DNA from: Nostoc sp. PCC 7120 = FACHB-418
GTDB taxonomy: Bacteria; Cyanobacteriota; Cyanobacteriia; Cyanobacteriales; Nostocaceae
Assembly (NCBI RefSeq): GCF_000009705.1
Contig: NC_003276.1
Span: 210,001-242,000, forward strand
Direction: 5' to 3'
DNA: 32,000 bases
In this document: positions 1-32,000 of the stretch, piece after piece
Layout: the number at the start of each line of letters is the position of its first letter
Position numbering within the stretch: position 1 is the stretch's first letter
Made by a program: the position numbers and the translations under genes
The notes under the pieces: model-generated
Told to the model about the DNA's origin: nothing
Seen by the model: the letters and a program-made list of their open reading frames with translations, nothing else
The model's database searches: none

Positions 1-273
1 GTTGGTGCGGAGATTGGGGCAATTGTCGAACGTGCCGCCGTCTTTACTTTCTGTCAAATGTTCAGTGAAGATGTTTTGTCAGTTAGTGAACTTCCACCGT
101 TAGAAATTACGCTCTCAGCATTGTTAACTGCAAGGCAGAACATGAATCCTCTGGCCATCCGTGAGGCTGACCGGGTTGAAAGTATGCGGAATAAAGCGGC
201 TTTGCAAGGTCAAGCATCTAGTCCGGTCGATTCATCTATATATAGTCTCGGCAATATCGATATTTTTGGATAA
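1..273 (+). CDS. 3' end of an ORF entering from upstream; hypothetical protein
   Basis: Frame 1 is open from nt 1 (VGAEIGAIVERAAVFTFCQ precedes the listed Met at 58) to the stop at 271-273. No motif recognised. Confidence 0.4.
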   Translation, partial: VGAEIGAIVERAAVFTFCQMFSEDVLSVSELPPLEITLSALLTARQNMNPLAIREADRVESMRNKAALQGQASSPVDSSIYSLGNIDIFG

Positions 274-275
274 TT

Positions 276-836
276 ATGCAAATTAAGATCATTAATTCCG
301 AGAAGGATTTATACGTTGCTGCTTTTAAGCTACTGAATATACTGGGGCCTGTCGCTGGAGTATCAATCATCATTGCTACTGTGGCGATCAGTTACGTCGA
401 AACTCGTCCCCAGCAGTTACCCCTCACTCACATCCTCACCCAAAACAACCAGACATTTAAGCTAGAAGTCGCCTCTACGCCAGAGCAATTAGAGAAGGGG
501 CTGAAATTTCGAGCATCCTTATCCAGAGATCGCGGAATGTTATTTAATCTGGGGGGCGAAATTTACAATGTACCTTTCTGGATGTACAAGGTAAATTTTC
601 CATTGGACATCTTTTACATCAAGGACAATGTGGTGACAACGGTGGTTTACAACGCCCAACCTTGTCACAAACTTCCATGCCCCATTTATAAAGGTCGGGT
701 GGACAATCAGGTGCTTGAGCTTCCAAACGGCGTTGCCAATATCAAGGTAGGGGATAGGCTCAAAATCCAGCCGTTATCAACTTTGCCCAAAAATGATATC
801 GGTTTTGATAGCGGCGATTCTTTGAGAAGTAAGTAG
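276..836 (+). CDS. DUF192-family protein with N-terminal membrane anchor
   Basis: FKLEVASTPEQLEKGLKFRASLSRDRGMLFNL...FWMYKVNFPLDIFYI matches the DUF192 signature (A.T...R..GLM.R..L....GMLF ... FWM.NT..PLD..F) as I remember it. A hydrophobic helix GPVAGVSIIIATVAISYV lies near the N-terminus. Confidence 0.8.
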   Translation: MQIKIINSEKDLYVAAFKLLNILGPVAGVSIIIATVAISYVETRPQQLPLTHILTQNNQTFKLEVASTPEQLEKGLKFRASLSRDRGMLFNLGGEIYNVPFWMYKVNFPLDIFYIKDNVVTTVVYNAQPCHKLPCPIYKGRVDNQVLELPNGVANIKVGDRLKIQPLSTLPKNDIGFDSGDSLRSK

Positions 837-859
837 ATTGTCAAAGTATTGCTATCTAT

Positions 860-1423
860 TTGATATCAGTGGTGCTGTCAGTGAATCAACTAATCATAAT
901 TTTCATACTAGCTCTGATTTTGGCTTGCTTGTTGTTGCTCGGAAGCAAGAAAAGCCGATATCTGCCAAAAAACATCAGGCATCAAAGACGGATTACAAAA
1001 GGTGAAGCTGTACTAGAGAGAATCAACAAAATCATTGCAGAACACCAAGAATCACTACCTGCTGTACTAGCATATCTCCGCAAGATAGATCCGCTTGTTT
1101 TTGAAGAATTGCTTCTGTCTAGTTTTCAGCGTCAGGGTTACAAAATAAAACGTAACCAACGTTACACCGGGGATGGTGGGATAGATGGTCATGTTTGGCT
1201 GCATGGTCAAATGTATCTGGTGCAAGCAAAACGTTATAAAGATTCTATTAAAGCCGAACATTTAGAGGAATTTGCTCAAGTTATTGTTCGTCACAAGGCG
1301 AGTGGTGGGTTCTTTGTTCACACTGGCACGACTCTGGCTAAGTCTAAATCTGTTTTGCAGCAGCATCCAGAAATCAAGTTGCTGAGTGGACAAAGGTTGG
1401 TGGATTTTCTTAGATGTTTATAG
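860..1423 (+). CDS. Membrane-anchored Mrr-cat (restriction endonuclease-like) domain protein
   Basis: N-terminal TM segment LIIIFILALILACLLLLG. FEELLLSSFQRQGYKIKRNQRYTGDGGIDGHVWLHGQMYLVQAKRY fits the Mrr_cat pattern FE.lv..ll...Gy.v......gDgGiDg......vQcKry. The start codon is TTG, so the exact start is uncertain. Confidence 0.75.
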   Translation: MISVVLSVNQLIIIFILALILACLLLLGSKKSRYLPKNIRHQRRITKGEAVLERINKIIAEHQESLPAVLAYLRKIDPLVFEELLLSSFQRQGYKIKRNQRYTGDGGIDGHVWLHGQMYLVQAKRYKDSIKAEHLEEFAQVIVRHKASGGFFVHTGTTLAKSKSVLQQHPEIKLLSGQRLVDFLRCL

Positions 1424-1524
1424 ATGTCCGTTGCTGACTCTATTAAAAACTAGCAGTAAAATGTATGTCAATTCAGATACGTAAATAAACAACTTGCTAC
1501 GTATAATCCTAACTTTAGTAGAAA

Positions 1525-1544
1525 TTTTACCAAAATAGGTAAAA
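1525..1544. repeat. Short inverted repeat TTTTACC-aaaata-GGTAAAA; candidate recombinase core-type site
   Basis: Two 7-bp arms with a 6-bp spacer, read directly. TTTACCA recurs at 1555-1561 and 1623-1629. The site lies about 290 bp upstream of the recombinase gene. Function is not established. Confidence 0.25.
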
Positions 1545-1820
1545 AAATTGATGTTTTACCAAACCCAATGTTAGATAAGGGTTTAGGAAAATATCTGAAA
1601 AAATAGTTTATGAAAATGGCACTTTACCAGAACTATTTTTCGCTTGTACAGTTGTGCGGGGATTGTGTGTTAATTGATAGTAGGCTTACTCAGATAAGGA
1701 AACACTTAGTCGAGTGATTGCCTACGGCAAGCGATTACGCCATCGCTACCAGTTGTCATCCAATTGGTGAGAGAATGAGGATCTGGGCTATCTGTTTTTA
1801 TCAGGTAGCTAGTACGGATC

Positions 1821-2780
1821 ATGAGAGAAGACACAACAAGGCAAATCGATTTAGTGTTGTCCACACCACTGCCGTTGACACTTCATCCGGCGGCAGTGTA
1901 TTTGTCGAGTTTGAGTCCTACTTCACGGCGGACAATGGAAAAGGCATTGAATGTAATTGCACGATTGCTAACTAGCAACCAATGCGATGCAATGTCCTTA
2001 GATTGGTCAAAATTACGCTACCAGCACACAGCAGCAATCAGAGCTATATTCATTGAGCAGTATTCCCCAGCAACAACTAATAGAATGCTTTGTGCCATGC
2101 GGCGAGTGCTAAAGGAAAGTTTACGCTTGGGGTTCATGAGCGCACAAGATTACCAGTATGCAATAGACCTCAAAAGTGTGCGTGGTGATTCAGGGTTGCC
2201 AGGAAGATTAATAAAGCCAGAAGAAATTACTTCCCTGTTACGTAATTGTCTCCAAGATAATGTGATTGGCATAAGAGATGCAGCACTTATAGGAATTTTA
2301 AGTAGTTGTGGATTGCGAAGGTCTGAGGCAGTAGCCCTAGAAATGAATGATTTTAACCGTGAAGATAATTTATTAACGGTGCGGCAGGGTAAAGGAGGAA
2401 AATCGCGCAGAGTCTACTTGCCTCCTGGGGTTGTTGGTATTTTGAATGATTGGTTGAAAATCAGGGGAAAATCGTCAGGAGCTTTAATTTGTCCAGTCAA
2501 GCGTGGTGGACACATTCATATTCAACATTTAACAGATCAAGCAGTCATGGCGATTTGTCAAAAACGTGCTGACAGCACCGGAATTAAACCTTTTAGTCCT
2601 CACGATTTTCGTCGGACATTTGTCACTAGGCTGTTGGAATCCGGCATTGATGTTCTGACAGTCAGCCAATTAGCAGGTCATGTGAATTTAGCTACCACTC
2701 AAAAGTATGACTTGCGTGGTGAAGCTGCAAAACGCAAAGCTGTTGAGTGTCTCAACTTCCTCTATGAAAATTTCTTTTAA
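1821..2780 (+). CDS. Tyrosine recombinase (phage-integrase / XerC-D family)
   Basis: Catalytic signature present in order: GLRRSEAVAL (Arg), GKGGKSRRVYL (Lys hairpin), HDFRRTF (His-x-x-Arg), AGHVNLATTQKYD (His ... Tyr nucleophile). Confidence 0.9.
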   Translation: MREDTTRQIDLVLSTPLPLTLHPAAVYLSSLSPTSRRTMEKALNVIARLLTSNQCDAMSLDWSKLRYQHTAAIRAIFIEQYSPATTNRMLCAMRRVLKESLRLGFMSAQDYQYAIDLKSVRGDSGLPGRLIKPEEITSLLRNCLQDNVIGIRDAALIGILSSCGLRRSEAVALEMNDFNREDNLLTVRQGKGGKSRRVYLPPGVVGILNDWLKIRGKSSGALICPVKRGGHIHIQHLTDQAVMAICQKRADSTGIKPFSPHDFRRTFVTRLLESGIDVLTVSQLAGHVNLATTQKYDLRGEAAKRKAVECLNFLYENFF

Positions 2781-3002
2781 TTTTTAAGTTGCTACTACCT
2801 TTCTTAAACTACAGTCTTTTATCATAAAATTACAAAAAATTCAATACCCCCTTTTTACATATACTGAGAGCATTTACAAAATATTTATACTATCAAAATG
2901 ATTTGAATGCAGTTTTTGCAAATATAACCCCTGCGGTTACAGGATTTACTTTATATATACGTAGAAATAATTAGTGATAAATATTATAGCAGTACCACAG
3001 TT

Positions 3003-3018
3003 CTGTTTTTTTCAGTAC
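3003..3018 (+). promoter_or_regulatory. 16-bp motif CTGTTTTTTTCAGTAC, candidate operator upstream of the T4SS operon
   Basis: Identical 16-mer at 25333-25348. TTGACTT (-35-like) follows at 3040-3046. The motif lies 80 bp upstream of the ATG at 3098. CAGTACC half-sites recur at 2990-2996 and 3013-3019, with the related GAGTACC at 3021-3027. Confidence 0.4.
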
Positions 3019-3097
3019 CAGAGTACCTCGATTTTGAGGTTGACTTATTAAAGAATGTGCGTATTCCTCATTAAATCGTTCAGGAGAACGAAACCAG

Positions 3098-3703
3098 ATG
3101 CGTACTTCTTACGGATATTCAGATTTTACTCAAGCAGCAACCCTTTCATATTCACCTAAAAATGAGATAGGTAAAAAAGGCACACTTTCACTCATGGGTG
3201 TAACGGGTGTGCTGATGATTGCAGAGATGTCCGTCCACAATATATTGATGGGTGGATTTATGATTGGGGCAGCTATCGTCATTGCCTTGCCGAAACAGTC
3301 TCAAGCGTTATTCACTAATTTTGACAAACTACAAAGAAAGTATGGAGTTAATCTCTATGCTGTTTTGTTTGCATTGTTAGCAGTGGTTTGTGTACTAGAT
3401 TTTGCATCTGCTCCAGCTAATGCTCAGTTTTTTAATGGCGCTCAAACTTGGATGAAAACCGCTTTTAGCCGTGCAGGAGGTGGAGGTACTGGAAACCAAA
3501 TAGAAACAGTTATTAATTTATTTTTCAATGTATTAAGAGGGTTATTCCTTTTATATGTTGGTATTAGTTTAGTTCGCATCATTCAAGCAGCCCGAAATGA
3601 TGAAGATTGGCAGTCGCTAGCAAGAACTCCATTAATTATAGTTTTGGCTGTTTTTTGTGGCGATTTAATTACTACATTAATTGTAGGAACAACTACACCT
3701 TAG
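3098..3703 (+). CDS. Polytopic membrane protein; C-terminal half resembles a VirB2/TrbC-type pilin precursor
   Basis: AGGAG at 3081-3085 precedes the ATG. An internal signal-peptide-like stretch LYAVLFALLAVVCVLDFASAPANA-QF is followed by about 92 aa with two hydrophobic helices flanking a charged loop (AARNDEDWQSLAR). It is the first gene of the T4SS operon. Confidence 0.5.
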   Translation: MRTSYGYSDFTQAATLSYSPKNEIGKKGTLSLMGVTGVLMIAEMSVHNILMGGFMIGAAIVIALPKQSQALFTNFDKLQRKYGVNLYAVLFALLAVVCVLDFASAPANAQFFNGAQTWMKTAFSRAGGGGTGNQIETVINLFFNVLRGLFLLYVGISLVRIIQAARNDEDWQSLARTPLIIVLAVFCGDLITTLIVGTTTP

Positions 3704-3719
3704 TACAAGAAAAGGGGAG

Positions 3720-4190
3720 GATTTTTATGTATATTTTCTCCCCATCAGCCCGGATTAAGTCTCTATTTAATAACTTTTTTGAGTCAAGTCGCTGCTCTAC
3801 GTTCGCGGAAGCGTGTCGAAGACAGACGCTACGTGTTAAGCGTCGGCGCAGCCTCTCCGACAGGAGAAGCTATGCCGCAGGCTTTACGCTCCAATTCAAA
3901 ATTATTTCCATTCTTCCTAACAGAATTTTGCATTTTGCGTTCAAAAAAGGTCAACTCGCTTCGCTCCAATTCAAAATTAAAAATTCAAAATTCAAAATTA
4001 AAGACAATTACTGGGGGCTTGTACCCACCACTAATTGTAGCCTGCGGCAACCCGTTCGCGCAGCGTCTCCGACAGGAGAAGGGTAGACCACCAAATCGGA
4101 GATTTTGGTGGGGGCTTGTACCCAAAATTATTAAATTCAAAAAAATTCTTATTCTTCATTTTGAATTTTGCATTTTGCATTTTGAATTAA
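3720..4190. repeat. Nest of dispersed direct and inverted repeats (Nostoc-type intergenic repeat cluster)
   Basis: Direct repeats: GCGCAGC(C/G)TCTCCGACAGGAGAAG at 3846-3869 and 4058-4081; TGGGGGCTTGTACCCA at 4012-4027 and 4109-4124; CGCTCCAATTCAAAATTA at 3887-3904 and 3962-3979; GAATTTTGCATTTTGC at 3923-3938 and 4163-4178. Hairpin CCACCAAA/TTTGGTGG at 4088-4111. The AATTCAAAATT runs (3968-4002) are inverted relative to the ATTTTGAATTTTG runs (4158-4190). Confidence 0.8.
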
Positions 4191-4193
4191 AAA

Positions 4194-4502
4194 ATGGTCA
4201 AGATGTCACAACAACGCTCTTTTCGCACGGTTAACAGAATTTTAGGAGAAAGACCAAGATTAGGGCCATTTCCCGCCGACCAAATATTTCCTTGGACATT
4301 GATAGCAGTAGGAAATGTCTTCCTGTTCAATTATTTACTTAAAGCAAGTTGGTTAGCTACTGGATTGGCGATCGCATGGGGATGGGCCTCTTGGTGGACG
4401 ATATCTACAAATAAAGATTTTTTCGGCAAATTTGTTAGCACTCCACGAATTAGCCGGGGATATATGAGACACAAACCAATTCGCAATTCTGAAGAACCTT
4501 AA
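4194..4502 (+). CDS. Small two-TM protein, VirB3-like by size, topology and position
   Basis: 102 aa with two hydrophobic helices (FPWTLIAVGNVFLFNYLL and WLATGLAIAWGWASWWTI), located immediately upstream of the VirB4-like ATPase. Confidence 0.5.
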   Translation: MVKMSQQRSFRTVNRILGERPRLGPFPADQIFPWTLIAVGNVFLFNYLLKASWLATGLAIAWGWASWWTISTNKDFFGKFVSTPRISRGYMRHKPIRNSEEP

Positions 4503-4523
4503 ATTTCAGTTATTAATAAAGTT

Positions 4524-7343
4524 ATGCCAAAGTCTTCTAAAAATTTGAAAGATAAACTAGGGAAAGGTAAGTTAGAAAATGAGCAGATTAACGTTGTTAA
4601 AATGCTCACTCCTTTTGAAGATATTATCCATTTGGCAGGGATATGTGACATAAGCTTAGGAGGGAGACAAGGGATAGGTGCATTAATTCTGAAAAAAGAT
4701 GAGAGTATTCAAATTAAATTCTGCTTTGATTGCTTGGGGGTGCATCCTAATTTACCAACAGAGCAAATGTTAGCTATTTTTGAGGGGATAGAAGCGGGAC
4801 TAAAAGAAATCCCAGAAGGTGAAAGCTTAACAATACATTTAGGTTCGTTTACCTCAGACTACAGCAGACAACAAGAATTATCGCTCTTAGAATCCAATTG
4901 CTCTATTGACCAGTTAAAACTATTAAGTCGTAGTGAAAGATTAAGAACTAAAGAACTAACGCAAAGTGGGATTAGAAAGAACAAGTTTCTGAGACTATGG
5001 TGTACTTATACTGTGGTGGCTGACGATGAACGGAAGAGTGATTTTATAGAATCTATTATTAGAAAATTAGAGAAGGGATGGTTTAGCTTTACAGGCGAAA
5101 TTCATGCCATAAATAATACGCGGATTGAGAATATTCTCCAAAATTCATTCAATGATGGATTTTTGCAGTGGTCAGCTATCTTGGGGAATAAGATGAAATT
5201 GGGAATTAGAGTTCTCAGTGTTGATGAAATGTGGTCAGTTATTTGGCAGCAATTTAATCACTCTACTCCTCCAACAATTCCTAACCCTTTAAAAATCGAC
5301 TCTGTAGAGGGACTAGTAGAAACTCAAACCAGTGATTTCCACATCAGGCATCAGATGTTGGAGAACGAGGAGTCTGTACCATTTTTCGACAGGAAATGGG
5401 TAAAAATCCAAAATAAATATATTGGGGCGCTCAATTTCAGTCAAAAACCGGGGGGCTGGTATGACGAACAAGCACAACTACGCTATTTGTGGGAGTTAAT
5501 TTCTAGGGATAGCATATATGATACAGAAATCGTTTGTCAGTTAACAAAGGCAAACCAAACTATCTCAAAAACCAACCTACAACGCATTACTAAACAGTCA
5601 ATCACTAGCACTTCTTTATCTACAGAGAAAGGAAATATTGATGTTAAATCAGGCATGAATATTGAGGAAGCGGTGGAGGCACAGAAGACGATATATAAAG
5701 GTAGTGTTGTTGTACATAGTGCAGTGGCTTTTCTCGTTCACCGCAAGACGACTAAAGAATTAGATGAGGCTTGCCGATATCTAGCTAGTTATTTTCTACG
5801 TCCGGCGGTAGTTGATAGGGAAGTTGAGTGTGCCTGGAAGATATGGTTGCAGTGTTGTCCCTTCGTGTGGGAGCCACTGTTAACTAAGCCATTCAACCGC
5901 CGACTACCTTACTTTAGTTCGGAAGCGCCGGGGTTAATGCCATTGATTAGAACTGCCACAGGCGATCGCACTGGATTTGAGTTAATAGCAGAAGAAGGCG
6001 GCACACCTGTACACCTGGACTTATACCAAAACCACAAGAATCTGGCTGTGTTTGGTGCAACTCGTTCAGGTAAATCTGTGTTAGTCGCGGGGATATTAAC
6101 CCCAGCCCTAGCACAAGATATTCCGGTAGTCGCACTAGACTATCCTAAACCAGACGGTACTTCTACTTTCACCGACTACACCAATCTACTGGGTGAAGAT
6201 GGAGCATACTTTGACATCTCCAAAGAGTCAAACAATCTTTTTGAGCTTCCTGATTTGCGCTCTTTAGATGCAGAACTAAGAAATGAGCGATTGAACGATT
6301 TCAAAGAATTTCTTAAATCAGTGCTGATGACAATGGTGATCGGCACAAGCATGATTGGTGTTAGCCCCTCAATGATCACTAATATTGAATCAATCATTGC
6401 GTTAACATTAAAAACGTTTTTTAATGATGACGAAATTAAATTGCGGTACAAACTAGCGATAATTCAGGGGTTTGGGAGTAAGGAATGGAGCGAGACTCCC
6501 ACTCTTAAAGACTTTTATAATTTTTGTTCTCCCGCATTTATACAATTAGATTCTATTGCTAGTCATAGTCAAGAAATTTCCGAAGCCTTGCAGCAAATCA
6601 GGCTGAGAATAAATTATTGGTTAAATACCAGGGTTGGGCAATCAATATCACGCCCATCCAGCTTTAGAACTAATGCCAAATTATTGGTTTTTGCTTTACG
6701 TAATTTATCAAGTGAGGCTGATGCAGCGATACTTGCTCTTAGTGCTTATGCGGCAGCTTTACGTCGCGCACTCTCATCAAAAGCTTCGATATTCTTTCTT
6801 GATGAAGCGCCAATTTTATTTCAATTTGACGCGATCGCTGACCTAATTGGGCGATTGTGTGCCAACGGTGCTAAATCTGGTATTCGCGTTATACTTTCGG
6901 CTCAAGAAGCTGAGACTATATACCAAACTAAAGCGGCACAGAAGATATTTAGCAATATCACTACTCGCTTAGTAGGCAGGATTCAATCATCGGCTGTTGA
7001 TCCGTTTATTGTTCGCTTTAAATATCCCACCGAAATTATTAGGGTCAACAGCACGGAAGCTTTTTATCCGAAAAAGGAGGGAATTTATTCTAATTGGCTC
7101 TTAGATGATAATGGCAAACTCACATTCTGTAGATACTATCCGGCTTACTGTTTATTAGCTTCCGTTGCTAATAATCCCAATGAGCAGGAATTACGCAGTT
7201 TGTTTCTCAAAGAATACAAAGATAATCCTCTACTTGGTTTAGTCAAGTTTTCGGAGGATTATATCAAGATGATTAGAGGGGAAGAATTATCCCAATTAGC
7301 TAAAACTTTGCTCTCAAATTTACATTCAAAGCAGGTAGCGTAA
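4524..7343 (+). CDS. virB4: VirB4/TrbE/TraC-family T4SS ATPase
   Basis: 939 aa. Walker A GATRSGKS (nt 6054-6077) and Walker B FFLDEAP (nt 6792-6812). Size and operon context are typical of VirB4. Confidence 0.88.
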   Translation: MPKSSKNLKDKLGKGKLENEQINVVKMLTPFEDIIHLAGICDISLGGRQGIGALILKKDESIQIKFCFDCLGVHPNLPTEQMLAIFEGIEAGLKEIPEGESLTIHLGSFTSDYSRQQELSLLESNCSIDQLKLLSRSERLRTKELTQSGIRKNKFLRLWCTYTVVADDERKSDFIESIIRKLEKGWFSFTGEIHAINNTRIENILQNSFNDGFLQWSAILGNKMKLGIRVLSVDEMWSVIWQQFNHSTPPTIPNPLKIDSVEGLVETQTSDFHIRHQMLENEESVPFFDRKWVKIQNKYIGALNFSQKPGGWYDEQAQLRYLWELISRDSIYDTEIVCQLTKANQTISKTNLQRITKQSITSTSLSTEKGNIDVKSGMNIEEAVEAQKTIYKGSVVVHSAVAFLVHRKTTKELDEACRYLASYFLRPAVVDREVECAWKIWLQCCPFVWEPLLTKPFNRRLPYFSSEAPGLMPLIRTATGDRTGFELIAEEGGTPVHLDLYQNHKNLAVFGATRSGKSVLVAGILTPALAQDIPVVALDYPKPDGTSTFTDYTNLLGEDGAYFDISKESNNLFELPDLRSLDAELRNERLNDFKEFLKSVLMTMVIGTSMIGVSPSMITNIESIIALTLKTFFNDDEIKLRYKLAIIQGFGSKEWSETPTLKDFYNFCSPAFIQLDSIASHSQEISEALQQIRLRINYWLNTRVGQSISRPSSFRTNAKLLVFALRNLSSEADAAILALSAYAAALRRALSSKASIFFLDEAPILFQFDAIADLIGRLCANGAKSGIRVILSAQEAETIYQTKAAQKIFSNITTRLVGRIQSSAVDPFIVRFKYPTEIIRVNSTEAFYPKKEGIYSNWLLDDNGKLTFCRYYPAYCLLASVANNPNEQELRSLFLKEYKDNPLLGLVKFSEDYIKMIRGEELSQLAKTLLSNLHSKQVA

Positions 7344-7346
7344 GTC

Positions 7347-8063
7347 ATGAAACCAATCTTGAAGAAACTAACTATTAGTGCAATAGCTTCTGCTACTTTT
7401 GGCAGTTTATTTATTGCTGCACCTAGTTATGGCATCAGCATTAATGATTTTTTTAGTTCCATTGTCTCAGATTTCCAAACTGAGATTTCCAAAATCCAAA
7501 ATGATGCTAAGGAGAAAATTAATATCAGTTGGGCAGGGATTAAAACAGATGCTATCGCCGCAATTGATAGTTCTATCGGACAATTGGGTGCGCCTGATCC
7601 GATTGCTTCGGCTGATAAGTTAAAGGATTCGCTTAAGGATGATTATTCTTATCCTGTCGCTCAAGAGAATGCACAAGAACTAGAGCGTCAACTAACTCTG
7701 GCTTCTGTCAGTAGTGTTGTTAGCAAAGACGGACAACAACAAACTCAAGAAAAAATTGATACTACTGCACAAATCGCCCAGCAAGCGAAAAGTATTGCTG
7801 ATGAGGCTCAGAATATGGATGCCTCTCAAAATGTACTTAAAGCGATCGCTGCTCAGAATGCTTTAGTTGTCTCAATGCTGGCACAGCAACGTACTGATTC
7901 TTTATCTGCCCGACAGGACAGTGCTTACTCTAACCTGATGCTGACACAAGTAGCAGAACACCTTGATTCTCAACGGAAAAAGGAGAACTCCGAAGAAGAT
8001 GGCAGGTTATCTTTAGTGCATGAAGTCATACTTAATGCACGTTTAGATCCTACTTTTAAGTAA
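7347..8063 (+). CDS. Secreted helical protein (VirB5-like position; function uncertain)
   Basis: Signal peptide MKPILKKLTISAIASATFGSLFIAAPSYG. The remainder is Ala/Gln/Ser-rich and looks helical. It is 238 aa and lies between the VirB4-like and VirB6-like genes. Confidence 0.55.
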   Translation: MKPILKKLTISAIASATFGSLFIAAPSYGISINDFFSSIVSDFQTEISKIQNDAKEKINISWAGIKTDAIAAIDSSIGQLGAPDPIASADKLKDSLKDDYSYPVAQENAQELERQLTLASVSSVVSKDGQQQTQEKIDTTAQIAQQAKSIADEAQNMDASQNVLKAIAAQNALVVSMLAQQRTDSLSARQDSAYSNLMLTQVAEHLDSQRKKENSEEDGRLSLVHEVILNARLDPTFK

Positions 8064-8072
8064 GAGTTATGG

Positions 8073-8111
8073 GTGCGCGAATGTAAAAAGTTGTTATTAT
8101 CATTCGCGCAC
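8073..8111 (+). terminator. Perfect 11-bp stem-loop immediately after the stop of the 7347-8063 gene (attenuator or mRNA-stabilising hairpin)
   Basis: GTGCGCGAATG (8073-8083) pairs with CATTCGCGCAC (8101-8111) across a 17-nt loop. There is no clear U-tract, so it is not a canonical intrinsic terminator. Confidence 0.4.
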
Positions 8112-8127
8112 TATATCTACTGCAATT

Positions 8128-9279
8128 TTGTATTTTCAAAAACAGGTATTTAGGAAAGTTTTGAGTATGTACTATTTATTAGCAAAAACAACTGGCGGAC
8201 AACTAGCAACTGAAGCAAACAATAATGCGATTGCTGTTGCCCAAGGATTTAACGAATTGTGGGAGCGAACTATAAGCGGTGAAGTTTACAGAAATATGTG
8301 TACTATTGGCGCTTTATTCGCTGTAGCTACGTTAACATTCTTCATGATTGAATGGACAAAGAAAATGGTGGCGGGGGACGAGCAACGGGCATATACAGAT
8401 TTTATTTGGCCTTTAATAGTTGTAGTTCTACTAAGTAATAATGGAGATGTTCTAGGAAAATCAACTTTAGGAATTAGAAATTATATAAATAATGTCAACA
8501 CATTACTTCTTGGGACTACTGCTGCTGGGCTTGACTTGAGAGAAGCATACGAAAAAGCAATTGGTACTGAAGCAGCGCGTAGTGCAATTGGTGTAACTAT
8601 TAACAGGTGTAAAAATTCTTCATTGAGTCAACAAGAGCAGATAGAATGTCTGAATAAAGCAAAGCAAGACTTAAAAGAGAAATATCCAGATAAATTCGGT
8701 GCTGACGGGCTATTTTCTTGGTTTACTGATGCGATTGATGCTACCGTTGACGCTTTCAAAGATTTCAATGAAGATGTTAAAAACAAGAAAGCCAATGGAC
8801 TAGATTTAATATTCTCTCCCATCAATGGGTTTATCGGCTCTGCCATAACAGACATTATTACTATAATTTTAGTCGGAATGAATGGAGCCTATCAATGGGG
8901 AATTGAATTAACAATGTTAGTAACAGCACTTCTTGGGCCAGTGGCGGTTGGTGGTTCTTTATTACCTTACGGAGCTAAATCTATCTACACTTGGCTAATT
9001 GGCTATTTCACTGTAGGCTTCGGAAAACTTTGTTTTAATATCATTGTAGGATTTGCTGGACAATTAGTCGCTGATTCAAAAACTTATCAACCGATGTTCT
9101 TCCTTTTTACTATCGGTATAATTGCCCCATTTTTAAGTGCAGGTTTAGCGGCTGGTGGGGGAATTGCTGTCCTTACTCAAATTAATAAAGCTGCTGAAAC
9201 TTACAGTAGCATTGCTATTGAAGTTACTAAAGGTATTGTGACTAAAGGTGGTAGTTTAGTCGGGAAAATGGCTAAGTGA
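8128..9279 (+). CDS. Polytopic inner-membrane protein, VirB6/TrbL-like
   Basis: 383 aa with at least 5 hydrophobic segments and a large central soluble loop, in the operon position after the VirB5-like gene. The start is uncertain: TTG at 8128 or ATG at 8167. Confidence 0.55.
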   Translation: MYFQKQVFRKVLSMYYLLAKTTGGQLATEANNNAIAVAQGFNELWERTISGEVYRNMCTIGALFAVATLTFFMIEWTKKMVAGDEQRAYTDFIWPLIVVVLLSNNGDVLGKSTLGIRNYINNVNTLLLGTTAAGLDLREAYEKAIGTEAARSAIGVTINRCKNSSLSQQEQIECLNKAKQDLKEKYPDKFGADGLFSWFTDAIDATVDAFKDFNEDVKNKKANGLDLIFSPINGFIGSAITDIITIILVGMNGAYQWGIELTMLVTALLGPVAVGGSLLPYGAKSIYTWLIGYFTVGFGKLCFNIIVGFAGQLVADSKTYQPMFFLFTIGIIAPFLSAGLAAGGGIAVLTQINKAAETYSSIAIEVTKGIVTKGGSLVGKMAK

Positions 9280-9390
9280 GCCTAGAAAATTAACTGCTTT
9301 ACAAATACGAACTGCATAGCTTGCTTCCTTAAAGGGGTACTGCTAATTGTGAATTAATGTTACCCCTACTCTCTACAACTTGTTTCTTAT

Positions 9391-10185
9391 ATGCTGAATC
9401 TTAAAAAAGCCTCTTCTAGCAAGAAAGAGCCGTTGCAACTGCTTAGTTATAACAAATATGTCACAACTAGAGTAGGCATAATTTCTTTAGCTGGATTCTC
9501 AATGGCGGCGTTATCTCTAATTTTACAGTTTCTCAATTATGGTGCGATTTCTTCCTTAAATAAAAAACAAATAGCTCTGGTACAATTATCGTCAGGAGAT
9601 ACAATTACCGCCAGAGCAGTAGACCCAAAGCAACGGTCTGATGAAGTCATCAAAAAGTTTGTCTCAGACACATTCATCAAGATGTTTAACTGGGATGGTT
9701 TAATACAAACCTTCAACGAGAAGGGCGAACCCATCACAAAGCAGGATACTGGGATAGAAGTAGGCAGAATTGATAATAAATCTAATAGTCGAGTGGCTGA
9801 AAAAGCTTACAATGCTGCTTTTGCTTTGAGTGAAAACGGAGGATTCAGAGCCGCATTTCTGAAGAAGTTAGCATCAATCACTCCTAATGGATCATTTAAT
9901 GGAGAATCACAAGTATCTTTAATCCCTAGATTTATTTCTAACCCACGCCAAATTAGAGAAGGCAAGTGGGAGATAGATTTTATTGGGACGTTAGTAACTT
10001 TTGACCGGGAAGATAACTCTGGTCGAGGAATTGCTTTTAATAAAACCATCACAGTTTCATCAATTTCTAATCCAGAATATATCCCAGCTAATACTAGTGA
10101 ACTGTCTAAGAAAATTTATTTGGCAAGGAAAGCCGGATTAGAAATTACCGAAATTGTCGATTTAGATTTGGGTAAAAGAAAATGA
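9391..10185 (+). CDS. Bitopic membrane protein, DotI/IcmL- or VirB8-like
   Basis: One N-terminal TM segment (IISLAGFSMAALSLILQFL) followed by a periplasmic domain of about 200 aa. EVIKKFVSDTFIKMFNWDG ... GGFRAAFLKKL ... REGKWEIDFIGTLVTF resembles DotI/IcmL-type patterns from memory. Confidence 0.5.
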   Translation: MLNLKKASSSKKEPLQLLSYNKYVTTRVGIISLAGFSMAALSLILQFLNYGAISSLNKKQIALVQLSSGDTITARAVDPKQRSDEVIKKFVSDTFIKMFNWDGLIQTFNEKGEPITKQDTGIEVGRIDNKSNSRVAEKAYNAAFALSENGGFRAAFLKKLASITPNGSFNGESQVSLIPRFISNPRQIREGKWEIDFIGTLVTFDREDNSGRGIAFNKTITVSSISNPEYIPANTSELSKKIYLARKAGLEITEIVDLDLGKRK

Positions 10186-11723
10186 GTATAGACAATAATA
10201 AAAATGGTTCAGGAGCGACTTTAGAGGACTTGCTTCATATCGATGATGCTAGTAGTAAAACTAATGGAAATAAAGCGCCAGAGCTAGAAAGTTTGTTAGT
10301 GCCTACTAAGCATACATTTGTCACTTCTCCTTGGTCAAGACTGGCAATAATCGCCGTCCCTTTTGGAGTGGGATTTTTAGCTATATTTTTGATGCTCAAT
10401 GGTATTTTTAATCCCGCACCAGCGCCAAAAATTGCCGAAAAAGAGTCAGAAACAACAACTACTACTGAACAAGCCCAACAAACTGAAGAAAGCGATGGTG
10501 ATGCCCGTGCAAAACTCGCTCTGTCTGAACAAGCCAACGAGTTAGGCAGGGTCAACGACAAAAATAAACAACCAGTACAAGTGTCCAAAACCGAAAAGGT
10601 TGTACCATCCACGCCGCCGTCGCCACGTCCTGCACCTCAACCTGTTCAGACCTCACAACCACGCCTTGTACCTCGAACTGCACCACAACCGATTAGAACC
10701 TACACACCACAAACACGGACTAGTTTTTCTCCTAGACCTTCTATCTCTGCATCTGCTCGGACAGTAACGCCCATAGATCCCATCGAACAACTTAACAAAC
10801 TTCGCACCATCGGGTCTTACGGCAAAATCGCTTATGGCGAAACTAGCACTAATGACCATTCTTCATTAGACCCAGCACAAAATTTACCTAATCAACCAGA
10901 TGAGCCAACTGATTTCAATAATGTCAGCAACAATCCTGTCCTTGAAACCACACCGTCCCCTTCACCGGACTCTATTGAAAAGATCCGCCCCCGGTGGCAA
11001 GCCCAACCTCAAGCTAAGTCGGATAAATATTTAGACCAGGAAAGCCAAATCATTCAGGGAAAACAAACTCGCTACCTCACCGTTGGTACTTTTGCTAGTG
11101 GTGTTCTTGTTACACCCTTAGTTCAAGCCACAGTTAATAGCTCAGTCCAGCAACAAACACCAACCCCTGATACTAGGTCGGTCGTTAGATTAACTCAAGA
11201 TTTACGCGATAACTATGGGCAGGTGGCAATACAGACGGGAACTTTATTAGCGGTAGAACTAGTTTCGGTTGACGGCGGTAGTGTAGCGATCGCTCATGTT
11301 CGGGCGATTATCAAAGATAATACCGAGTACCCTATTTCGACTGGTGCGATATCTGTGACTGGAGAAGGTGGCAGACCTTTAATCGCCAATAAACTTCAAG
11401 ACAGGGGTGGCGAGATTGCCCGTAATGACTTGTTCGGTGGTGCTGTATCTGCATTGGGAAAAGTCGGAGAGGTGATTAATCAACCGGATAATGAAGAAGA
11501 AATTGAGGATGAATTTACGGGCAGGATTCGACGGCGCAGCAGTGGCAATCGTCGCAATATTACTGGTGCATTACTCGAAGGGTTTTTTGGTCAAGTTAGC
11601 CAGAACGTCAGCCAACGCAATCAACGTGCTACCCAAGAAATTAATTCTCGCCCAAATGCTTGGTATATCGGGGCGGGTACTAAAGTGACCATTACAGTTA
11701 ATCGCTCATTGGAGTTGCCATGA
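10182..11723 (+). CDS. VirB10/TrbI-like T4SS protein
   Basis: N-terminal TM segment (LAIIAVPFGVGFLAIFLML), a long Pro-rich linker (PSTPPSPRPAPQPVQTSQPRLVPRTAPQP) and a C-terminal domain ending GAGTKVTITVNRSLELP. ATGA overlap with the upstream gene. Confidence 0.65.
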   Translation: MSIDNNKNGSGATLEDLLHIDDASSKTNGNKAPELESLLVPTKHTFVTSPWSRLAIIAVPFGVGFLAIFLMLNGIFNPAPAPKIAEKESETTTTTEQAQQTEESDGDARAKLALSEQANELGRVNDKNKQPVQVSKTEKVVPSTPPSPRPAPQPVQTSQPRLVPRTAPQPIRTYTPQTRTSFSPRPSISASARTVTPIDPIEQLNKLRTIGSYGKIAYGETSTNDHSSLDPAQNLPNQPDEPTDFNNVSNNPVLETTPSPSPDSIEKIRPRWQAQPQAKSDKYLDQESQIIQGKQTRYLTVGTFASGVLVTPLVQATVNSSVQQQTPTPDTRSVVRLTQDLRDNYGQVAIQTGTLLAVELVSVDGGSVAIAHVRAIIKDNTEYPISTGAISVTGEGGRPLIANKLQDRGGEIARNDLFGGAVSALGKVGEVINQPDNEEEIEDEFTGRIRRRSSGNRRNITGALLEGFFGQVSQNVSQRNQRATQEINSRPNAWYIGAGTKVTITVNRSLELP

Positions 11724-12460
11724 AAAAGTTTTTGATTGGTATACCGTTGGCGATCGCCGTTGCAGTTGTGCCACTATCCACAATTGCCGCCCCTGTAGTC
11801 CGCACTATCAGGCAATCGCAAGCTAGTGGAACTACTGCCAAACTGCAAACTATCAATGTTTGGAATGGTCACGGGGTAGCAATTTCCTTCTATGAAACTG
11901 GCGAAACTATCAAAAAAGTCTGGTTGGACGACCCCTCACAAATTCTCATTGACACAGATGGTTGCTTAGAAGGACTGGATCAGAATTGTCCTAATCCCGG
12001 TGCTGGACTAATTCATCTGCGACGGATCAAAAGGGTGAATATTCCAGGGCTTCCGCAAACATCAACAACTTTACTAACAGTAGTTACACAATCATCCTCT
12101 GGTGAGCGCAAGACTTACAGTTTCAGATTGGCAACCAGTAATGGCACTCCTAAATATAGCCAGGTAGTGATTACGAGTGCTGCTCCGACTGTGGCACAAA
12201 AACCTCAATTGTCTTCACTAATCGAAACGCAAAAAATTATCAACCAAATCAGGCGAGGGATGGCGATCGCTATTAAAAATCGGCAGATGAATTACCAAGA
12301 TGAATTACATAAGCGCTTGCAAAAGTTCATTGGTCATTTACAACAAGGTGACGATATTTCTACTGCTGCAAAGGCGGCTTCTGTTTCTCAAGAATTAGTT
12401 AATAAATTAATCTCTTTGAGTAATAGTTCTCTTCATTTAACACAAGGTAATACTTTATGA
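11720..12460 (+). CDS. Secreted VirB9/TrbG-like protein
   Basis: Signal peptide MKKFLIGIPLAIAVAVVPLSTIAAP. GVAISFYETGETIKKVWLDDPSQILID and TTLLTVVTQSSSGERKTYSFRL resemble VirB9 motifs (..I..v.lGD...w ; TNL.vvT....r.Y.f.L). ATGA overlaps at both ends. Confidence 0.55.
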   Translation: MKKFLIGIPLAIAVAVVPLSTIAAPVVRTIRQSQASGTTAKLQTINVWNGHGVAISFYETGETIKKVWLDDPSQILIDTDGCLEGLDQNCPNPGAGLIHLRRIKRVNIPGLPQTSTTLLTVVTQSSSGERKTYSFRLATSNGTPKYSQVVITSAAPTVAQKPQLSSLIETQKIINQIRRGMAIAIKNRQMNYQDELHKRLQKFIGHLQQGDDISTAAKAASVSQELVNKLISLSNSSLHLTQGNTL

Positions 12461-13653
12461 AATCAAAATTTAATAATAACCTAGACTCACGTTATTTAAT
12501 CCTTTTTGGTTTACTTGGTACTTTATTTATTCATAGCTTTATTAAGTATGGGATACTTAATCAAGTAGTTGGGTCTATCATGCCGAGAGCATCTGCACAA
12601 GTCCCGGTTATTAACTCACCCAATGGATTTGTACCTGATTGGTCGCGCCTGAAATTTAGCGACATGATTATTTCTGAAGATGGTAGTGTGACCTATCCTG
12701 GTTCAAGAGGAACAGAAACTAGAAGCTGGACGGCAGGACAAAGCATTGCAGAATTTATGGAATTGGGCGATTTTGAAACCCCTCAATTAGCCATAGAAAA
12801 TCTGAACCTCTCAACTATTGCTTCAGTACAAGGAGTCAATTTAAATAGGTTAAGATTAGATGATTTTCAGTTAACAAGATGGCAAACTTTGCCAAACTTA
12901 GCCACAGCCGTTCCTGGGTTGGGTAATAGAAGTGTTGCTAGTGTGCCACCCATCCGCGATTTTGCTCGGAGATTTGGCATTAATAGCGGCACAATTGCTA
13001 ATGCTAGTCGCAATTCCAGATTGCGTAATGTTCAACTTGGGCGAGGTATTAACTTAAGAAATTACGCACTCACATCTATACCTAATATTCAGAACGCATC
13101 AATTAATCGATTTGCTAATTGGCAGGACTCGAAAATTATCGGTGTGCCTGGATTATCCACTCTTACCTGGGATAATTTACCTGGACTGCGATCGCTTGAC
13201 TTGTCATTTGTTGCAAAAGTGGATCTGCCATTGCGAGATATCGAAGCTAACCGTACTCGCTCTATCTCTGGTAGTTATCAAGAAGGTTTTAATGTTCCCT
13301 GTTTACAGAATAATTGCGCTCACATGGAGATGTCGGGGCTAGGCAAGACTACTGGTACACAGTGGATATCTGGGAAGTATCAAAAAGTTAATGGTGGATT
13401 TGGACTTTTAAAAGCTCTCAATGGTGGCAAAGAGCCTACTGGTCGAAACCCTTTTGGCTCCAGTTTTAAGCAAGTTGTTTGGAATATTTATGAAGGCAGT
13501 GGAGAAGTAGAAACTGCTATGTTCTTCCGTATTTGCAAAACCATTCCCTTCATTGGTCGCACTTGCAGTCCTTACTTTATTGGCCCTGTGCCTTTTATTG
13601 AGTACCGGGAGAAAGACCCTATCGTTCTCGGTAAACCAAATTCTCTACCTTAA
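12457..13653 (+). CDS. Secreted or membrane-anchored T4SS-associated protein of unknown function
   Basis: N-terminal hydrophobic segment LILFGLLGTLFIHSF, translationally coupled to its neighbours. Contains repeated L..VPGL(G/S) helix-hairpin-helix-like motifs and a Cys-containing C-terminal region. Confidence 0.55.
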   Translation: MKSKFNNNLDSRYLILFGLLGTLFIHSFIKYGILNQVVGSIMPRASAQVPVINSPNGFVPDWSRLKFSDMIISEDGSVTYPGSRGTETRSWTAGQSIAEFMELGDFETPQLAIENLNLSTIASVQGVNLNRLRLDDFQLTRWQTLPNLATAVPGLGNRSVASVPPIRDFARRFGINSGTIANASRNSRLRNVQLGRGINLRNYALTSIPNIQNASINRFANWQDSKIIGVPGLSTLTWDNLPGLRSLDLSFVAKVDLPLRDIEANRTRSISGSYQEGFNVPCLQNNCAHMEMSGLGKTTGTQWISGKYQKVNGGFGLLKALNGGKEPTGRNPFGSSFKQVVWNIYEGSGEVETAMFFRICKTIPFIGRTCSPYFIGPVPFIEYREKDPIVLGKPNSLP

Positions 13654-13655
13654 AT

Positions 13656-15425
13656 ATGAGCCAGTCTTTTAAAACAAATAGTGCTAAAAATCAGCAATTT
13701 AGTTTTGAGCAATTGCAAAATCCTGATAATGCAATTGGCAAGTACACTCACCACTTATTTACCCCCAATGGTTTAACAGTTCTATCCTTGCTCGGCGCTT
13801 ATATTCTCATGAGGGTATTTTTTGGCGACTCTAACAAGAAGAAGATTGCTACTTCTTATTGGGGTGGGGCCAAGGAAACGACGGCGGCTAAGAAAAAGGC
13901 GAAGAAACAAATCGCCAATCCTCAATGTGATAGTGCGGCACTTTACATTGGTAAGCATCAGGATAAAGGCGATGGCACTACTTTCTATATCCCTGATGTG
14001 CAACGGGGTACGGCTGTCATCGGCGCTCCAGGTAGTGGTAAAACATTCTCTGCCATCAACCCGATGATTTACTCGGCTATTGATCAGGGGTTTCCATGTA
14101 TAGTTTATGACTTTAAGTATCCGTCACAAGCGAGAGTTGCTGCTTATGCCAAGTACAAGGGCTATGATGTGCATATCTTTGCACCCGGATTTCCTGAATC
14201 TGAAGTTTGCAATCCTTTAGATTTCCTCAAAGACAGTAGTGATGCTGAAACTGCCCGACAAATTTCAACTGTGATCAATAAGAATTTTCGACTTTTGGGC
14301 AATTCAACTGAAGATGGGTTCTTTGGCCCTTCAGGGGATCAGCTGACTCAAGCAATACTGATGTTAGCTAAAGAGTTCGGTCAATTTGCAGATGTTATGA
14401 CTTGCGCCGCGATACTTTCAAGCGAACACATGGTCAAACGCCTCATGGCTGCTTCTCTCAATCCTTGGGTAAAAATTGCCTTTGGACAACTGTTCAGTTC
14501 TGCTGCATCTGAAAAGACTGTTGCCGGGATTGTCGCTACTGCCAGTATTATGTTTACCCGATTCATGGCGAAAAACACATTAGGCTGCTTTATCGGCAAG
14601 ACAACTTTACCTCTAGAAATTAAAGGTAAGCAAATGATTATCTTTGGGTTGGATAGAGAACGTCGGGATGCTGTAGGGCCTCTCATGACTTCAATCTTAC
14701 ACATGACCATCGCCCGTAACATTGCCAAAAAACGAAAAGACCCACTCATCGTTGCACTGGACGAATTACCCTCAATTTATTTACCTGACTTATATCGGTG
14801 GCTCAACGAATCCCGTTCTGAGGGCTTCTGTGGTATTATCGGCTTCCAAAATATGGGTCAGCTTGAGAAGAATTATGGTAAAGAAGTTGCCAAGGCTATC
14901 CTTGGTGCTTGCAGTTCTAAATTCATTTTTAATCCTGGTGAAAATGAATCAGCGCAATTATTCTCTAGCTTTTTGGGTGATGAAGAAATTAAGTATAAAC
15001 AGAAAAGCCGTTCTAGTGGTAGTAAAAATAATAGCACCTCTATTAGTGACCAAGAAAAAACTAGAAGGCTTTTTGAATCGGCGCAATTTCTCAAACTTAT
15101 TGCTGGTAAATGTGTTTTCATTAATCCGGCATACGCTAATAAAAATGAGGGTTCTGTTCCACTGCTAAAGACTATTAAGATATCTGTGCCTCTCAAAAAT
15201 ATTGATAAATATAATCAACTTAAATGGGTGAGAATCGTTAGTTTAGCAGCTAGGAAGAGTACGCAGAAATTTCCTTCTCAGCAAGATTTAGCTTTACGGA
15301 TGAATCTTGTTGAATCTCGCTTCCCCATTCCCGAAAACCCTCAAGCTATTTCTCCTAATCCTGCTCTGACAGCAAAAGATGTTCATGGCATGGTCAACAC
15401 AGTTCATCCTGATAGTGGGTTGTAA
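13656..15425 (+). CDS. virD4: Type IV coupling protein (VirD4/TraG family)
   Basis: N-terminal TM segment, Walker A GAPGSGKT (nt 14022-14045), Walker B-like IVALDELPS, and GFQNMGQLEKNYGKE, which is typical of the TraG/VirD4 Q..QL...YG motif. Confidence 0.88.
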   Translation: MSQSFKTNSAKNQQFSFEQLQNPDNAIGKYTHHLFTPNGLTVLSLLGAYILMRVFFGDSNKKKIATSYWGGAKETTAAKKKAKKQIANPQCDSAALYIGKHQDKGDGTTFYIPDVQRGTAVIGAPGSGKTFSAINPMIYSAIDQGFPCIVYDFKYPSQARVAAYAKYKGYDVHIFAPGFPESEVCNPLDFLKDSSDAETARQISTVINKNFRLLGNSTEDGFFGPSGDQLTQAILMLAKEFGQFADVMTCAAILSSEHMVKRLMAASLNPWVKIAFGQLFSSAASEKTVAGIVATASIMFTRFMAKNTLGCFIGKTTLPLEIKGKQMIIFGLDRERRDAVGPLMTSILHMTIARNIAKKRKDPLIVALDELPSIYLPDLYRWLNESRSEGFCGIIGFQNMGQLEKNYGKEVAKAILGACSSKFIFNPGENESAQLFSSFLGDEEIKYKQKSRSSGSKNNSTSISDQEKTRRLFESAQFLKLIAGKCVFINPAYANKNEGSVPLLKTIKISVPLKNIDKYNQLKWVRIVSLAARKSTQKFPSQQDLALRMNLVESRFPIPENPQAISPNPALTAKDVHGMVNTVHPDSGL

Positions 15426-15430
15426 TAATT

Positions 15431-15922
15431 ATGAAAATGACTATTGAAGAATTAAAGATTGATAATTTTGATGTGATTGAAATATTATCCCAAAACCATG
15501 TTTTAGCAAATGGGAGCTTTATTGATATTAATCTGCCTCCTTTGAAAATTATTCAAGAATTTCATACTTTATCTGAAGCTCGACCAAAAATTAAAAATTT
15601 GGGCATCTATACTCTCATCAGTCTAAAAAATGTTTATATTCACCTGAATCAAGAATCTTGCTGGAAAATTGTTAGTCAATATATTTATGGTATTGGTTGG
15701 CATGATTTACAATATATTTGCTTTTTAGATATTCAAAATAGCAATATCAATATACATATTATTTTTAATCGTGTTACACCAGAAGGTAAGCTCATCGACA
15801 TTAAATGCGTCGGGGCTAACTGGCAGCAATATGAGATCCTGCGTCAATCTTGTTCTCTTGTCATCGATAACCCTGTTCATAACAAATATTTGCAAAGACG
15901 ATTTTGTAACTGTTGTCCTTAA
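15431..15922 (+). CDS. Small relaxase-fold (MobA/VirD2-like) protein with degenerate catalytic motifs
   Basis: IYTLISL ... WHDLQYICFLDIQNSNINIHIIFNRVTPEGK (nt 15743-15790 for NINIH..GK) parallels relaxase motifs II-III (h.i.Sf ... HtDtd..H.HivinRv.p.tGk). Only one of the three His is retained, there is no Tyr in the first 59 aa, and the protein is only 163 aa. Confidence 0.45.
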   Translation: MKMTIEELKIDNFDVIEILSQNHVLANGSFIDINLPPLKIIQEFHTLSEARPKIKNLGIYTLISLKNVYIHLNQESCWKIVSQYIYGIGWHDLQYICFLDIQNSNINIHIIFNRVTPEGKLIDIKCVGANWQQYEILRQSCSLVIDNPVHNKYLQRRFCNCCP

Positions 15923-15924
15923 AT

Positions 15925-15991
15925 CAGTTATCAGTTATCAGTGAACAGTGACCAGTTACGAGTTCTGCTCACTGGTCACTGTTCACTGTTA
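15925..15991. repeat. STRR-like heptamer array forming a perfect 18-bp hairpin
   Basis: CAGTTAT CAGTTAT CAGTGAA CAGTGAC CAGTTAC (15925-15959). The inverted units ACTGGTC ACTGTTC ACTGTTA lie at 15971-15991. The stem is 15939-15956 paired with 15971-15988, with a 14-nt loop. Confidence 0.85.
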
Positions 15992-16045
15992 AATCTACAA
16001 TTGCTTGACCCTTCAACCTTTTACCATGCCTAAACCTTAATAAAT

Positions 16046-19000
16046 ATGTTTGATGAAAGACATTTGCAACTAACTTCTGCTTACGCTTATAGTAGTAAGT
16101 ATTTTATCCGTACTGTCATTTATCCTTTAGCCAAATATATTGATAAATATCTTCAGCAAAAAGCTGAAGATTCTATCAATAAAAAGTTATATTGGGAGAC
16201 TGGTAAACAAACTTATGCTATGAGTCAAGATGGCAATGGTGGCTGGAAATGGGAAAAGTATGATCCAACAGCTAACAAGTTTGTATCTCCACCTATGGAC
16301 GAACAGGGACATACCGCTTCAACATTTGCGGAAGCTGTATCTCACGACCTAAATAAAACTGCTTCATCCTCCACTGTGATAGATAACAATACAACTGATT
16401 CTATTACTCAACCGATAAAAGCTCAAACTGAAGAAATCAATTCTCTTGCCAAATCTTCAGGTCTAAAAATTCAAACTGACAATCAAACCTTTGTTACCTA
16501 TCTCAAAACTAATGGCAAAATTGGCTTTTCACTAATTGATGAGCAAACTAACAAGATAGTTGCCGACCAAGAGTTTATTACCCAACTGCAAATAGATGTT
16601 AATAAATATTTATCCGAATGTTTTCAAACATTAGCAATTAATCCAGAAACCTTAAACGAAGATATTTATAATTCTTTAAAAGATTGTTTAACTAGCTTTT
16701 TATCACCCCAGACACCAACTATTGCCAAAAAAGACAATCAAATTGAAAATAGCGAGGTGAACCAATTAAAAAAAGACATTACTCAAGATATTCCCCAGTC
16801 CCCCGAACATATAGATCCACCGCATTGGCAAGAACTAGTAGTCGGTAGTGCGATCGCTCCTGGCATTGCCTCCATGAATTTTGAATCTTTGCACTTTAAT
16901 CAGGCAAGAGGAGTACATGAAGCGTGGGATTTATTGATGACCAGCGACAAAATACCACGTACAAATACGGGTAGAGTCTCTGGAGGAATATTAAAAGCAT
17001 ATTCCTATTTAGATAATACAGATGGCTGGTGGTGTAATGCTGGCATAGATCCCAGACATTTTCAAAATTTAACCCCTGGTGAAACTGCCAACACTAAAGA
17101 ATGGGGGTGTTATAAACCAGATAAGCCAAGACCGAAAACCGAGAAAAAAGATGGGTTAAGTCTAGTGGTTCCGGGTAAATTCACCAAATATGAACATCCA
17201 CTAGGCACTGAAAAAAGTATTTTTTTGTTAGATGTCCCAGACAAGATTGCCCAAAATATTTACTCAAAGGCTGGAGTAAACCCCACAGATAGCGAGCGCA
17301 CAAGTGGATTTTGGTATTGCGTATGGAAACATAATATTCCTGTCACAATTACTGAGGGTGCAAAGAAAGCGGCTAGTCTGTTAAGCCAAGGTCATGCTGC
17401 CATTGGGTTAGCGGGAATTAACGGCGGCTACTATAAAACTAAGAAACTGGAAAATCCCATTGACAATGAAATTAAACCCAATGTTACTGAATCCGATGCT
17501 GTAATTGAATTACTGGAAATTGAGTCCGACGAAGTTGAGGTGGTTGATGAAAATCAAGCAGACAACGCTCAACCTCAAGGTCATCCTACTCACTTTTTGC
17601 ATCCTGAGTTAGCAGTTTTTGCCACAAAGGGGCGAGACTTCAAAATCTGCTTTGACTTTGACACTAAACCTGAAACCAAAAGAAATGTTGATGCTGCCAC
17701 CTTACGTACTGGACAATTACTAGAGGCGACTGGTGGCAAGGTGAGTGTCATTTCTCTACCAGGGCCAGATAAAGGTGTAGATGATTTTATTGTCGAGAGA
17801 GGGCGTGAAGCTTTTGACCAATTGCTTGCCCAATCCTTACCCTTAGAACAATGGAATGATAAGTGCCATCTAGAATTACGCTCAACTATCAAGCTCAAAG
17901 ATGGCACAACCAAGACCGTAGGGGATAAAAATCAGACTGTGGCAATCTCACAGGATAATGTCGCCCTCCAAACACCAATTAACCAATCTCCGCAAGAAAA
18001 TTTAATTGCTCAAATACTTTCGGAGCCTGTTGATCTACCAGCACAACAAAATAAATCTCCTGATGAAAGTCCCAAAATACCTGCATCTGAATTAAATATT
18101 TCGCCATGTAATTTTCAAATTGAAACTTCTTCACCGTCTGCCGAATCTAGTCAATTACAACATCAATCTACCCAGAAAAATACTCATCCTTCATCACTAG
18201 CTCAATCAAAACAACAGCAATCTAACAACAATGCTGCCCCTCACTCTCAACAACAGCAATCTCCACCATCTAATACTACAAATATGCACTCCTCTTCAAC
18301 CAATTCCACAACCCAAAACCAACAAATTCCTCAGCAACAAGAAACTGATGATAAGCGAAGTTGGTTTCCTTGGAAGAGAAAACCAATTATGGAAACTCCT
18401 CTTCCAGAAATTCCTCATTGGGCTAAAACACAGGACGTTACTCTTTATAAACAAAACTTCCAACGACGAAAACTCCACCATCAAGAGAATCAAGCGATCG
18501 CAACTGTAGCTGTGGCGCTCGTCAAGAAATACGGTGTCAAAAACAACGAATCGGGCAAAGAGCTAACTTATGTTGCTGATGCTTTCGTTATTCAAAAAAA
18601 AGGGGAAGATTACACTATTTCCCGTCGCCACGATGGTAAGGAGTTGATGAGCTTCATGGCGGATCGTTGGGGTGGAGTGAACAGAGTCAATCTAGGTCAA
18701 GACTTTAATACCAAAAATTACCCCATTAATATCCTACCTATTGAAAGACAAGAATTTTTATTAGTTGCTGACCACCTCAAAGGGGGTAAAGAATTACCAT
18801 CACTTGATGATGACCCACGCAAGCTTGCTTCTGTCTTGAGTTCGGTTTCACCTAGCGGCACACACAATATTTTAGAAAATTTTAAGCAATCCCAACTGTT
18901 GCAAATCATGATGGGAACTATCCGCAATTTTGAGAAAGACGACTTAACTTTAGCTAATTACCGCATTCTTTTTCGGCAAGGCACAGGCGGAAAATCTACA

Positions 19001-19729
19001 CTACAGTTATTCAAAGCTGAACAAAATGGTCTGATTACAAGGGAAGCTGTTCGGTTTGAATTTGAGCGTACTCCAACTGGTATGACTCATCAAGTTAAAA
19101 AAATGGCCATCAATGAAGCTGACTTGGAAAAGTTAAGTTTGCTAGCACAGAAACTACATATTAATTACAAAGCTTTGTTTGGCGACCCCAATACTAGCCG
19201 TGACATTGATTTGCCTATTCACCCTGCCATTAAGAGTCAATTAGATAAATTAACTCCCCCTCAACCTCAAGATCATCCCTCTCCCACCTCTGCATCAGTT
19301 GATTCTTTAATATCAACCAAGCAAGAGAGCAGGGGGAGAGGAGAAGCAGGGGAAGAAATAAGAGCAGGGGGGGATTTTACTAACATTTCCTCCCCAGCCT
19401 CCCCTGCTTCCCCAGCCTCCCCTGATGCGGATCAGTCTTTGTCGGATTTGCTCTCCAAACTAGAAAAGACTGGTAAACTTACTATTGGCGAACAACGTCA
19501 GATTTACCATGAACTACTTATCAAAAGTCAGCTTCAACAAGAAAATAATGGTACAACTGATATTTCCCTTCCTCCCATCAACATAGTTCTTGACGATTTA
19601 ATTAAACAGCGTCAGCTTCTTATTAACGATACTTATTCTGCCAAAGTTGAAGTTGTTTCCCAACAATCTCCACAACAACACACTCCACAACAATCTGTAG
19701 CGACTAATTCACCAGAATTAGAATTTTAA
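16046..19729 (+). CDS. Large DUF3854/Toprim-domain protein (primase-like) with low-complexity linker and unknown C-terminal domains
   Basis: aa 258-600 are paralogous to the N-terminal domain of the 27692-31354 protein: ELVVGSAIAPGI / ELAVGSAIHPSL; TEGAKKAA / CEGEKKAA; FDFD / FDYE; LPGPDKGVDDF / LPGPEKGVDDF. No P-loop seen. Confidence 0.8.
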   Translation: MFDERHLQLTSAYAYSSKYFIRTVIYPLAKYIDKYLQQKAEDSINKKLYWETGKQTYAMSQDGNGGWKWEKYDPTANKFVSPPMDEQGHTASTFAEAVSHDLNKTASSSTVIDNNTTDSITQPIKAQTEEINSLAKSSGLKIQTDNQTFVTYLKTNGKIGFSLIDEQTNKIVADQEFITQLQIDVNKYLSECFQTLAINPETLNEDIYNSLKDCLTSFLSPQTPTIAKKDNQIENSEVNQLKKDITQDIPQSPEHIDPPHWQELVVGSAIAPGIASMNFESLHFNQARGVHEAWDLLMTSDKIPRTNTGRVSGGILKAYSYLDNTDGWWCNAGIDPRHFQNLTPGETANTKEWGCYKPDKPRPKTEKKDGLSLVVPGKFTKYEHPLGTEKSIFLLDVPDKIAQNIYSKAGVNPTDSERTSGFWYCVWKHNIPVTITEGAKKAASLLSQGHAAIGLAGINGGYYKTKKLENPIDNEIKPNVTESDAVIELLEIESDEVEVVDENQADNAQPQGHPTHFLHPELAVFATKGRDFKICFDFDTKPETKRNVDAATLRTGQLLEATGGKVSVISLPGPDKGVDDFIVERGREAFDQLLAQSLPLEQWNDKCHLELRSTIKLKDGTTKTVGDKNQTVAISQDNVALQTPINQSPQENLIAQILSEPVDLPAQQNKSPDESPKIPASELNISPCNFQIETSSPSAESSQLQHQSTQKNTHPSSLAQSKQQQSNNNAAPHSQQQQSPPSNTTNMHSSSTNSTTQNQQIPQQQETDDKRSWFPWKRKPIMETPLPEIPHWAKTQDVTLYKQNFQRRKLHHQENQAIATVAVALVKKYGVKNNESGKELTYVADAFVIQKKGEDYTISRRHDGKELMSFMADRWGGVNRVNLGQDFNTKNYPINILPIERQEFLLVADHLKGGKELPSLDDDPRKLASVLSSVSPSGTHNILENFKQSQLLQIMMGTIRNFEKDDLTLANYRILFRQGTGGKSTLQLFKAEQNGLITREAVRFEFERTPTGMTHQVKKMAINEADLEKLSLLAQKLHINYKALFGDPNTSRDIDLPIHPAIKSQLDKLTPPQPQDHPSPTSASVDSLISTKQESRGRGEAGEEIRAGGDFTNISSPASPASPASPDADQSLSDLLSKLEKTGKLTIGEQRQIYHELLIKSQLQQENNGTTDISLPPINIVLDDLIKQRQLLINDTYSAKVEVVSQQSPQQHTPQQSVATNSPELEF
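19329..19424 (+). mobile_element. Small palindromic dispersed-repeat (SDR/MITE-like) insertion, in-frame within the CDS
   Basis: Imperfect hairpin, for example GAAGCAGGGGA 19343-19353 paired with TCCCCTGCTTC 19400-19410. Homologous to 27926-28009 in the same orientation relative to the host gene. Encodes GEAGEEIRAGGDFTNISSPASPASPASP. Confidence 0.6.
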
Positions 19730-19736
19730 TTAACCG

Positions 19737-20537
19737 TTGTTCACCACATTTATGCCTAGCTTAGTATCGTCTTCAATCACTACCATCAACCGCGACAGTG
19801 GACTTTCTGACAACCAACTTGCCTATAGACTAGCGCTGATGATGGAAAAATATCCCCCCTCGCCGTCAATAACCCCAACCCCCGCACTGGACACCACAGA
19901 GCGCGAGAGTATTATGGCCGAGATGAGAAATACTCTATCTCTTACGCAAAATGCTCAAAGTGCTGAAGATTACAGGCAAAGTCTTAAGGAAAAATACCTT
20001 AAAGAGTACGCCCAAAAATTTGGCTTAAATAAATCTGAACAAACAACTGATATATCCAAATCCACAAGAGTTGAAAATTTAATAGCCCAGAAGAAAAAGA
20101 CTTTCTTACAGGAGATATTACAGTCTAAAGAACGCAAGTTACCTTTTGTTGATCACCAAACATCTACACCAAAGCAAAGCGAAAATCATGAGGTTGCTAA
20201 AAAATCTCTTATTCCCGCATTGATGAATATTCTCATGACCAAAGGACAAGACACTATTGGCGGCCGCATTTATGAGGGGATCTCTTATCGACTAAATCTC
20301 ATGATGAGAGAAGGGATGCAACGTCTGACTGTTTGGCGTAAAAGTGATAATCAAACGGCTTTTAGCGCTTATAAAGTTGATAGCAAGGAAGAATACAACG
20401 TTGTACACAATAACCTTTCACCGCAAGAAACACAAAAGCTGATCAATTTCGATATGAGACAGCAGCAGCAGCAACAAAAGTCACCACCACAGCAACAACA
20501 AAACGACCACTCTTCTGACGGCCCAGAGTTGGAATAA
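19737..20537 (+). CDS. Hypothetical protein; its C-terminal tail is paralogous to that of the upstream 1227-aa protein
   Basis: 266 aa, starting at TTG 19737 or ATG 19752. It ends QQQQKSPPQQQQNDHSSDGPELE, whereas the upstream protein ends QQSPQQHTPQQSVATNSPELEF. Confidence 0.55.
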   Translation: MFTTFMPSLVSSSITTINRDSGLSDNQLAYRLALMMEKYPPSPSITPTPALDTTERESIMAEMRNTLSLTQNAQSAEDYRQSLKEKYLKEYAQKFGLNKSEQTTDISKSTRVENLIAQKKKTFLQEILQSKERKLPFVDHQTSTPKQSENHEVAKKSLIPALMNILMTKGQDTIGGRIYEGISYRLNLMMREGMQRLTVWRKSDNQTAFSAYKVDSKEEYNVVHNNLSPQETQKLINFDMRQQQQQQKSPPQQQQNDHSSDGPELE

Positions 20538-20538
20538 A

Positions 20539-20781
20539 CTACTGAAAATAACCTATAAACAACCCCAGGAAATACACACTTATCAAGACATAACGCTTTG
20601 TTACACGCTCAAATTGTGACCAGGGCGAGATAATGACAGCTAATACTATATAAAACAGAGCTTGTAGAAAATCATTGTGTCCCAGTTTGATGATTGCTGC
20701 TATCATCAAAGCCACAAAAATTAGAAACTCCACTGCTGTTTCAATCCTGTCCCACAGTTTCACATCATATAGGTAACGCAT
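20539..20781 (-). CDS. Small (80 aa) multi-TM membrane protein, translationally coupled to the histidine kinase
   Basis: Hydrophobic helices VEFLIFVALMIAAII, ALFYIVLAVIISPW and VLISVYFLGLFIGYF. Its start overlaps the kinase 3' end by 17 nt. Confidence 0.5.
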   Translation of the reverse strand: MRYLYDVKLWDRIETAVEFLIFVALMIAAIIKLGHNDFLQALFYIVLAVIISPWSQFERVTKRYVLISVYFLGLFIGYFQ

Positions 20782-21526
20782 CTTGTCTCCTGGGTGATTT
20801 AGGGGGCATCATACCATCAACCCCATATATCCCGTCATCTTTGTAAGGAAATATGATGGTGAATTTCGTTCCTTGTTTGACTACCGAATCTACTCTCATA
20901 CTCAATCCATGAGCATGAGCCACGCATAAGGCGATGTACAGTCCAAGCCCCATCCCTGATTGATGTAATAAATTGCTATTTGGCGATGGCGTTCCGCCCA
21001 CCGTAGGTGATCGCCATAGTGGAATAAATATATTTGATAGTTGGTCTGTAGCAATTCCTATACCCGTGTCTTCAATTTCGATCACTAAATCATCTTCTTG
21101 ATTAAGCAGTCTTAAAAAGATATCTCCTCGTCTAGTGTACTTAATAGCATTTGTCACTATATTACATAGCATTCTGTCAATACTTATACTGTCACCCCGT
21201 ACTTGCGTTCCATGCTTGTATGATGATTGCGTTTCATAGTGCATTTTCAACGAATGATACTGCGCTATTGGCTGGAATAAAGAAGAAGTTTTTTGTAAAA
21301 AACTCAACATATCAAATTGGGCTAACGCGACTGGTTTCACTTCCCCAGAGACTTTGTTAGCTTCAAGCAAATTCATACCCCGGTCATTAGTATCTCGTAA
21401 GGCCAAGAGAAATGGTCTGATTTCTTCTAGAGAGTATCCATAAGCACCATCAATTAACTGATTTGCAATCAACGATATTCCTTTCAACGAATTTGACACA
21501 TCGTGCAGTAAAGCTAATATATCCAA
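20765..21526 (-). CDS. Sensor-less histidine kinase (DHp + HATPase_c only), possibly N-terminally truncated
   Basis: H-box LLHDVSNSL with the His at residue 8, N-box NIVTNAIKYT, G1 IEDTGIGI, G2 GMGLGLYIA. TTG start with an in-frame TAA 9 nt upstream. No TM or sensor domain. Confidence 0.8.
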   Translation of the reverse strand: MDILALLHDVSNSLKGISLIANQLIDGAYGYSLEEIRPFLLALRDTNDRGMNLLEANKVSGEVKPVALAQFDMLSFLQKTSSLFQPIAQYHSLKMHYETQSSYKHGTQVRGDSISIDRMLCNIVTNAIKYTRRGDIFLRLLNQEDDLVIEIEDTGIGIATDQLSNIFIPLWRSPTVGGTPSPNSNLLHQSGMGLGLYIALCVAHAHGLSMRVDSVVKQGTKFTIIFPYKDDGIYGVDGMMPPKSPRRQDALPI

Positions 21527-21596
21527 CTGTTTGCTTAAAACTTCCTATTGCATAACTATACTACCAGCGAAAGATTGTTATTTTTGCTACTTTTAT

Positions 21597-21616
21597 GACT
21601 GAATGCTAATTCAGTC
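21597..21616. promoter_or_regulatory. 8-4-8 palindrome GACTGAAT-gcta-ATTCAGTC in the kinase/regulator divergent intergenic region
   Basis: Read directly. Location and dyad symmetry suit a dimeric HTH regulator site, but no functional evidence exists. Confidence 0.25.
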
Positions 21617-21825
21617 TAGAAATTTTAGAATCTTTTTATTTTACCCATCAAAAAAATTCATCCAATCCAGTTTTAATCCTAAAAACCTTTCTTCTTCTAT
21701 TTACCAAGAATTTTTCTTACTTGCTTATATTTTATATTTACATACACAAAAAGTAAAATACTTTACCTCAATAACCATGTTATAAATATTTAAGTATCTT
21801 ACAGTCGAAGTAATTAAAACCCTAT

Positions 21826-22482
21826 ATGATTCGATTAGTAATTATTGAGGATGAGGAATTAATCCGACTAGGAATAACTACTGCTATCAATCAACAACCA
21901 GATATGCAAATGGTAGGAATTGCTCGGACTGGTCATCAAGGCATTAAACTCGTTGAGGAATTAGCTCCTGATGTGGTTTTAGTCGATATTGGCTTGCCTG
22001 ACATCTCTGGGGTTGAAGTCATTAAGCAAATCAAAGCCAATACAAGCAACATTAAGATTGTTGTTCTTTCTTCTTATTATGCTCAAAGTATTGTCCAGTC
22101 TGCTTTAAATGTGGGGGCTGATTCTTACATTCTTAAGAAGAATAATGTTCCTCTGATCTTAGAGTCCATTAAAACTACCTTCTACGATTGCAAGTCTTTT
22201 TTAGACCCTGATATTAGCCGACATAATTTTTTTTTCCAACAGAAAATTAAGGGGAAGACTTACCAAGATCATCTTAGTAACACTGAGATGCAAATTATTT
22301 CTTTGATGGCGGCTGGTTTTTCTAATAAGCATATTGCCGAGCAGTTATTCATTACTCAAAGCACTGTCAAAGGGCATATAAACAAGATTTTTGCTAAGTT
22401 AGATGTTGCCGATCGCGTCAATGCTCTGATTGTAGCCAGTAAACTTGGCTACATCGAACAGGATTACCTCAAGGTCAGTTAA
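21826..22482 (+). CDS. NarL/FixJ-family response regulator (REC + LuxR-type HTH)
   Basis: Receiver motifs IIEDEE, VVLVDIGLPD (phospho-acceptor Asp), VVLSS and ILKK. The C-terminal LSNTEMQIISLMAAGFSNKHIAEQLFITQSTVKGHINKIFAKL is a LuxR/GerE HTH. Confidence 0.9.
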   Translation: MIRLVIIEDEELIRLGITTAINQQPDMQMVGIARTGHQGIKLVEELAPDVVLVDIGLPDISGVEVIKQIKANTSNIKIVVLSSYYAQSIVQSALNVGADSYILKKNNVPLILESIKTTFYDCKSFLDPDISRHNFFFQQKIKGKTYQDHLSNTEMQIISLMAAGFSNKHIAEQLFITQSTVKGHINKIFAKLDVADRVNALIVASKLGYIEQDYLKVS

Positions 22483-23079
22483 TTACTCATCTATTTCAAT
22501 CAAGCAATAGCCTTTGATTTTACTCTGCTGTGTTTGGCAAGCTTTAATTAATGCTTGATTTTTCAAGATTATTTCATACATCTGTTGACCCTCTTGGGAC
22601 TTTGCCCATTGGAGAATCTTGAGATCATTACGTGATACTACTACTGACTGATTTGTTCCTAAGTTGGAAACAACATTCCATGTTGTCAATGAACCTAACA
22701 AGGTACTGCCAGCCGCCACTAATCCACACACAAGAGATACTGTCCCTAACCTCCAGCCTCCCTGCACTTTTATATCTGTATTGCTGCTAGGCTTAATGTT
22801 TTTCATCTCATCCCGTACTGCACTAGAGACAACTGTATAGTGCATTTTTTCGGCTGATTGAGTTGTTTTTTCCAGTTTTTGATCTATCATTACCGCCCAA
22901 GCGTCTATCATTGCCTCCGTTCTTGCCTGGAGGTCTATCATCGTTTCTTCATATCTACCTAACGTCGCCATCATCCTGAACATTGGATCATCTGGCGTAA
23001 TTCCTAATTGATATGCGCCTTCAACTATACGTTCTTGTTCTGCAAAGGAATAGCCCTGTAATATGTCTTGTTGCGTCAT
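22483..23079 (-). CDS. Hypothetical bitopic membrane protein (last gene of the ParA-like operon)
   Basis: 198 aa. Helical N-terminal domain, one TM segment (LGTVSLVCGLVAAGSTLLGSL) and a C-terminal part of about 60 aa with two Cys. Its start codon shares 1 nt (23079) with the upstream gene's stop codon. Confidence 0.55.
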   Translation of the reverse strand: MTQQDILQGYSFAEQERIVEGAYQLGITPDDPMFRMMATLGRYEETMIDLQARTEAMIDAWAVMIDQKLEKTTQSAEKMHYTVVSSAVRDEMKNIKPSSNTDIKVQGGWRLGTVSLVCGLVAAGSTLLGSLTTWNVVSNLGTNQSVVVSRNDLKILQWAKSQEGQQMYEIILKNQALIKACQTQQSKIKGYCLIEIDE

Positions 23080-23780
23080 TAATCTAATCCTAAATAACTA
23101 ATAGCCAAGTTGTCCTTTATCACTGAAATCTGAAATTTTTTTATCCATTGATAAATGAAGCTTCTCAAAAATAAAATTAGTGAAATATCGTGACAACATT
23201 CCGAATAAGGCTTCACTAATTTATCCATCATTTGATAATGATTTCGGTGTAGCAATAGTAATTCTATTTCTGTTCCTCCTATTATTGATATCTTTTTTTG
23301 TATTTTCTTATCGTACTCTCTAAATTCTGGAGAGAAATGATAATTCTTAACTACTACATAATTAGCATTATTACTCGCTATTTCTATAATTCGATTTAAG
23401 TAATTTAGGCAATTATTCCTATGAGATATTGGTTGGAGAAATGTTAGCTTCCAGCCAAACCTAACTACTACCTCAAATAAACTAATGCTTTCAATATACT
23501 GACGAATTTTTTCGATATACTGTCCAGGCATATCAATAATAATTATATCTAGCCGAGTATTATTTAATTCATCTATTATTTGGTCAGCCTCATCATTTAA
23601 TAAATTAAAATACTCAATTGGCACTAGATTTTCATAAGCCTTAAATACACCAAAAGTATCTTGGCTGTAAACCTTAGTCCGTTTTCCTTTCAGCATCAGC
23701 ATTTCTAGCAATAATTTGATAACTGTAGACTTCCCTACTCGTGCATCTCCTACGGTTATAATCATTCGTTTTGATGACAT
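23079..23780 (-). CDS. P-loop NTPase, diverged paralog of the upstream ParA/TraL-like protein
   Basis: MIITVGDARVGKST compares with VMITGDKGGVGKST in the neighbour, and ANYVVVKNYHFSPEFREYDKK compares with VDYVIVKNLFYGETEQFTFYDKS. The deviant-Walker-A signature KGG is replaced by ARV. Confidence 0.65.
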   Translation of the reverse strand: MSSKRMIITVGDARVGKSTVIKLLLEMLMLKGKRTKVYSQDTFGVFKAYENLVPIEYFNLLNDEADQIIDELNNTRLDIIIIDMPGQYIEKIRQYIESISLFEVVVRFGWKLTFLQPISHRNNCLNYLNRIIEIASNNANYVVVKNYHFSPEFREYDKKIQKKISIIGGTEIELLLLHRNHYQMMDKLVKPYSECCHDISLILFLRSFIYQWIKKFQISVIKDNLAISYLGLD

Positions 23781-23812
23781 TTTTATTTTCTACTTCTTAT
23801 TTCAATCTGAAT

Positions 23813-23846
23813 CAGAAGTTAGTTTAATTTACTAAACTAACTTCTG
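23813..23846. repeat. Perfect 14-bp inverted repeat between the two P-loop genes
   Basis: CAGAAGTTAGTTTA-atttac-TAAACTAACTTCTG, read directly. No U-tract follows on the coding (minus) strand. Confidence 0.8.
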
Positions 23847-23856
23847 GTTCTTATTT

Positions 23857-24903
23857 CTACTCAGATAAAAACTTTTCTATGCCAAACAAATTCTTAATTG
23901 GTTTTATCTGCCCTTGAAAATTGTTCAGCCAGCTTAATACTCTACCATATATAGACGGATATTCATCTTGTTCAAGTCCTTGCCTAAATGTCATATTATT
24001 CACATCTAAATAGTCGTAAGATTTTTTCGCTAGTTTTGGCATATTTATGTTTGTGAATTTATGCCCTTTGGCTTTTACCCTTGTTTCCATTTCTTTTACT
24101 TCTTTTGATTTATCATAAAAAGTAAATTGTTCTGTCTCTCCATAAAACAAATTTTTTACTATTACATAATCAACATTATCACCGCAGAAACTATACAATT
24201 CCAATAATTGATTTATACAATCAATTATTGTACTTATCACTACTACTATAGTTACCTGCATTTTACATTTATCATTCACTACACCTAAAAAACCCATCTC
24301 TTTTATCAAATTCTCTAATGTAGGCAAAAATTGTGATGGGGTTTCTAACAGTATTAAAGATTGCTCTTTCAGTGCTTTTCCATCTCCTTTAGATTTGGGA
24401 TACACTATCTGTTTTAAATTGTCTAGAAAATCATCCAATTTATCTGAGTTAGATATATCTAAAGGATAGATATCAGCCTTTTCTCCATAAAATCTTATCA
24501 AGTGGGGATTAGAATTATCCGCATCTAATCCGACAAACCCTACTGCATTATCCATGTAAATTTGTGCCAAGCCTCTCGCAAATGTTGACTTGCCAACACC
24601 CCCTTTATCTCCTGTTATCATTACTAATCTTCTTAATTGTTCTGGATTAGTATTTTTATCGTCATTCCCCTTATTACCTGTAGATGCTGGATTTTTAGGC
24701 TTTACTGACTCTGTGATTTTTTCTGTGGGATCGTCAGATGCTGTAACATTTGTTTTTGTACCATTAGCTCTTTGCTCTACTGGCTTATTTGGTGTTATAT
24801 TTTCTGCTCCTGGAGCCTCTGGTGTTGTATTAATAGGAGTATTCTCTGTTGCAGGATTTCCAGTATTTTGCTTATTCTCTGGAAATGTGTGAATAGTTGT
24901 CAT
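23857..24903 (-). CDS. ParA/MinD-superfamily ATPase (TraL/MipZ-like) with a disordered N-terminal extension of about 95 aa
   Basis: Deviant Walker A GDKGGVGKST (nt 24583-24612) followed by GLDADNSNP. The N-terminus is T/N/P/K-rich low complexity. Confidence 0.8.
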   Translation of the reverse strand: MTTIHTFPENKQNTGNPATENTPINTTPEAPGAENITPNKPVEQRANGTKTNVTASDDPTEKITESVKPKNPASTGNKGNDDKNTNPEQLRRLVMITGDKGGVGKSTFARGLAQIYMDNAVGFVGLDADNSNPHLIRFYGEKADIYPLDISNSDKLDDFLDNLKQIVYPKSKGDGKALKEQSLILLETPSQFLPTLENLIKEMGFLGVVNDKCKMQVTIVVVISTIIDCINQLLELYSFCGDNVDYVIVKNLFYGETEQFTFYDKSKEVKEMETRVKAKGHKFTNINMPKLAKKSYDYLDVNNMTFRQGLEQDEYPSIYGRVLSWLNNFQGQIKPIKNLFGIEKFLSE

Positions 24904-24934
24904 TTGCTTTTTTCCTTTTTATTGACTAATTGTT

Positions 24935-25261
24935 TTACAGGTAATCTGCTTGAAATATCGGTCGGATTGTCGTTCTCACCCAATGCAAGAATTTATTGAT
25001 CAAGTCCGCTTCTACAATCCCTTTCAAGCTATTTATGGCTGTGAAATTTAACGTTTTTACTTTTACTACCTCTTGCTCCATAACTACATAACGTTCTTGA
25101 GAGTTGATATTTATCGGTACTACCTTTTCATTATTTAGTTTTGCTGCAACTACACTGAACACATCTTCAGCAAATATCTCTAGTCCTAACGGAGTCGAGA
25201 TTACTCGAACTGTTCTACCCAAAGGGTGGTCAAATTCCCAATATGTCCATACTTTTCCCAT
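24935..25261 (-). CDS. Small protein (108 aa), first gene of the ParA-like operon; weak Bro-N/KilA-N-like resemblance
   Basis: WEFDHPLGRTVRVISTPLGLEIFAEDVFSVV loosely resembles F.F.g..vRv....g..wF.a.DV. The call rests on position and size only. Confidence 0.45.
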   Translation of the reverse strand: MGKVWTYWEFDHPLGRTVRVISTPLGLEIFAEDVFSVVAAKLNNEKVVPININSQERYVVMEQEVVKVKTLNFTAINSLKGIVEADLINKFLHWVRTTIRPIFQADYL

Positions 25262-25328
25262 TTTTAGATTTTTTCTTTACACTCACCCTATCTATGCCAT
25301 ATTCGACTCCACAAAATAAAGCTATTCA

Positions 25329-25350
25329 AGTACTGTTTTTTTCAGTACTG
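25329..25350. promoter_or_regulatory. Palindromic operator candidate AGTACTG-T7-CAGTACT(G) centred between divergent promoter-like elements
   Basis: Contains the same 16-mer (25333-25348) as 3003-3018. It is flanked by TTGAAT on the minus strand (25322-25327) and TTGACT on the plus strand (25358-25363). Confidence 0.4.
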
Positions 25351-25357
25351 TAGTTTC

Positions 25358-25385
25358 TTGACTTTTAAAAAATACGTTATAGAAT
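25358..25385 (+). promoter_or_regulatory. Sigma70-like promoter candidate (TTGACT-16-TAGAAT)
   Basis: The -35 element is at 25358-25363 and the -10 element at 25380-25385. It would give a leader of about 260 nt before the lipoprotein gene. Confidence 0.3.
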
Positions 25386-25524
25386 TACAAGTTCTGCTTT
25401 TGGGTCTCAAACCTTTGACGTGCATAATACAATAGTGCAACGAAATAACTGGGTACTCTACGCCATTGCCGCTATGTGCTTTCAATAACTGATAGTTGTG
25501 TACTAAAAAGCTGTTAAAACATGA

Positions 25525-25552
25525 TTGCAAATTTAGAACAAATATGTATAAT
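25525..25552 (+). promoter_or_regulatory. Sigma70-like promoter candidate (TTGCAA-16-TATAAT) embedded in an inverted repeat
   Basis: The -35 element is at 25525-25530 and a perfect -10 at 25547-25552. TTGCAAAT (25525-25532) pairs with ATTTGCA (25553-25559). It lies about 95 nt upstream of the ATG at 25648. Confidence 0.35.
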
Positions 25553-25647
25553 ATTTGCAGCTCATAGTTAAGCAGTTTTAAGAAGTAGATATTTGCTTAA
25601 ACAAAGAAATTGCTAATTAATTTTCATAATCAATTGTTGGAGTATTT

Positions 25648-26310
25648 ATGAATAAAGTAGGTTTGTTCGCATCTCTTACTTTGATAGGTTTAGGATTAGG
25701 GGCTTGTCAGTCTGATGCGGATAAGGTTGCTCAAGTTGAAAATGAACTAAGACAAGCTTATGCTGCAACAACTAATGAGCAAAGCCCTAAAGATAAACAG
25801 GTACAGGAATATGTTGAGGGTACACCTGATTTGCACAGAGTCAGTTGGAAAGTCTGTGGTGATGGAAAACTTAGCGTCACAATGAATGAGGAGATCAATA
25901 AAGGCTGTAATGAAACTCGCAACGAACCAGCTAAGGGTTTTTTTCAACCTGCTTATGTCTGGGGGCCAGTTAAAGAAGTGAAATTTGTAAATAAGCCCGA
26001 TCTTTCACCAAGTCTTCAAATCACAGGATTGTTTGTCAAATCCAGAGGGTGTGTCAGCTTAGGTCAACCAGGAGCGGAAAATTTTTATAGAGTATCTGAG
26101 TTTACGTTAAAGAAAGCGAGTGCTAATCTACCAAAAGATGCAAAAACTGAGGTAATTCCGAAACAAGAAAAACAAGAAATACTAAGTGCGGTAATAGGGA
26201 ATGCTGAATCGGAGTTAACCTCTATCAGAAATTTTGGTGTATCATCCAATGGACTATTACCTACGGGGTCAACTTGTCCAACATTAGGCGAGTGGGAAAA
26301 AGGATTCTAG
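25648..26310 (+). CDS. Lipoprotein of unknown function
   Basis: Signal peptide with a lipobox: MNKVGLFASLTLIGLGLGA-C. GGAG lies 8 nt upstream of the ATG. Confidence 0.7.
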   Translation: MNKVGLFASLTLIGLGLGACQSDADKVAQVENELRQAYAATTNEQSPKDKQVQEYVEGTPDLHRVSWKVCGDGKLSVTMNEEINKGCNETRNEPAKGFFQPAYVWGPVKEVKFVNKPDLSPSLQITGLFVKSRGCVSLGQPGAENFYRVSEFTLKKASANLPKDAKTEVIPKQEKQEILSAVIGNAESELTSIRNFGVSSNGLLPTGSTCPTLGEWEKGF

Positions 26311-26330
26311 TTCCCTAAGCCTTAGATATA

Positions 26331-26954
26331 CTAGGGCTTACTTTTATAATCAAAACACCCATTTGCATAGTCAACTTCCGGCAATCTTCCCACCCTGTAT
26401 CCGATGATATGTCCGCGCTCAGTTTCAAACACTATGCGAAATTTCTTCTTTGCGGGTGTGTAAACTAAAGTATTATCTTTTGTGACAAGATTTTTAGCGT
26501 AGATTGCCTTGACCTCATCAATACTCTGTCCGACTTGAGCGCCATTGGCAGTATGCAAAGAATAGTTGCGGCTCACTTCAATAGTGGCGATGGCATCTTT
26601 GATGACCATGAACCAGACGCGCTCAAGTCCACTTCCAGTTTGTGGCTCAAGGTAATAACAGCCTTTGTTAATTAGACCACTACTGGTTATCGGTAATAGC
26701 TGAAGGCGAGATACTTCCTCCGCACGTTGGACAGTCATACCTATTTTGATTTCCCCGATACTGTCAAAATTAATTAATGATTTGCTAGTAACATTTTGCG
26801 TTGGGTGAATATATATAAAGTACAAAACAAAGATAATCCACGAAAAAAATACAGTAACAATTAATTTAGGGATATCTCTGATATAAGAAATGATGTATTG
26901 AAGTGGGTTGTTGAGAAATTCATCAAACTCATCAATCATCGACCACATATTCAT
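26331..26954 (-). CDS. Membrane-anchored protein, tandem paralog B
   Basis: N-terminal TM segment. Shares with 26963-27502: (F/S)G(K/E)IKIGMT, GC(F/Y)Y..P..G, RV.FMV.., GY/RYK.G..PEV.Y..GC. Confidence 0.6.
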   Translation of the reverse strand: MNMWSMIDEFDEFLNNPLQYIISYIRDIPKLIVTVFFSWIIFVLYFIYIHPTQNVTSKSLINFDSIGEIKIGMTVQRAEEVSRLQLLPITSSGLINKGCYYLEPQTGSGLERVWFMVIKDAIATIEVSRNYSLHTANGAQVGQSIDEVKAIYAKNLVTKDNTLVYTPAKKKFRIVFETERGHIIGYRVGRLPEVDYANGCFDYKSKP

Positions 26955-26962
26955 ACCTAGAT

Positions 26963-27502
26963 TTATGAATAATTAGCACAGCCAAAAGGATAATTAACTT
27001 CTGGTATTTTCCCGGCTTTATAGCGAGTAATATATTCATACTCACCACTTTCAAAAATCATGCGATAGTTTTTCGCTTTTGGGGGAGCGTAGATGAAGTA
27101 GCGTTGCTTGCTATTTTTATTCCCAATGAGTTGGAAGTTCTTGATTCCATAAGTAGCGAGATTGTATTGTGAATCTCCTACTTTGACCCCTTTAGCAGTT
27201 TTTACATTTGAGCCATTGATTTCAAAAGTCACAATTTTCCCGTCTACAACCATAAATTTGACACGTTGGAATTGAAAGCCAGATTTTGGTTGCACGTAGA
27301 AACACCCGTCTTGCTGATTGCGCTTACCGTTAAGTTGCATTATTCCTATGTGTGCAACTTTTTGAGCTTGAGCAAGTGTCATACCGATTTTAATCTTGCC
27401 GAAGCTGTTGTAATCTACAGTATCAGTCAAGATACCTGTTGGTACACTAAGGGCGAAAATCAAGATGACGATAAAAATATAACTGATAATCCACTTGAAC
27501 AT
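26963..27502 (-). CDS. Membrane-anchored protein, tandem paralog A
   Basis: See paralog B for the shared motifs. This copy is 179 aa with an N-terminal TM segment IISYIFIVILIFALSV. Confidence 0.6.
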   Translation of the reverse strand: MFKWIISYIFIVILIFALSVPTGILTDTVDYNSFGKIKIGMTLAQAQKVAHIGIMQLNGKRNQQDGCFYVQPKSGFQFQRVKFMVVDGKIVTFEINGSNVKTAKGVKVGDSQYNLATYGIKNFQLIGNKNSKQRYFIYAPPKAKNYRMIFESGEYEYITRYKAGKIPEVNYPFGCANYS

Positions 27503-27589
27503 CTCACAAGGTTTTGCTTTGTATCATTGTTGATTATCATTATTAAGCTGGTTGCTTAAATTTTGAATATTCCTCTAGACACACAGATG

Positions 27590-27624
27590 TGCGTTTCCTC
27601 TGGGGACTGAGAGAGGGAAACGCA
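27590..27624 (-). terminator. Hairpin downstream of the replication-protein gene
   Basis: TGCGTTTCCTC (27590-27600) pairs with GAGGGAAACGCA (27613-27624) with a 1-nt bulge. It lies between the rep stop (27692) and the next minus-strand gene. The U-tract is weak. Confidence 0.35.
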
Positions 27625-27691
27625 ATCGCCACAAAATAGGGATCTTCAAGTTGCGAACACAGTTATTGCCAGCCTCCAAATTTTTCGAGAA

Positions 27692-30600
27692 TTACGCTTG
27701 TCCAAACTCCATCGGCAAAACATCCTCACTTAACAGCGAGTAAAATTCCGACACAGACGTTTCGAGCGATCGCACCTCAGCCTCAGCGATCGCTTCCCAT
27801 TCCAGCACGACCAGCCAACGCAAGTCAGAACCCCAACGTTGGAGAATGCCTTTGATTGCTTCTAGTCCATGACAAATGCTAGAACGGAGCATTTCTACAC
27901 AGTGAAGTATGGTAGTTCGGTCGGAAAGAGAAGCAGGGGAGGAATGGTTAGTAAATTCTCCCCCAGCTTCACCTGCGGCATCTCTTCCCCTGCGGCATCT
28001 CTCCCCCGGCTCCCATTCCGTAGTTCCCCCCTCCTGATAAGGGGAGTTTCCTATACCATTTGTGGGGGGGGTGAATACCACAGCTTCACCGTAGTTAGTC
28101 TGGTACTGTGCTTGATTTTCGGCTCTTTTTGCTTGTCTATGGGCGATGACTTGTAATGCAAAGTCTAGTTCTTTCTTGGACAGTGAGAATAATTTCACCT
28201 GTTGACCCCGTGGCCCCTGCTTGCGATAAGTCAGCTTCAGTCCCAGTTGATCCAATAAAATCCCCAACAGCCAGATTGGTTGACAGTTGGGGGGAACAGT
28301 GAAACCTAAAATTGCTTTAATGTGAGCAGCGCAATCAACAGCGATCGCCGACATATTTAATAGATGTGTGTCGTCCGCCCGAACTTCATCACCGGCGACG
28401 AGTCGAGTCAGAATGTGGTGTAGTCCCAGGTTAAAACGTGCCAACCACCGAGCAGAATAATTGCCCCAATCCATACAGAATGGCAGTTTATCTCGTTCGG
28501 CTCTATCTTTATTAGTGACAAGATCAGGTGGTATAGGATACTGTTTACCGTTATCATCAATGGTTGACTCTGGTGGTGAAAGGATGGCTTCAAGTGCAGC
28601 GATCGCTCCTATCAATCGACCACCGTTATCTTGTTCAACCAACTCCGGTGTTACTTCCATCCCGTAAGAATCATGAATGCGGAATTTCTCACACTCATAG
28701 ATTTCTTCGGGTGAGAGGTAGTCTTTAGTTTGACGAGCGCGGTATTCACTTTTGGAAATGTTGTTGGCCTTGGCGACGGCATGATGATGAGCAGTATCGA
28801 GAGCGTCCGCCGCAGTTTTGAGTAATTCCCAAGTTGGGGCATCAAGCTCGTCACCCACTGGTACAATTTGATTGCCCATCTGCTTCAACAATTCGCGTAA
28901 GTCGGTGCGTAAGTTATTAATCGACTGATGACGAGCAGATTTGATTTTGCAGTAAGCCTCAAGCGCCCAGTCTTTTTCAGCCCCGCGCTTACCTGTTTCT
29001 CGGTCAATCCGCAGTAAGAAAGCCGTAATCTCGTTAGTTTGTAGCAGCCGTTCTTTAATCTTAGTCGGGTTAGTGTCGAGGTATCCAAATGGGGGTTTAG
29101 GGGCCACCCAAACGTGAAGCGGGACTTTTGGGCGATACCTCCAAAGCTGTTGAGCGCATTCGGTGGCTGTCTGTGAAACTCCGTGAAATACACCAAACAC
29201 TGCATCAAAGTGATACTGCGAGATGTCAACCCCAGTCCCCAGGCTGGGAGAAGTGAGGAGGATATCTATATTCTTGATGGCGTTGGTGATGTCTTTGATG
29301 AAGGCTACATTTTCCTCGCTGCCTGAATTATCAGAATGAATTGACCAAACTCGTAAATTGCTTCGGCTTTGAGGTGGTGGAGAATTAGATATTGGGTTAA
29401 TGTCAACCCCAGGACTCGCATCGGACTGTACCACAGTTTGTAAAGTCAATAGTGACTTTTCAAGTTTCTTAATAAATCGTTTAGAGTCAGAAACTACCAT
29501 CACTTTCTGCCCTGTCATTACTGCCGCAGATATTTTGGCCACCAGGGCTGAGGAATTATCGCCTTCGTACCAATAGATAGTGCGATCGCCGTTTTGCCAT
29601 TGGTTTTCCACAATATATGGTTGTTCACCAACAGGGCGCATGGCGCGAAAAAAGTCGATGGTAATATCATCTAAATGCGCGTCAGCAATGATGACTAAAG
29701 GGCAATTGTAGACAATATACTGTAGAACCTCTAAAATTTCTGCACGATGTTCTTTGCAAGTCTTACTTAGTAATAGGTGCGTGAGATACTGGCAAGCCTC
29801 ATCGATGAAGACGCATCCATAGGTTAGGGCTTCGGTATTTAATTTATAAAGGCTATCAATGGTAATGGACAGGGCAATGGCCTTAGCCATACCAACATGA
29901 CCCACTTCAGAATACATGAGAGTTTTCAAGCGCTGGGCTAAATTCTTGAGTAAATTGACCCGATGCCCATTGTTGAGAAATCGTTGCTCAGGGTAAATCT
30001 CGCGCCACCAAGCCATCAATTCAGTTTTGCCTGTTCCCATACCGCTTTTCAAACCAACTAATCCTGATTTTGGTAACAGTAATCTCCGGTTTTTACCCAC
30101 AGGAGCGTTAGTTTCGGTTTGGTTCTGTGTTGGGGATGGAGGTAATATTTTGGGTTTTGTATGGGGAGTTTGGGGGAAAAGTTCTAGTAATAGCTGCTGT
30201 AAACCATCCTCATCAGGAGTAATATTGTTTTGTTTAAGCTGGATAAGACTTTCAACTGGCGGCGGTTGTGCATTAGGTTCATCCTCAACTACAAGTGCTT
30301 GAGTTAAGTAGCGTTCATTCACAATCAAATCTGGTTTGTACTTCCTTAGCCCCCGATGCTTGACTAAAAATGATTGCTGGTAGTCATTGAGCGATAGTGC
30401 ATCCAGAGCGATCGCCGTTAGCAGTGCATTGGCATCTTCACCTCGCGCCACCACGAAATCATCCACACCTTTCTCTGGCCCTGGCAATTGAATTATCTCG
30501 CACACACATCCTGCCGCTTCAATCGCTTTGCCCGTGCGAACTGTTGCCTGATAAACTGACCAACGGGTTTTTAGCTTTGTCTCGTAGTCGAACAAAATTT

Positions 30601-31354
30601 GAAACTTCCGCCCCGGCTGCGCTAGTGGTAGCAAGTCTGGGTGCAGTCTCTCGTCAAAATCCCTACGTCCTACCCGTCCGTTCCAAATACCGGGGAGTGC
30701 GATCGCTACAAATCCTAAACTGAGCAAACAGGCTGCTTTCTTTTCACCTTCGCAAAGTATGACGGGAATTTGCGGATTAGCGATTACCCACTCCCAGAAT
30801 ATCAGTGCGTGGAGTTTATCTTGTAATCGCCGGGAGAGGGATGAGTGGTATTGCTTGATGTTGTACCTTCGTGCTACCAACCCCCAAATGTAATCCGGTA
30901 CATCAAAGTATGTTACTCGGTTGGCAACTTTCGGCGGCGATTCATATTTAACTGGCTTGCCTTTTTCCCAATCAATGCGGGGATTGGAGGGTTTGAATCG
31001 TCCCCACTCCATCGGGAGCCAGTTGCGCTGCGGGTCTAGCCCGGATATCCACATCCCCCCGGCTAGTAGGTGCAGATATGCTTTTAAGAATCCGTCTGTC
31101 ACTCGACCTGCGTTTTTACGCGGAATCTCAGGAGAGATGAACAGGTATTCGTAAATCGCCTCTCCCTCAATATGCTGGAAATTACGCTCAATCAACGATG
31201 GATGAATGGCGCTGCCCACCGCTAACTCATGATACTCGGCGGCGGTGAGATTGTTGGGGTATTCAATTTCTTTTGACAGCAATTGATCCCCAATACCCGA
31301 CTGTGGGTATTGGTTATTTTTCACGGTAGATTCCTCCGATAACTTGGTTTTCAA
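27692..31354 (-). CDS. Plasmid replication protein, DUF3854/Toprim primase-like domain + P-loop helicase (CyRepA-like)
   Basis: Toprim block at aa 40-315 (CEGEKKAA, FDYE, GVDDF). Walker A GMGTGKTE (nt 30020-30043), Walker B VFIDEAC, then IIADAHLDD. A likelier start is GTG at 31324, preceded by GGAGG (31333-31337) with 8-nt spacing. Confidence 0.82.
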   Translation of the reverse strand: MKTKLSEESTVKNNQYPQSGIGDQLLSKEIEYPNNLTAAEYHELAVGSAIHPSLIERNFQHIEGEAIYEYLFISPEIPRKNAGRVTDGFLKAYLHLLAGGMWISGLDPQRNWLPMEWGRFKPSNPRIDWEKGKPVKYESPPKVANRVTYFDVPDYIWGLVARRYNIKQYHSSLSRRLQDKLHALIFWEWVIANPQIPVILCEGEKKAACLLSLGFVAIALPGIWNGRVGRRDFDERLHPDLLPLAQPGRKFQILFDYETKLKTRWSVYQATVRTGKAIEAAGCVCEIIQLPGPEKGVDDFVVARGEDANALLTAIALDALSLNDYQQSFLVKHRGLRKYKPDLIVNERYLTQALVVEDEPNAQPPPVESLIQLKQNNITPDEDGLQQLLLELFPQTPHTKPKILPPSPTQNQTETNAPVGKNRRLLLPKSGLVGLKSGMGTGKTELMAWWREIYPEQRFLNNGHRVNLLKNLAQRLKTLMYSEVGHVGMAKAIALSITIDSLYKLNTEALTYGCVFIDEACQYLTHLLLSKTCKEHRAEILEVLQYIVYNCPLVIIADAHLDDITIDFFRAMRPVGEQPYIVENQWQNGDRTIYWYEGDNSSALVAKISAAVMTGQKVMVVSDSKRFIKKLEKSLLTLQTVVQSDASPGVDINPISNSPPPQSRSNLRVWSIHSDNSGSEENVAFIKDITNAIKNIDILLTSPSLGTGVDISQYHFDAVFGVFHGVSQTATECAQQLWRYRPKVPLHVWVAPKPPFGYLDTNPTKIKERLLQTNEITAFLLRIDRETGKRGAEKDWALEAYCKIKSARHQSINNLRTDLRELLKQMGNQIVPVGDELDAPTWELLKTAADALDTAHHHAVAKANNISKSEYRARQTKDYLSPEEIYECEKFRIHDSYGMEVTPELVEQDNGGRLIGAIAALEAILSPPESTIDDNGKQYPIPPDLVTNKDRAERDKLPFCMDWGNYSARWLARFNLGLHHILTRLVAGDEVRADDTHLLNMSAIAVDCAAHIKAILGFTVPPNCQPIWLLGILLDQLGLKLTYRKQGPRGQQVKLFSLSKKELDFALQVIAHRQAKRAENQAQYQTNYGEAVVFTPPTNGIGNSPYQEGGTTEWEPGERCRRGRDAAGEAGGEFTNHSSPASLSDRTTILHCVEMLRSSICHGLEAIKGILQRWGSDLRWLVVLEWEAIAEAEVRSLETSVSEFYSLLSEDVLPMEFGQA
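27926..28009 (-). mobile_element. Second copy of the small palindromic dispersed repeat, in-frame within the rep gene
   Basis: GAAGCAGGGGAGGAATGGTTAGTAAATTCTCCCCC (plus strand) matches the reverse complement of the 19329-19424 element (GAAGCAGGGGAGG..AGGAAATGTTAGTAAAATCCCCC). Encodes GRDAAGEAGGEFTNHSSPASLS. Confidence 0.6.
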
Positions 31355-32000
31355 GTCTCAGAGGGGGCTTTTCAATCAAGAATAATAAATTTAGGAGCCA
31401 AGAGAATTAGAGTCCCAAGATTTTAAAGGGCTATACTCTGACCGACTGTAGATATCGTCTCGCTATGTTCACAGTCTATTTCTCACACTAGTAGTGCGCT
31501 AAGTTTTGTTTAAGGAATAAAGGGTAAAGGGTAAAAGAACTCATGCTTTAGCCCTTTTCCGTTTCATCGTTCTTTTTTTACCTAGCCTTAACCGGAAATG
31601 GTTGGGTTGGCAAGCTACTAGAAAACGACTCAGGATTTATTCTGACTTCTAAACTTCTGAATTCTCTTAATTACGCTGCTTTTAACAAAAATTTATTTAA
31701 TGTAAATATAATTTTTTGCCACGATGCCAAAAAAAGCCAAGCAAAAGTTGTCTTTACTTCTACTTTTATGGCTATAATGAGCATAGTAAAGCAGCGTGGT
31801 GTCTTACTGACAAGTTAGTGGTTTTAAGTCGCCAAACTATCGCCCACTTTCTCAGTCATCAGGAGATCAACCCCGCTCTGAAAATATTAAATTGTCCGAA
31901 TTTCAGGCAAAGCGGCACTCCTTAGTACGTTTTGCCTAACTTTTTGTGTATTGTTTGTTCTCCTCCAGTTTTACGTATTATTGTCCCGTTTGATCTTACG

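Follow-up and report, generated by a model that had tools for sequence, protein, structure and literature searches.

A probable MPF_C mating-pair-formation and coupling module on a Nostoc/Anabaena megaplasmid

The closest described system is the MPF_C model locus (Guglielmini et al. 2014, PMC4027160), which belongs to the same phylum and has the same compact organization as an operon in one direction. In its numbering the relaxase is alr7199, VirB4 is alr7206 and VirD4 is alr7213 (PMC8600333, PMC4027160), and homologues of VirB3 and VirB8 have been reported for the class (PMC4027160). MPF_C was still termed hypothetical in a 2025 review (PMC12282955), in keeping with the remark in the initial annotation that no experimental model is known; but transfer of a marker between megaplasmids of Anabaena was reported in 1994, apart from which we found no functional evidence in the literature for any MPF_C system. 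The MPF_T VirB/VirD4 systems (Agrobacterium pTi virB, R388 trw and pKM101 tra) are a further reference: they share homologous VirB4, VirB10 and coupling (T4CP) proteins and a homologous VirB9 N-terminal domain with the locus described here, along with probable equivalents of VirB2, VirB3, VirB6 and VirB8 and a similar gene order. In the conjugation systems of monoderms, CwlT (ICEBs1), PrgK (pCF10) and TcpG (pCW3) are membrane-anchored, multi-domain cell-wall hydrolases.

The window (the whole stretch of DNA analysed, 32,000 nt) contains, between 3098 and 15922, 11 real genes in the same direction (O1 to O11, all on the + strand) and one spurious ORF. The ORF coordinates of the initial annotation were in place when re-checked, as were its three ATGA start/stop overlaps (10182, 11720 and 12457); its count of twelve ORFs with gaps of 0-110 nt holds only if the ORF at 3607/3728-4086 is included, and the gaps between successive real genes are 490, 21, 3, 64, 111, -4, -4, -4, 2 and 5 nt. 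That ORF lies within the 490-nt spacer between O1 and O2 (3704-4193) and was generated by a MITE-like repeat insertion of 413 nt (3790..4202, no strand; short dispersed Nostoc repeats with GTCAAG flanks). We do not consider it a gene because the insertion is missing from L002, a contig of N. parmelioides that is otherwise 99% identical. The insertion contains internal direct and inverted repeats, and pieces of it are found in many Nostoc plasmids (at as many as 12 places in a single record); it might affect co-transcription of O1 with O2-O11, which it separates. The same-direction block continues past O11 to 20537 with O12 (after a gap of 123 nt) and O13 (after 7 nt).

The region very probably constitutes the module for mating-pair formation and coupling of an MPF_C conjugative type IV secretion system (T4SS) of a Nostoc/Anabaena megaplasmid, that is, a system of an already catalogued kind. 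Its order (a protein at the pilin position, VirB3-like, VirB4, an orphan, VirB6-, VirB8-, VirB10- and VirB9-like proteins, a second orphan and the T4CP) is that of the model locus, from which it probably does not differ, and the offsets of relaxase (-7) and VirD4 (+7) from VirB4 are those of alr7199, alr7206 and alr7213. Gene for gene, the region corresponds by orthology to alr7204-alr7213 (Nostoc PCC 7120, plasmid alpha); probably it is this very locus or a nearly identical copy. The entire 12.8 kb shows 80-86% DNA identity to 10 large Nostoc/Trichormus plasmids; the gene order is repeated in approximately 60-85 of 87 cyanobacterial loci, with O1 to O10 kept in order from Nostocales to Chroococcidiopsis, Allocoleopsis, Oscillatoria and Acaryochloris. 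Compared with plasmid A of Trichormus variabilis (dS ∼0.6), dN/dS is 0-0.39 in all 13 genes. The clustering is far beyond chance, and the cluster is intact and evolutionarily constrained. The MPF_C-like reading of the initial annotation is thus borne out by gene order and by the relatives of its VirB4; its description of the operon as complete-looking was overstated, because the 163-aa PF03432 protein (O11) has degenerate catalytic positions and the window does not include the MOB_V relaxase.

The assignments of VirB4, T4CP, VirB10 and VirB9 are well supported, and all the ATPase motifs quoted initially were found in O3 and O10. O3 (4524..7343; 939 aa) is a VirB4-family ATPase of a cyanobacterial clade, with a Walker A motif (GATRSGKS, residue 511) and a Walker B motif (FFLDEAP, residue 757), and it matches the VirB4 profile at 97.3% over 713 columns (hhalign, in which the profile of each protein was compared with 10 templates). 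Its matches to TraC-F and VirB4_CagE in NCBIfam are weak and far under the cut-offs (29.7 versus 643 bits for VirB4_CagE), unlike VirB4 of MPF_T. Relatives of O3 were found by tblastn in 129 plasmid records, cyanobacterial in every match listed (every genus named); among the matches listed, VirB4 relatives occur only in cyanobacterial plasmids and genomes. Its dN/dS is 0.06. O10 (13656..15425; 589 aa) is a VirD4/TraG-type T4CP according to Pfam (TrwB_AAD_bind, E=6.7e-27; TraG-D_C, E=2e-26; T4SS-DNA_transf, E=2.6e-21) and to its motifs (Walker A GAPGSGKT at 123, LDELPS at 368 and GFQNMGQL at 396); residues 39-57 form an N-terminal TM segment.

O7 (10182..11723; 513 aa) is a VirB10/TrbI protein with an N-terminal TM segment, a linker rich in Pro, Ser, Thr and Gln, and a C-terminal TrbI domain (Pfam TrbI, residues 298-512, E=3.7e-14, 53.5 bits versus a cut-off of 35); hhalign aligns it with VirB10 at 79% over 173 columns. 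O8 (11720..12460; 246 aa) has no Pfam match, and is VirB9-like by hhalign (93.1%, P=3e-7, 128 columns), with the N-terminal domain alone aligning: a signal peptide is followed by a beta domain of the VirB9 N-terminal type and by a lineage-specific helical C-terminus, which replaces the VirB9 C-terminal domain of MPF_T. Both labels thus stand as initially proposed. The locus further differs from MPF_T in that the VirB10 gene precedes the VirB9 gene, in that O9 is an extra subunit, and in what it lacks: as initially noted, Pfam and NCBIfam searches of the window found no VirB11-type ATPase, no transglycosylase domain (including the VirB1-type SLT) and no recognizable peptidoglycan hydrolase domain, and there is no VirB7-like lipoprotein in the operon.

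The VirB2-, VirB3-, VirB6- and VirB8-like assignments proposed initially (for O1, O2, O5 and O6) draw on signals that are specific but individually weak. O1 (3098..3703; 201 aa; alr7204 position) is a candidate pilin precursor of the VirB2-like kind, in which a long leader (∼109 aa) and a cleavage-type site (ASAPANA|Q) precede a mature part of ∼92 aa that contains two hydrophobic helices; the hydrophobic segments of the protein are 44-67, 81-109, 138-163 and 173-200. VirB2 is the best of its 10 templates (P=4e-4, probability 35%), in an alignment that spans the leader cleavage site and the first helix. It is kept in 71 loci with a dN/dS of 0.39. O2 (4194..4502; 102 aa, or 99 aa if it starts, as is probable, at the ATG at 4203) is a small membrane protein that has no direct match to the VirB3 profile in hhalign. 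We consider it VirB3-like on the basis of a VirB3-VirB4 fusion pattern at two other MPF_C loci: in Oscillatoria (E=2e-15) and N. punctiforme pNPUN03 (E=3e-10), a profile made solely from stand-alone O2 proteins finds its match at the N-terminus of a longer VirB4 protein, where O2-type sequence is joined to VirB4. O5 (8128..9279; 383 aa; TTG start), with four to five hydrophobic segments, appears to be a polytopic, VirB6/TrbL-like inner-membrane protein: VirB6 is its best template (P=8e-4), and its orthologue in pNPUN03 matches Pfam TrbL with E=1.7e-5 (25.2 bits versus a cut-off of 25.9). O6 (9391..10185; 264 aa), a bitopic protein with a single N-terminal TM segment (26-49), has VirB8 as its best template (P=0.003; the TM segment and the start of the periplasmic domain are aligned), which suggests a VirB8-like protein; a search with its profile gave no match among PDB sequences.

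O4 (7347..8063; 238 aa) is a secreted, all-helical protein with a conserved G(L/A)PDP motif. It fits the VirB5 label given to it initially in position, signal peptide and helicity, but no test supports that label: hhalign finds no match to the VirB5 profile, the AF2 model is poor (pLDDT 55.6) and Foldseek gives just generic helical matches. O4 has no Pfam or NCBIfam match either; it is kept in 78 loci, and Allocoleopsis has a fusion protein in which an O4-like N-terminus is joined to the membrane domain of O5.

O9 (12457..13653; 398 aa; alr7212 position) is a membrane-anchored periplasmic protein for which the initial annotation could name no counterpart. Its AF2 model (pLDDT 79, pTM 0.77) has a TM helix (9-30), a repeat- or solenoid-like region (∼100-250) and a Cys-rich beta domain (289-390), a predicted fold without Foldseek neighbour in PDB or BFVD. 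The counterpart emerges from its family of 593 representatives: of the best 148, 99 are extended at the C-terminus by 100 aa or more, and among 67 long members the extensions include Peptidase_M23 (24 of 67), GH19 (nine of 67), NlpC/P60, CHAP and DUF6950, with toxin-type domains in two (one Ntox50 and one CdiA_C). From these family comparisons we identify O9, as a new result, as the N-terminal module of an MPF_C cell-wall hydrolase family, here without the hydrolase domain; as longer members carry peptidoglycan hydrolase domains, O9 would therefore be the hydrolase-less counterpart of the VirB1 analogue of the system. The long members resemble CwlT, PrgK and TcpG in combining an N-terminal anchor with GH19 (muramidase-type) and M23 or NlpC/P60/CHAP peptidase domains and in being encoded inside the T4SS operon; unlike those proteins, O9 itself has no catalytic domain, and the shared N-terminal module has neither a Pfam family nor a structural neighbour. 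Its dN/dS is 0.14.

O11 (15431..15922; 163 aa) fits the central part of the MobA/VirD2-type relaxase domain (PF03432, E=4e-9, profile positions 23-122 only), but its family alignment has no conserved N-terminal Tyr and no His triad, the triad positions reading F-x-D ... N/x-x-H/D-IIFNRV. It is kept in 37 loci, and its role is probably that of an accessory factor of the relaxosome or a DNA-binding factor rather than that of the nickase. The functional relaxase and oriT are outside the window: in L002 a full MOB_V protein (Mob_Pre, PF01076, E=1.8e-36, plus DUF3991) is encoded ∼4.6 kb upstream of O1, just beyond the window start, and an AAA ATPase is also upstream, its last 71 aa corresponding to window positions 58-273. 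O12 (16046..19729, + strand; 1227 aa) has a Toprim-like DUF3854 domain (E=3.8e-39) without a helicase domain, and is paralogous to the N-terminal region of the plasmid Rep (31% identity to residues 12-425, E=3e-45). In 48 loci it lies downstream of the T4CP gene, and it is a candidate conjugative primase or DNA-processing protein. O13 (19737..20537, + strand; 266 aa) is the last gene of the block; its sole orthologue found is at the same position in T. variabilis plasmid A (dN/dS 0.20).

By homology with the VirB/D4 paradigm, we infer how these parts would assemble, what O1, O2, O4, O9, O11 and O12 would do and that DNA would be transferred. The MOB_V relaxase would nick oriT, O11 and O12 would aid DNA processing, and O10 would pass the relaxase-ssDNA complex to an envelope-spanning channel made of O2, O3, O5, O6, O7 and O8, with O1 as candidate pilin and O4 as a secreted helical protein at the VirB5 position. 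O9 may be the docking or scaffold module of a peptidoglycan hydrolase, lacking the enzymatic domain in this Nostocales lineage.

The operon could instead be an inactive relic, stopped by polarity of the insertion between O1 and O2 (which lies directly upstream of the O2 start) or by loss of the hydrolase part, present as a C-terminal extension in 67% of the best 148 family representatives; the degenerate O11 would fit as well. We think this unlikely: all 11 genes are intact, dN/dS stays low against a copy at dS ∼0.6, and the VirB model can do without VirB1 (PMC4027160). Moreover, O9 in its form without a hydrolase domain and the short O11 are kept at the same lengths in many Nostocales plasmids, and are therefore lineage features, not recent damage. 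A working T4SS might also serve another purpose than conjugation (contact-dependent delivery of toxins or effectors, or release or uptake of DNA), as the two toxin-type O9 relatives, the window without a functional relaxase and the degenerate O11 might suggest, together with the typing of some VirB4-bearing cyanobacterial plasmids as non-mobilizable. A VirD4-type T4CP, a MOB_V relaxase close upstream in a near-identical contig, plasmid backbone surroundings and the systematic linkage of MPF_C loci with relaxases (PMC4027160, PMC8600333) make such a use very unlikely.

That only the two ATPases are T4SS-like, the ORFs around them belonging to a type IV pilus, competence or type II secretion system, deserves practically no credence, even though neither Pfam nor NCBIfam gives a match for most of the small proteins. 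VirB10 (by Pfam) and VirB9 (93%) are T4SS-specific, the O1, O5 and O6 profiles are nearest to the expected VirB partners, and no PilB/PilT/GspE, secretin, PilC or prepilin-peptidase family match was found in the window (Pfam/NCBIfam); the pilus or competence alternative raised initially is effectively refuted. A conjugative module on a plasmid remains our reading, and its placement in a chromosomal ICE is extremely unlikely, notwithstanding a tyrosine recombinase (1821..2780, + strand; Phage_integrase, E=2.5e-31) directly upstream of the operon. The close DNA matches are all plasmids, proteins identical to O4 and O9 are encoded on a contig of 408,621 bp, and the window contains ParA-like partition genes and a CyRepA1-type replication protein that marks the replicon as a plasmid (27692..31354, - strand; DUF3854, E=1e-42, plus a P-loop helicase; family described in PMC10079941), whose orthologue in NC_007410 is annotated as 'plasmid replication protein, CyRepA1 family'. 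The position of the tyrosine recombinase is conserved in related plasmids (it is the same in NC_007410), and its role is probably multimer resolution or integration.

The conjugation cluster at 3098-15922 of the window belongs to a known, computationally defined class, the cyanobacteria-specific mating-pair-formation class MPF_C, of which it is probably the model locus; it does not represent a new class. The initial annotation had proposed a cyanobacterial MPF_C-type conjugative T4SS, and this is borne out: the VirB4 clade, the order of the accessory genes and the coupling protein (T4CP, VirD4/TraG type) all fit. The cluster contains 11 genes, all on the + strand: O1 (3098-3703, 201 aa), O2 (4194-4502, 102 aa), O3 (4524-7343, 939 aa), O4 (7347-8063, 238 aa), O5 (8128-9279, 383 aa), O6 (9391-10185, 264 aa), O7 (10182-11723, 513 aa), O8 (11720-12460, 246 aa), O9 (12457-13653, 398 aa), O10 (13656-15425, 589 aa) and O11 (15431-15922, 163 aa). 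From O1 to O11 the successive spacings are 490, 21, 3, 64, 111, -4, -4, -4, 2 and 5 nt. We recovered each of the three ATGA overlaps and all five of the quoted ATPase motifs in the sequence. Promoter and terminator scans gave results no better than those for shuffled sequences, and a search against Rfam found no RNA family.

Twelve ORFs had been counted initially; the twelfth must be a frame that stays open across the 490-nt spacer between O1 and O2. Within this spacer, short dispersed Nostoc repeats form a block of 413 nt (3790-4202, with GTCAAG at its borders), located directly 5' of the O2 start and containing internal palindromes that include TCTCCGACAGGAGA and TGGGGGCTTGTACCCA (the latter twice). 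Since the block is absent from L002, a Nostoc parmelioides contig 99% identical to the window, in which O1 and O2 are only 85 nt apart, the twelfth ORF is spurious. The spacer appears to be an insertion hotspot, and the true start of O2 is probably the ATG at 4203, giving a protein of 99 aa as in its relatives. In place of the repeat block, Trichormus variabilis plasmid A has a group II intron (ltrA) in this spacer.

Relatives of O3 (VirB4) were found by tblastn in 129 plasmid records, cyanobacterial in all rows and genera among the matches listed, and all 79 genome loci with VirB4 relatives are cyanobacterial as well. Matches of O3 to the T-, F- and G-type VirB4/TraC models are weak and below threshold only: those to TraC-F and VirB4_CagE fall far under the cut-offs (e.g. 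29.7 bits for VirB4_CagE, TIGR00929, with a cut-off of 643), an outcome to be expected of the VirB4 clade that has diverged most. Judged by these comparisons, O3 is a likely member of the cyanobacteria-specific VirB4 clade of MPF_C. The coupling protein that the class also calls for is encoded by O10, which matches three T4CP Pfam families (E-values from 1e-21 to 1e-27). The MPF_C-specific accessory families are alr7204, 7205 and 7207-7212 (profile names of the CONJScan T4SS_typeC model), and O1, O2 and O4-O9 sit at exactly these eight positions in a compact locus with VirB4; gene position and conservation thus point to a compact locus holding all eight families.

The only relaxase-domain protein inside the window is O11, which is degenerate. 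On L002, where positions are offset from those of the window by +5858, the equivalent of window positions -3161..-1455 encodes a 568-aa Mob_Pre (MOB_V) relaxase with DUF3991. Next comes the gene for a 575-aa AAA ATPase (relaxase and ATPase together span L002:2697-6131), and then the DUF192, Mrr-like and integrase genes that also lie at the 5' end of the window. The first ORF of the window (58-273) encodes the C-terminal 71 aa of this ATPase, and therefore, given the gene order in L002, the probable relaxase and oriT lie just outside the window. The description of the operon as complete-looking goes too far: the probable relaxase is outside the range and O11 is degenerate. The co-directional run extends to 20537, with O12 (1227 aa, DUF3854) and then O13 (266 aa). 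Counting genes with the L002 relaxase as origin places VirB4 at +7 and the T4CP at +14. These are the offsets of alr7199, alr7206 and alr7213, the relaxase, VirB4 and T4CP genes of plasmid alpha of Nostoc PCC 7120 (PMC8600333), so that O1 to O9 correspond to alr7204 to alr7212, the MPF_C model genes. On this gene-order numbering, the cluster is probably the alr7204-alr7213 model locus (PMC4027160) or a near-identical copy of it.

PLSDB/MOB-suite types related plasmids as MPF_T (the VirB/VirD4-type class). The family searches argue against MPF_T membership of the cluster: O3 misses the VirB4_CagE threshold, and the absence of VirB11, of a VirB1-type (SLT) transglycosylase and of a VirB7-like lipoprotein from the operon, already noted from the sequence, was confirmed by Pfam/NCBIfam family searches and a lipobox scan. 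The operon thus falls outside MPF_T, and the MOB-suite label on the related plasmids names the nearest class rather than one to which they belong. We also rejected a reading as type IV pilus or competence machinery, since no such family was matched anywhere in the window.

We compared each MPF_C profile with all ten VirB templates (VirB1-6 and VirB8-11 profiles) built from eight MPF_T plasmids (R388, IncN, Ti, Xylella, Campylobacter, Acinetobacter, IncI2 and Pseudomonas plasmids). The expected VirB partner came out on top of the ten for six proteins: O3 with VirB4 (97.3%, 713 columns), O8 with VirB9 (93.1%, N-terminal domain only), O7 with VirB10 (79%, 173 columns), O1 with VirB2 (35%, P=4e-4; leader cleavage site and first helix), O5 with VirB6 (24%, P=8e-4; 67 columns) and O6 with VirB8 (11%, P=3e-3; transmembrane segment and start of the periplasmic domain). 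The profiles of O2, O4 and O9 had no match among the ten templates. The stand-alone O2 profile does match the N-termini of extended VirB4 proteins (E=2e-15 in Oscillatoria, E=3e-10 on the N. punctiforme plasmid pNPUN03), and by this fusion O2 is a putative VirB3-like protein. O7 also matches the Pfam TrbI/VirB10 family (E=3.7e-14), and an O5 orthologue falls just short of the Pfam TrbL threshold. Hydrophobicity analysis found four segments in O1 together with a cleavage site between ASAPANA and Q, a polytopic O5, and one transmembrane segment each in O6, O7, O9 and O10. The topology of O1 would fit a VirB2/TrbC-like protein (leader cleavage behind a small-residue site, then two hydrophobic helices with a charged loop between them), with a weak match to the VirB2 profile (35%); PMC4027160 reports no VirB2 homologue in MPF_C, to which it assigns VirB3, 6, 8, 9 and 10 homologues plus three orphan profiles. 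Our subunit results reproduce this published list of homologues. Members of the VirB9/TrbG family have an N-terminal periplasmic beta domain and a C-terminal domain that partners VirB7/VirB10 within the outer-membrane cap. O8 aligns N-terminally only; its C-terminal half is helical, without alignment to VirB9, and the protein has no Pfam match. PDB sequences searched with the alignment profiles of O8 and O6 yielded chance matches only.

O4 had been labeled VirB5-like, a label that finds no support here: hhalign gave 4% over 9 columns, the AF2 model has a pLDDT of 55.6, and Foldseek with this poor model returned only generic coiled-coil, BAR or helical matches, which we disregarded. The AF2 input was shallow (25 sequences, at least 49% identical), and a profile search added no usable distant members. 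O4 is an all-helical protein with a signal peptide and a conserved G(L/A)PDP motif; it agrees with VirB5, whose fold is a helical bundle bearing a globular appendage, in position, signal peptide, size and helicity alone. In Allocoleopsis (pMIC7113.01, L081:14737-15945), an O4-like N-terminus (signal peptide, GLPDP motif, Q-rich helices) and the O5/VirB6-like membrane domain are fused in one protein of 402 aa. This fusion suggests that O4 and O5 may act together.

O9, for which no counterpart could be named in the initial annotation, does have one: it corresponds to the N-terminal module of longer MPF_C cell-wall hydrolases. For example, the Acaryochloris orthologue is 870 aa long and ends in a Peptidase_M23 domain. 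When 1.84 billion representative proteins were searched with a profile, 593 members of the O9 family emerged; of the best 148 of these, 99 are extended at the C-terminus by 100 aa or more. M23 is found in 24 and GH19 in nine out of 67 long members, and further long relatives pair GH19 with NlpC/P60, CHAP or DUF6950. In 58 representatives the O9 module is succeeded by an unnamed domain of ∼150 aa ('domain Y', with motifs that include NCGRALGRYQ…SYRPEVR and DPTTGQPF.GDRLIERVAQ). This domain lies between the module and M23 in 20 of the best 148 out of 593 and has no Pfam match and no likeness to VirB1/SLT. Since the hydrolase domains lie C-terminal to a shared module, the O9 family is, as far as domain architecture tells, the membrane-anchored peptidoglycan hydrolase of MPF_C, with VirB1 as its functional analogue; the long members resemble in architecture the multi-domain hydrolases of monoderm conjugation. 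In two of the 67 long relatives a polymorphic-toxin domain takes the place of the hydrolase (Ntox50 in one, CdiA_C in the other), and one toxin-domain relative is fused to a T4CP.

Nostocales O9 proteins, including the one in the window, consist of the N-terminal module only (dN/dS 0.14). O9 itself has no Pfam or NCBIfam match and is followed after 2 nt by the T4CP gene, and Pfam/NCBIfam searches found no other peptidoglycan hydrolase domain encoded in the window. O9 is accordingly a relative of the hydrolase subunit, lacking a recognizable catalytic domain (SLT, GH19, M23, NlpC/P60 or CHAP). In its confident AF2 model (pLDDT 79, pTM 0.77, 49 homologues), the N-terminal transmembrane helix is followed by a small beta hairpin and a region of repeat/solenoid type (∼100-250), which a disordered linker connects to a Cys-rich beta domain (289-390). 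Most of the invariant residues (C282, C287, H289, E291, C360 and C370) belong to this beta domain. Foldseek searches with this model against PDB and BFVD found no neighbor at E<=0.001, and no fold could be assigned. The module may dock the hydrolase to the channel and/or engage murein, a structural role that would outlast the loss of the enzyme. Tentatively, we read the O9 module as an undescribed periplasmic domain without structural neighbor, serving as the docking or peptidoglycan-engaging platform of the MPF_C subunit that breaches the cell wall, with M23, GH19 and NlpC/P60 enzymes attached in most cyanobacterial lineages and none in Nostocales, and with a conserved Cys-rich beta domain (C282, C287, H289, E291 and others) that either is active itself or recruits a host hydrolase. 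Cyanobacterial murein is unusually thick, and such a platform, if real, would be a distinct way across it. What is new here, modestly, is a context for one MPF_C orphan out of three: the alr7212 family is placed as the hydrolase-less anchor module of the MPF_C cell-wall peptidoglycan hydrolase.

The 12.8-kb cluster DNA is 80-86% identical to ten Nostoc/Trichormus megaplasmids. Iterative profile searches around VirB4 relatives covered 87 loci (79 from genomes and eight from plasmids), with O2 and O3 present in 85-86 of them, O1 and O4-O9 in 60-78, and O10 in 56; the order O1-O10 is kept in Nostocales, Chroococcidiopsis, Allocoleopsis, Oscillatoria and Acaryochloris. Relative to T. variabilis plasmid A, dS is ∼0.6 for most genes (range 0.08-1.3) and dN/dS is between 0 and 0.39 for every gene; the cluster genes are under purifying selection. 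MPF_C, still purely computational as of 2025, is called hypothetical in a review of that year (PMC12282955), and literature support for DNA transfer by it is one 1994 marker-transfer experiment, so the earlier statement that there is no experimental model is in essence right, that report apart. Conjugation among cyanobacteria is relevant to how natural-product and symbiosis genes carried by Nostoc megaplasmids spread horizontally (PMC8600333). The lineage is genetically tractable, and in it the window offers a clean, intact, selection-constrained MPF_C example; the subunit map, which sets solid assignments apart from guesses, is useful for deletion or structural design. The value of the window is as a guide for experiments, not novelty.

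O11 matches only the middle of PF03432 (profile positions 1-22 are uncovered), and its family alignment has no conserved Tyr within the first 58 residues and has F, N/Y/E and H/D at the triad positions. It thus lacks the conserved N-terminal catalytic Tyr and the metal-binding His triad (HxDxxxxHxH) of HUH-type MobA/VirD2 relaxases; a role as relaxase/nickase was rejected on these catalytic motifs, and O11 is probably an accessory DNA-binding protein. O12 was found downstream of the T4CP in 48 loci. Its Toprim-like DUF3854 region is 31% identical (E=3e-45) to the N-terminus of Rep, the plasmid replication protein (27692-31354, - strand) of the CyRepA1 type (family described in PMC10079941), and Pfam finds no helicase domain in O12; the protein could plausibly serve as a conjugative primase or in DNA processing. 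O12 and Rep also have a short in-frame peptide in common (…GEAGE…AGG(D/E)FTN(I/H)SSPAS…), at 19331-19402 and 27929-27991 (- strand), encoded by a small palindromic element, GAAGCAGGGGA … TCCCCTGCTTC, which resembles a tiny mobile repeat that has inserted into coding sequence.

Just downstream of the transfer genes, a truncated-looking histidine kinase gene (HATPase_c only; 20765-21526, - strand) and a LuxR/GerE-type response regulator gene (21826-22482, + strand) form a divergent pair, an arrangement kept in T. variabilis plasmid A; the pair may regulate transfer. A probable plasmid partition module lies at 22483-24903 (- strand), with genes for a ParA/CbiA-like ATPase of 348 aa, a second P-loop protein of 233 aa and a DUF6753 protein of 198 aa. 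The sole lipobox-bearing ORF of the window (MNKVGLFASLTLIGLGLGAC…, 25648-26310, + strand, 220 aa, no Pfam match) lies outside the operon and is kept in T. variabilis plasmid A; it was rejected as VirB7, being too large and too distant. Two small membrane-anchored proteins encoded at 26331-27502 (- strand) are paralogues of 207 and 179 aa; they have no family match and end in similar C-terminal motifs, …G(R/K)(L/I)PEV(D/N)Y…GC…Y. At the other end of the window (276-1423), between the relaxase/ATPase genes and the integrase gene, lie genes for a DUF192 protein and for a protein that has a restriction endonuclease fold of the Mrr type and an N-terminal transmembrane segment; a DUF192 gene is found on T. 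variabilis plasmid A too, at another place.

Follow-up and report, generated by a model that had tools for sequence, protein, structure and literature searches.

The plasmid pCC7120alpha is the model of the cyanobacterial MPF_C class of conjugation systems (Guglielmini et al. 2014, PMC4027160), a class on which, according to the same authors, no experimental work exists. Its relaxase has been listed as alr7199, of the MOB_V type, together with virB4 (alr7206) and virD4 (alr7213) (Popin et al. 2021, PMC8600333). Here, we analysed a 32-kb window of this plasmid, by which we mean the whole stretch of 32,000 nucleotides. The locus fits the published MPF_C model, with a VirB4-like gene (4524-7343), a TrbI/VirB10 gene (10182-11723) and a gene for a VirD4/TraG-like type IV coupling protein (T4CP, alr7213; 13656..15425, plus strand), all recognized by Pfam, on plasmids of ~408 kb. 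The T4CP matched TrwB_AAD_bind at 94.8 bits, TraG-D_C at 92.8 bits and T4SS-DNA_transf at 76.5 bits, and the gene count from MobV through VirB4 to T4CP agrees with alr7199, alr7206 and alr7213. A gap of 5 nt separates the T4CP stop codon from the start of a 163-aa ORF (15431..15922, plus strand), which, as a first-pass annotation had reported, directly follows the coupling-protein gene. We refer to its product, which has a PF03432 (MobA/VirD2-like) fold with a degenerate active site, as the mini-relaxase. By gene numbering, we infer that it is probably alr7214 and, by the same count from MobV, that the 1227-aa gene behind it is probably alr7215; mention of alr7214 or alr7215 was not found in a literature search. 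The database label of the mini-relaxase is 'relaxase/mobilization nuclease domain-containing protein'.

The mini-relaxase gene had been described as the only relaxase-like gene in the cluster. This is true of the window, where no other relaxase signature was found in the 32 kb by Pfam or tblastn, but it is false for the gene cluster, which includes a MobV gene upstream. The window differs by 0 or 1 mismatch over 10,836 bp from contigs that extend upstream, one of which is the 407,634-bp plasmid CP183474.1. The upstream DNA encodes, on the same strand, a 568-aa MobV-DUF3991 relaxase (window coordinates about -3160 to -1454, plus strand), followed by an AAA ATPase and then by the DUF192 gene at 276-836 of the window. 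In Pfam, the 568-aa protein matched Mob_Pre at 124.6 bits over the whole profile and DUF3991 at 77.5 bits; it also scored 175.4 bits against the NCBIfam MobV equivalog model, above the cut-off of 100, and its motifs SASH22TAR (HxxR) and HLDEATPHIH (HxDE..PHxH) are intact. MobV (alr7199), whose gene lies 1.5-3.2 kb before the first nucleotide of the window, is the real relaxase of the replicon. The first-pass annotation had proposed, as one of three explanations, that the real relaxase lies outside the window, and the intact MobV-DUF3991 upstream on the same replicon bears this out. The reading that this conjugation system has no working relaxase is thereby refuted, the apparent absence being an effect of the window boundary. 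The novelty once attached to a missing relaxase is gone as well, since the replicon carries a canonical MobV that stands in the literature as alr7199 (PMC8600333).

MobV-DUF3991 was present on 18/18 complete PLSDB plasmids encoding the mini-relaxase, at a distance of 6-20 kb from it; in both T. variabilis plasmids among those 18, the MobV gene is split by an IS630 element. The identities of MobV and the mini-relaxase rise and fall together across the 18 plasmids, and no sequence similarity was detected between the mini-relaxase and the replicon's MobV. On many small plasmids (30-60 kb), a MobV of this type stands by itself, without the mini-relaxase gene. MOB-suite typed the plasmids with the mini-relaxase as MOB_V and ignored the mini-relaxase itself.

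The mini-relaxase had been assigned to the relaxases by eye. PF03432 matched it in Pfam at 37.2 bits, above the gathering score of 24.6 (E 4.2e-9), with residues 37-140 aligned to profile positions 23-122 of 132, indicating that relaxase homology is present. NCBIfam and PHROGs gave no match, and neither Mob_Pre or MobV nor MobC or a ribbon-helix-helix (RHH) protein was matched in Pfam or NCBIfam. Among the PDB sequences, no relaxase was matched by a single-sequence or a family-profile search, a route for which the homology is too distant. We also searched the family profile against 1.84 billion representative proteins. The top of the list consisted of about ten other mini-proteins or fragments (54-226 aa), and next, at E 1e-6 to 1e-3, came mostly canonical relaxases of 170-630 aa with HxDxxHxHIH. 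The 113 database homologs of the mini-relaxase are 96-184 aa long and come from cyanobacteria only, nearly all of them Nostocales, and a precomputed PF03432 match is present in most of the close ones.

AlphaFold2 produced a confident model of the mini-relaxase (pLDDT 90.2, pTM 0.84) from a diverse 60-sequence alignment, while an alignment of 24 close homologs gave a pLDDT of 45. When the model was compared with the PDB by Foldseek, the minimal relaxase domain of MobA of R1162 (2NS6, probability 0.99) ranked first and the NES relaxase (4HT4, probability 0.97) second, with pCU1 TraI lower among the matches; the TM-scores of these relaxase matches were moderate, at 0.40-0.46. The model contains the complete core fold, b1-a1-b2-a2-b3-a3-b4-b5-a4, and the earlier statement that the protein is far shorter than a relaxase domain had to be dropped. 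This predicted alpha/beta relaxase fold is unlike that of MobC or RHH accessory proteins. On three lines of evidence, namely the Pfam match, the search of 1.84 billion proteins and the Foldseek comparison, the mini-relaxase is a true homolog of MobA/VirD2-type relaxases.

We then compared its catalytic motifs with those of 10 canonical relaxases by alignment. Motif I reads F-x-G-x-L-x-Y in 10/10 of the canonical proteins and F13-D-V-I-E-I-L19 in the mini-relaxase, where the motif-I region (residues 13-23, F13...L19...H23; 15467..15499, plus strand) is predicted to form helix a1 and carries no Tyr. The column of the catalytic Tyr, present in all ten, has no counterpart, being occupied by L19 or a gap, and residues 1-59 are free of Tyr, in line with the first-pass annotation. 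In agreement with that annotation, the alignment matched IYTLISL with motif II; for motif III, the counterpart is NINIHIIFNRV. The motif II equivalent is Y60-T-L-I-S64-L (15608..15625, plus strand; canonical H-x-S-x-S-(L/F)), and the motif III equivalent is F98-L-D100-I-Q102-N-S-N105-I-N107-I-H109-I-I-F-N113-R114-V (15722..15775, plus strand). Compared with the canonical motif III, H-x-D-x-x-H-x-H-x-H-...-N-R-V, the mini-relaxase retains only H109 and the structural N-R. The His triad had been said to be cut to a single His, and H109 is indeed the one left; the register given for HxD, however, was wrong, as the ungapped alignment pairs the canonical His with D100 instead of L99 and the Asp with Q102. 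The HxH pair is N107-I-H109, with Asn replacing the first His as had been claimed. Among the canonical relatives, HxH occurs in 10/10 and the first His in 9/10; P0081, an otherwise canonical relaxase, has Asp at the first-His position, like D100. Given this precedent, D100 is a possible metal ligand and may be a remaining one in the mini-relaxase. Three features that define active PF03432 members are thus missing from the protein, namely the Tyr of motif I, the His of motif II and the triad of motif III.

The same positions were followed through 52 genomic homologs and 60 database homologs of the mini-relaxase. A Tyr in the region of helix a1 is not fixed in the family, occurring at position 8, 17 or 23 in separate clades, and 47/60 database homologs have no Tyr within residues 12-26. 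The motif-II His is substituted in 48/52 genomic homologs; position 60 is Y in 43/52 and H, K, R or C in the rest, whereas at position 64 there is S in 24/52, T in 13/52 and otherwise a variety of residues. Positions 100, 107 and 109 show 30 distinct residue triplets in the 60 database homologs, with H/H/H in none of them. Across the family, Y, E, T, N or Q occurs at position 107, H, D, E, N or I at position 109, and D, K, A, Q or another residue at position 100; at position 23 there is H, K, Y, R or a gap, and the divergent clade reads T-x-N in place of HxH. The window's own clade (at least 70% identity) has kept D100 and H109, and Tyr is found at 107 and 60 in most of its members, so that a non-canonical metal site or nucleophile is conceivable in this clade. 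F13, Y84, W90, D92, Q94, Y95, N113 and R114, which are shared with canonical relaxases and appear to be structural, are invariant in the 52 genomic homologs, and F13 and Y95 are at least 90% conserved across the 60-sequence database set. Loss of the catalytic positions with retention of the core is, at the level of sequence, a pseudoenzyme signature, and the mini-relaxase is predicted to be catalytically inactive.

The mini-relaxase gene is under purifying selection and is not a pseudogene. Its dN/dS was 0.12-0.18 (Nei-Gojobori, window against ten related loci), compared with 0.04-0.10 for T4CP, 0.10-0.20 for orf398 and 0.16-0.26 for orf266, and intact ORFs of similar length were found in 52 loci. 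The order orf398 - T4CP - mini-relaxase - DUF3854 - orf266 was conserved in 52/52 loci with enough flanking sequence, the last conserved gene of this syntenic block being that of the 266-aa protein, orf266 (19737..20537, plus strand). The order holds down to 29% identity of the mini-relaxase, which falls to 29-40% where T4CP stays at 70-78%, and the T4CP gene lies directly 5' of the mini-relaxase gene in every locus with flanking DNA. A very stable hairpin was observed 3' of the mini-relaxase gene, at 15939-15988 (-37.8 kcal/mol, z -6.4). It was considered as a terminator or an oriT but was not counted as part of the module, as most other loci lack it, including L006 with its 95% identity.

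The gene after the mini-relaxase is always that of a 1227-aa protein (16046..19729, plus strand) with an inserted, Toprim-like DUF3854 (134 bits in Pfam) at about residues 246-625 (16781..17920, plus strand); the helicase part of CyRepA1 was not found in this protein by NCBIfam. DUF3854 also occurs in the Rep protein of the window, a CyRepA1 homolog at 27692-31354 on the minus strand. The Toprim-type acidic residues E437 in TEGAKKA, D537 in CFDFD, and D579 and D580 in GVDDF are invariant in 45/45 DUF3854 sequences, the window's CyRepA1-family protein included, and the identity of the segment among mini-bearing loci is 44-64%. In these hosts, relaxase folds are often paired with a Toprim-like domain, as in MobV-DUF3991 and in the MOB_P-DUF3991 protein on pTCL26-01_F, and canonical relaxases with MobC and PF03432 are abundant on small Nostocales plasmids.

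A sister set of seven MPF_C plasmids, whose T4CP is 48-70% identical to that of the window, was used for comparison (A. cylindrica, Chroococcidiopsis, Tolypothrix, Fremyella, Brasilonema, T. variabilis plasmid C and Calothrix). An HMM of the mini-relaxase family, run on these seven plasmids with all filters off, found nothing (best E 0.7; positive controls 187-226 bits), and tblastn with residues 246-625 gave no match in the seven loci. The C-terminal 600 aa of the 1227-aa protein were matched by the post-T4CP protein in 6/7 sister loci, and its N-terminal part gave a weak match in 2/7. The 18 mini-bearing plasmids are exactly those with a T4CP at least about 76% identical to that of the window. 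The mini-relaxase gene and the DUF3854 insertion are both found in all mini-bearing loci and both missing from the seven sister loci, indicating that they are jointly present or absent. In its distribution, the mini-relaxase follows the genes for T4CP and DUF3854 and not that of the relaxase. The idea that its gene fills an ancestral relaxase slot after T4CP found no support, as the sister MPF_C plasmids have no relaxase there; their small post-T4CP ORFs are unrelated to the mini-relaxase (hhalign probability at most 0.1%). A role as a general adaptor between MobV and T4CP is likewise weakened by MobV-type MPF_C plasmids without the mini-relaxase (Tolypothrix, Calothrix) and by MobV standing alone elsewhere. 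Since such plasmids exist, the mini-relaxase is unlikely to be a general MobV adaptor, and MobV-driven transfer does not in general require it.

Several other explanations of the mini-relaxase have to be weighed against these data. His can serve as the nucleophile in MOB_V relaxases (MobM), and this precedent is one argument for a mini-relaxase that is still an active nuclease or relaxase, working through a remodelled site and serving either as an additional relaxase or in strand termination. In such a site, D100 and H109 would be the metal ligands and Y60, Y107 or H23, as examples, the nucleophile. The conservation of D100 and H109 in the close clade, the frequent Y60 (43/52), the Asp of P0081 at the first-His position and the purifying selection on the gene are all consistent with it. 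However, positions 23, 60, 100, 107 and 109 are without exception variable family-wide, residue 107 is Asn in the window itself, helix a1 has no fixed Tyr, and a MobV gene accompanies the mini-relaxase on all 18 plasmids, even if IS630-split in the two of T. variabilis. We regard an active mini-relaxase as quite improbable. Very improbable is the suggestion, also made in the first-pass annotation, that no HUH relaxase acts here and that the adjacent DUF3854/Toprim protein nicks oriT. The four invariant acidic residues and the fixed place of this protein after T4CP and the mini-relaxase would suit a nickase. With MobV-DUF3991 intact 1.5 kb upstream of the window, and MobV on each of the 18 related plasmids, a second nickase is nevertheless unnecessary, and nothing supports it directly. 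DUF3854 cannot be the general nickase of MPF_C, since the segment is missing from the sister systems, and in cyanobacteria DUF3854 is known from the CyRepA replication proteins (PMC10079941).

Less probable again is a reading in which the mini-relaxase serves plasmid replication or maintenance and not transfer, for instance with the CyRepA1-type Rep protein at the far end of the window as its partner. Both large neighbours carry DUF3854 and the Rep gene does lie within the window, but the mini-relaxase is fixed beside T4CP and the non-Rep DUF3854 protein and not beside CyRepA1, whose position differs between plasmids. Least probable of all is a decaying, functionless remnant of a former relaxase gene. 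Loss of the catalytic residues would be expected of a remnant, and the gene, with a GC content of 30.5% compared with 39.9% over the 32-kb window, is rich in AT and has evolved faster than T4CP, as the identities above show. Against this stand its low dN/dS, the intact ORFs of similar length in the 52 loci and the 113 database proteins, the invariant core residues, the fixed position and orientation, and the confident fold prediction; neither frequent frameshifts or stops in the homologs nor a dN/dS near 1 was observed.

What we consider probable is that the mini-relaxase is a selected, non-cutting pseudo-relaxase, an accessory of one Nostocaceae MPF_C subclade in which MobV nicks oriT. An accessory pseudo-enzyme was the remaining suggestion of the first-pass annotation, and lost or variable catalytic positions, purifying selection and strict synteny make it the best-supported reading of the sequences. 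By ancestry, the protein would be a full-length, folded descendant of a PF03432 (MOB_P/MOB_Q-like) HUH relaxase domain. Because the nucleophilic Tyr and most of the metal-binding residues are gone, it is most likely unable to nick DNA or to attach to it covalently. Its gene is probably co-transcribed with the coupling-protein gene, and translational coupling is possible. The nicking of oriT would most likely be performed by the intact MobV-DUF3991 (alr7199), which would also pilot the strand, and the mini-relaxase would most likely contribute a non-catalytic surface of the relaxase fold, either for DNA binding or for protein-protein contacts. Possible roles are the binding of ssDNA or hairpin DNA, or that of an adaptor, together with the DUF3854 protein and T4CP. 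Such a DNA-binding or adaptor role, and the DUF3854 partnership, are suggested by gene order and co-occurrence; the conserved acidic residues and the strict co-occurrence make a functional partnership between the mini-relaxase and the Toprim-like protein plausible.

It is conceivable, if on balance unlikely, that the dead relaxase fold and DUF3854 were acquired together as a two-protein DNA-processing module placed on T4CP, in which the mini-relaxase recognises the transferred single strand or oriT by its sequence or structure and positions a catalytically competent Toprim enzyme. The Toprim enzyme would then be a primase or a nuclease for priming, termination or strand processing in conjugation, and the module would be a split, rewired counterpart of relaxase-primase fusions.

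The probable reading, a non-cutting accessory beside MobV, reveals no new nicking chemistry. It would add an example of a relaxase-derived pseudoenzyme, and our full-text literature search found no description of a conserved one in a T4SS operon. The mini-relaxase should not be filed as a relaxase, as its current label invites wrong MOB typing and wrong mobility predictions. The corrected annotation is that of a selected relaxase fold, predicted to be non-catalytic, with MobV as the real relaxase and with a strict link to the Toprim-like insertion. For the processing of plasmid DNA in an unstudied conjugation class, this yields a hypothesis of three proteins, T4CP, the mini-relaxase and the DUF3854 protein.

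In comparison with known systems, the mini-relaxase most resembles the PF03432 relaxases of the MOB_P and MOB_Q types, a group that includes the MobC-associated relaxases found on pTCL26-01_F and other small Nostocales plasmids. The profile match is significant, the predicted order of secondary structures and the fold are the same, the core motifs F13, R-P, Y84, G-W/F-x-D-x-Q-Y and N-R-V are shared, and the closest solved structures are MobA of R1162 (2NS6) and NES of pLW1043 (4HT4). Its gene also adjoins a coupling-protein gene with a Toprim-like domain nearby, as in the MOB_P-DUF3991 fusions. Unlike these relaxases, it has lost the motif-I Tyr, keeps one of three metal-ligand His residues, has Tyr in place of the motif-II His, and consists of 163 aa without a C-terminal domain and without a MobC-like partner gene; its catalytic positions, moreover, are not conserved inside its own family. 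MobV-DUF3991 (alr7199) lies on the same plasmid and in the same transfer region, is co-inherited with the mini-relaxase, and pairs a relaxase fold with a Toprim-like domain, much as the mini-relaxase stands beside DUF3854. It belongs, however, to another relaxase family, with a full motif set (H22-x-x-R, HxDE..PHxH) and 568 aa. Relaxosome accessory proteins such as MobC and the RHH proteins TraJ, TraY and TrwA offer a parallel to the non-catalytic helper role in the transfer region that we propose, but their fold and ancestry are wholly different. Finally, the 1227-aa neighbour has DUF3854 and its conserved acidic residues in common with CyRepA1 and CyRepA2, which combine DUF3854 with a helicase (PMC10079941), whereas it has no helicase part, and the true CyRepA1 homolog of the window is the Rep protein at 27692-31354 on the minus strand.

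The mini-relaxase gene (15431-15922, plus strand), which encodes a relaxase fold that has lost its catalytic residues, is markedly AT-rich: its GC content is 30.5%, compared with 41.4% in the preceding gene, which encodes the type IV coupling protein (T4CP), and 39.9% in the window as a whole. In its close clade a Cys-rich tail (FCNCCP / CNCCS) forms the C-terminus of the protein, and the prediction of this tail is of low confidence. Directly after the gene, at 15923-15988, we found the heptamer repeats CAGTTAT, CAGTGAA and CAGTGAC together with a perfect 18 bp inverted repeat (arms at 15939-15956 and 15971-15988), and the predicted fold of 15939-15988 has an energy of -37.8 kcal/mol with a z of -6.4. 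This inverted repeat is not present at the 95%-identical locus L006, and the palindromes that occupy the same intergenic spacer in a few other loci are unrelated to it. The heptamers and the inverted repeat resemble a small insertion, palindromic or STRR-like, that is specific to this lineage.

The adjacency of the T4CP and mini-relaxase genes was confirmed in a distant lineage by P0079, a metagenomic protein of 226 aa, in which the first 150 residues of a T4CP run on into the second half of a divergent mini-relaxase. The fusion itself probably results from a deletion or from misassembly.

The related plasmid A of T. variabilis (NC_007410.1; locus L001) has its MobV-DUF3991 relaxase gene, in the region 33560-36425 of the locus, split by the IS630-family element ISAva6, yielding a 395-aa MobV protein and a 169-aa DUF3991 protein; the mini-relaxase is intact. 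A group II intron was also observed within the T4SS region of this plasmid. The MobV-AAA pair, formed with the following ATPase gene, is separated from the T4SS genes by a DUF192 gene, an Mrr-type restriction endonuclease and a tyrosine integrase (276-2780 in the window, and upstream of it at 6565-9998 in L002/L004). The position and orientation of the MobV-AAA-DUF192 block relative to the T4SS differ between plasmids, the block being upstream in the window's plasmid, and downstream and inverted in T. variabilis and at three other loci (L050, L054 and L055).

Right after the transfer block lie a histidine kinase (20765-21526, minus strand) and a LuxR-type response regulator (21826-22482, plus strand), followed by DUF6753, P-loop protein and ParA-like ATPase genes on the minus strand, within 20765-24903. 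Since this arrangement recurs in T. variabilis plasmid A, 20765-24903 may represent a module for regulation and partition that has been conserved. Further along, a DUF3854 protein of ~1220 aa (27692-31354, minus strand) belongs to the CyRepA1 family of plasmid replication proteins, scoring 340.6 bits with the NCBIfam model NF042913 (cut-off 200). Two DUF3854 proteins are thus encoded in the window, one Rep-type and one transfer-associated, which have conserved Toprim-like residues in common.

Among the sister MPF_C plasmids without the mini-relaxase gene (L059-L065), A. cylindrica pANACY.02, on which a type III-B CRISPR module adjoins the transfer genes, Chroococcidiopsis pCHRO.01, Fremyella plasmid01 and T. 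variabilis plasmid C were typed as MOB_P, and those of Tolypothrix and Calothrix as MOB_V. It follows that this MPF_C T4SS backbone has undergone repeated exchanges of relaxase type.

What the first reader, a model, noticed from the sequence alone, without database searches (positions are those of the whole stretch)
16046..19729. Helicase-less DUF3854/Toprim giant protein attached to the transfer operon: candidate transferred primase or unconventional DNA-processing enzyme
The protein shares the Toprim-like block (E in TEGAKKA, FDFD, GVDDF) with the replication protein at 27692-31354 but lacks any P-loop. Its Toprim domain carries a strongly acidic insertion of about 55 aa (aa 463-518, nt 17432-17599, ...ESDAVIELLEIESDEVEVVDENQADNAQ...) that the paralog lacks. 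A Q/N/S-rich, prion-like linker follows (aa 694-768, nt 18125-18349), and then about 450 aa of unknown domain. Its position right after the T4CP, the pseudo-relaxase and a hairpin matches where conjugative systems place relaxases or transferred primases. Toprim domains catalyse Mg-dependent phosphoryl transfer in primases, topoisomerases and OLD nucleases. A nicking role is therefore chemically plausible but unproven.
Basis: inference. Interest (0 to 1): 0.7.

Follow-up and report, generated by a model that had tools for sequence, protein, structure and literature searches.

The report
Primase riding a conjugation coupling-protein partner
This 1,227-residue protein of a Nostoc/Anabaena plasmid is a cyanobacteria-only partner of the DNA-transfer coupling protein that has acquired an intact DnaG-type primase, so it most likely travels with the DNA and primes its copying in the recipient, as known conjugative primases do, and is not an unconventional nicking enzyme.

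Summary
The Toprim block belongs to a full DnaG-type primase catalytic domain (aa ~255-625). Its confident AlphaFold core has DnaG primases as its top seven PDB matches. E437, D537, D/E539, D579 and D580 never vary in 119 relatives. There is no helicase and no detected zinc finger.

The acidic insertion and the Q/S-rich linker are disordered and lineage-specific. The C-terminal "unknown 450 aa" contains a ~260-aa domain with no PDB match, so it is not a relaxase fold. A three-helix module and a disordered tail ending ELEF follow.

Three results reframe the finding:
- The non-primase backbone is a rare cyanobacterial family. It was encoded directly after the coupling-protein (T4CP) gene, or after one small ORF, in every locus examined, often without any primase.
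- The nearest relatives of the primase module (~50% identity) sit inside a TrwC-type relaxase-helicase of sister plasmids.
- The plasmid's real relaxase (MobV, just upstream of the window) ends ELEL, like this protein.

Best reading: an exported conjugative primase, a functional analogue of Sog/TraC1. The nicking idea is not supported. No experiment exists.

The parts
16046..19729 (+). Whole ORF, 1,227 aa. It is 100% identical to a 'DUF3854 domain-containing protein' of an Anabaena sp. FACHB-709 plasmid.
16046..16270 (+). N-terminal backbone module (aa 1-75): MFDERHLQL..GGWKWEK, a long helix plus a small sheet. It is also present in primase-less relatives.
   Evidence: (pLDDT 50-73)
16271..16807 (+). 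Variable, mostly disordered linker (aa 76-254).
   Evidence: 18% mean identity
16808..17920 (+). DnaG-type primase catalytic domain (aa 255-625; Pfam DUF3854 covers its Toprim half). Key residues: K381-Y382-E383, E437 (nt 17354-17356), D537/D539 (17654-17662), D579-D580 (17780-17785).
17444..17581 (+). Acidic insertion in a Toprim loop (aa 467-512). It is predicted disordered and found in 6 of 120 relatives.
17921..18412 (+). Low-complexity Q/S/T/N/P linker (aa 626-789), not conserved in the family.
18413..19195 (+). Backbone 'C-domain' (aa 790-1050): two helix + five-strand-meander units around a helical bundle. It includes the invariant ERQEF motif. No known fold matches it.
19196..19429 (+). 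Disordered segment (aa 1051-1128). It starts with the family-wide LPIHP motif and contains an in-frame hairpin repeat (19326-19424).
19430..19642 (+). Three-helix module (aa 1129-1199), GKLTIGEQRQIY...ISLPPI. Relatives carry one to three copies.
19643..19729 (+). Disordered polar tail ending SPELEF plus the stop codon. This is the family-wide hydrophobic-E/S-L/F C-terminus shared with MobV relaxases.
13656..15425 (+). Type IV coupling protein (VirD4/TraG-like). This is the gene the backbone family was found next to in every locus examined.
15431..15922 (+). 163-aa relaxase-like ORF with a degenerate histidine triad.
15935..15992 (.). Hairpin with 22-nt arms built from CAGTnAn heptamer repeats. 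It has no T-run.
27692..31354 (-). CyRepA1 replication protein, which carries the more distant paralogue of the primase domain fused to a helicase.

Best explanation
The ORF encodes a modular protein of the cyanobacterial (MPF_C-type) conjugation system. Its backbone consists of an N-terminal module, a ~260-aa C-domain of unknown fold, a three-helix module, and a disordered tail ending hydrophobic-E-L/F. This backbone is a cyanobacteria-only family that was encoded directly after the T4CP gene, or after one small ORF, in every locus examined. In Nostocaceae a complete DnaG-type primase catalytic domain (Pfam DUF3854) has been inserted between the N-module and the C-domain.

Most likely mechanism: the protein docks on the coupling protein or secretion machine through its C-terminal part, which ends with the same tail as the plasmid's MobV relaxase. 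It is then exported with the transferred single strand and synthesises RNA primers for complementary-strand synthesis in the recipient. Sog of IncI1 plasmids and TraC1 of RP4 work this way.

Shown here (from sequence and predicted structure only): the primase fold, the conservation of catalytic residues, the absence of a helicase and of a detected zinc finger, the T4CP synteny, the primase-less relatives, the fusion of the nearest primase relatives to a TrwC relaxase-helicase, and the shared tail.

Inferred: export, recognition of the tail, and priming in the recipient. The acidic insertion and the Q/S-rich linker are read as disordered, lineage-specific spacers.
For: Fold. The AlphaFold2 model has pLDDT mostly 84-98 over aa 250-460 and 513-610. 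The top seven Foldseek PDB matches are all DnaG RNA-polymerase domains (2au3, E 1.1e-4; 5vaz, 4edg, 3b39, 5guj, 5w34). Six of the seven have probability 1.00 and the seventh 0.91, over 347-378 aligned columns. T4 gp61 primase comes next. A family profile weakly matches S. aureus DnaG (E 0.068), aligning GVDDF to DnaG motif VI. hhalign places FDFD on the DnaG motif V sequence CYDGD.

Conservation. E437, D537, D/E539, D579, D580 and K381-Y382-E383 do not vary in 117-119 relatives. The primase is the best-conserved region, at 57-67% mean identity.

Backbone and synteny. A profile of the C-domain alone finds only 53 representatives among 1.84 billion proteins. Twenty of these were scanned and none has DUF3854 or any other informative Pfam family. 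The six whose sequences were read include long forms that keep the N-module, the C-domain, the HP motif and the tail. In five independent contexts the gene sits immediately downstream of the T4CP gene: L002, L003-5, L006, L007-8 and T. variabilis plasmid C. The same holds in ten or more Nostoc plasmids. The next genes include a topoisomerase (L003) or a Prim-Pol primase (L006).

Fusion. tblastn of the primase module finds its next-closest relatives (47-51% identity, E about 1e-100 to 1e-110) inside genes annotated MobF relaxase. The one checked, from pNPUN01, is TrwC (E 1e-87) + AAA_30 helicase + DUF3854 (E 3e-47). CyRepA1-type copies are only 28-38% identical.

Tail. 99 of 120 family members and 113 of 120 cyanobacterial MobV relaxases end [LIVMFN]-[E/S]-[LFVIM]. 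The co-resident MobV ends QNNQELEL. Among roughly 260 stop-to-stop ORFs of at least 100 aa in the first nine loci, only family members, MobV and one kinase fit this pattern. In five further loci MobV, a family member and two apparently unrelated ORFs fit it.

Precedent. TOPRIM primases Sog and TraC1 are transferred to recipients (PMC7213743, PMC5512222).
Against: There is no experimental datum for this protein or for any MPF_C system.

The zinc-binding domain that DnaG-type primases use for template recognition was not detected. The primase-less relatives show that the backbone's core job is not priming, so the primase could serve a donor-side role.

The MobV relaxase itself carries DUF3991 followed by Toprim-like motifs, which might already supply priming.

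The tail match is a short motif, and its reader is unknown. The MobF fusion protein of pNPUN01 ends RFRR rather than ELEL.

Foldseek TM-scores are modest (0.32-0.47 normalised to target) because the query was 640 aa with disordered parts. The sequence-level link to DnaG is weak.

The domain lacks the 'DaN-' signature reported for conjugative Toprim primases (PMC5512222) and does not hit Toprim_2/3/4.
Confidence: 0.55

Rival explanations
1. Donor-side coupling or relaxosome accessory factor. The backbone bridges the T4CP and the relaxase-DNA complex, and the primase primes replacement-strand synthesis, or acts locally at the origin of transfer, in the donor. The protein is not exported.
For: The strict adjacency to the T4CP gene and the primase-less relatives show that the backbone has a function independent of priming. 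The conserved P-x-x-H-P motif and the helical repeats look like interaction modules.
Against: The C-terminal tail is shared with the relaxase, the one protein that is exported in ssDNA conjugation. The nearest primase relatives are fused to a relaxase, which places them in the recipient. Replacement-strand synthesis in donors normally extends the nicked 3' end and needs no primase (general knowledge).
Confidence: 0.2
2. Exported multi-domain 'polyvalent' establishment protein. Its main role is to protect or coat the incoming strand (ssDNA binding, anti-restriction) through the C-domain, and the primase is a secondary add-on.
For: The large modular architecture with disordered linkers sits in a T4SS operon, as described for polyvalent proteins of conjugative elements that carry DnaG-type or Prim-Pol primases (PMC5512222). 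The C-domain is basic (net +7) and has tandem helix + beta-meander units. An Mrr-type endonuclease is encoded in the same array.
Against: No ArdC-N, metallopeptidase or other polyvalent-protein domain was detected. The C-domain has no structural match that would indicate DNA binding.
Confidence: 0.12
3. One reading: the Toprim domain nicks DNA, acting as an unconventional relaxase or site-specific nuclease at the nearby hairpins.
For: Toprim chemistry can cleave DNA in topoisomerases and OLD nucleases. The neighbouring 163-aa relaxase-like ORF has a degenerate histidine triad. A hairpin lies directly upstream.
Against: A complete MobV relaxase (Mob_Pre, E 3e-36 in the pNPUN02 orthologue) heads the same gene array. 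The fold matches DnaG primases over both subdomains, and matches gyrase/topoisomerase Toprim only weakly. No catalytic-tyrosine domain, OLD ATPase or HUH fold is present. The hairpin is built from heptamer repeats, and no T-run or nick-site evidence was found. In pNPUN02 a four-helix-bundle protein gene lies between the 163-aa ORF and the giant gene.
Confidence: 0.04
4. Relic or accessory of replication: a helicase-less copy of the CyRepA replicase primase that serves vegetative plasmid replication, placed next to the transfer genes by chance.
For: It is homologous to the primase half of the co-resident CyRepA1 (E 3e-45). CyRepA proteins support plasmid replication (PMC10079941).
Against: It is only 31% identical to CyRepA1 but about 50% identical to relaxase-fused copies. 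The synteny with the T4CP gene is conserved across many plasmids. The module is inserted into a T4CP-linked backbone. The catalytic residues and the whole architecture appear to be under strong constraint.
Confidence: 0.04

Closest known systems
Sog (IncI1: ColIb-P9/R64) and TraC1 (IncP: RP4) transferred conjugative primases
   Same: All are large (>1,000 aa) proteins encoded in transfer operons. They combine a TOPRIM primase with a large non-primase part needed for transport. Sog has the primase N-terminal, as here. Both are exported to recipients (PMC7213743, PMC5512222).
   Different: No sequence relationship was detected. The target hits only DUF3854, not Toprim_2/3/4 or DUF1738. The C-domain profile finds only cyanobacterial proteins. 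The primase sits in the middle of a backbone that also exists without it. Transfer is untested here.
CyRepA1/CyRepA2 cyanobacterial plasmid replication proteins (DUF3854 + helicase)
   Same: They share the same primase-type domain family, including the ~170 aa N-terminal to the Pfam DUF3854 region (31% identity, E 3e-45). They occur in the same hosts and even on the same plasmid.
   Different: The target has no helicase, no NF042913 match and no Walker A motif. It carries invariant C330/C355/C425/H429 that CyRepA1 lacks. Its context is the transfer operon, not a replication origin.
Cyanobacterial TrwC-type (MOBF) relaxase-helicase-DUF3854 fusions, e.g. pNPUN01 WP_012412944.1, 2,142 aa
   Same: They hold the closest relatives of the target's primase module outside its own family (about 50% identity) and share the same conserved Cys/His. 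They are conjugation proteins of sister plasmids.
   Different: In those proteins the carrier is the relaxase-helicase itself. The target has no relaxase or helicase domain and uses the T4CP-adjacent backbone as carrier. The MobF fusion ends RFRR, not ELEL.
Bacterial DnaG primase RNA-polymerase domain
   Same: The predicted fold matches over both subdomains. The acidic Toprim residues correspond to DnaG motifs IV-VI, and a KY-x-x-P motif is present.
   Different: No CHC2 zinc-binding domain and no DnaB-binding C-terminal domain are present. Sequence similarity is at the detection limit.
MobA-RepB' of RSF1010 (relaxase-primase fusion)
   Same: The logic is the same: a primase is delivered to the recipient attached to an exported conjugation protein (own knowledge; Parker & Meyer 2005 is cited in PMC5512222).
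   Different: As far as I recall, RepB' is not a Toprim primase. There the carrier is the relaxase.

Membership tests
DnaG-type (Toprim) primase catalytic domain | Toprim acidic residues: Glu (motif IV), DxD (motif V) and the acidic pair of motif VI | tested here: met
   E437, D537, D/E539, D579 and D580 are invariant in 118-119 relatives. They align to DnaG motifs V and VI.
DnaG-type (Toprim) primase catalytic domain | Two-subdomain RNA-polymerase-domain fold (N-terminal basic subdomain + Toprim) | tested here: met
   The top seven Foldseek PDB matches are all DnaG RNA-polymerase domains. Six have probability 1.00 and one 0.91, over 347-378 columns, best E 1.1e-4, TM to target 0.32-0.47. The model core has pLDDT mostly 84-98.
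DnaG-type (Toprim) primase catalytic domain | N-terminal CHC2 zinc-binding domain | tested here: not met
   No zinc-finger family appears in Pfam. By my reading of the translation, aa 1-254 contain only two Cys (C192, C214), both in the variable linker.
DnaG-type (Toprim) primase catalytic domain | Primer synthesis on ssDNA | not testable with these tools
   This needs a biochemical assay.
Pfam DUF3854 / CyRepA replication proteins | DUF3854 domain above the gathering score | tested here: met
   134 bits against a cut-off of 23, E 3.8e-39.
Pfam DUF3854 / CyRepA replication proteins | C-terminal helicase region (NCBIfam NF042913 CyRepA1; Walker A) | tested here: not met
   No NCBIfam hit and no Walker A motif.
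Transferred conjugative primases (Sog/TraC1 type) | Primase encoded within a T4SS transfer operon | tested here: met
   The gene lies 620 nt downstream of the T4CP gene on the same strand, and this synteny is conserved.
Transferred conjugative primases (Sog/TraC1 type) | Toprim_2/3/4-type domain with the 'DaN-' signature (PMC5512222) | tested here: not met
   Only DUF3854 is detected. By my reading, the corresponding helix reads GVDDF.
Transferred conjugative primases (Sog/TraC1 type) | Export to the recipient through the T4SS | not testable with these tools
   The evidence is indirect only: the tail shared with MobV relaxases and relaxase-fused relatives.
Transferred conjugative primases (Sog/TraC1 type) | In-frame internal start giving a primase-less isoform (a feature of Sog and TraC, from own knowledge) | tested here: inconclusive
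   Met747 and Met782 exist, but Met782 is not conserved in close relatives. There are no expression data.
Conjugative relaxases (HUH MobA/VirD2, TrwC, MobV) | Relaxase nuclease domain or fold with catalytic Tyr and a metal-binding His cluster | tested here: not met
   No relaxase family appears in Pfam or NCBIfam for the target. The C-terminal model has no PDB match (best E 0.059), and a profile search against PDB sequences is empty.
OLD nucleases / type IA-II topoisomerases | Toprim combined with an ABC-type ATPase (OLD) or with a Topoisom_bac/gyrase domain | tested here: not met
   No such domains are present. Gyrase Toprim matches are weak (E at least 0.07).

The most novel reading that the evidence does not exclude
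Cyanobacterial MPF_C conjugation uses a short C-terminal tail (polar or Q-rich stretch ending hydrophobic-E/S-L-COOH) as its substrate-recognition signal. Both the MobV relaxase and a dedicated, previously unrecognised T4CP-adjacent carrier protein bear this tail. The carrier is a modular delivery vehicle. In Nostocaceae it carries an inserted DnaG-type primase, while in other lineages it is primase-less and sits next to separate primase or topoisomerase genes. This would be a new T4SS substrate class, and it would provide a predictable signal for a transfer system that has never been studied experimentally.
Probability: 0.3. Interest if true: 0.72.

Novelty: new variant of a known kind. Interest (0 to 1): 0.55.

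Why it matters
In the literature searched here, conjugation in cyanobacteria is known from genome surveys rather than experiments, and none of those papers names the partners or substrates of the MPF_C machine (PMC4027160, PMC8600333). This analysis gives three testable entry points:
- a likely exported primase with defined catalytic residues;
- a cyanobacteria-specific protein family tied to the coupling protein;
- a four-residue tail shared with the relaxase that could be the export or docking signal.

If confirmed, the tail and the carrier could be used to deliver proteins or DNA between cyanobacteria. They would also improve mobility prediction for the large Nostoc plasmids that carry natural-product and toxin gene clusters. 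The result further shows one primase module (DUF3854) used in three settings on related plasmids: replication initiator, relaxase fusion and T4CP-partner fusion.

Tried and rejected
- Direct sequence search of the whole protein against PDB gave nothing meaningful.
- A PHROGs scan gave only a weak 'DNA polymerase' family hit (E 8e-4) and added nothing.
- Fold searches of the C-terminal model against PDB and BFVD gave no significant or informative match. A canonical relaxase, ArdC-like or VirE2-like assignment is therefore rejected for lack of evidence.
- The profile of the C-domain against PDB sequences was empty.
- hhalign of the family against single-sequence E. coli DnaG was too weak to count as evidence (probability 1.4%). 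It was used only to see which motifs align.
- I tested whether the downstream 266-aa ORF shares the tail. Its family ends PELD/ELGD/PELE, and 0 of 96 members fit the pattern, so I do not count it.
- I tried to test tail co-variation in systems whose backbone protein ends in Arg. No relaxase lies next to the AAA gene on T. variabilis plasmid C. Only the pNPUN01 anecdote remains: MobF ends RFRR and the T4CP-adjacent 415-aa protein ends NMHR.
- The pNPUN01 415-aa protein matches the C-domain only weakly (E 0.005, probability 7%), so it is not claimed as a member.
- R64 (AP005147) is not in the plasmid collection, so no direct profile comparison with Sog was possible.
- The hairpin at 15935-15992 as a terminator: there is no T-run and the scan did not call it.
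- An internal start for a short isoform: the candidate Met782 is not conserved.

Full report
**What the window is.** The target protein is 100% identical to a 'DUF3854 domain-containing protein' of an Anabaena sp. FACHB-709 plasmid, seen on a 408.6-kb contig. The DNA is 80-89% identical to large Nostoc and Trichormus plasmids. On the + strand lies a transfer operon of the cyanobacterial MPF_C type: VirB4-like ATPase (4524-7343), TrbI/VirB10 (10182-11723) and a VirD4/TraG-type coupling protein (13656-15425). PMC4027160 and PMC8600333 describe this locus type on pCC7120alpha. After the T4CP gene come a 163-aa relaxase-like ORF (15431-15922), a hairpin (15935-15992), the target (16046-19729) and a 266-aa ORF (19737-20537). 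A CyRepA1 replication protein is encoded on the other strand (27692-31354; NF042913, E 2e-101).

**Checking the observation.**
- The ORF is 1,227 aa, and its start is supported by family-wide conservation of Met1 and MFDERHLQL.
- Pfam DUF3854 scores E 3.8e-39, split in two by the insertion.
- E437 in TEGAKKA, FDFD at 536-539 and GVDDF at 577-581 are all there.
- Identity to CyRepA1 is 31% over aa 229-704 (E 3e-45), with one large gap at the insertion.
- There is no Walker A motif and no NTPase family.
- The insertion is acidic: aa 470-513 have net charge -12.
- The linker at aa 694-768 is 24% Q and 23% S.

**The Toprim block is a complete DnaG-type primase domain.** An AlphaFold2 model of aa 1-640, built on 47 aligned sequences, is confident over aa 250-460 and 513-610 (pLDDT mostly 84-98). 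It is unconfident over the insertion at 467-512 (pLDDT < 50). The top seven Foldseek matches in the PDB are all DnaG RNA-polymerase domains: Aquifex 2au3 (E 1.1e-4), then Pseudomonas, S. aureus, E. coli, B. subtilis and M. tuberculosis. Six have probability 1.00 and the seventh 0.91, over 347-378 aligned columns. T4 gp61 primase follows, and gyrase Toprim domains come far behind. TM-scores are modest (0.32-0.47 normalised to target), partly because the query was long and partly disordered. At the sequence level a family profile matches S. aureus DnaG only weakly (E 0.068), but it places GVDDF on DnaG motif VI. hhalign places FDFD on the DnaG motif V sequence CYDGD. Across 120 relatives E437, D537, D/E539, D579, D580 and K381-Y382-E383 never vary. 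The primase is also the best-conserved part of the protein, at 57-67% mean identity. No zinc-binding domain and no helicase are present.

The acidic insertion exists in only 6 of 120 relatives, varies in length among them and is predicted disordered. The Q/S/T/N-rich linker is likewise variable and unconfident. I read both as tolerated disordered spacers.

**The C-terminal 'unknown' part.** A second model (aa 780-1227) shows four pieces:
- a ~260-aa globular domain (aa ~790-1050; block-mean pLDDT mostly 75-92, with dips to about 57-62) made of two helix + five-strand-meander units around a helical bundle;
- a disordered stretch;
- a confident three-helix module (aa ~1129-1199);
- a disordered tail.

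Foldseek finds no significant match for this model in the PDB (best E 0.059) or in BFVD. A profile search of PDB sequences is empty.

**The backbone is a T4CP-linked family that often lacks the primase.** A profile of the C-domain alone, searched against 1.84 billion representative proteins, finds only 53. Twenty of these were scanned and none has a DUF3854 hit. The six whose sequences were read include long forms (844, 888 and 962 aa) that keep the same N-terminal module (MFDxR...YKWEKVD), the C-domain, a P-x-x-H-P motif with helices, and a similar tail. Shorter ones (409-568 aa) keep the C-domain, the motif and the helices. The primase-less forms with organism names come from Calothrix, Rhizonema, Pelatocladus and Coleofasciculus. 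In PLSDB the C-domain occurs on 37 plasmids, all cyanobacterial, and 24 of them are typed conjugative. In every context I could read, the gene lies immediately after the T4CP gene at the end of the T4SS operon, sometimes after one small ORF. These contexts are L002, L003-5, L006, L007-8 and T. variabilis plasmid C. The following gene is a type IA topoisomerase in L003, and a Prim-Pol/PriCT_2 primase lies 600 nt downstream in L006. The conserved unit is therefore 'T4CP + backbone protein'. The DnaG-type primase is a module inserted between the N-module and the C-domain in Nostocaceae.

**Where the primase module came from and what it is used for.** tblastn of aa 255-625 against plasmids finds 191 records. 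All those listed or named in the output are cyanobacterial. After the target's own family, the closest copies (47-51% identity, E about 1e-100 to 1e-110) lie inside genes annotated MobF relaxase. CyRepA1-type replication proteins are only 28-38% identical. The pNPUN01 example is a 2,142-aa protein with TrwC relaxase (E 1e-87), a TraI-like AAA_30 helicase (E 6e-57) and then DUF3854 (E 3e-47). It shares the Cys/His residues that are invariant in the target family but absent from CyRepA1. A relaxase is the protein that is exported with the DNA. A primase fused to it is the arrangement known from RSF1010 MobA-RepB' (own knowledge). This is the strongest indirect argument that this DUF3854 subfamily is a conjugative primase.

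**A real relaxase exists, and it shares the target's C-terminus.** Contigs that carry the window's first gene show, just upstream of the window, a 568-aa MobV relaxase (Mob_Pre + DUF3991). An AAA ATPase follows it, and the C-terminus of that ATPase is window 1-270. This agrees with PMC8600333, which names alr7199 as the relaxase. That MobV ends QNNQELEL, and the target ends NSPELEF. In pNPUN02 the two proteins end HEELEL and NSQELEL. Of 120 relatives of each, 99 (target family) and 113 (MobV) end [LIVMFN]-[E/S]-[LFVIM]; the exceptions in the target family include visibly truncated entries. Among roughly 260 stop-to-stop ORFs of at least 100 aa in the first nine loci, only family members, MobV and one kinase fit the pattern. 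In five further loci MobV, a family member and two apparently unrelated ORFs fit it. In the model the tail is disordered. I infer a common reader, most simply the T4CP, but nothing here tests that.

**Best explanation and rivals.** I judge an exported conjugative primase on a T4CP-partner carrier most likely (about 0.55). The rivals are:
- a donor-side coupling accessory whose primase acts locally (0.2);
- a 'polyvalent' establishment protein whose main role lies in the C-domain (0.12);
- a Toprim nickase (0.04);
- a replication relic (0.04).

Several points count against my reading. There are no experiments. The zinc finger is missing. MobV itself carries DUF3991 followed by Toprim-like motifs (LCESPIDAIS...AVDD, by reading). 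The primase-less relatives prove the backbone has another core role. The MobF fusion ends RFRR rather than ELEL.

**Comparison with known systems.** By function the protein resembles Sog and TraC1, which are large transfer-operon proteins with a TOPRIM primase and a transport part and which are exported (PMC7213743, PMC5512222). It is not a member of their sequence families. Only DUF3854 is detected, the 'DaN-' signature reported for conjugative Toprim primases is absent, and the carrier domains are unrelated. It belongs to the DUF3854 family together with CyRepA, but it lacks the helicase that defines those replication proteins. The literature held here says nothing on this protein or on MPF_C accessory factors.

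**Verdict.** The protein is a new variant of a known kind, a conjugative primase. It stands out for its optional-insert architecture, its cyanobacteria-specific carrier tied to the coupling protein, and a candidate export tail shared with the relaxase.

Noticed in passing
window 19326-19424 (+) and about 27925-28010 (-): A small G/C-rich hairpin repeat (AGAGCAGGGGGAGA...TCCCCAGCCTCCCCTG) is inserted in frame in the target, where it encodes RGRGEAGEEIRAGGDFTNISSPASPASPASP. A related copy lies in frame in CyRepA1 (RGRDAAGEAGGEFTNHSSPAS). Relatives carry similar G/E/R-rich inserts at other positions. These look like the miniature dispersed repeats of Nostoc genomes.
   Followed up: partly
window 15935-15992: The hairpin between the 163-aa ORF and the target is built of tandem CAGTnAn heptamers, like the short tandem repeats of heterocystous cyanobacteria. 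It is unique in the window and has no T-run. In pNPUN02 a four-helix-bundle (23S rRNA IVS-type) gene lies between the 163-aa ORF and the giant gene.
   Followed up: partly
window 15431-15922 (+): The 163-aa ORF hits the MobA/VirD2 relaxase domain (E 4e-9). Where the three-histidine motif should be, it reads CFLDIQNSNINIHIIFNRV, which keeps one His of three. The same 163-aa protein is conserved in pNPUN02. It may be a relaxase-derived DNA-binding accessory protein.
   Followed up: partly
window 19737-20537 (+): The downstream 266-aa ORF belongs to a family of 96 cluster representatives; all that carry an organism name are cyanobacteria, nearly all Nostocales. It has no Pfam domain and has a Q-rich C-terminus ending PELD, ELGD or PELE. 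This resembles the ELEL tail of the target and MobV but is not the same.
   Followed up: partly
L010 6565-9998 (just upstream of window position 1); window 1-270: A MobV relaxase (Mob_Pre + DUF3991, then Toprim-like motifs LCESPIDAIS and AVDD) is followed by a 539-aa AAA ATPase whose C-terminus is the start of the window. A classic-type AAA ATPase (Pfam PF00004) next to the relaxase could be a reader or unfoldase for the shared C-terminal tail. This is pure speculation.
   Followed up: partly
window 276-2780 (+): A DUF192 protein, an Mrr-type restriction endonuclease and a tyrosine integrase lie between the relaxase module and the T4SS genes. The DUF192 gene keeps this position in other plasmids.
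   Followed up: no
target aa 330, 355, 384, 425, 429 (window about 17033-17332): C330, C355, C425, H384 and H429 are nearly invariant in the target family and in the MobF-fused copies but are absent from CyRepA1. They could form a metal site that compensates for the missing zinc finger. I could not inspect the model coordinates.
   Followed up: no
L012 6157-12585 (pNPUN01): This is a 2,142-aa TrwC relaxase + TraI-like helicase + DUF3854 primase, followed by about 800 aa of highly regular ~60-residue helical repeats (…TLPQLIEQLS…). It is an unusually long relaxase-helicase-primase fusion.
   Followed up: partly
window 20765-22482: A histidine kinase (-) and a LuxR-type response regulator (+) lie directly after the transfer genes, and this synteny is conserved in most related Nostoc plasmids. 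They may regulate transfer.
   Followed up: no
target aa 1057-1064 and relatives: A P-x-x-H-P-x-I/L motif, usually followed by W and a helix, occurs one to three times after the C-domain in nine of the ten family members checked, including primase-less ones. It looks like a short interaction motif.
   Followed up: partly

What the first reader, a model, noticed from the sequence alone, without database searches (positions are those of the whole stretch)
19329..19424. Same small palindromic repeat inserted in-frame, in the same orientation and reading frame, in both Toprim genes (copy 1)
A G/C-rich imperfect hairpin element of about 90 bp interrupts the C-terminal region of the 1227-aa gene. 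It has a clear homolog inside the rep gene at 27926-28009, with a shared core GAAGCAGGGGAGG...A(A)TG(G/T)TTAGTAAA(A/T)T(C)CCCCC. The host genes lie on opposite strands and the elements are reverse-complementary on the plus strand, so each has the same orientation relative to its host. Both are read in the same frame, giving AGGDFTNISSPAS and AGGEFTNHSSPAS. The flanking protein sequences are not alignable, which argues for independent insertions or a mobile mini-domain rather than inherited sequence. This resembles the small dispersed repeats/MITEs described in Nostoc genomes, which can sit inside ORFs.
Basis: seen in the sequence. Interest (0 to 1): 0.65.

Follow-up and report, generated by a model that had tools for sequence, protein, structure and literature searches.

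The report
In-frame hairpin repeat in Nostoc plasmid genes
Two plasmid genes in this window each carry a copy of a small hairpin-forming DNA repeat that has landed independently in several Nostoc-family plasmid genes and is translated as a harmless flexible linker, a cyanobacterial counterpart of the "protein-coding palindromes" known from Rickettsia.

Summary
Window 19327-19424 (+) and 27923-28007 (-) are copies of one hairpin repeat: blastn E 5e-9, and 0 core-pattern matches expected by chance. Both are read in the same frame (AGGDFTNISSPAS, AGGEFTNHSSPAS).

The hosts are a conjugative DUF3854 protein and the CyRepA1 replication protein. Apart from the DUF3854 domain, the element is the only thing they share.

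The element has a 15-nt asymmetric loop (AATTTACTAAC-N-ATT). It sits between a G-rich arm of AGCAGGGGG units and a complementary C-rich arm.

It is rare and was found only on Nostocaceae plasmid-type DNA. It occupies at least six genic sites in three protein families plus one intergenic site, and insert-free orthologues exist for the sites examined.

It is not a classical high-copy MITE: I found no target-site duplication and only one to a few copies per plasmid.

Copy 2 lies in a linker that AlphaFold models as unstructured, and that linker is an insertion hot spot: 38 of 120 CyRepA1 clusters carry some insert there.

The same arms flank 23S_rRNA_IVP genes, which suggests kinship with intervening-sequence-like cassettes.

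The likeliest reading is a neutral or selfish hairpin repeat tolerated as a Gly/Ala-Ser/Pro linker. Interest is moderate.

The parts
19327..19424 (+). Copy 1 of the hairpin repeat, inside the DUF3854 gene, translated as SRGRGEAGEEIRAGGDFTNISSPASPASPASP
   Evidence: An orthologous copy is present in Nostoc sp. MS1 pNSMS102. It is absent from five other orthologues.
19327..19373 (+). Copy 1, G-rich left arm (AGCAGGGGG-type units)
19374..19388 (+). Copy 1, asymmetric loop core ATTTTACTAACATTT
19389..19424 (+). Copy 1, C-rich right arm: 3.8 tandem copies of CCTCCCCAG, read as (SPA)n
27923..28007 (-). Copy 2 of the hairpin repeat, inside the CyRepA1 gene, translated as GERCRRGRDAAGEAGGEFTNHSSPASLS. 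In host sense the left arm is 28007-27958, the loop AATTTACTAACCATT is 27957-27943, and the short right arm is 27942-27923.
   Evidence: Orthologous copies are in N. parmelioides (L023) and A. azotica (L019). It lies in a stretch that AlphaFold gives pLDDT below 50 and no secondary structure.
16046..19729 (+). Host gene 1: 1227-aa DUF3854 (Toprim-like) protein of the conjugative-transfer region
27692..31354 (-). Host gene 2: 1220-aa plasmid replication protein of the CyRepA1 family (DUF3854 domain plus CyRepA1 domain)

Best explanation
The two segments belong to a small, low-copy family of hairpin repeats found so far only on plasmid-type DNA of Nostocaceae.

Structure. Each copy has a G-rich arm of AGCAGGGGG(A) units starting with (A)AGAGAGCAGGGG, a 15-nt asymmetric loop (AATTTACTAAC-N-ATT), and a complementary C-rich arm of TCCCCTGCY units ending in CCCCTGCTCTCTT.

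Shown.
- The unit has entered at least six non-homologous places in three plasmid protein families, plus one intergenic site.
- The three families are CyRepA1, the conjugative DUF3854 proteins, and a 600-aa P-loop protein.
- Insert-free orthologues exist for the sites examined.
- Every genic insert preserves the reading frame.
- The one site modelled (copy 2) falls in a stretch that AlphaFold gives low confidence and no secondary structure; the other sites lie in stretches whose length varies among orthologues.
- Arms gain and lose whole repeat units.
- One arm can be deleted.
- The centre can flip.

Inferred.
- The element does no job for its host genes.
- It is neutral or selfish DNA that survives where its translation is harmless.
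- Of the four stop-free frames, only the frame read as (A-G-G)n-EFTNxSS-(P-A-S)n, and its mirror on the other strand, gives a small-residue flexible linker. This would explain why independent copies share orientation and frame.

Mechanism of spread (inferred, about 40% likely). The element is copied in by template switching or recombination at G-run and C-run arms while the plasmid is single-stranded during replication or conjugative transfer. A dedicated cut-and-paste transposase seems less likely because there is no target-site duplication, the ends are ragged, and the element is confined to plasmids.
For: - The two window copies are significantly similar while their flanks are not.
- Further copies with the same loop:
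  - a second CyRepA1 gene of pNSMS102, where a clean 72-nt insertion sits between codons conserved in six other CyRepA1 genes;
  - an A. azotica DUF3854-type gene;
  - the P-loop protein at two different sites, present and absent reciprocally in 80%-identical orthologues;
  - an intergenic site upstream of dnaB on three plasmids or contigs.
- Rarity and host range. The pattern scan of 185,579 species genomes gave 12 hits. Six were Nostocaceae contigs of 66 kb or less with plasmid-type genes. The other six lay in unrelated bacterial MAGs without the element's arms, about the number (roughly 4) expected by chance. The JGI metagenome scan gave 3 unrelated hits.
- At the copy-2 site, 82 of 120 CyRepA1 clusters have a 7-aa linker (EFESPPT). 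Only 2 clusters carry this element, and 36 carry other inserts.
- The NIES-3756-type 'remnant' is the A. azotica-type copy minus its right arm.
- Six-frame reading of the consensus gives 4 open frames. All six independent genic sites use +2. The T. variabilis flip uses -1, the mirror Ala/Gly-Ser/Pro frame.
- Between orthologous copies the flanks are nearly identical, while the element differs by 9-nt unit indels and clustered substitutions.
- AlphaFold places copy 2 in an unstructured stretch (pLDDT below 50, residues 182-238 of the 315-aa fragment), directly before a confident helical C-terminal domain.
- There is no Rfam family and no terminator signature.
Against: - No mobility event has been caught in the act. 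Copies follow orthology (copy 2 versus N. parmelioides), so nothing shows recent movement.
- Six of six sites in a single orientation is marginally more than selection for a benign frame predicts. If both mirror frames were equally good, p would be about 0.03.
- Thr and Asn codons of the loop vary synonymously (ACT/ACG/ACA, AAC/AAT). Selection on the peptide would also produce this.
- Four of the six genic sites lie in DUF3854-domain genes, and the intergenic site is next to dnaB. That enrichment could point to a cis function in replication or to cis-acting mobilisation.
- Element boundaries are blurred by diverged flanks, so a very short target duplication cannot be excluded.
- Chromosomes were screened only with a strict pattern.
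Confidence: 0.65

Rival explanations
1. The hairpin is a functional cis-acting nucleic-acid element of the plasmid that happens to lie inside coding sequence. It could be a single-strand priming or initiation signal recognised by the Toprim/DUF3854 proteins, or an mRNA hairpin (for example an RNase III site or a G-quadruplex) that tunes expression of replication and transfer genes.
For: - Four of six genic sites are in DUF3854-domain genes, and the intergenic copies lie just upstream of a plasmid dnaB.
- In the window the two copies lie on opposite strands, as paired single-strand initiation sites do in some plasmids (general knowledge, not tested here).
- Copy 2 lies next to a DNA stretch (window 28023-28073) conserved at nucleotide level in all 12 CyRepA1 genes read.
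- The hairpin is strong in several copies, with z from -2.3 to -4.8.
Against: - 118 of 120 CyRepA1 clusters lack this element, and 82 have no insert at all at the site.
- Four plasmids keep only one arm, so they have no hairpin.
- Copy 2 itself and the L009 copy fold no better than shuffles as DNA.
- The centre is flipped in T. variabilis.
- The element also occurs in a P-loop protein of unknown role, at two different sites.
Confidence: 0.15
2. The segment is a functional peptide module: a short linear motif, (A/G)GGEFTNxSSPAS, shuffled between plasmid proteins by recombination and kept by selection on the protein.
For: - The frame is the same at six independent genic sites.
- E-F-T-N and S-S-P-A are conserved, with some synonymous codon differences.
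- The element peptide is 71% identical between the two window proteins, against 31% for their homologous domain.
Against: - The same DNA occurs intergenically with no long ORF (L011, L016, L021).
- The T. variabilis flip changes the peptide to GEMLVNSPPAS and is retained in a 94%-identical orthologue.
- One-armed remnants are read in a shifted frame (EQGSRGAGEDLP).
- The most variable codon is the hairpin apex.
- Arm length varies freely.
- A profile of the peptide retrieved nothing at E of 1 or less.
Confidence: 0.1
3. There is no mobility. Each hairpin grew in place from local G-rich coding repeats by slippage and fold-back (template-switch) synthesis, and the similarity between sites is convergent.
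For: - Arms are tandem 8-9-mers that change by whole units.
- G-rich heptamer-type repeats are generally abundant in Nostoc (PMC4692102).
- The CyRepA1 site carries many different inserts.
Against: - A shared, asymmetric, non-repetitive 15-nt loop (AATTTACTAAC-N-ATT) and shared arm termini at seven non-homologous sites cannot arise by local slippage.
- In the filled CyRepA1 site the native sequence (GAATKKGAGYCG) is still present beside the insert, not inside its loop.
Confidence: 0.05

Closest known systems
Rickettsia palindromic elements (RPE) and other repeats found fused in frame inside protein genes, such as the BRE of Bordetella and BOX/RUP of pneumococcus. Reviewed in PMC3184786, citing Ogata et al. 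2000.
   Same: It is a short repeat of about 100 bp with dyad symmetry. It is inserted inside ORFs without breaking the frame and is translated as an extra segment. Orthologues without it exist.
   Different: There is no sequence relationship. Here there are one to a few copies per plasmid, not tens per genome. The element was seen only on plasmid-type DNA. The arms are arrays of 8-9-nt tandem units that expand and contract. The encoded peptide is a low-complexity Gly/Ala-Ser/Pro linker.
Cyanobacterial MITEs: Nezha of Anabaena/Nostoc, the Anabaena MITEs that form ORF fusions, and the Microcystis MITEs (PMC3184786).
   Same: It occurs in Nostocales. It has terminal inverted repeats and a stable predicted hairpin. 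It shows filled and empty sites between relatives, and it can be part of an ORF.
   Different: Nezha is 130-170 bp, has flanking direct repeats, and shares its terminal repeats with an IS (ISNpu3). Here I found no direct repeats and no partner IS, and copy number is very low.
Small dispersed repeats (SDR) and tandem heptamer (STRR-type) repeats of Nostoc punctiforme and relatives (Elhai et al. 2008, cited in PMC3116915; not readable here. G-rich heptamers are described in PMC4692102).
   Same: It lies in Nostocales. It is built from short G-rich tandem units, with nesting of small palindromic pieces inside other repeats. P0008 has AT-rich units nested in the loop.
   Different: From memory, SDRs are 21-27 nt and number in the hundreds per genome. 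The G-rich repeats of PMC4692102 are GGGGA(C/T)T, mostly intergenic and not paired as hairpins. I could not compare sequences with the SDR consensus.
Intervening sequences (IVS) of 23S rRNA with a PF05635 '23S rRNA-intervening sequence protein' ORF in the loop (family name from Pfam; biology from general knowledge).
   Same: It is a long stem made by inverted flanks, with or without a PF05635 gene in the loop. The same AGCAGGGGG / CCCCTGC arms as in the window element flank four PF05635 genes on Nostocales plasmids. Analogous arms flank at least three of the four chromosomal ones read.
   Different: The element here sits in protein-coding genes and must be translated through. rRNA IVSs are cut out by RNase III. 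No similarity was found between the 15-nt loop and the ends of the PF05635 cassettes.

Membership tests
In-frame 'protein-coding palindromes' (RPE-like; a functional class) | Repeat with dyad symmetry present at several unrelated loci | tested here: met
   There are seven non-homologous sites with the same loop and arms. Hairpin z-scores range from -2.3 to -4.8 in five copies.
In-frame 'protein-coding palindromes' (RPE-like; a functional class) | Inserted inside ORFs with the reading frame preserved, and orthologues without the insert exist | tested here: met
In-frame 'protein-coding palindromes' (RPE-like; a functional class) | Sequence homology to the Rickettsia RPE families | not tested
   No RPE sequences were compared. 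The host phylum and base composition differ, so the resemblance is functional only.
Classical MITE | Terminal inverted repeats | tested here: met
   The ends (A)AGAGAGCAGGGG ... CCCCTGCTCTCTT recur in copies and related cassettes.
Classical MITE | Target-site duplication (flanking direct repeats) | tested here: not met
   No direct repeat appears at the junctions of seven sites by inspection. The flanks at several sites are diverged, so a 1-2-nt duplication cannot be excluded.
Classical MITE | Autonomous IS with the same terminal repeats | not tested
   No transposase was seen between such ends in the 245 kb of loci held. The only gene found between the arms is PF05635. No database-wide search was possible.
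Classical MITE | Many copies per genome | tested here: not met
   Six Nostocaceae hits in 185,579 species genomes, at most 2 per genome, and 1-3 per plasmid in PLSDB.
Nostoc SDR families (Elhai et al. 2008) | Match to one of the eight 21-27-nt SDR consensus sequences | not testable with these tools
   The paper is not held, and no other held paper gives the sequences.
REP/REPIN | Short extragenic palindromes in high copy, associated with a RAYT (Y1 transposase) gene | tested here: not met
   Copies are mostly intragenic and rare. No RAYT-like gene appears in the annotated neighbourhoods read.
IVS-like hairpin cassettes carrying PF05635 | Inverted arms enclosing a PF05635 gene | tested here: inconclusive
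   The window copies have no gene in the loop. Arms of the same sequence do enclose PF05635 genes elsewhere. I could not show that the small element derives from such cassettes.
IVS-like hairpin cassettes carrying PF05635 | Excision of the stem-loop from the transcript by RNase III | not testable with these tools
   This needs RNA end-mapping. Frame preservation in all 38 insert-bearing CyRepA1 clusters argues that the mRNA is read through.

The most novel reading that the evidence does not exclude
The window element may be the cargo-less form of a class of hairpin-bounded cassettes that is widespread in filamentous cyanobacteria. The full form would carry the PF05635 four-helix-bundle gene, the '23S rRNA intervening-sequence protein'.

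On this reading, the kind of element known as an rRNA intervening sequence also invades protein-coding genes, where it is kept in frame and translated. The very abundant, 80-100% identical PF05635 genes of cyanobacteria would be travelling inside such hairpins.
Probability: 0.3. Interest if true: 0.75.

Novelty: new variant of a known kind. Interest (0 to 1): 0.5.

Why it matters
- It gives a clear cyanobacterial example of repeat DNA contributing coding sequence to essential plasmid genes, including the replication initiator used to build cyanobacterial shuttle vectors (PMC9978351, PMC10079941).
- It marks a linker in CyRepA1 that tolerates 15-50 extra residues of many kinds. That is practically useful as an insertion or tagging site.
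- It warns annotators and phylogeneticists that the Gly/Ala-Ser/Pro stretches in these proteins are repeat-derived, not homologous.
- If the link to PF05635 cassettes holds, it would connect three poorly understood things: rRNA intervening sequences, the huge PF05635 family of cyanobacteria, and the G-rich tandem repeats of Nostoc.

Tried and rejected
- **Peptide-profile search.** I searched a profile of the element peptide against 5.8 billion proteins. A short low-complexity profile is useless there.
- **JGI metagenome scan.** The core pattern gave 3 hits, none resembling the element.
- **Rfam.** There were no gathering-level hits. Below threshold only generic miRNA-precursor hairpins appeared, so no known RNA family is involved.
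- **Terminator and promoter scans around both copies.** Nothing was found at the elements, so a terminator role is rejected.
- **Elhai et al. 2008 (the SDR paper).** It is not held under its DOI or PMC id. Literature searches gave no description of this element.
- **Target-site duplication or common target motif.** I looked at seven junction pairs and found none.
- **Deriving the 15-nt loop from the ends of the PF05635 cassettes.** Only 4-6-nt matches (GAATTT, CATT) turned up, which is not significant.
- **Ancestral-domain reading.** Rejected because orthologues lack the segment and the positions differ between paralogues.
- **In-situ growth reading.** Rejected because the loop is shared.
- **The look-up of encoding contigs.** Four look-ups found no record.
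Full report
**Context**

The window is a stretch of a conjugative Nostoc-type plasmid.
- Its closest public relative is Nostoc sp. MS1 pNSMS102, at about 86% identity. A contig of N. parmelioides FACHB-3921 is 95.5% identical over 25803-29253.
- The window encodes an integrase, type IV secretion and coupling proteins (TrbI-like, VirD4-like), a two-component pair and a ParA-like protein.
- Gene 16046-19729 (+) is a 1227-aa DUF3854 protein of the transfer region.
- Gene 27692-31354 (-) is a 1220-aa replication protein of the CyRepA1 family. CyRepA1 is the Rep protein defined experimentally for pSYSA of Synechocystis (PMC9978351).

**1. The observation**

- Copy 1 (19327-19424, +) and copy 2 (27923-28007, -) align on opposite strands, with blastn E 5e-9 inside the window.
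- A degenerate pattern for the core matches only these two places. No match appeared in 100 shuffles even with three mismatches allowed.
- Both copies are in the sense orientation of their host and in the same phase. They read ...RAGGDFTNISSPASPASPASP... and ...EAGGEFTNHSSPASLS....
- The two proteins are paralogous only in the DUF3854 region (31% identity). The sole other significant match is the 24-residue element peptide (71% identity, E 2e-4).
- Copy 1 is a strong hairpin: RNA -56 kcal/mol, z -4.4; DNA z -2.3.
- Copy 2 is lopsided, with a long left arm containing a 17-nt tandem duplication and a short right arm. It folds little better than shuffles.

**2. Anatomy of the family**

Thirteen copies were aligned. 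They share three parts:
- a G-rich arm of AGCAGGGGG(A) units, often beginning (A)AGAGAGCAGGGG;
- an asymmetric loop AATTTACTAAC-N-ATT inside an inner stem GGGGGAGAAT/ATTCCTCCCC;
- a C-rich arm of TCCCCTGCY units, ending CCCCTGCT(CTCTT).

The most variable positions are at the hairpin apex. The number of arm units differs between copies. Even orthologous copies differ by 9-nt unit indels while their flanks are almost identical.

**3. Distribution**

- BLAST against 72,556 plasmids found full or nearly full copies only in Nostoc and Trichormus plasmids.
- An exact scan of one genome for each of 185,579 species gave 12 hits. Six are real, from Anabaena azotica (2), N. parmelioides (2), Nostoc sp. 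TH1S01 and Nostoc sp. FACHB-152. All six lie on contigs of 66 kb or less that carry plasmid-type genes.
- The other six hits lie in unrelated bacterial MAGs and lack the element's arms. About four such hits were expected by chance.
- The JGI metagenome scan gave three unrelated hits.
- The family is therefore rare, with one to a few copies per plasmid. Within the limits of a strict pattern, it is absent from chromosome-sized contigs.

**4. Independent insertion**

The same loop and arms occur at seven non-homologous sites.

- **S1.** C-terminal linker of the conjugative DUF3854 protein.
  - Present in the window and in MS1.
  - Absent from the orthologues of N. punctiforme, ATCC 53789, C052, T. 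variabilis and UHCC 0302, where the region is a variable spacer inside a repeated module.
- **S2.** C-terminal linker of CyRepA1. Present in the window, N. parmelioides and A. azotica.
- **S3.** N-terminal region of a second CyRepA1 gene of pNSMS102. This is a clean 72-nt insertion between codons conserved in six other CyRepA1 genes.
- **S4.** The variable loop of an A. azotica DUF3854-type gene. The family assignment rests on inspecting the flanking ...FATKGRQINICFDHDT motif.
- **S5 and S6.** Two different places in a 600-aa P-loop protein.
  - The NIES-3756 and MS1 orthologues are 80% identical.
  - Each carries the element where the other does not.
- **S7.** An intergenic site upstream of a plasmid dnaB.

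**5. The copy-2 site is a hot spot**

- Among 120 CyRepA1 clusters, 82 have a short linker at this codon position, and 37 of those read EFESPPT.
- The other 38 carry 15-50 extra residues of at least six sequence types.
- The DNA of representatives was read:
  - The 'remnant' type of MS1, NIES-3756 and T. variabilis is the A. azotica-type copy minus its right arm, with compensating single-G losses.
  - NIES-2111 and CHAB 5844 carry a hairpin with a different loop.
  - The 73-aa type of C052 has other arms around a loop related to this one, and P0036 reads EEIFTNSF there.
- In the filled site, the native GAATKKGAGYCG sequence is still present beside the insert.
- AlphaFold, run with a 38-sequence alignment, models this stretch as unstructured: pLDDT below 50 for residues 182-238 of the last 315. 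The stretch sits directly before a confident helical C-terminal domain with pLDDT around 90.

**6. Frame and orientation**

The consensus element is open in four of six frames:
- +2 reads AGGAGGAGGEFTNHSSPASPASPA.
- +0 reads EQGE..NLLTIPPLLPL.
- -0 reads GRGG..MVSKFSPCSPC.
- -1 reads AGEAGE..EEWLVNSPPAPPA.

All six independent genic sites use +2. In T. variabilis the central 48 nt or so at site S5 is the reverse complement of the NIES-3756 copy (44 of 48 positions). This hairpin flip happened between proteins that are 94% identical, and the flipped copy uses -1.

Both frames in use give small flexible residues. The unused open frames give Leu/Pro-rich or Cys-rich stretches.

- If all four open frames were equally acceptable, six of six in one frame would have p of about 0.001.
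- If the two benign frames were equal, the orientation bias alone would have p of about 0.03.
- Related hairpins with other loops use other frames, for example T. variabilis CyRepA1 with GQGAGSMGENF...PLPPAPCASAS.

The frame is therefore not imposed by the insertion mechanism. I conclude (inference) that selection for a harmless translation explains most of the bias.

**7. What it most likely is**

I read it as a neutral or selfish hairpin repeat that survives in variable linkers and loops.
- It is not needed by CyRepA1: 118 of 120 clusters lack it.
- It decays by losing an arm.
- It changes faster than its flanks.
- I found no target duplication and no partner transposase.

Three observations steer me toward one mechanism: the ragged ends, the changes in whole arm units, and the plasmid-only distribution. 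These point to copy-in by template switching or recombination at G/C-run arms on single-stranded plasmid DNA. This mechanism is inferred, not shown.

The rival readings (cis-acting replication or RNA element, functional peptide, in-situ growth) are weighed in their own sections. The cis-element reading keeps some weight for two reasons:
- Four of six genic sites are in DUF3854 genes.
- Copy 2 sits next to a nucleotide-conserved stretch of the rep gene.

**8. An unexpected relative**

- BLAST of the consensus also hit pairs of arms 120-510 nt apart.
- In four plasmids the arms enclose a 128-136-aa gene of family PF05635 (23S rRNA-intervening sequence protein, annotated 'four helix bundle protein').
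- All four PF05635 genes in the 245 kb of loci then held lie between such arms.
- The family is very large in cyanobacteria: more than 7,500 proteins at E of 1e-30 or less, with the top 120 being 80-100% identical across several genera.
- Chromosomal members in Nostoc UHCC 0702, Chroococcidiopsis and a Nostoc MAG also lie between inverted arrays, but of other 8-9-mers (GATGAGGGG, GCAGAGGA, GCAGGGGAG). A fourth, from Coleofasciculus, showed a C-rich array only downstream within the sequence read.
- This is the architecture of an rRNA intervening sequence.
- I could not show that the 15-nt-loop element derives from such a cassette, so I report this only as the most novel reading not excluded.

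**9. Comparison with known elements**

- In function it is closest to the Rickettsia palindromic elements and other repeats fused in frame into genes (PMC3184786).
- It fails two defining features of a classical MITE (target duplication and high copy number). It also fails the defining features of REP/REPIN.
- Membership in the Nostoc SDR families could not be tested.
- I rate it a new variant of a known kind, of moderate interest.

Noticed in passing
L003 900-1480; L008 880-1345; L027 2495-2965; L028 2500-3015; chromosomal L040, L041, L044: PF05635 ('23S rRNA intervening sequence protein' / four-helix-bundle) genes lie in the loop of hairpins whose arms are inverted arrays of G-rich and C-rich 8-9-mers. 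On plasmids the arms match those of the window element. On chromosomes of other cyanobacteria the repeat unit differs. The family has more than 7,500 near-identical members.
   Followed up: partly
window 27923-28022 (CyRepA1 codons about 1113-1145) and the same site in P0001-P0120: The CyRepA1 C-terminal linker is an insertion hot spot. 38 of 120 clusters carry 15-50 aa inserts of at least six sequence types at one codon position, and 82 have a linker of 9 residues or fewer, usually the 7-aa EFESPPT.
   Followed up: yes
window 28023-28073: A stretch ACCCCCCCC-N5-ATGGTATAGGAAAYTCCCC...GGGGGG inside the rep gene is conserved at nucleotide level in all 12 CyRepA1 genes read, including distant ones (Halotia, N. 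punctiforme). It may be a cis-acting site such as part of the origin.
   Followed up: no
L010 about 2990-3050 versus L007 2525-2575: The central 48 nt or so of the hairpin is inverted between two orthologues that are 94% identical. This is a flip of the kind caused by recombination between inverted arms.
   Followed up: yes
window 3790-4200: This is a cluster of other small repeats.
- Two copies of CGTYSGCGCAGCSTCTCCGACAGGAGAAG (3841, 4053).
- GTTCGCGGAAGCGTGTCGAAGAC at 3801; a similar piece is inserted in frame in the PF05635 gene of L003.
- Inverted arrays of AATTCAAAATT-type units (3968-4001 and 4155-4188).
- GGGGGCTTGTACCCA twice.
Similar AT-rich palindromic units are nested in the loop of the A. 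azotica P0008 insert.
   Followed up: no
window 3714-3743: A minimal hairpin GGGGAGGATTTTTATGTATATTTTCTCCCC lies just after ORF 3098-3703. It resembles the inner stem of the element, but the match is not significant (E 0.2).
   Followed up: no
L002 (T. variabilis plasmid A CyRepA1), about 30 codons upstream of the hot spot: A 38-aa insert with G-rich and C-rich arms and a loop of about 60 nt starting GGGGGAGAATTT. It is read in a different frame (GQGAGSMGENF...PLPPAPCASAS).
   Followed up: partly
L001 449-2722 (Nostoc sp. MS1 pNSMS102): The orthologue of the window's DUF3854 gene is annotated as only 757 aa and lacks the N-terminal 470 residues or so, including part of the DUF3854 domain. It is probably truncated or degraded.
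   Followed up: no
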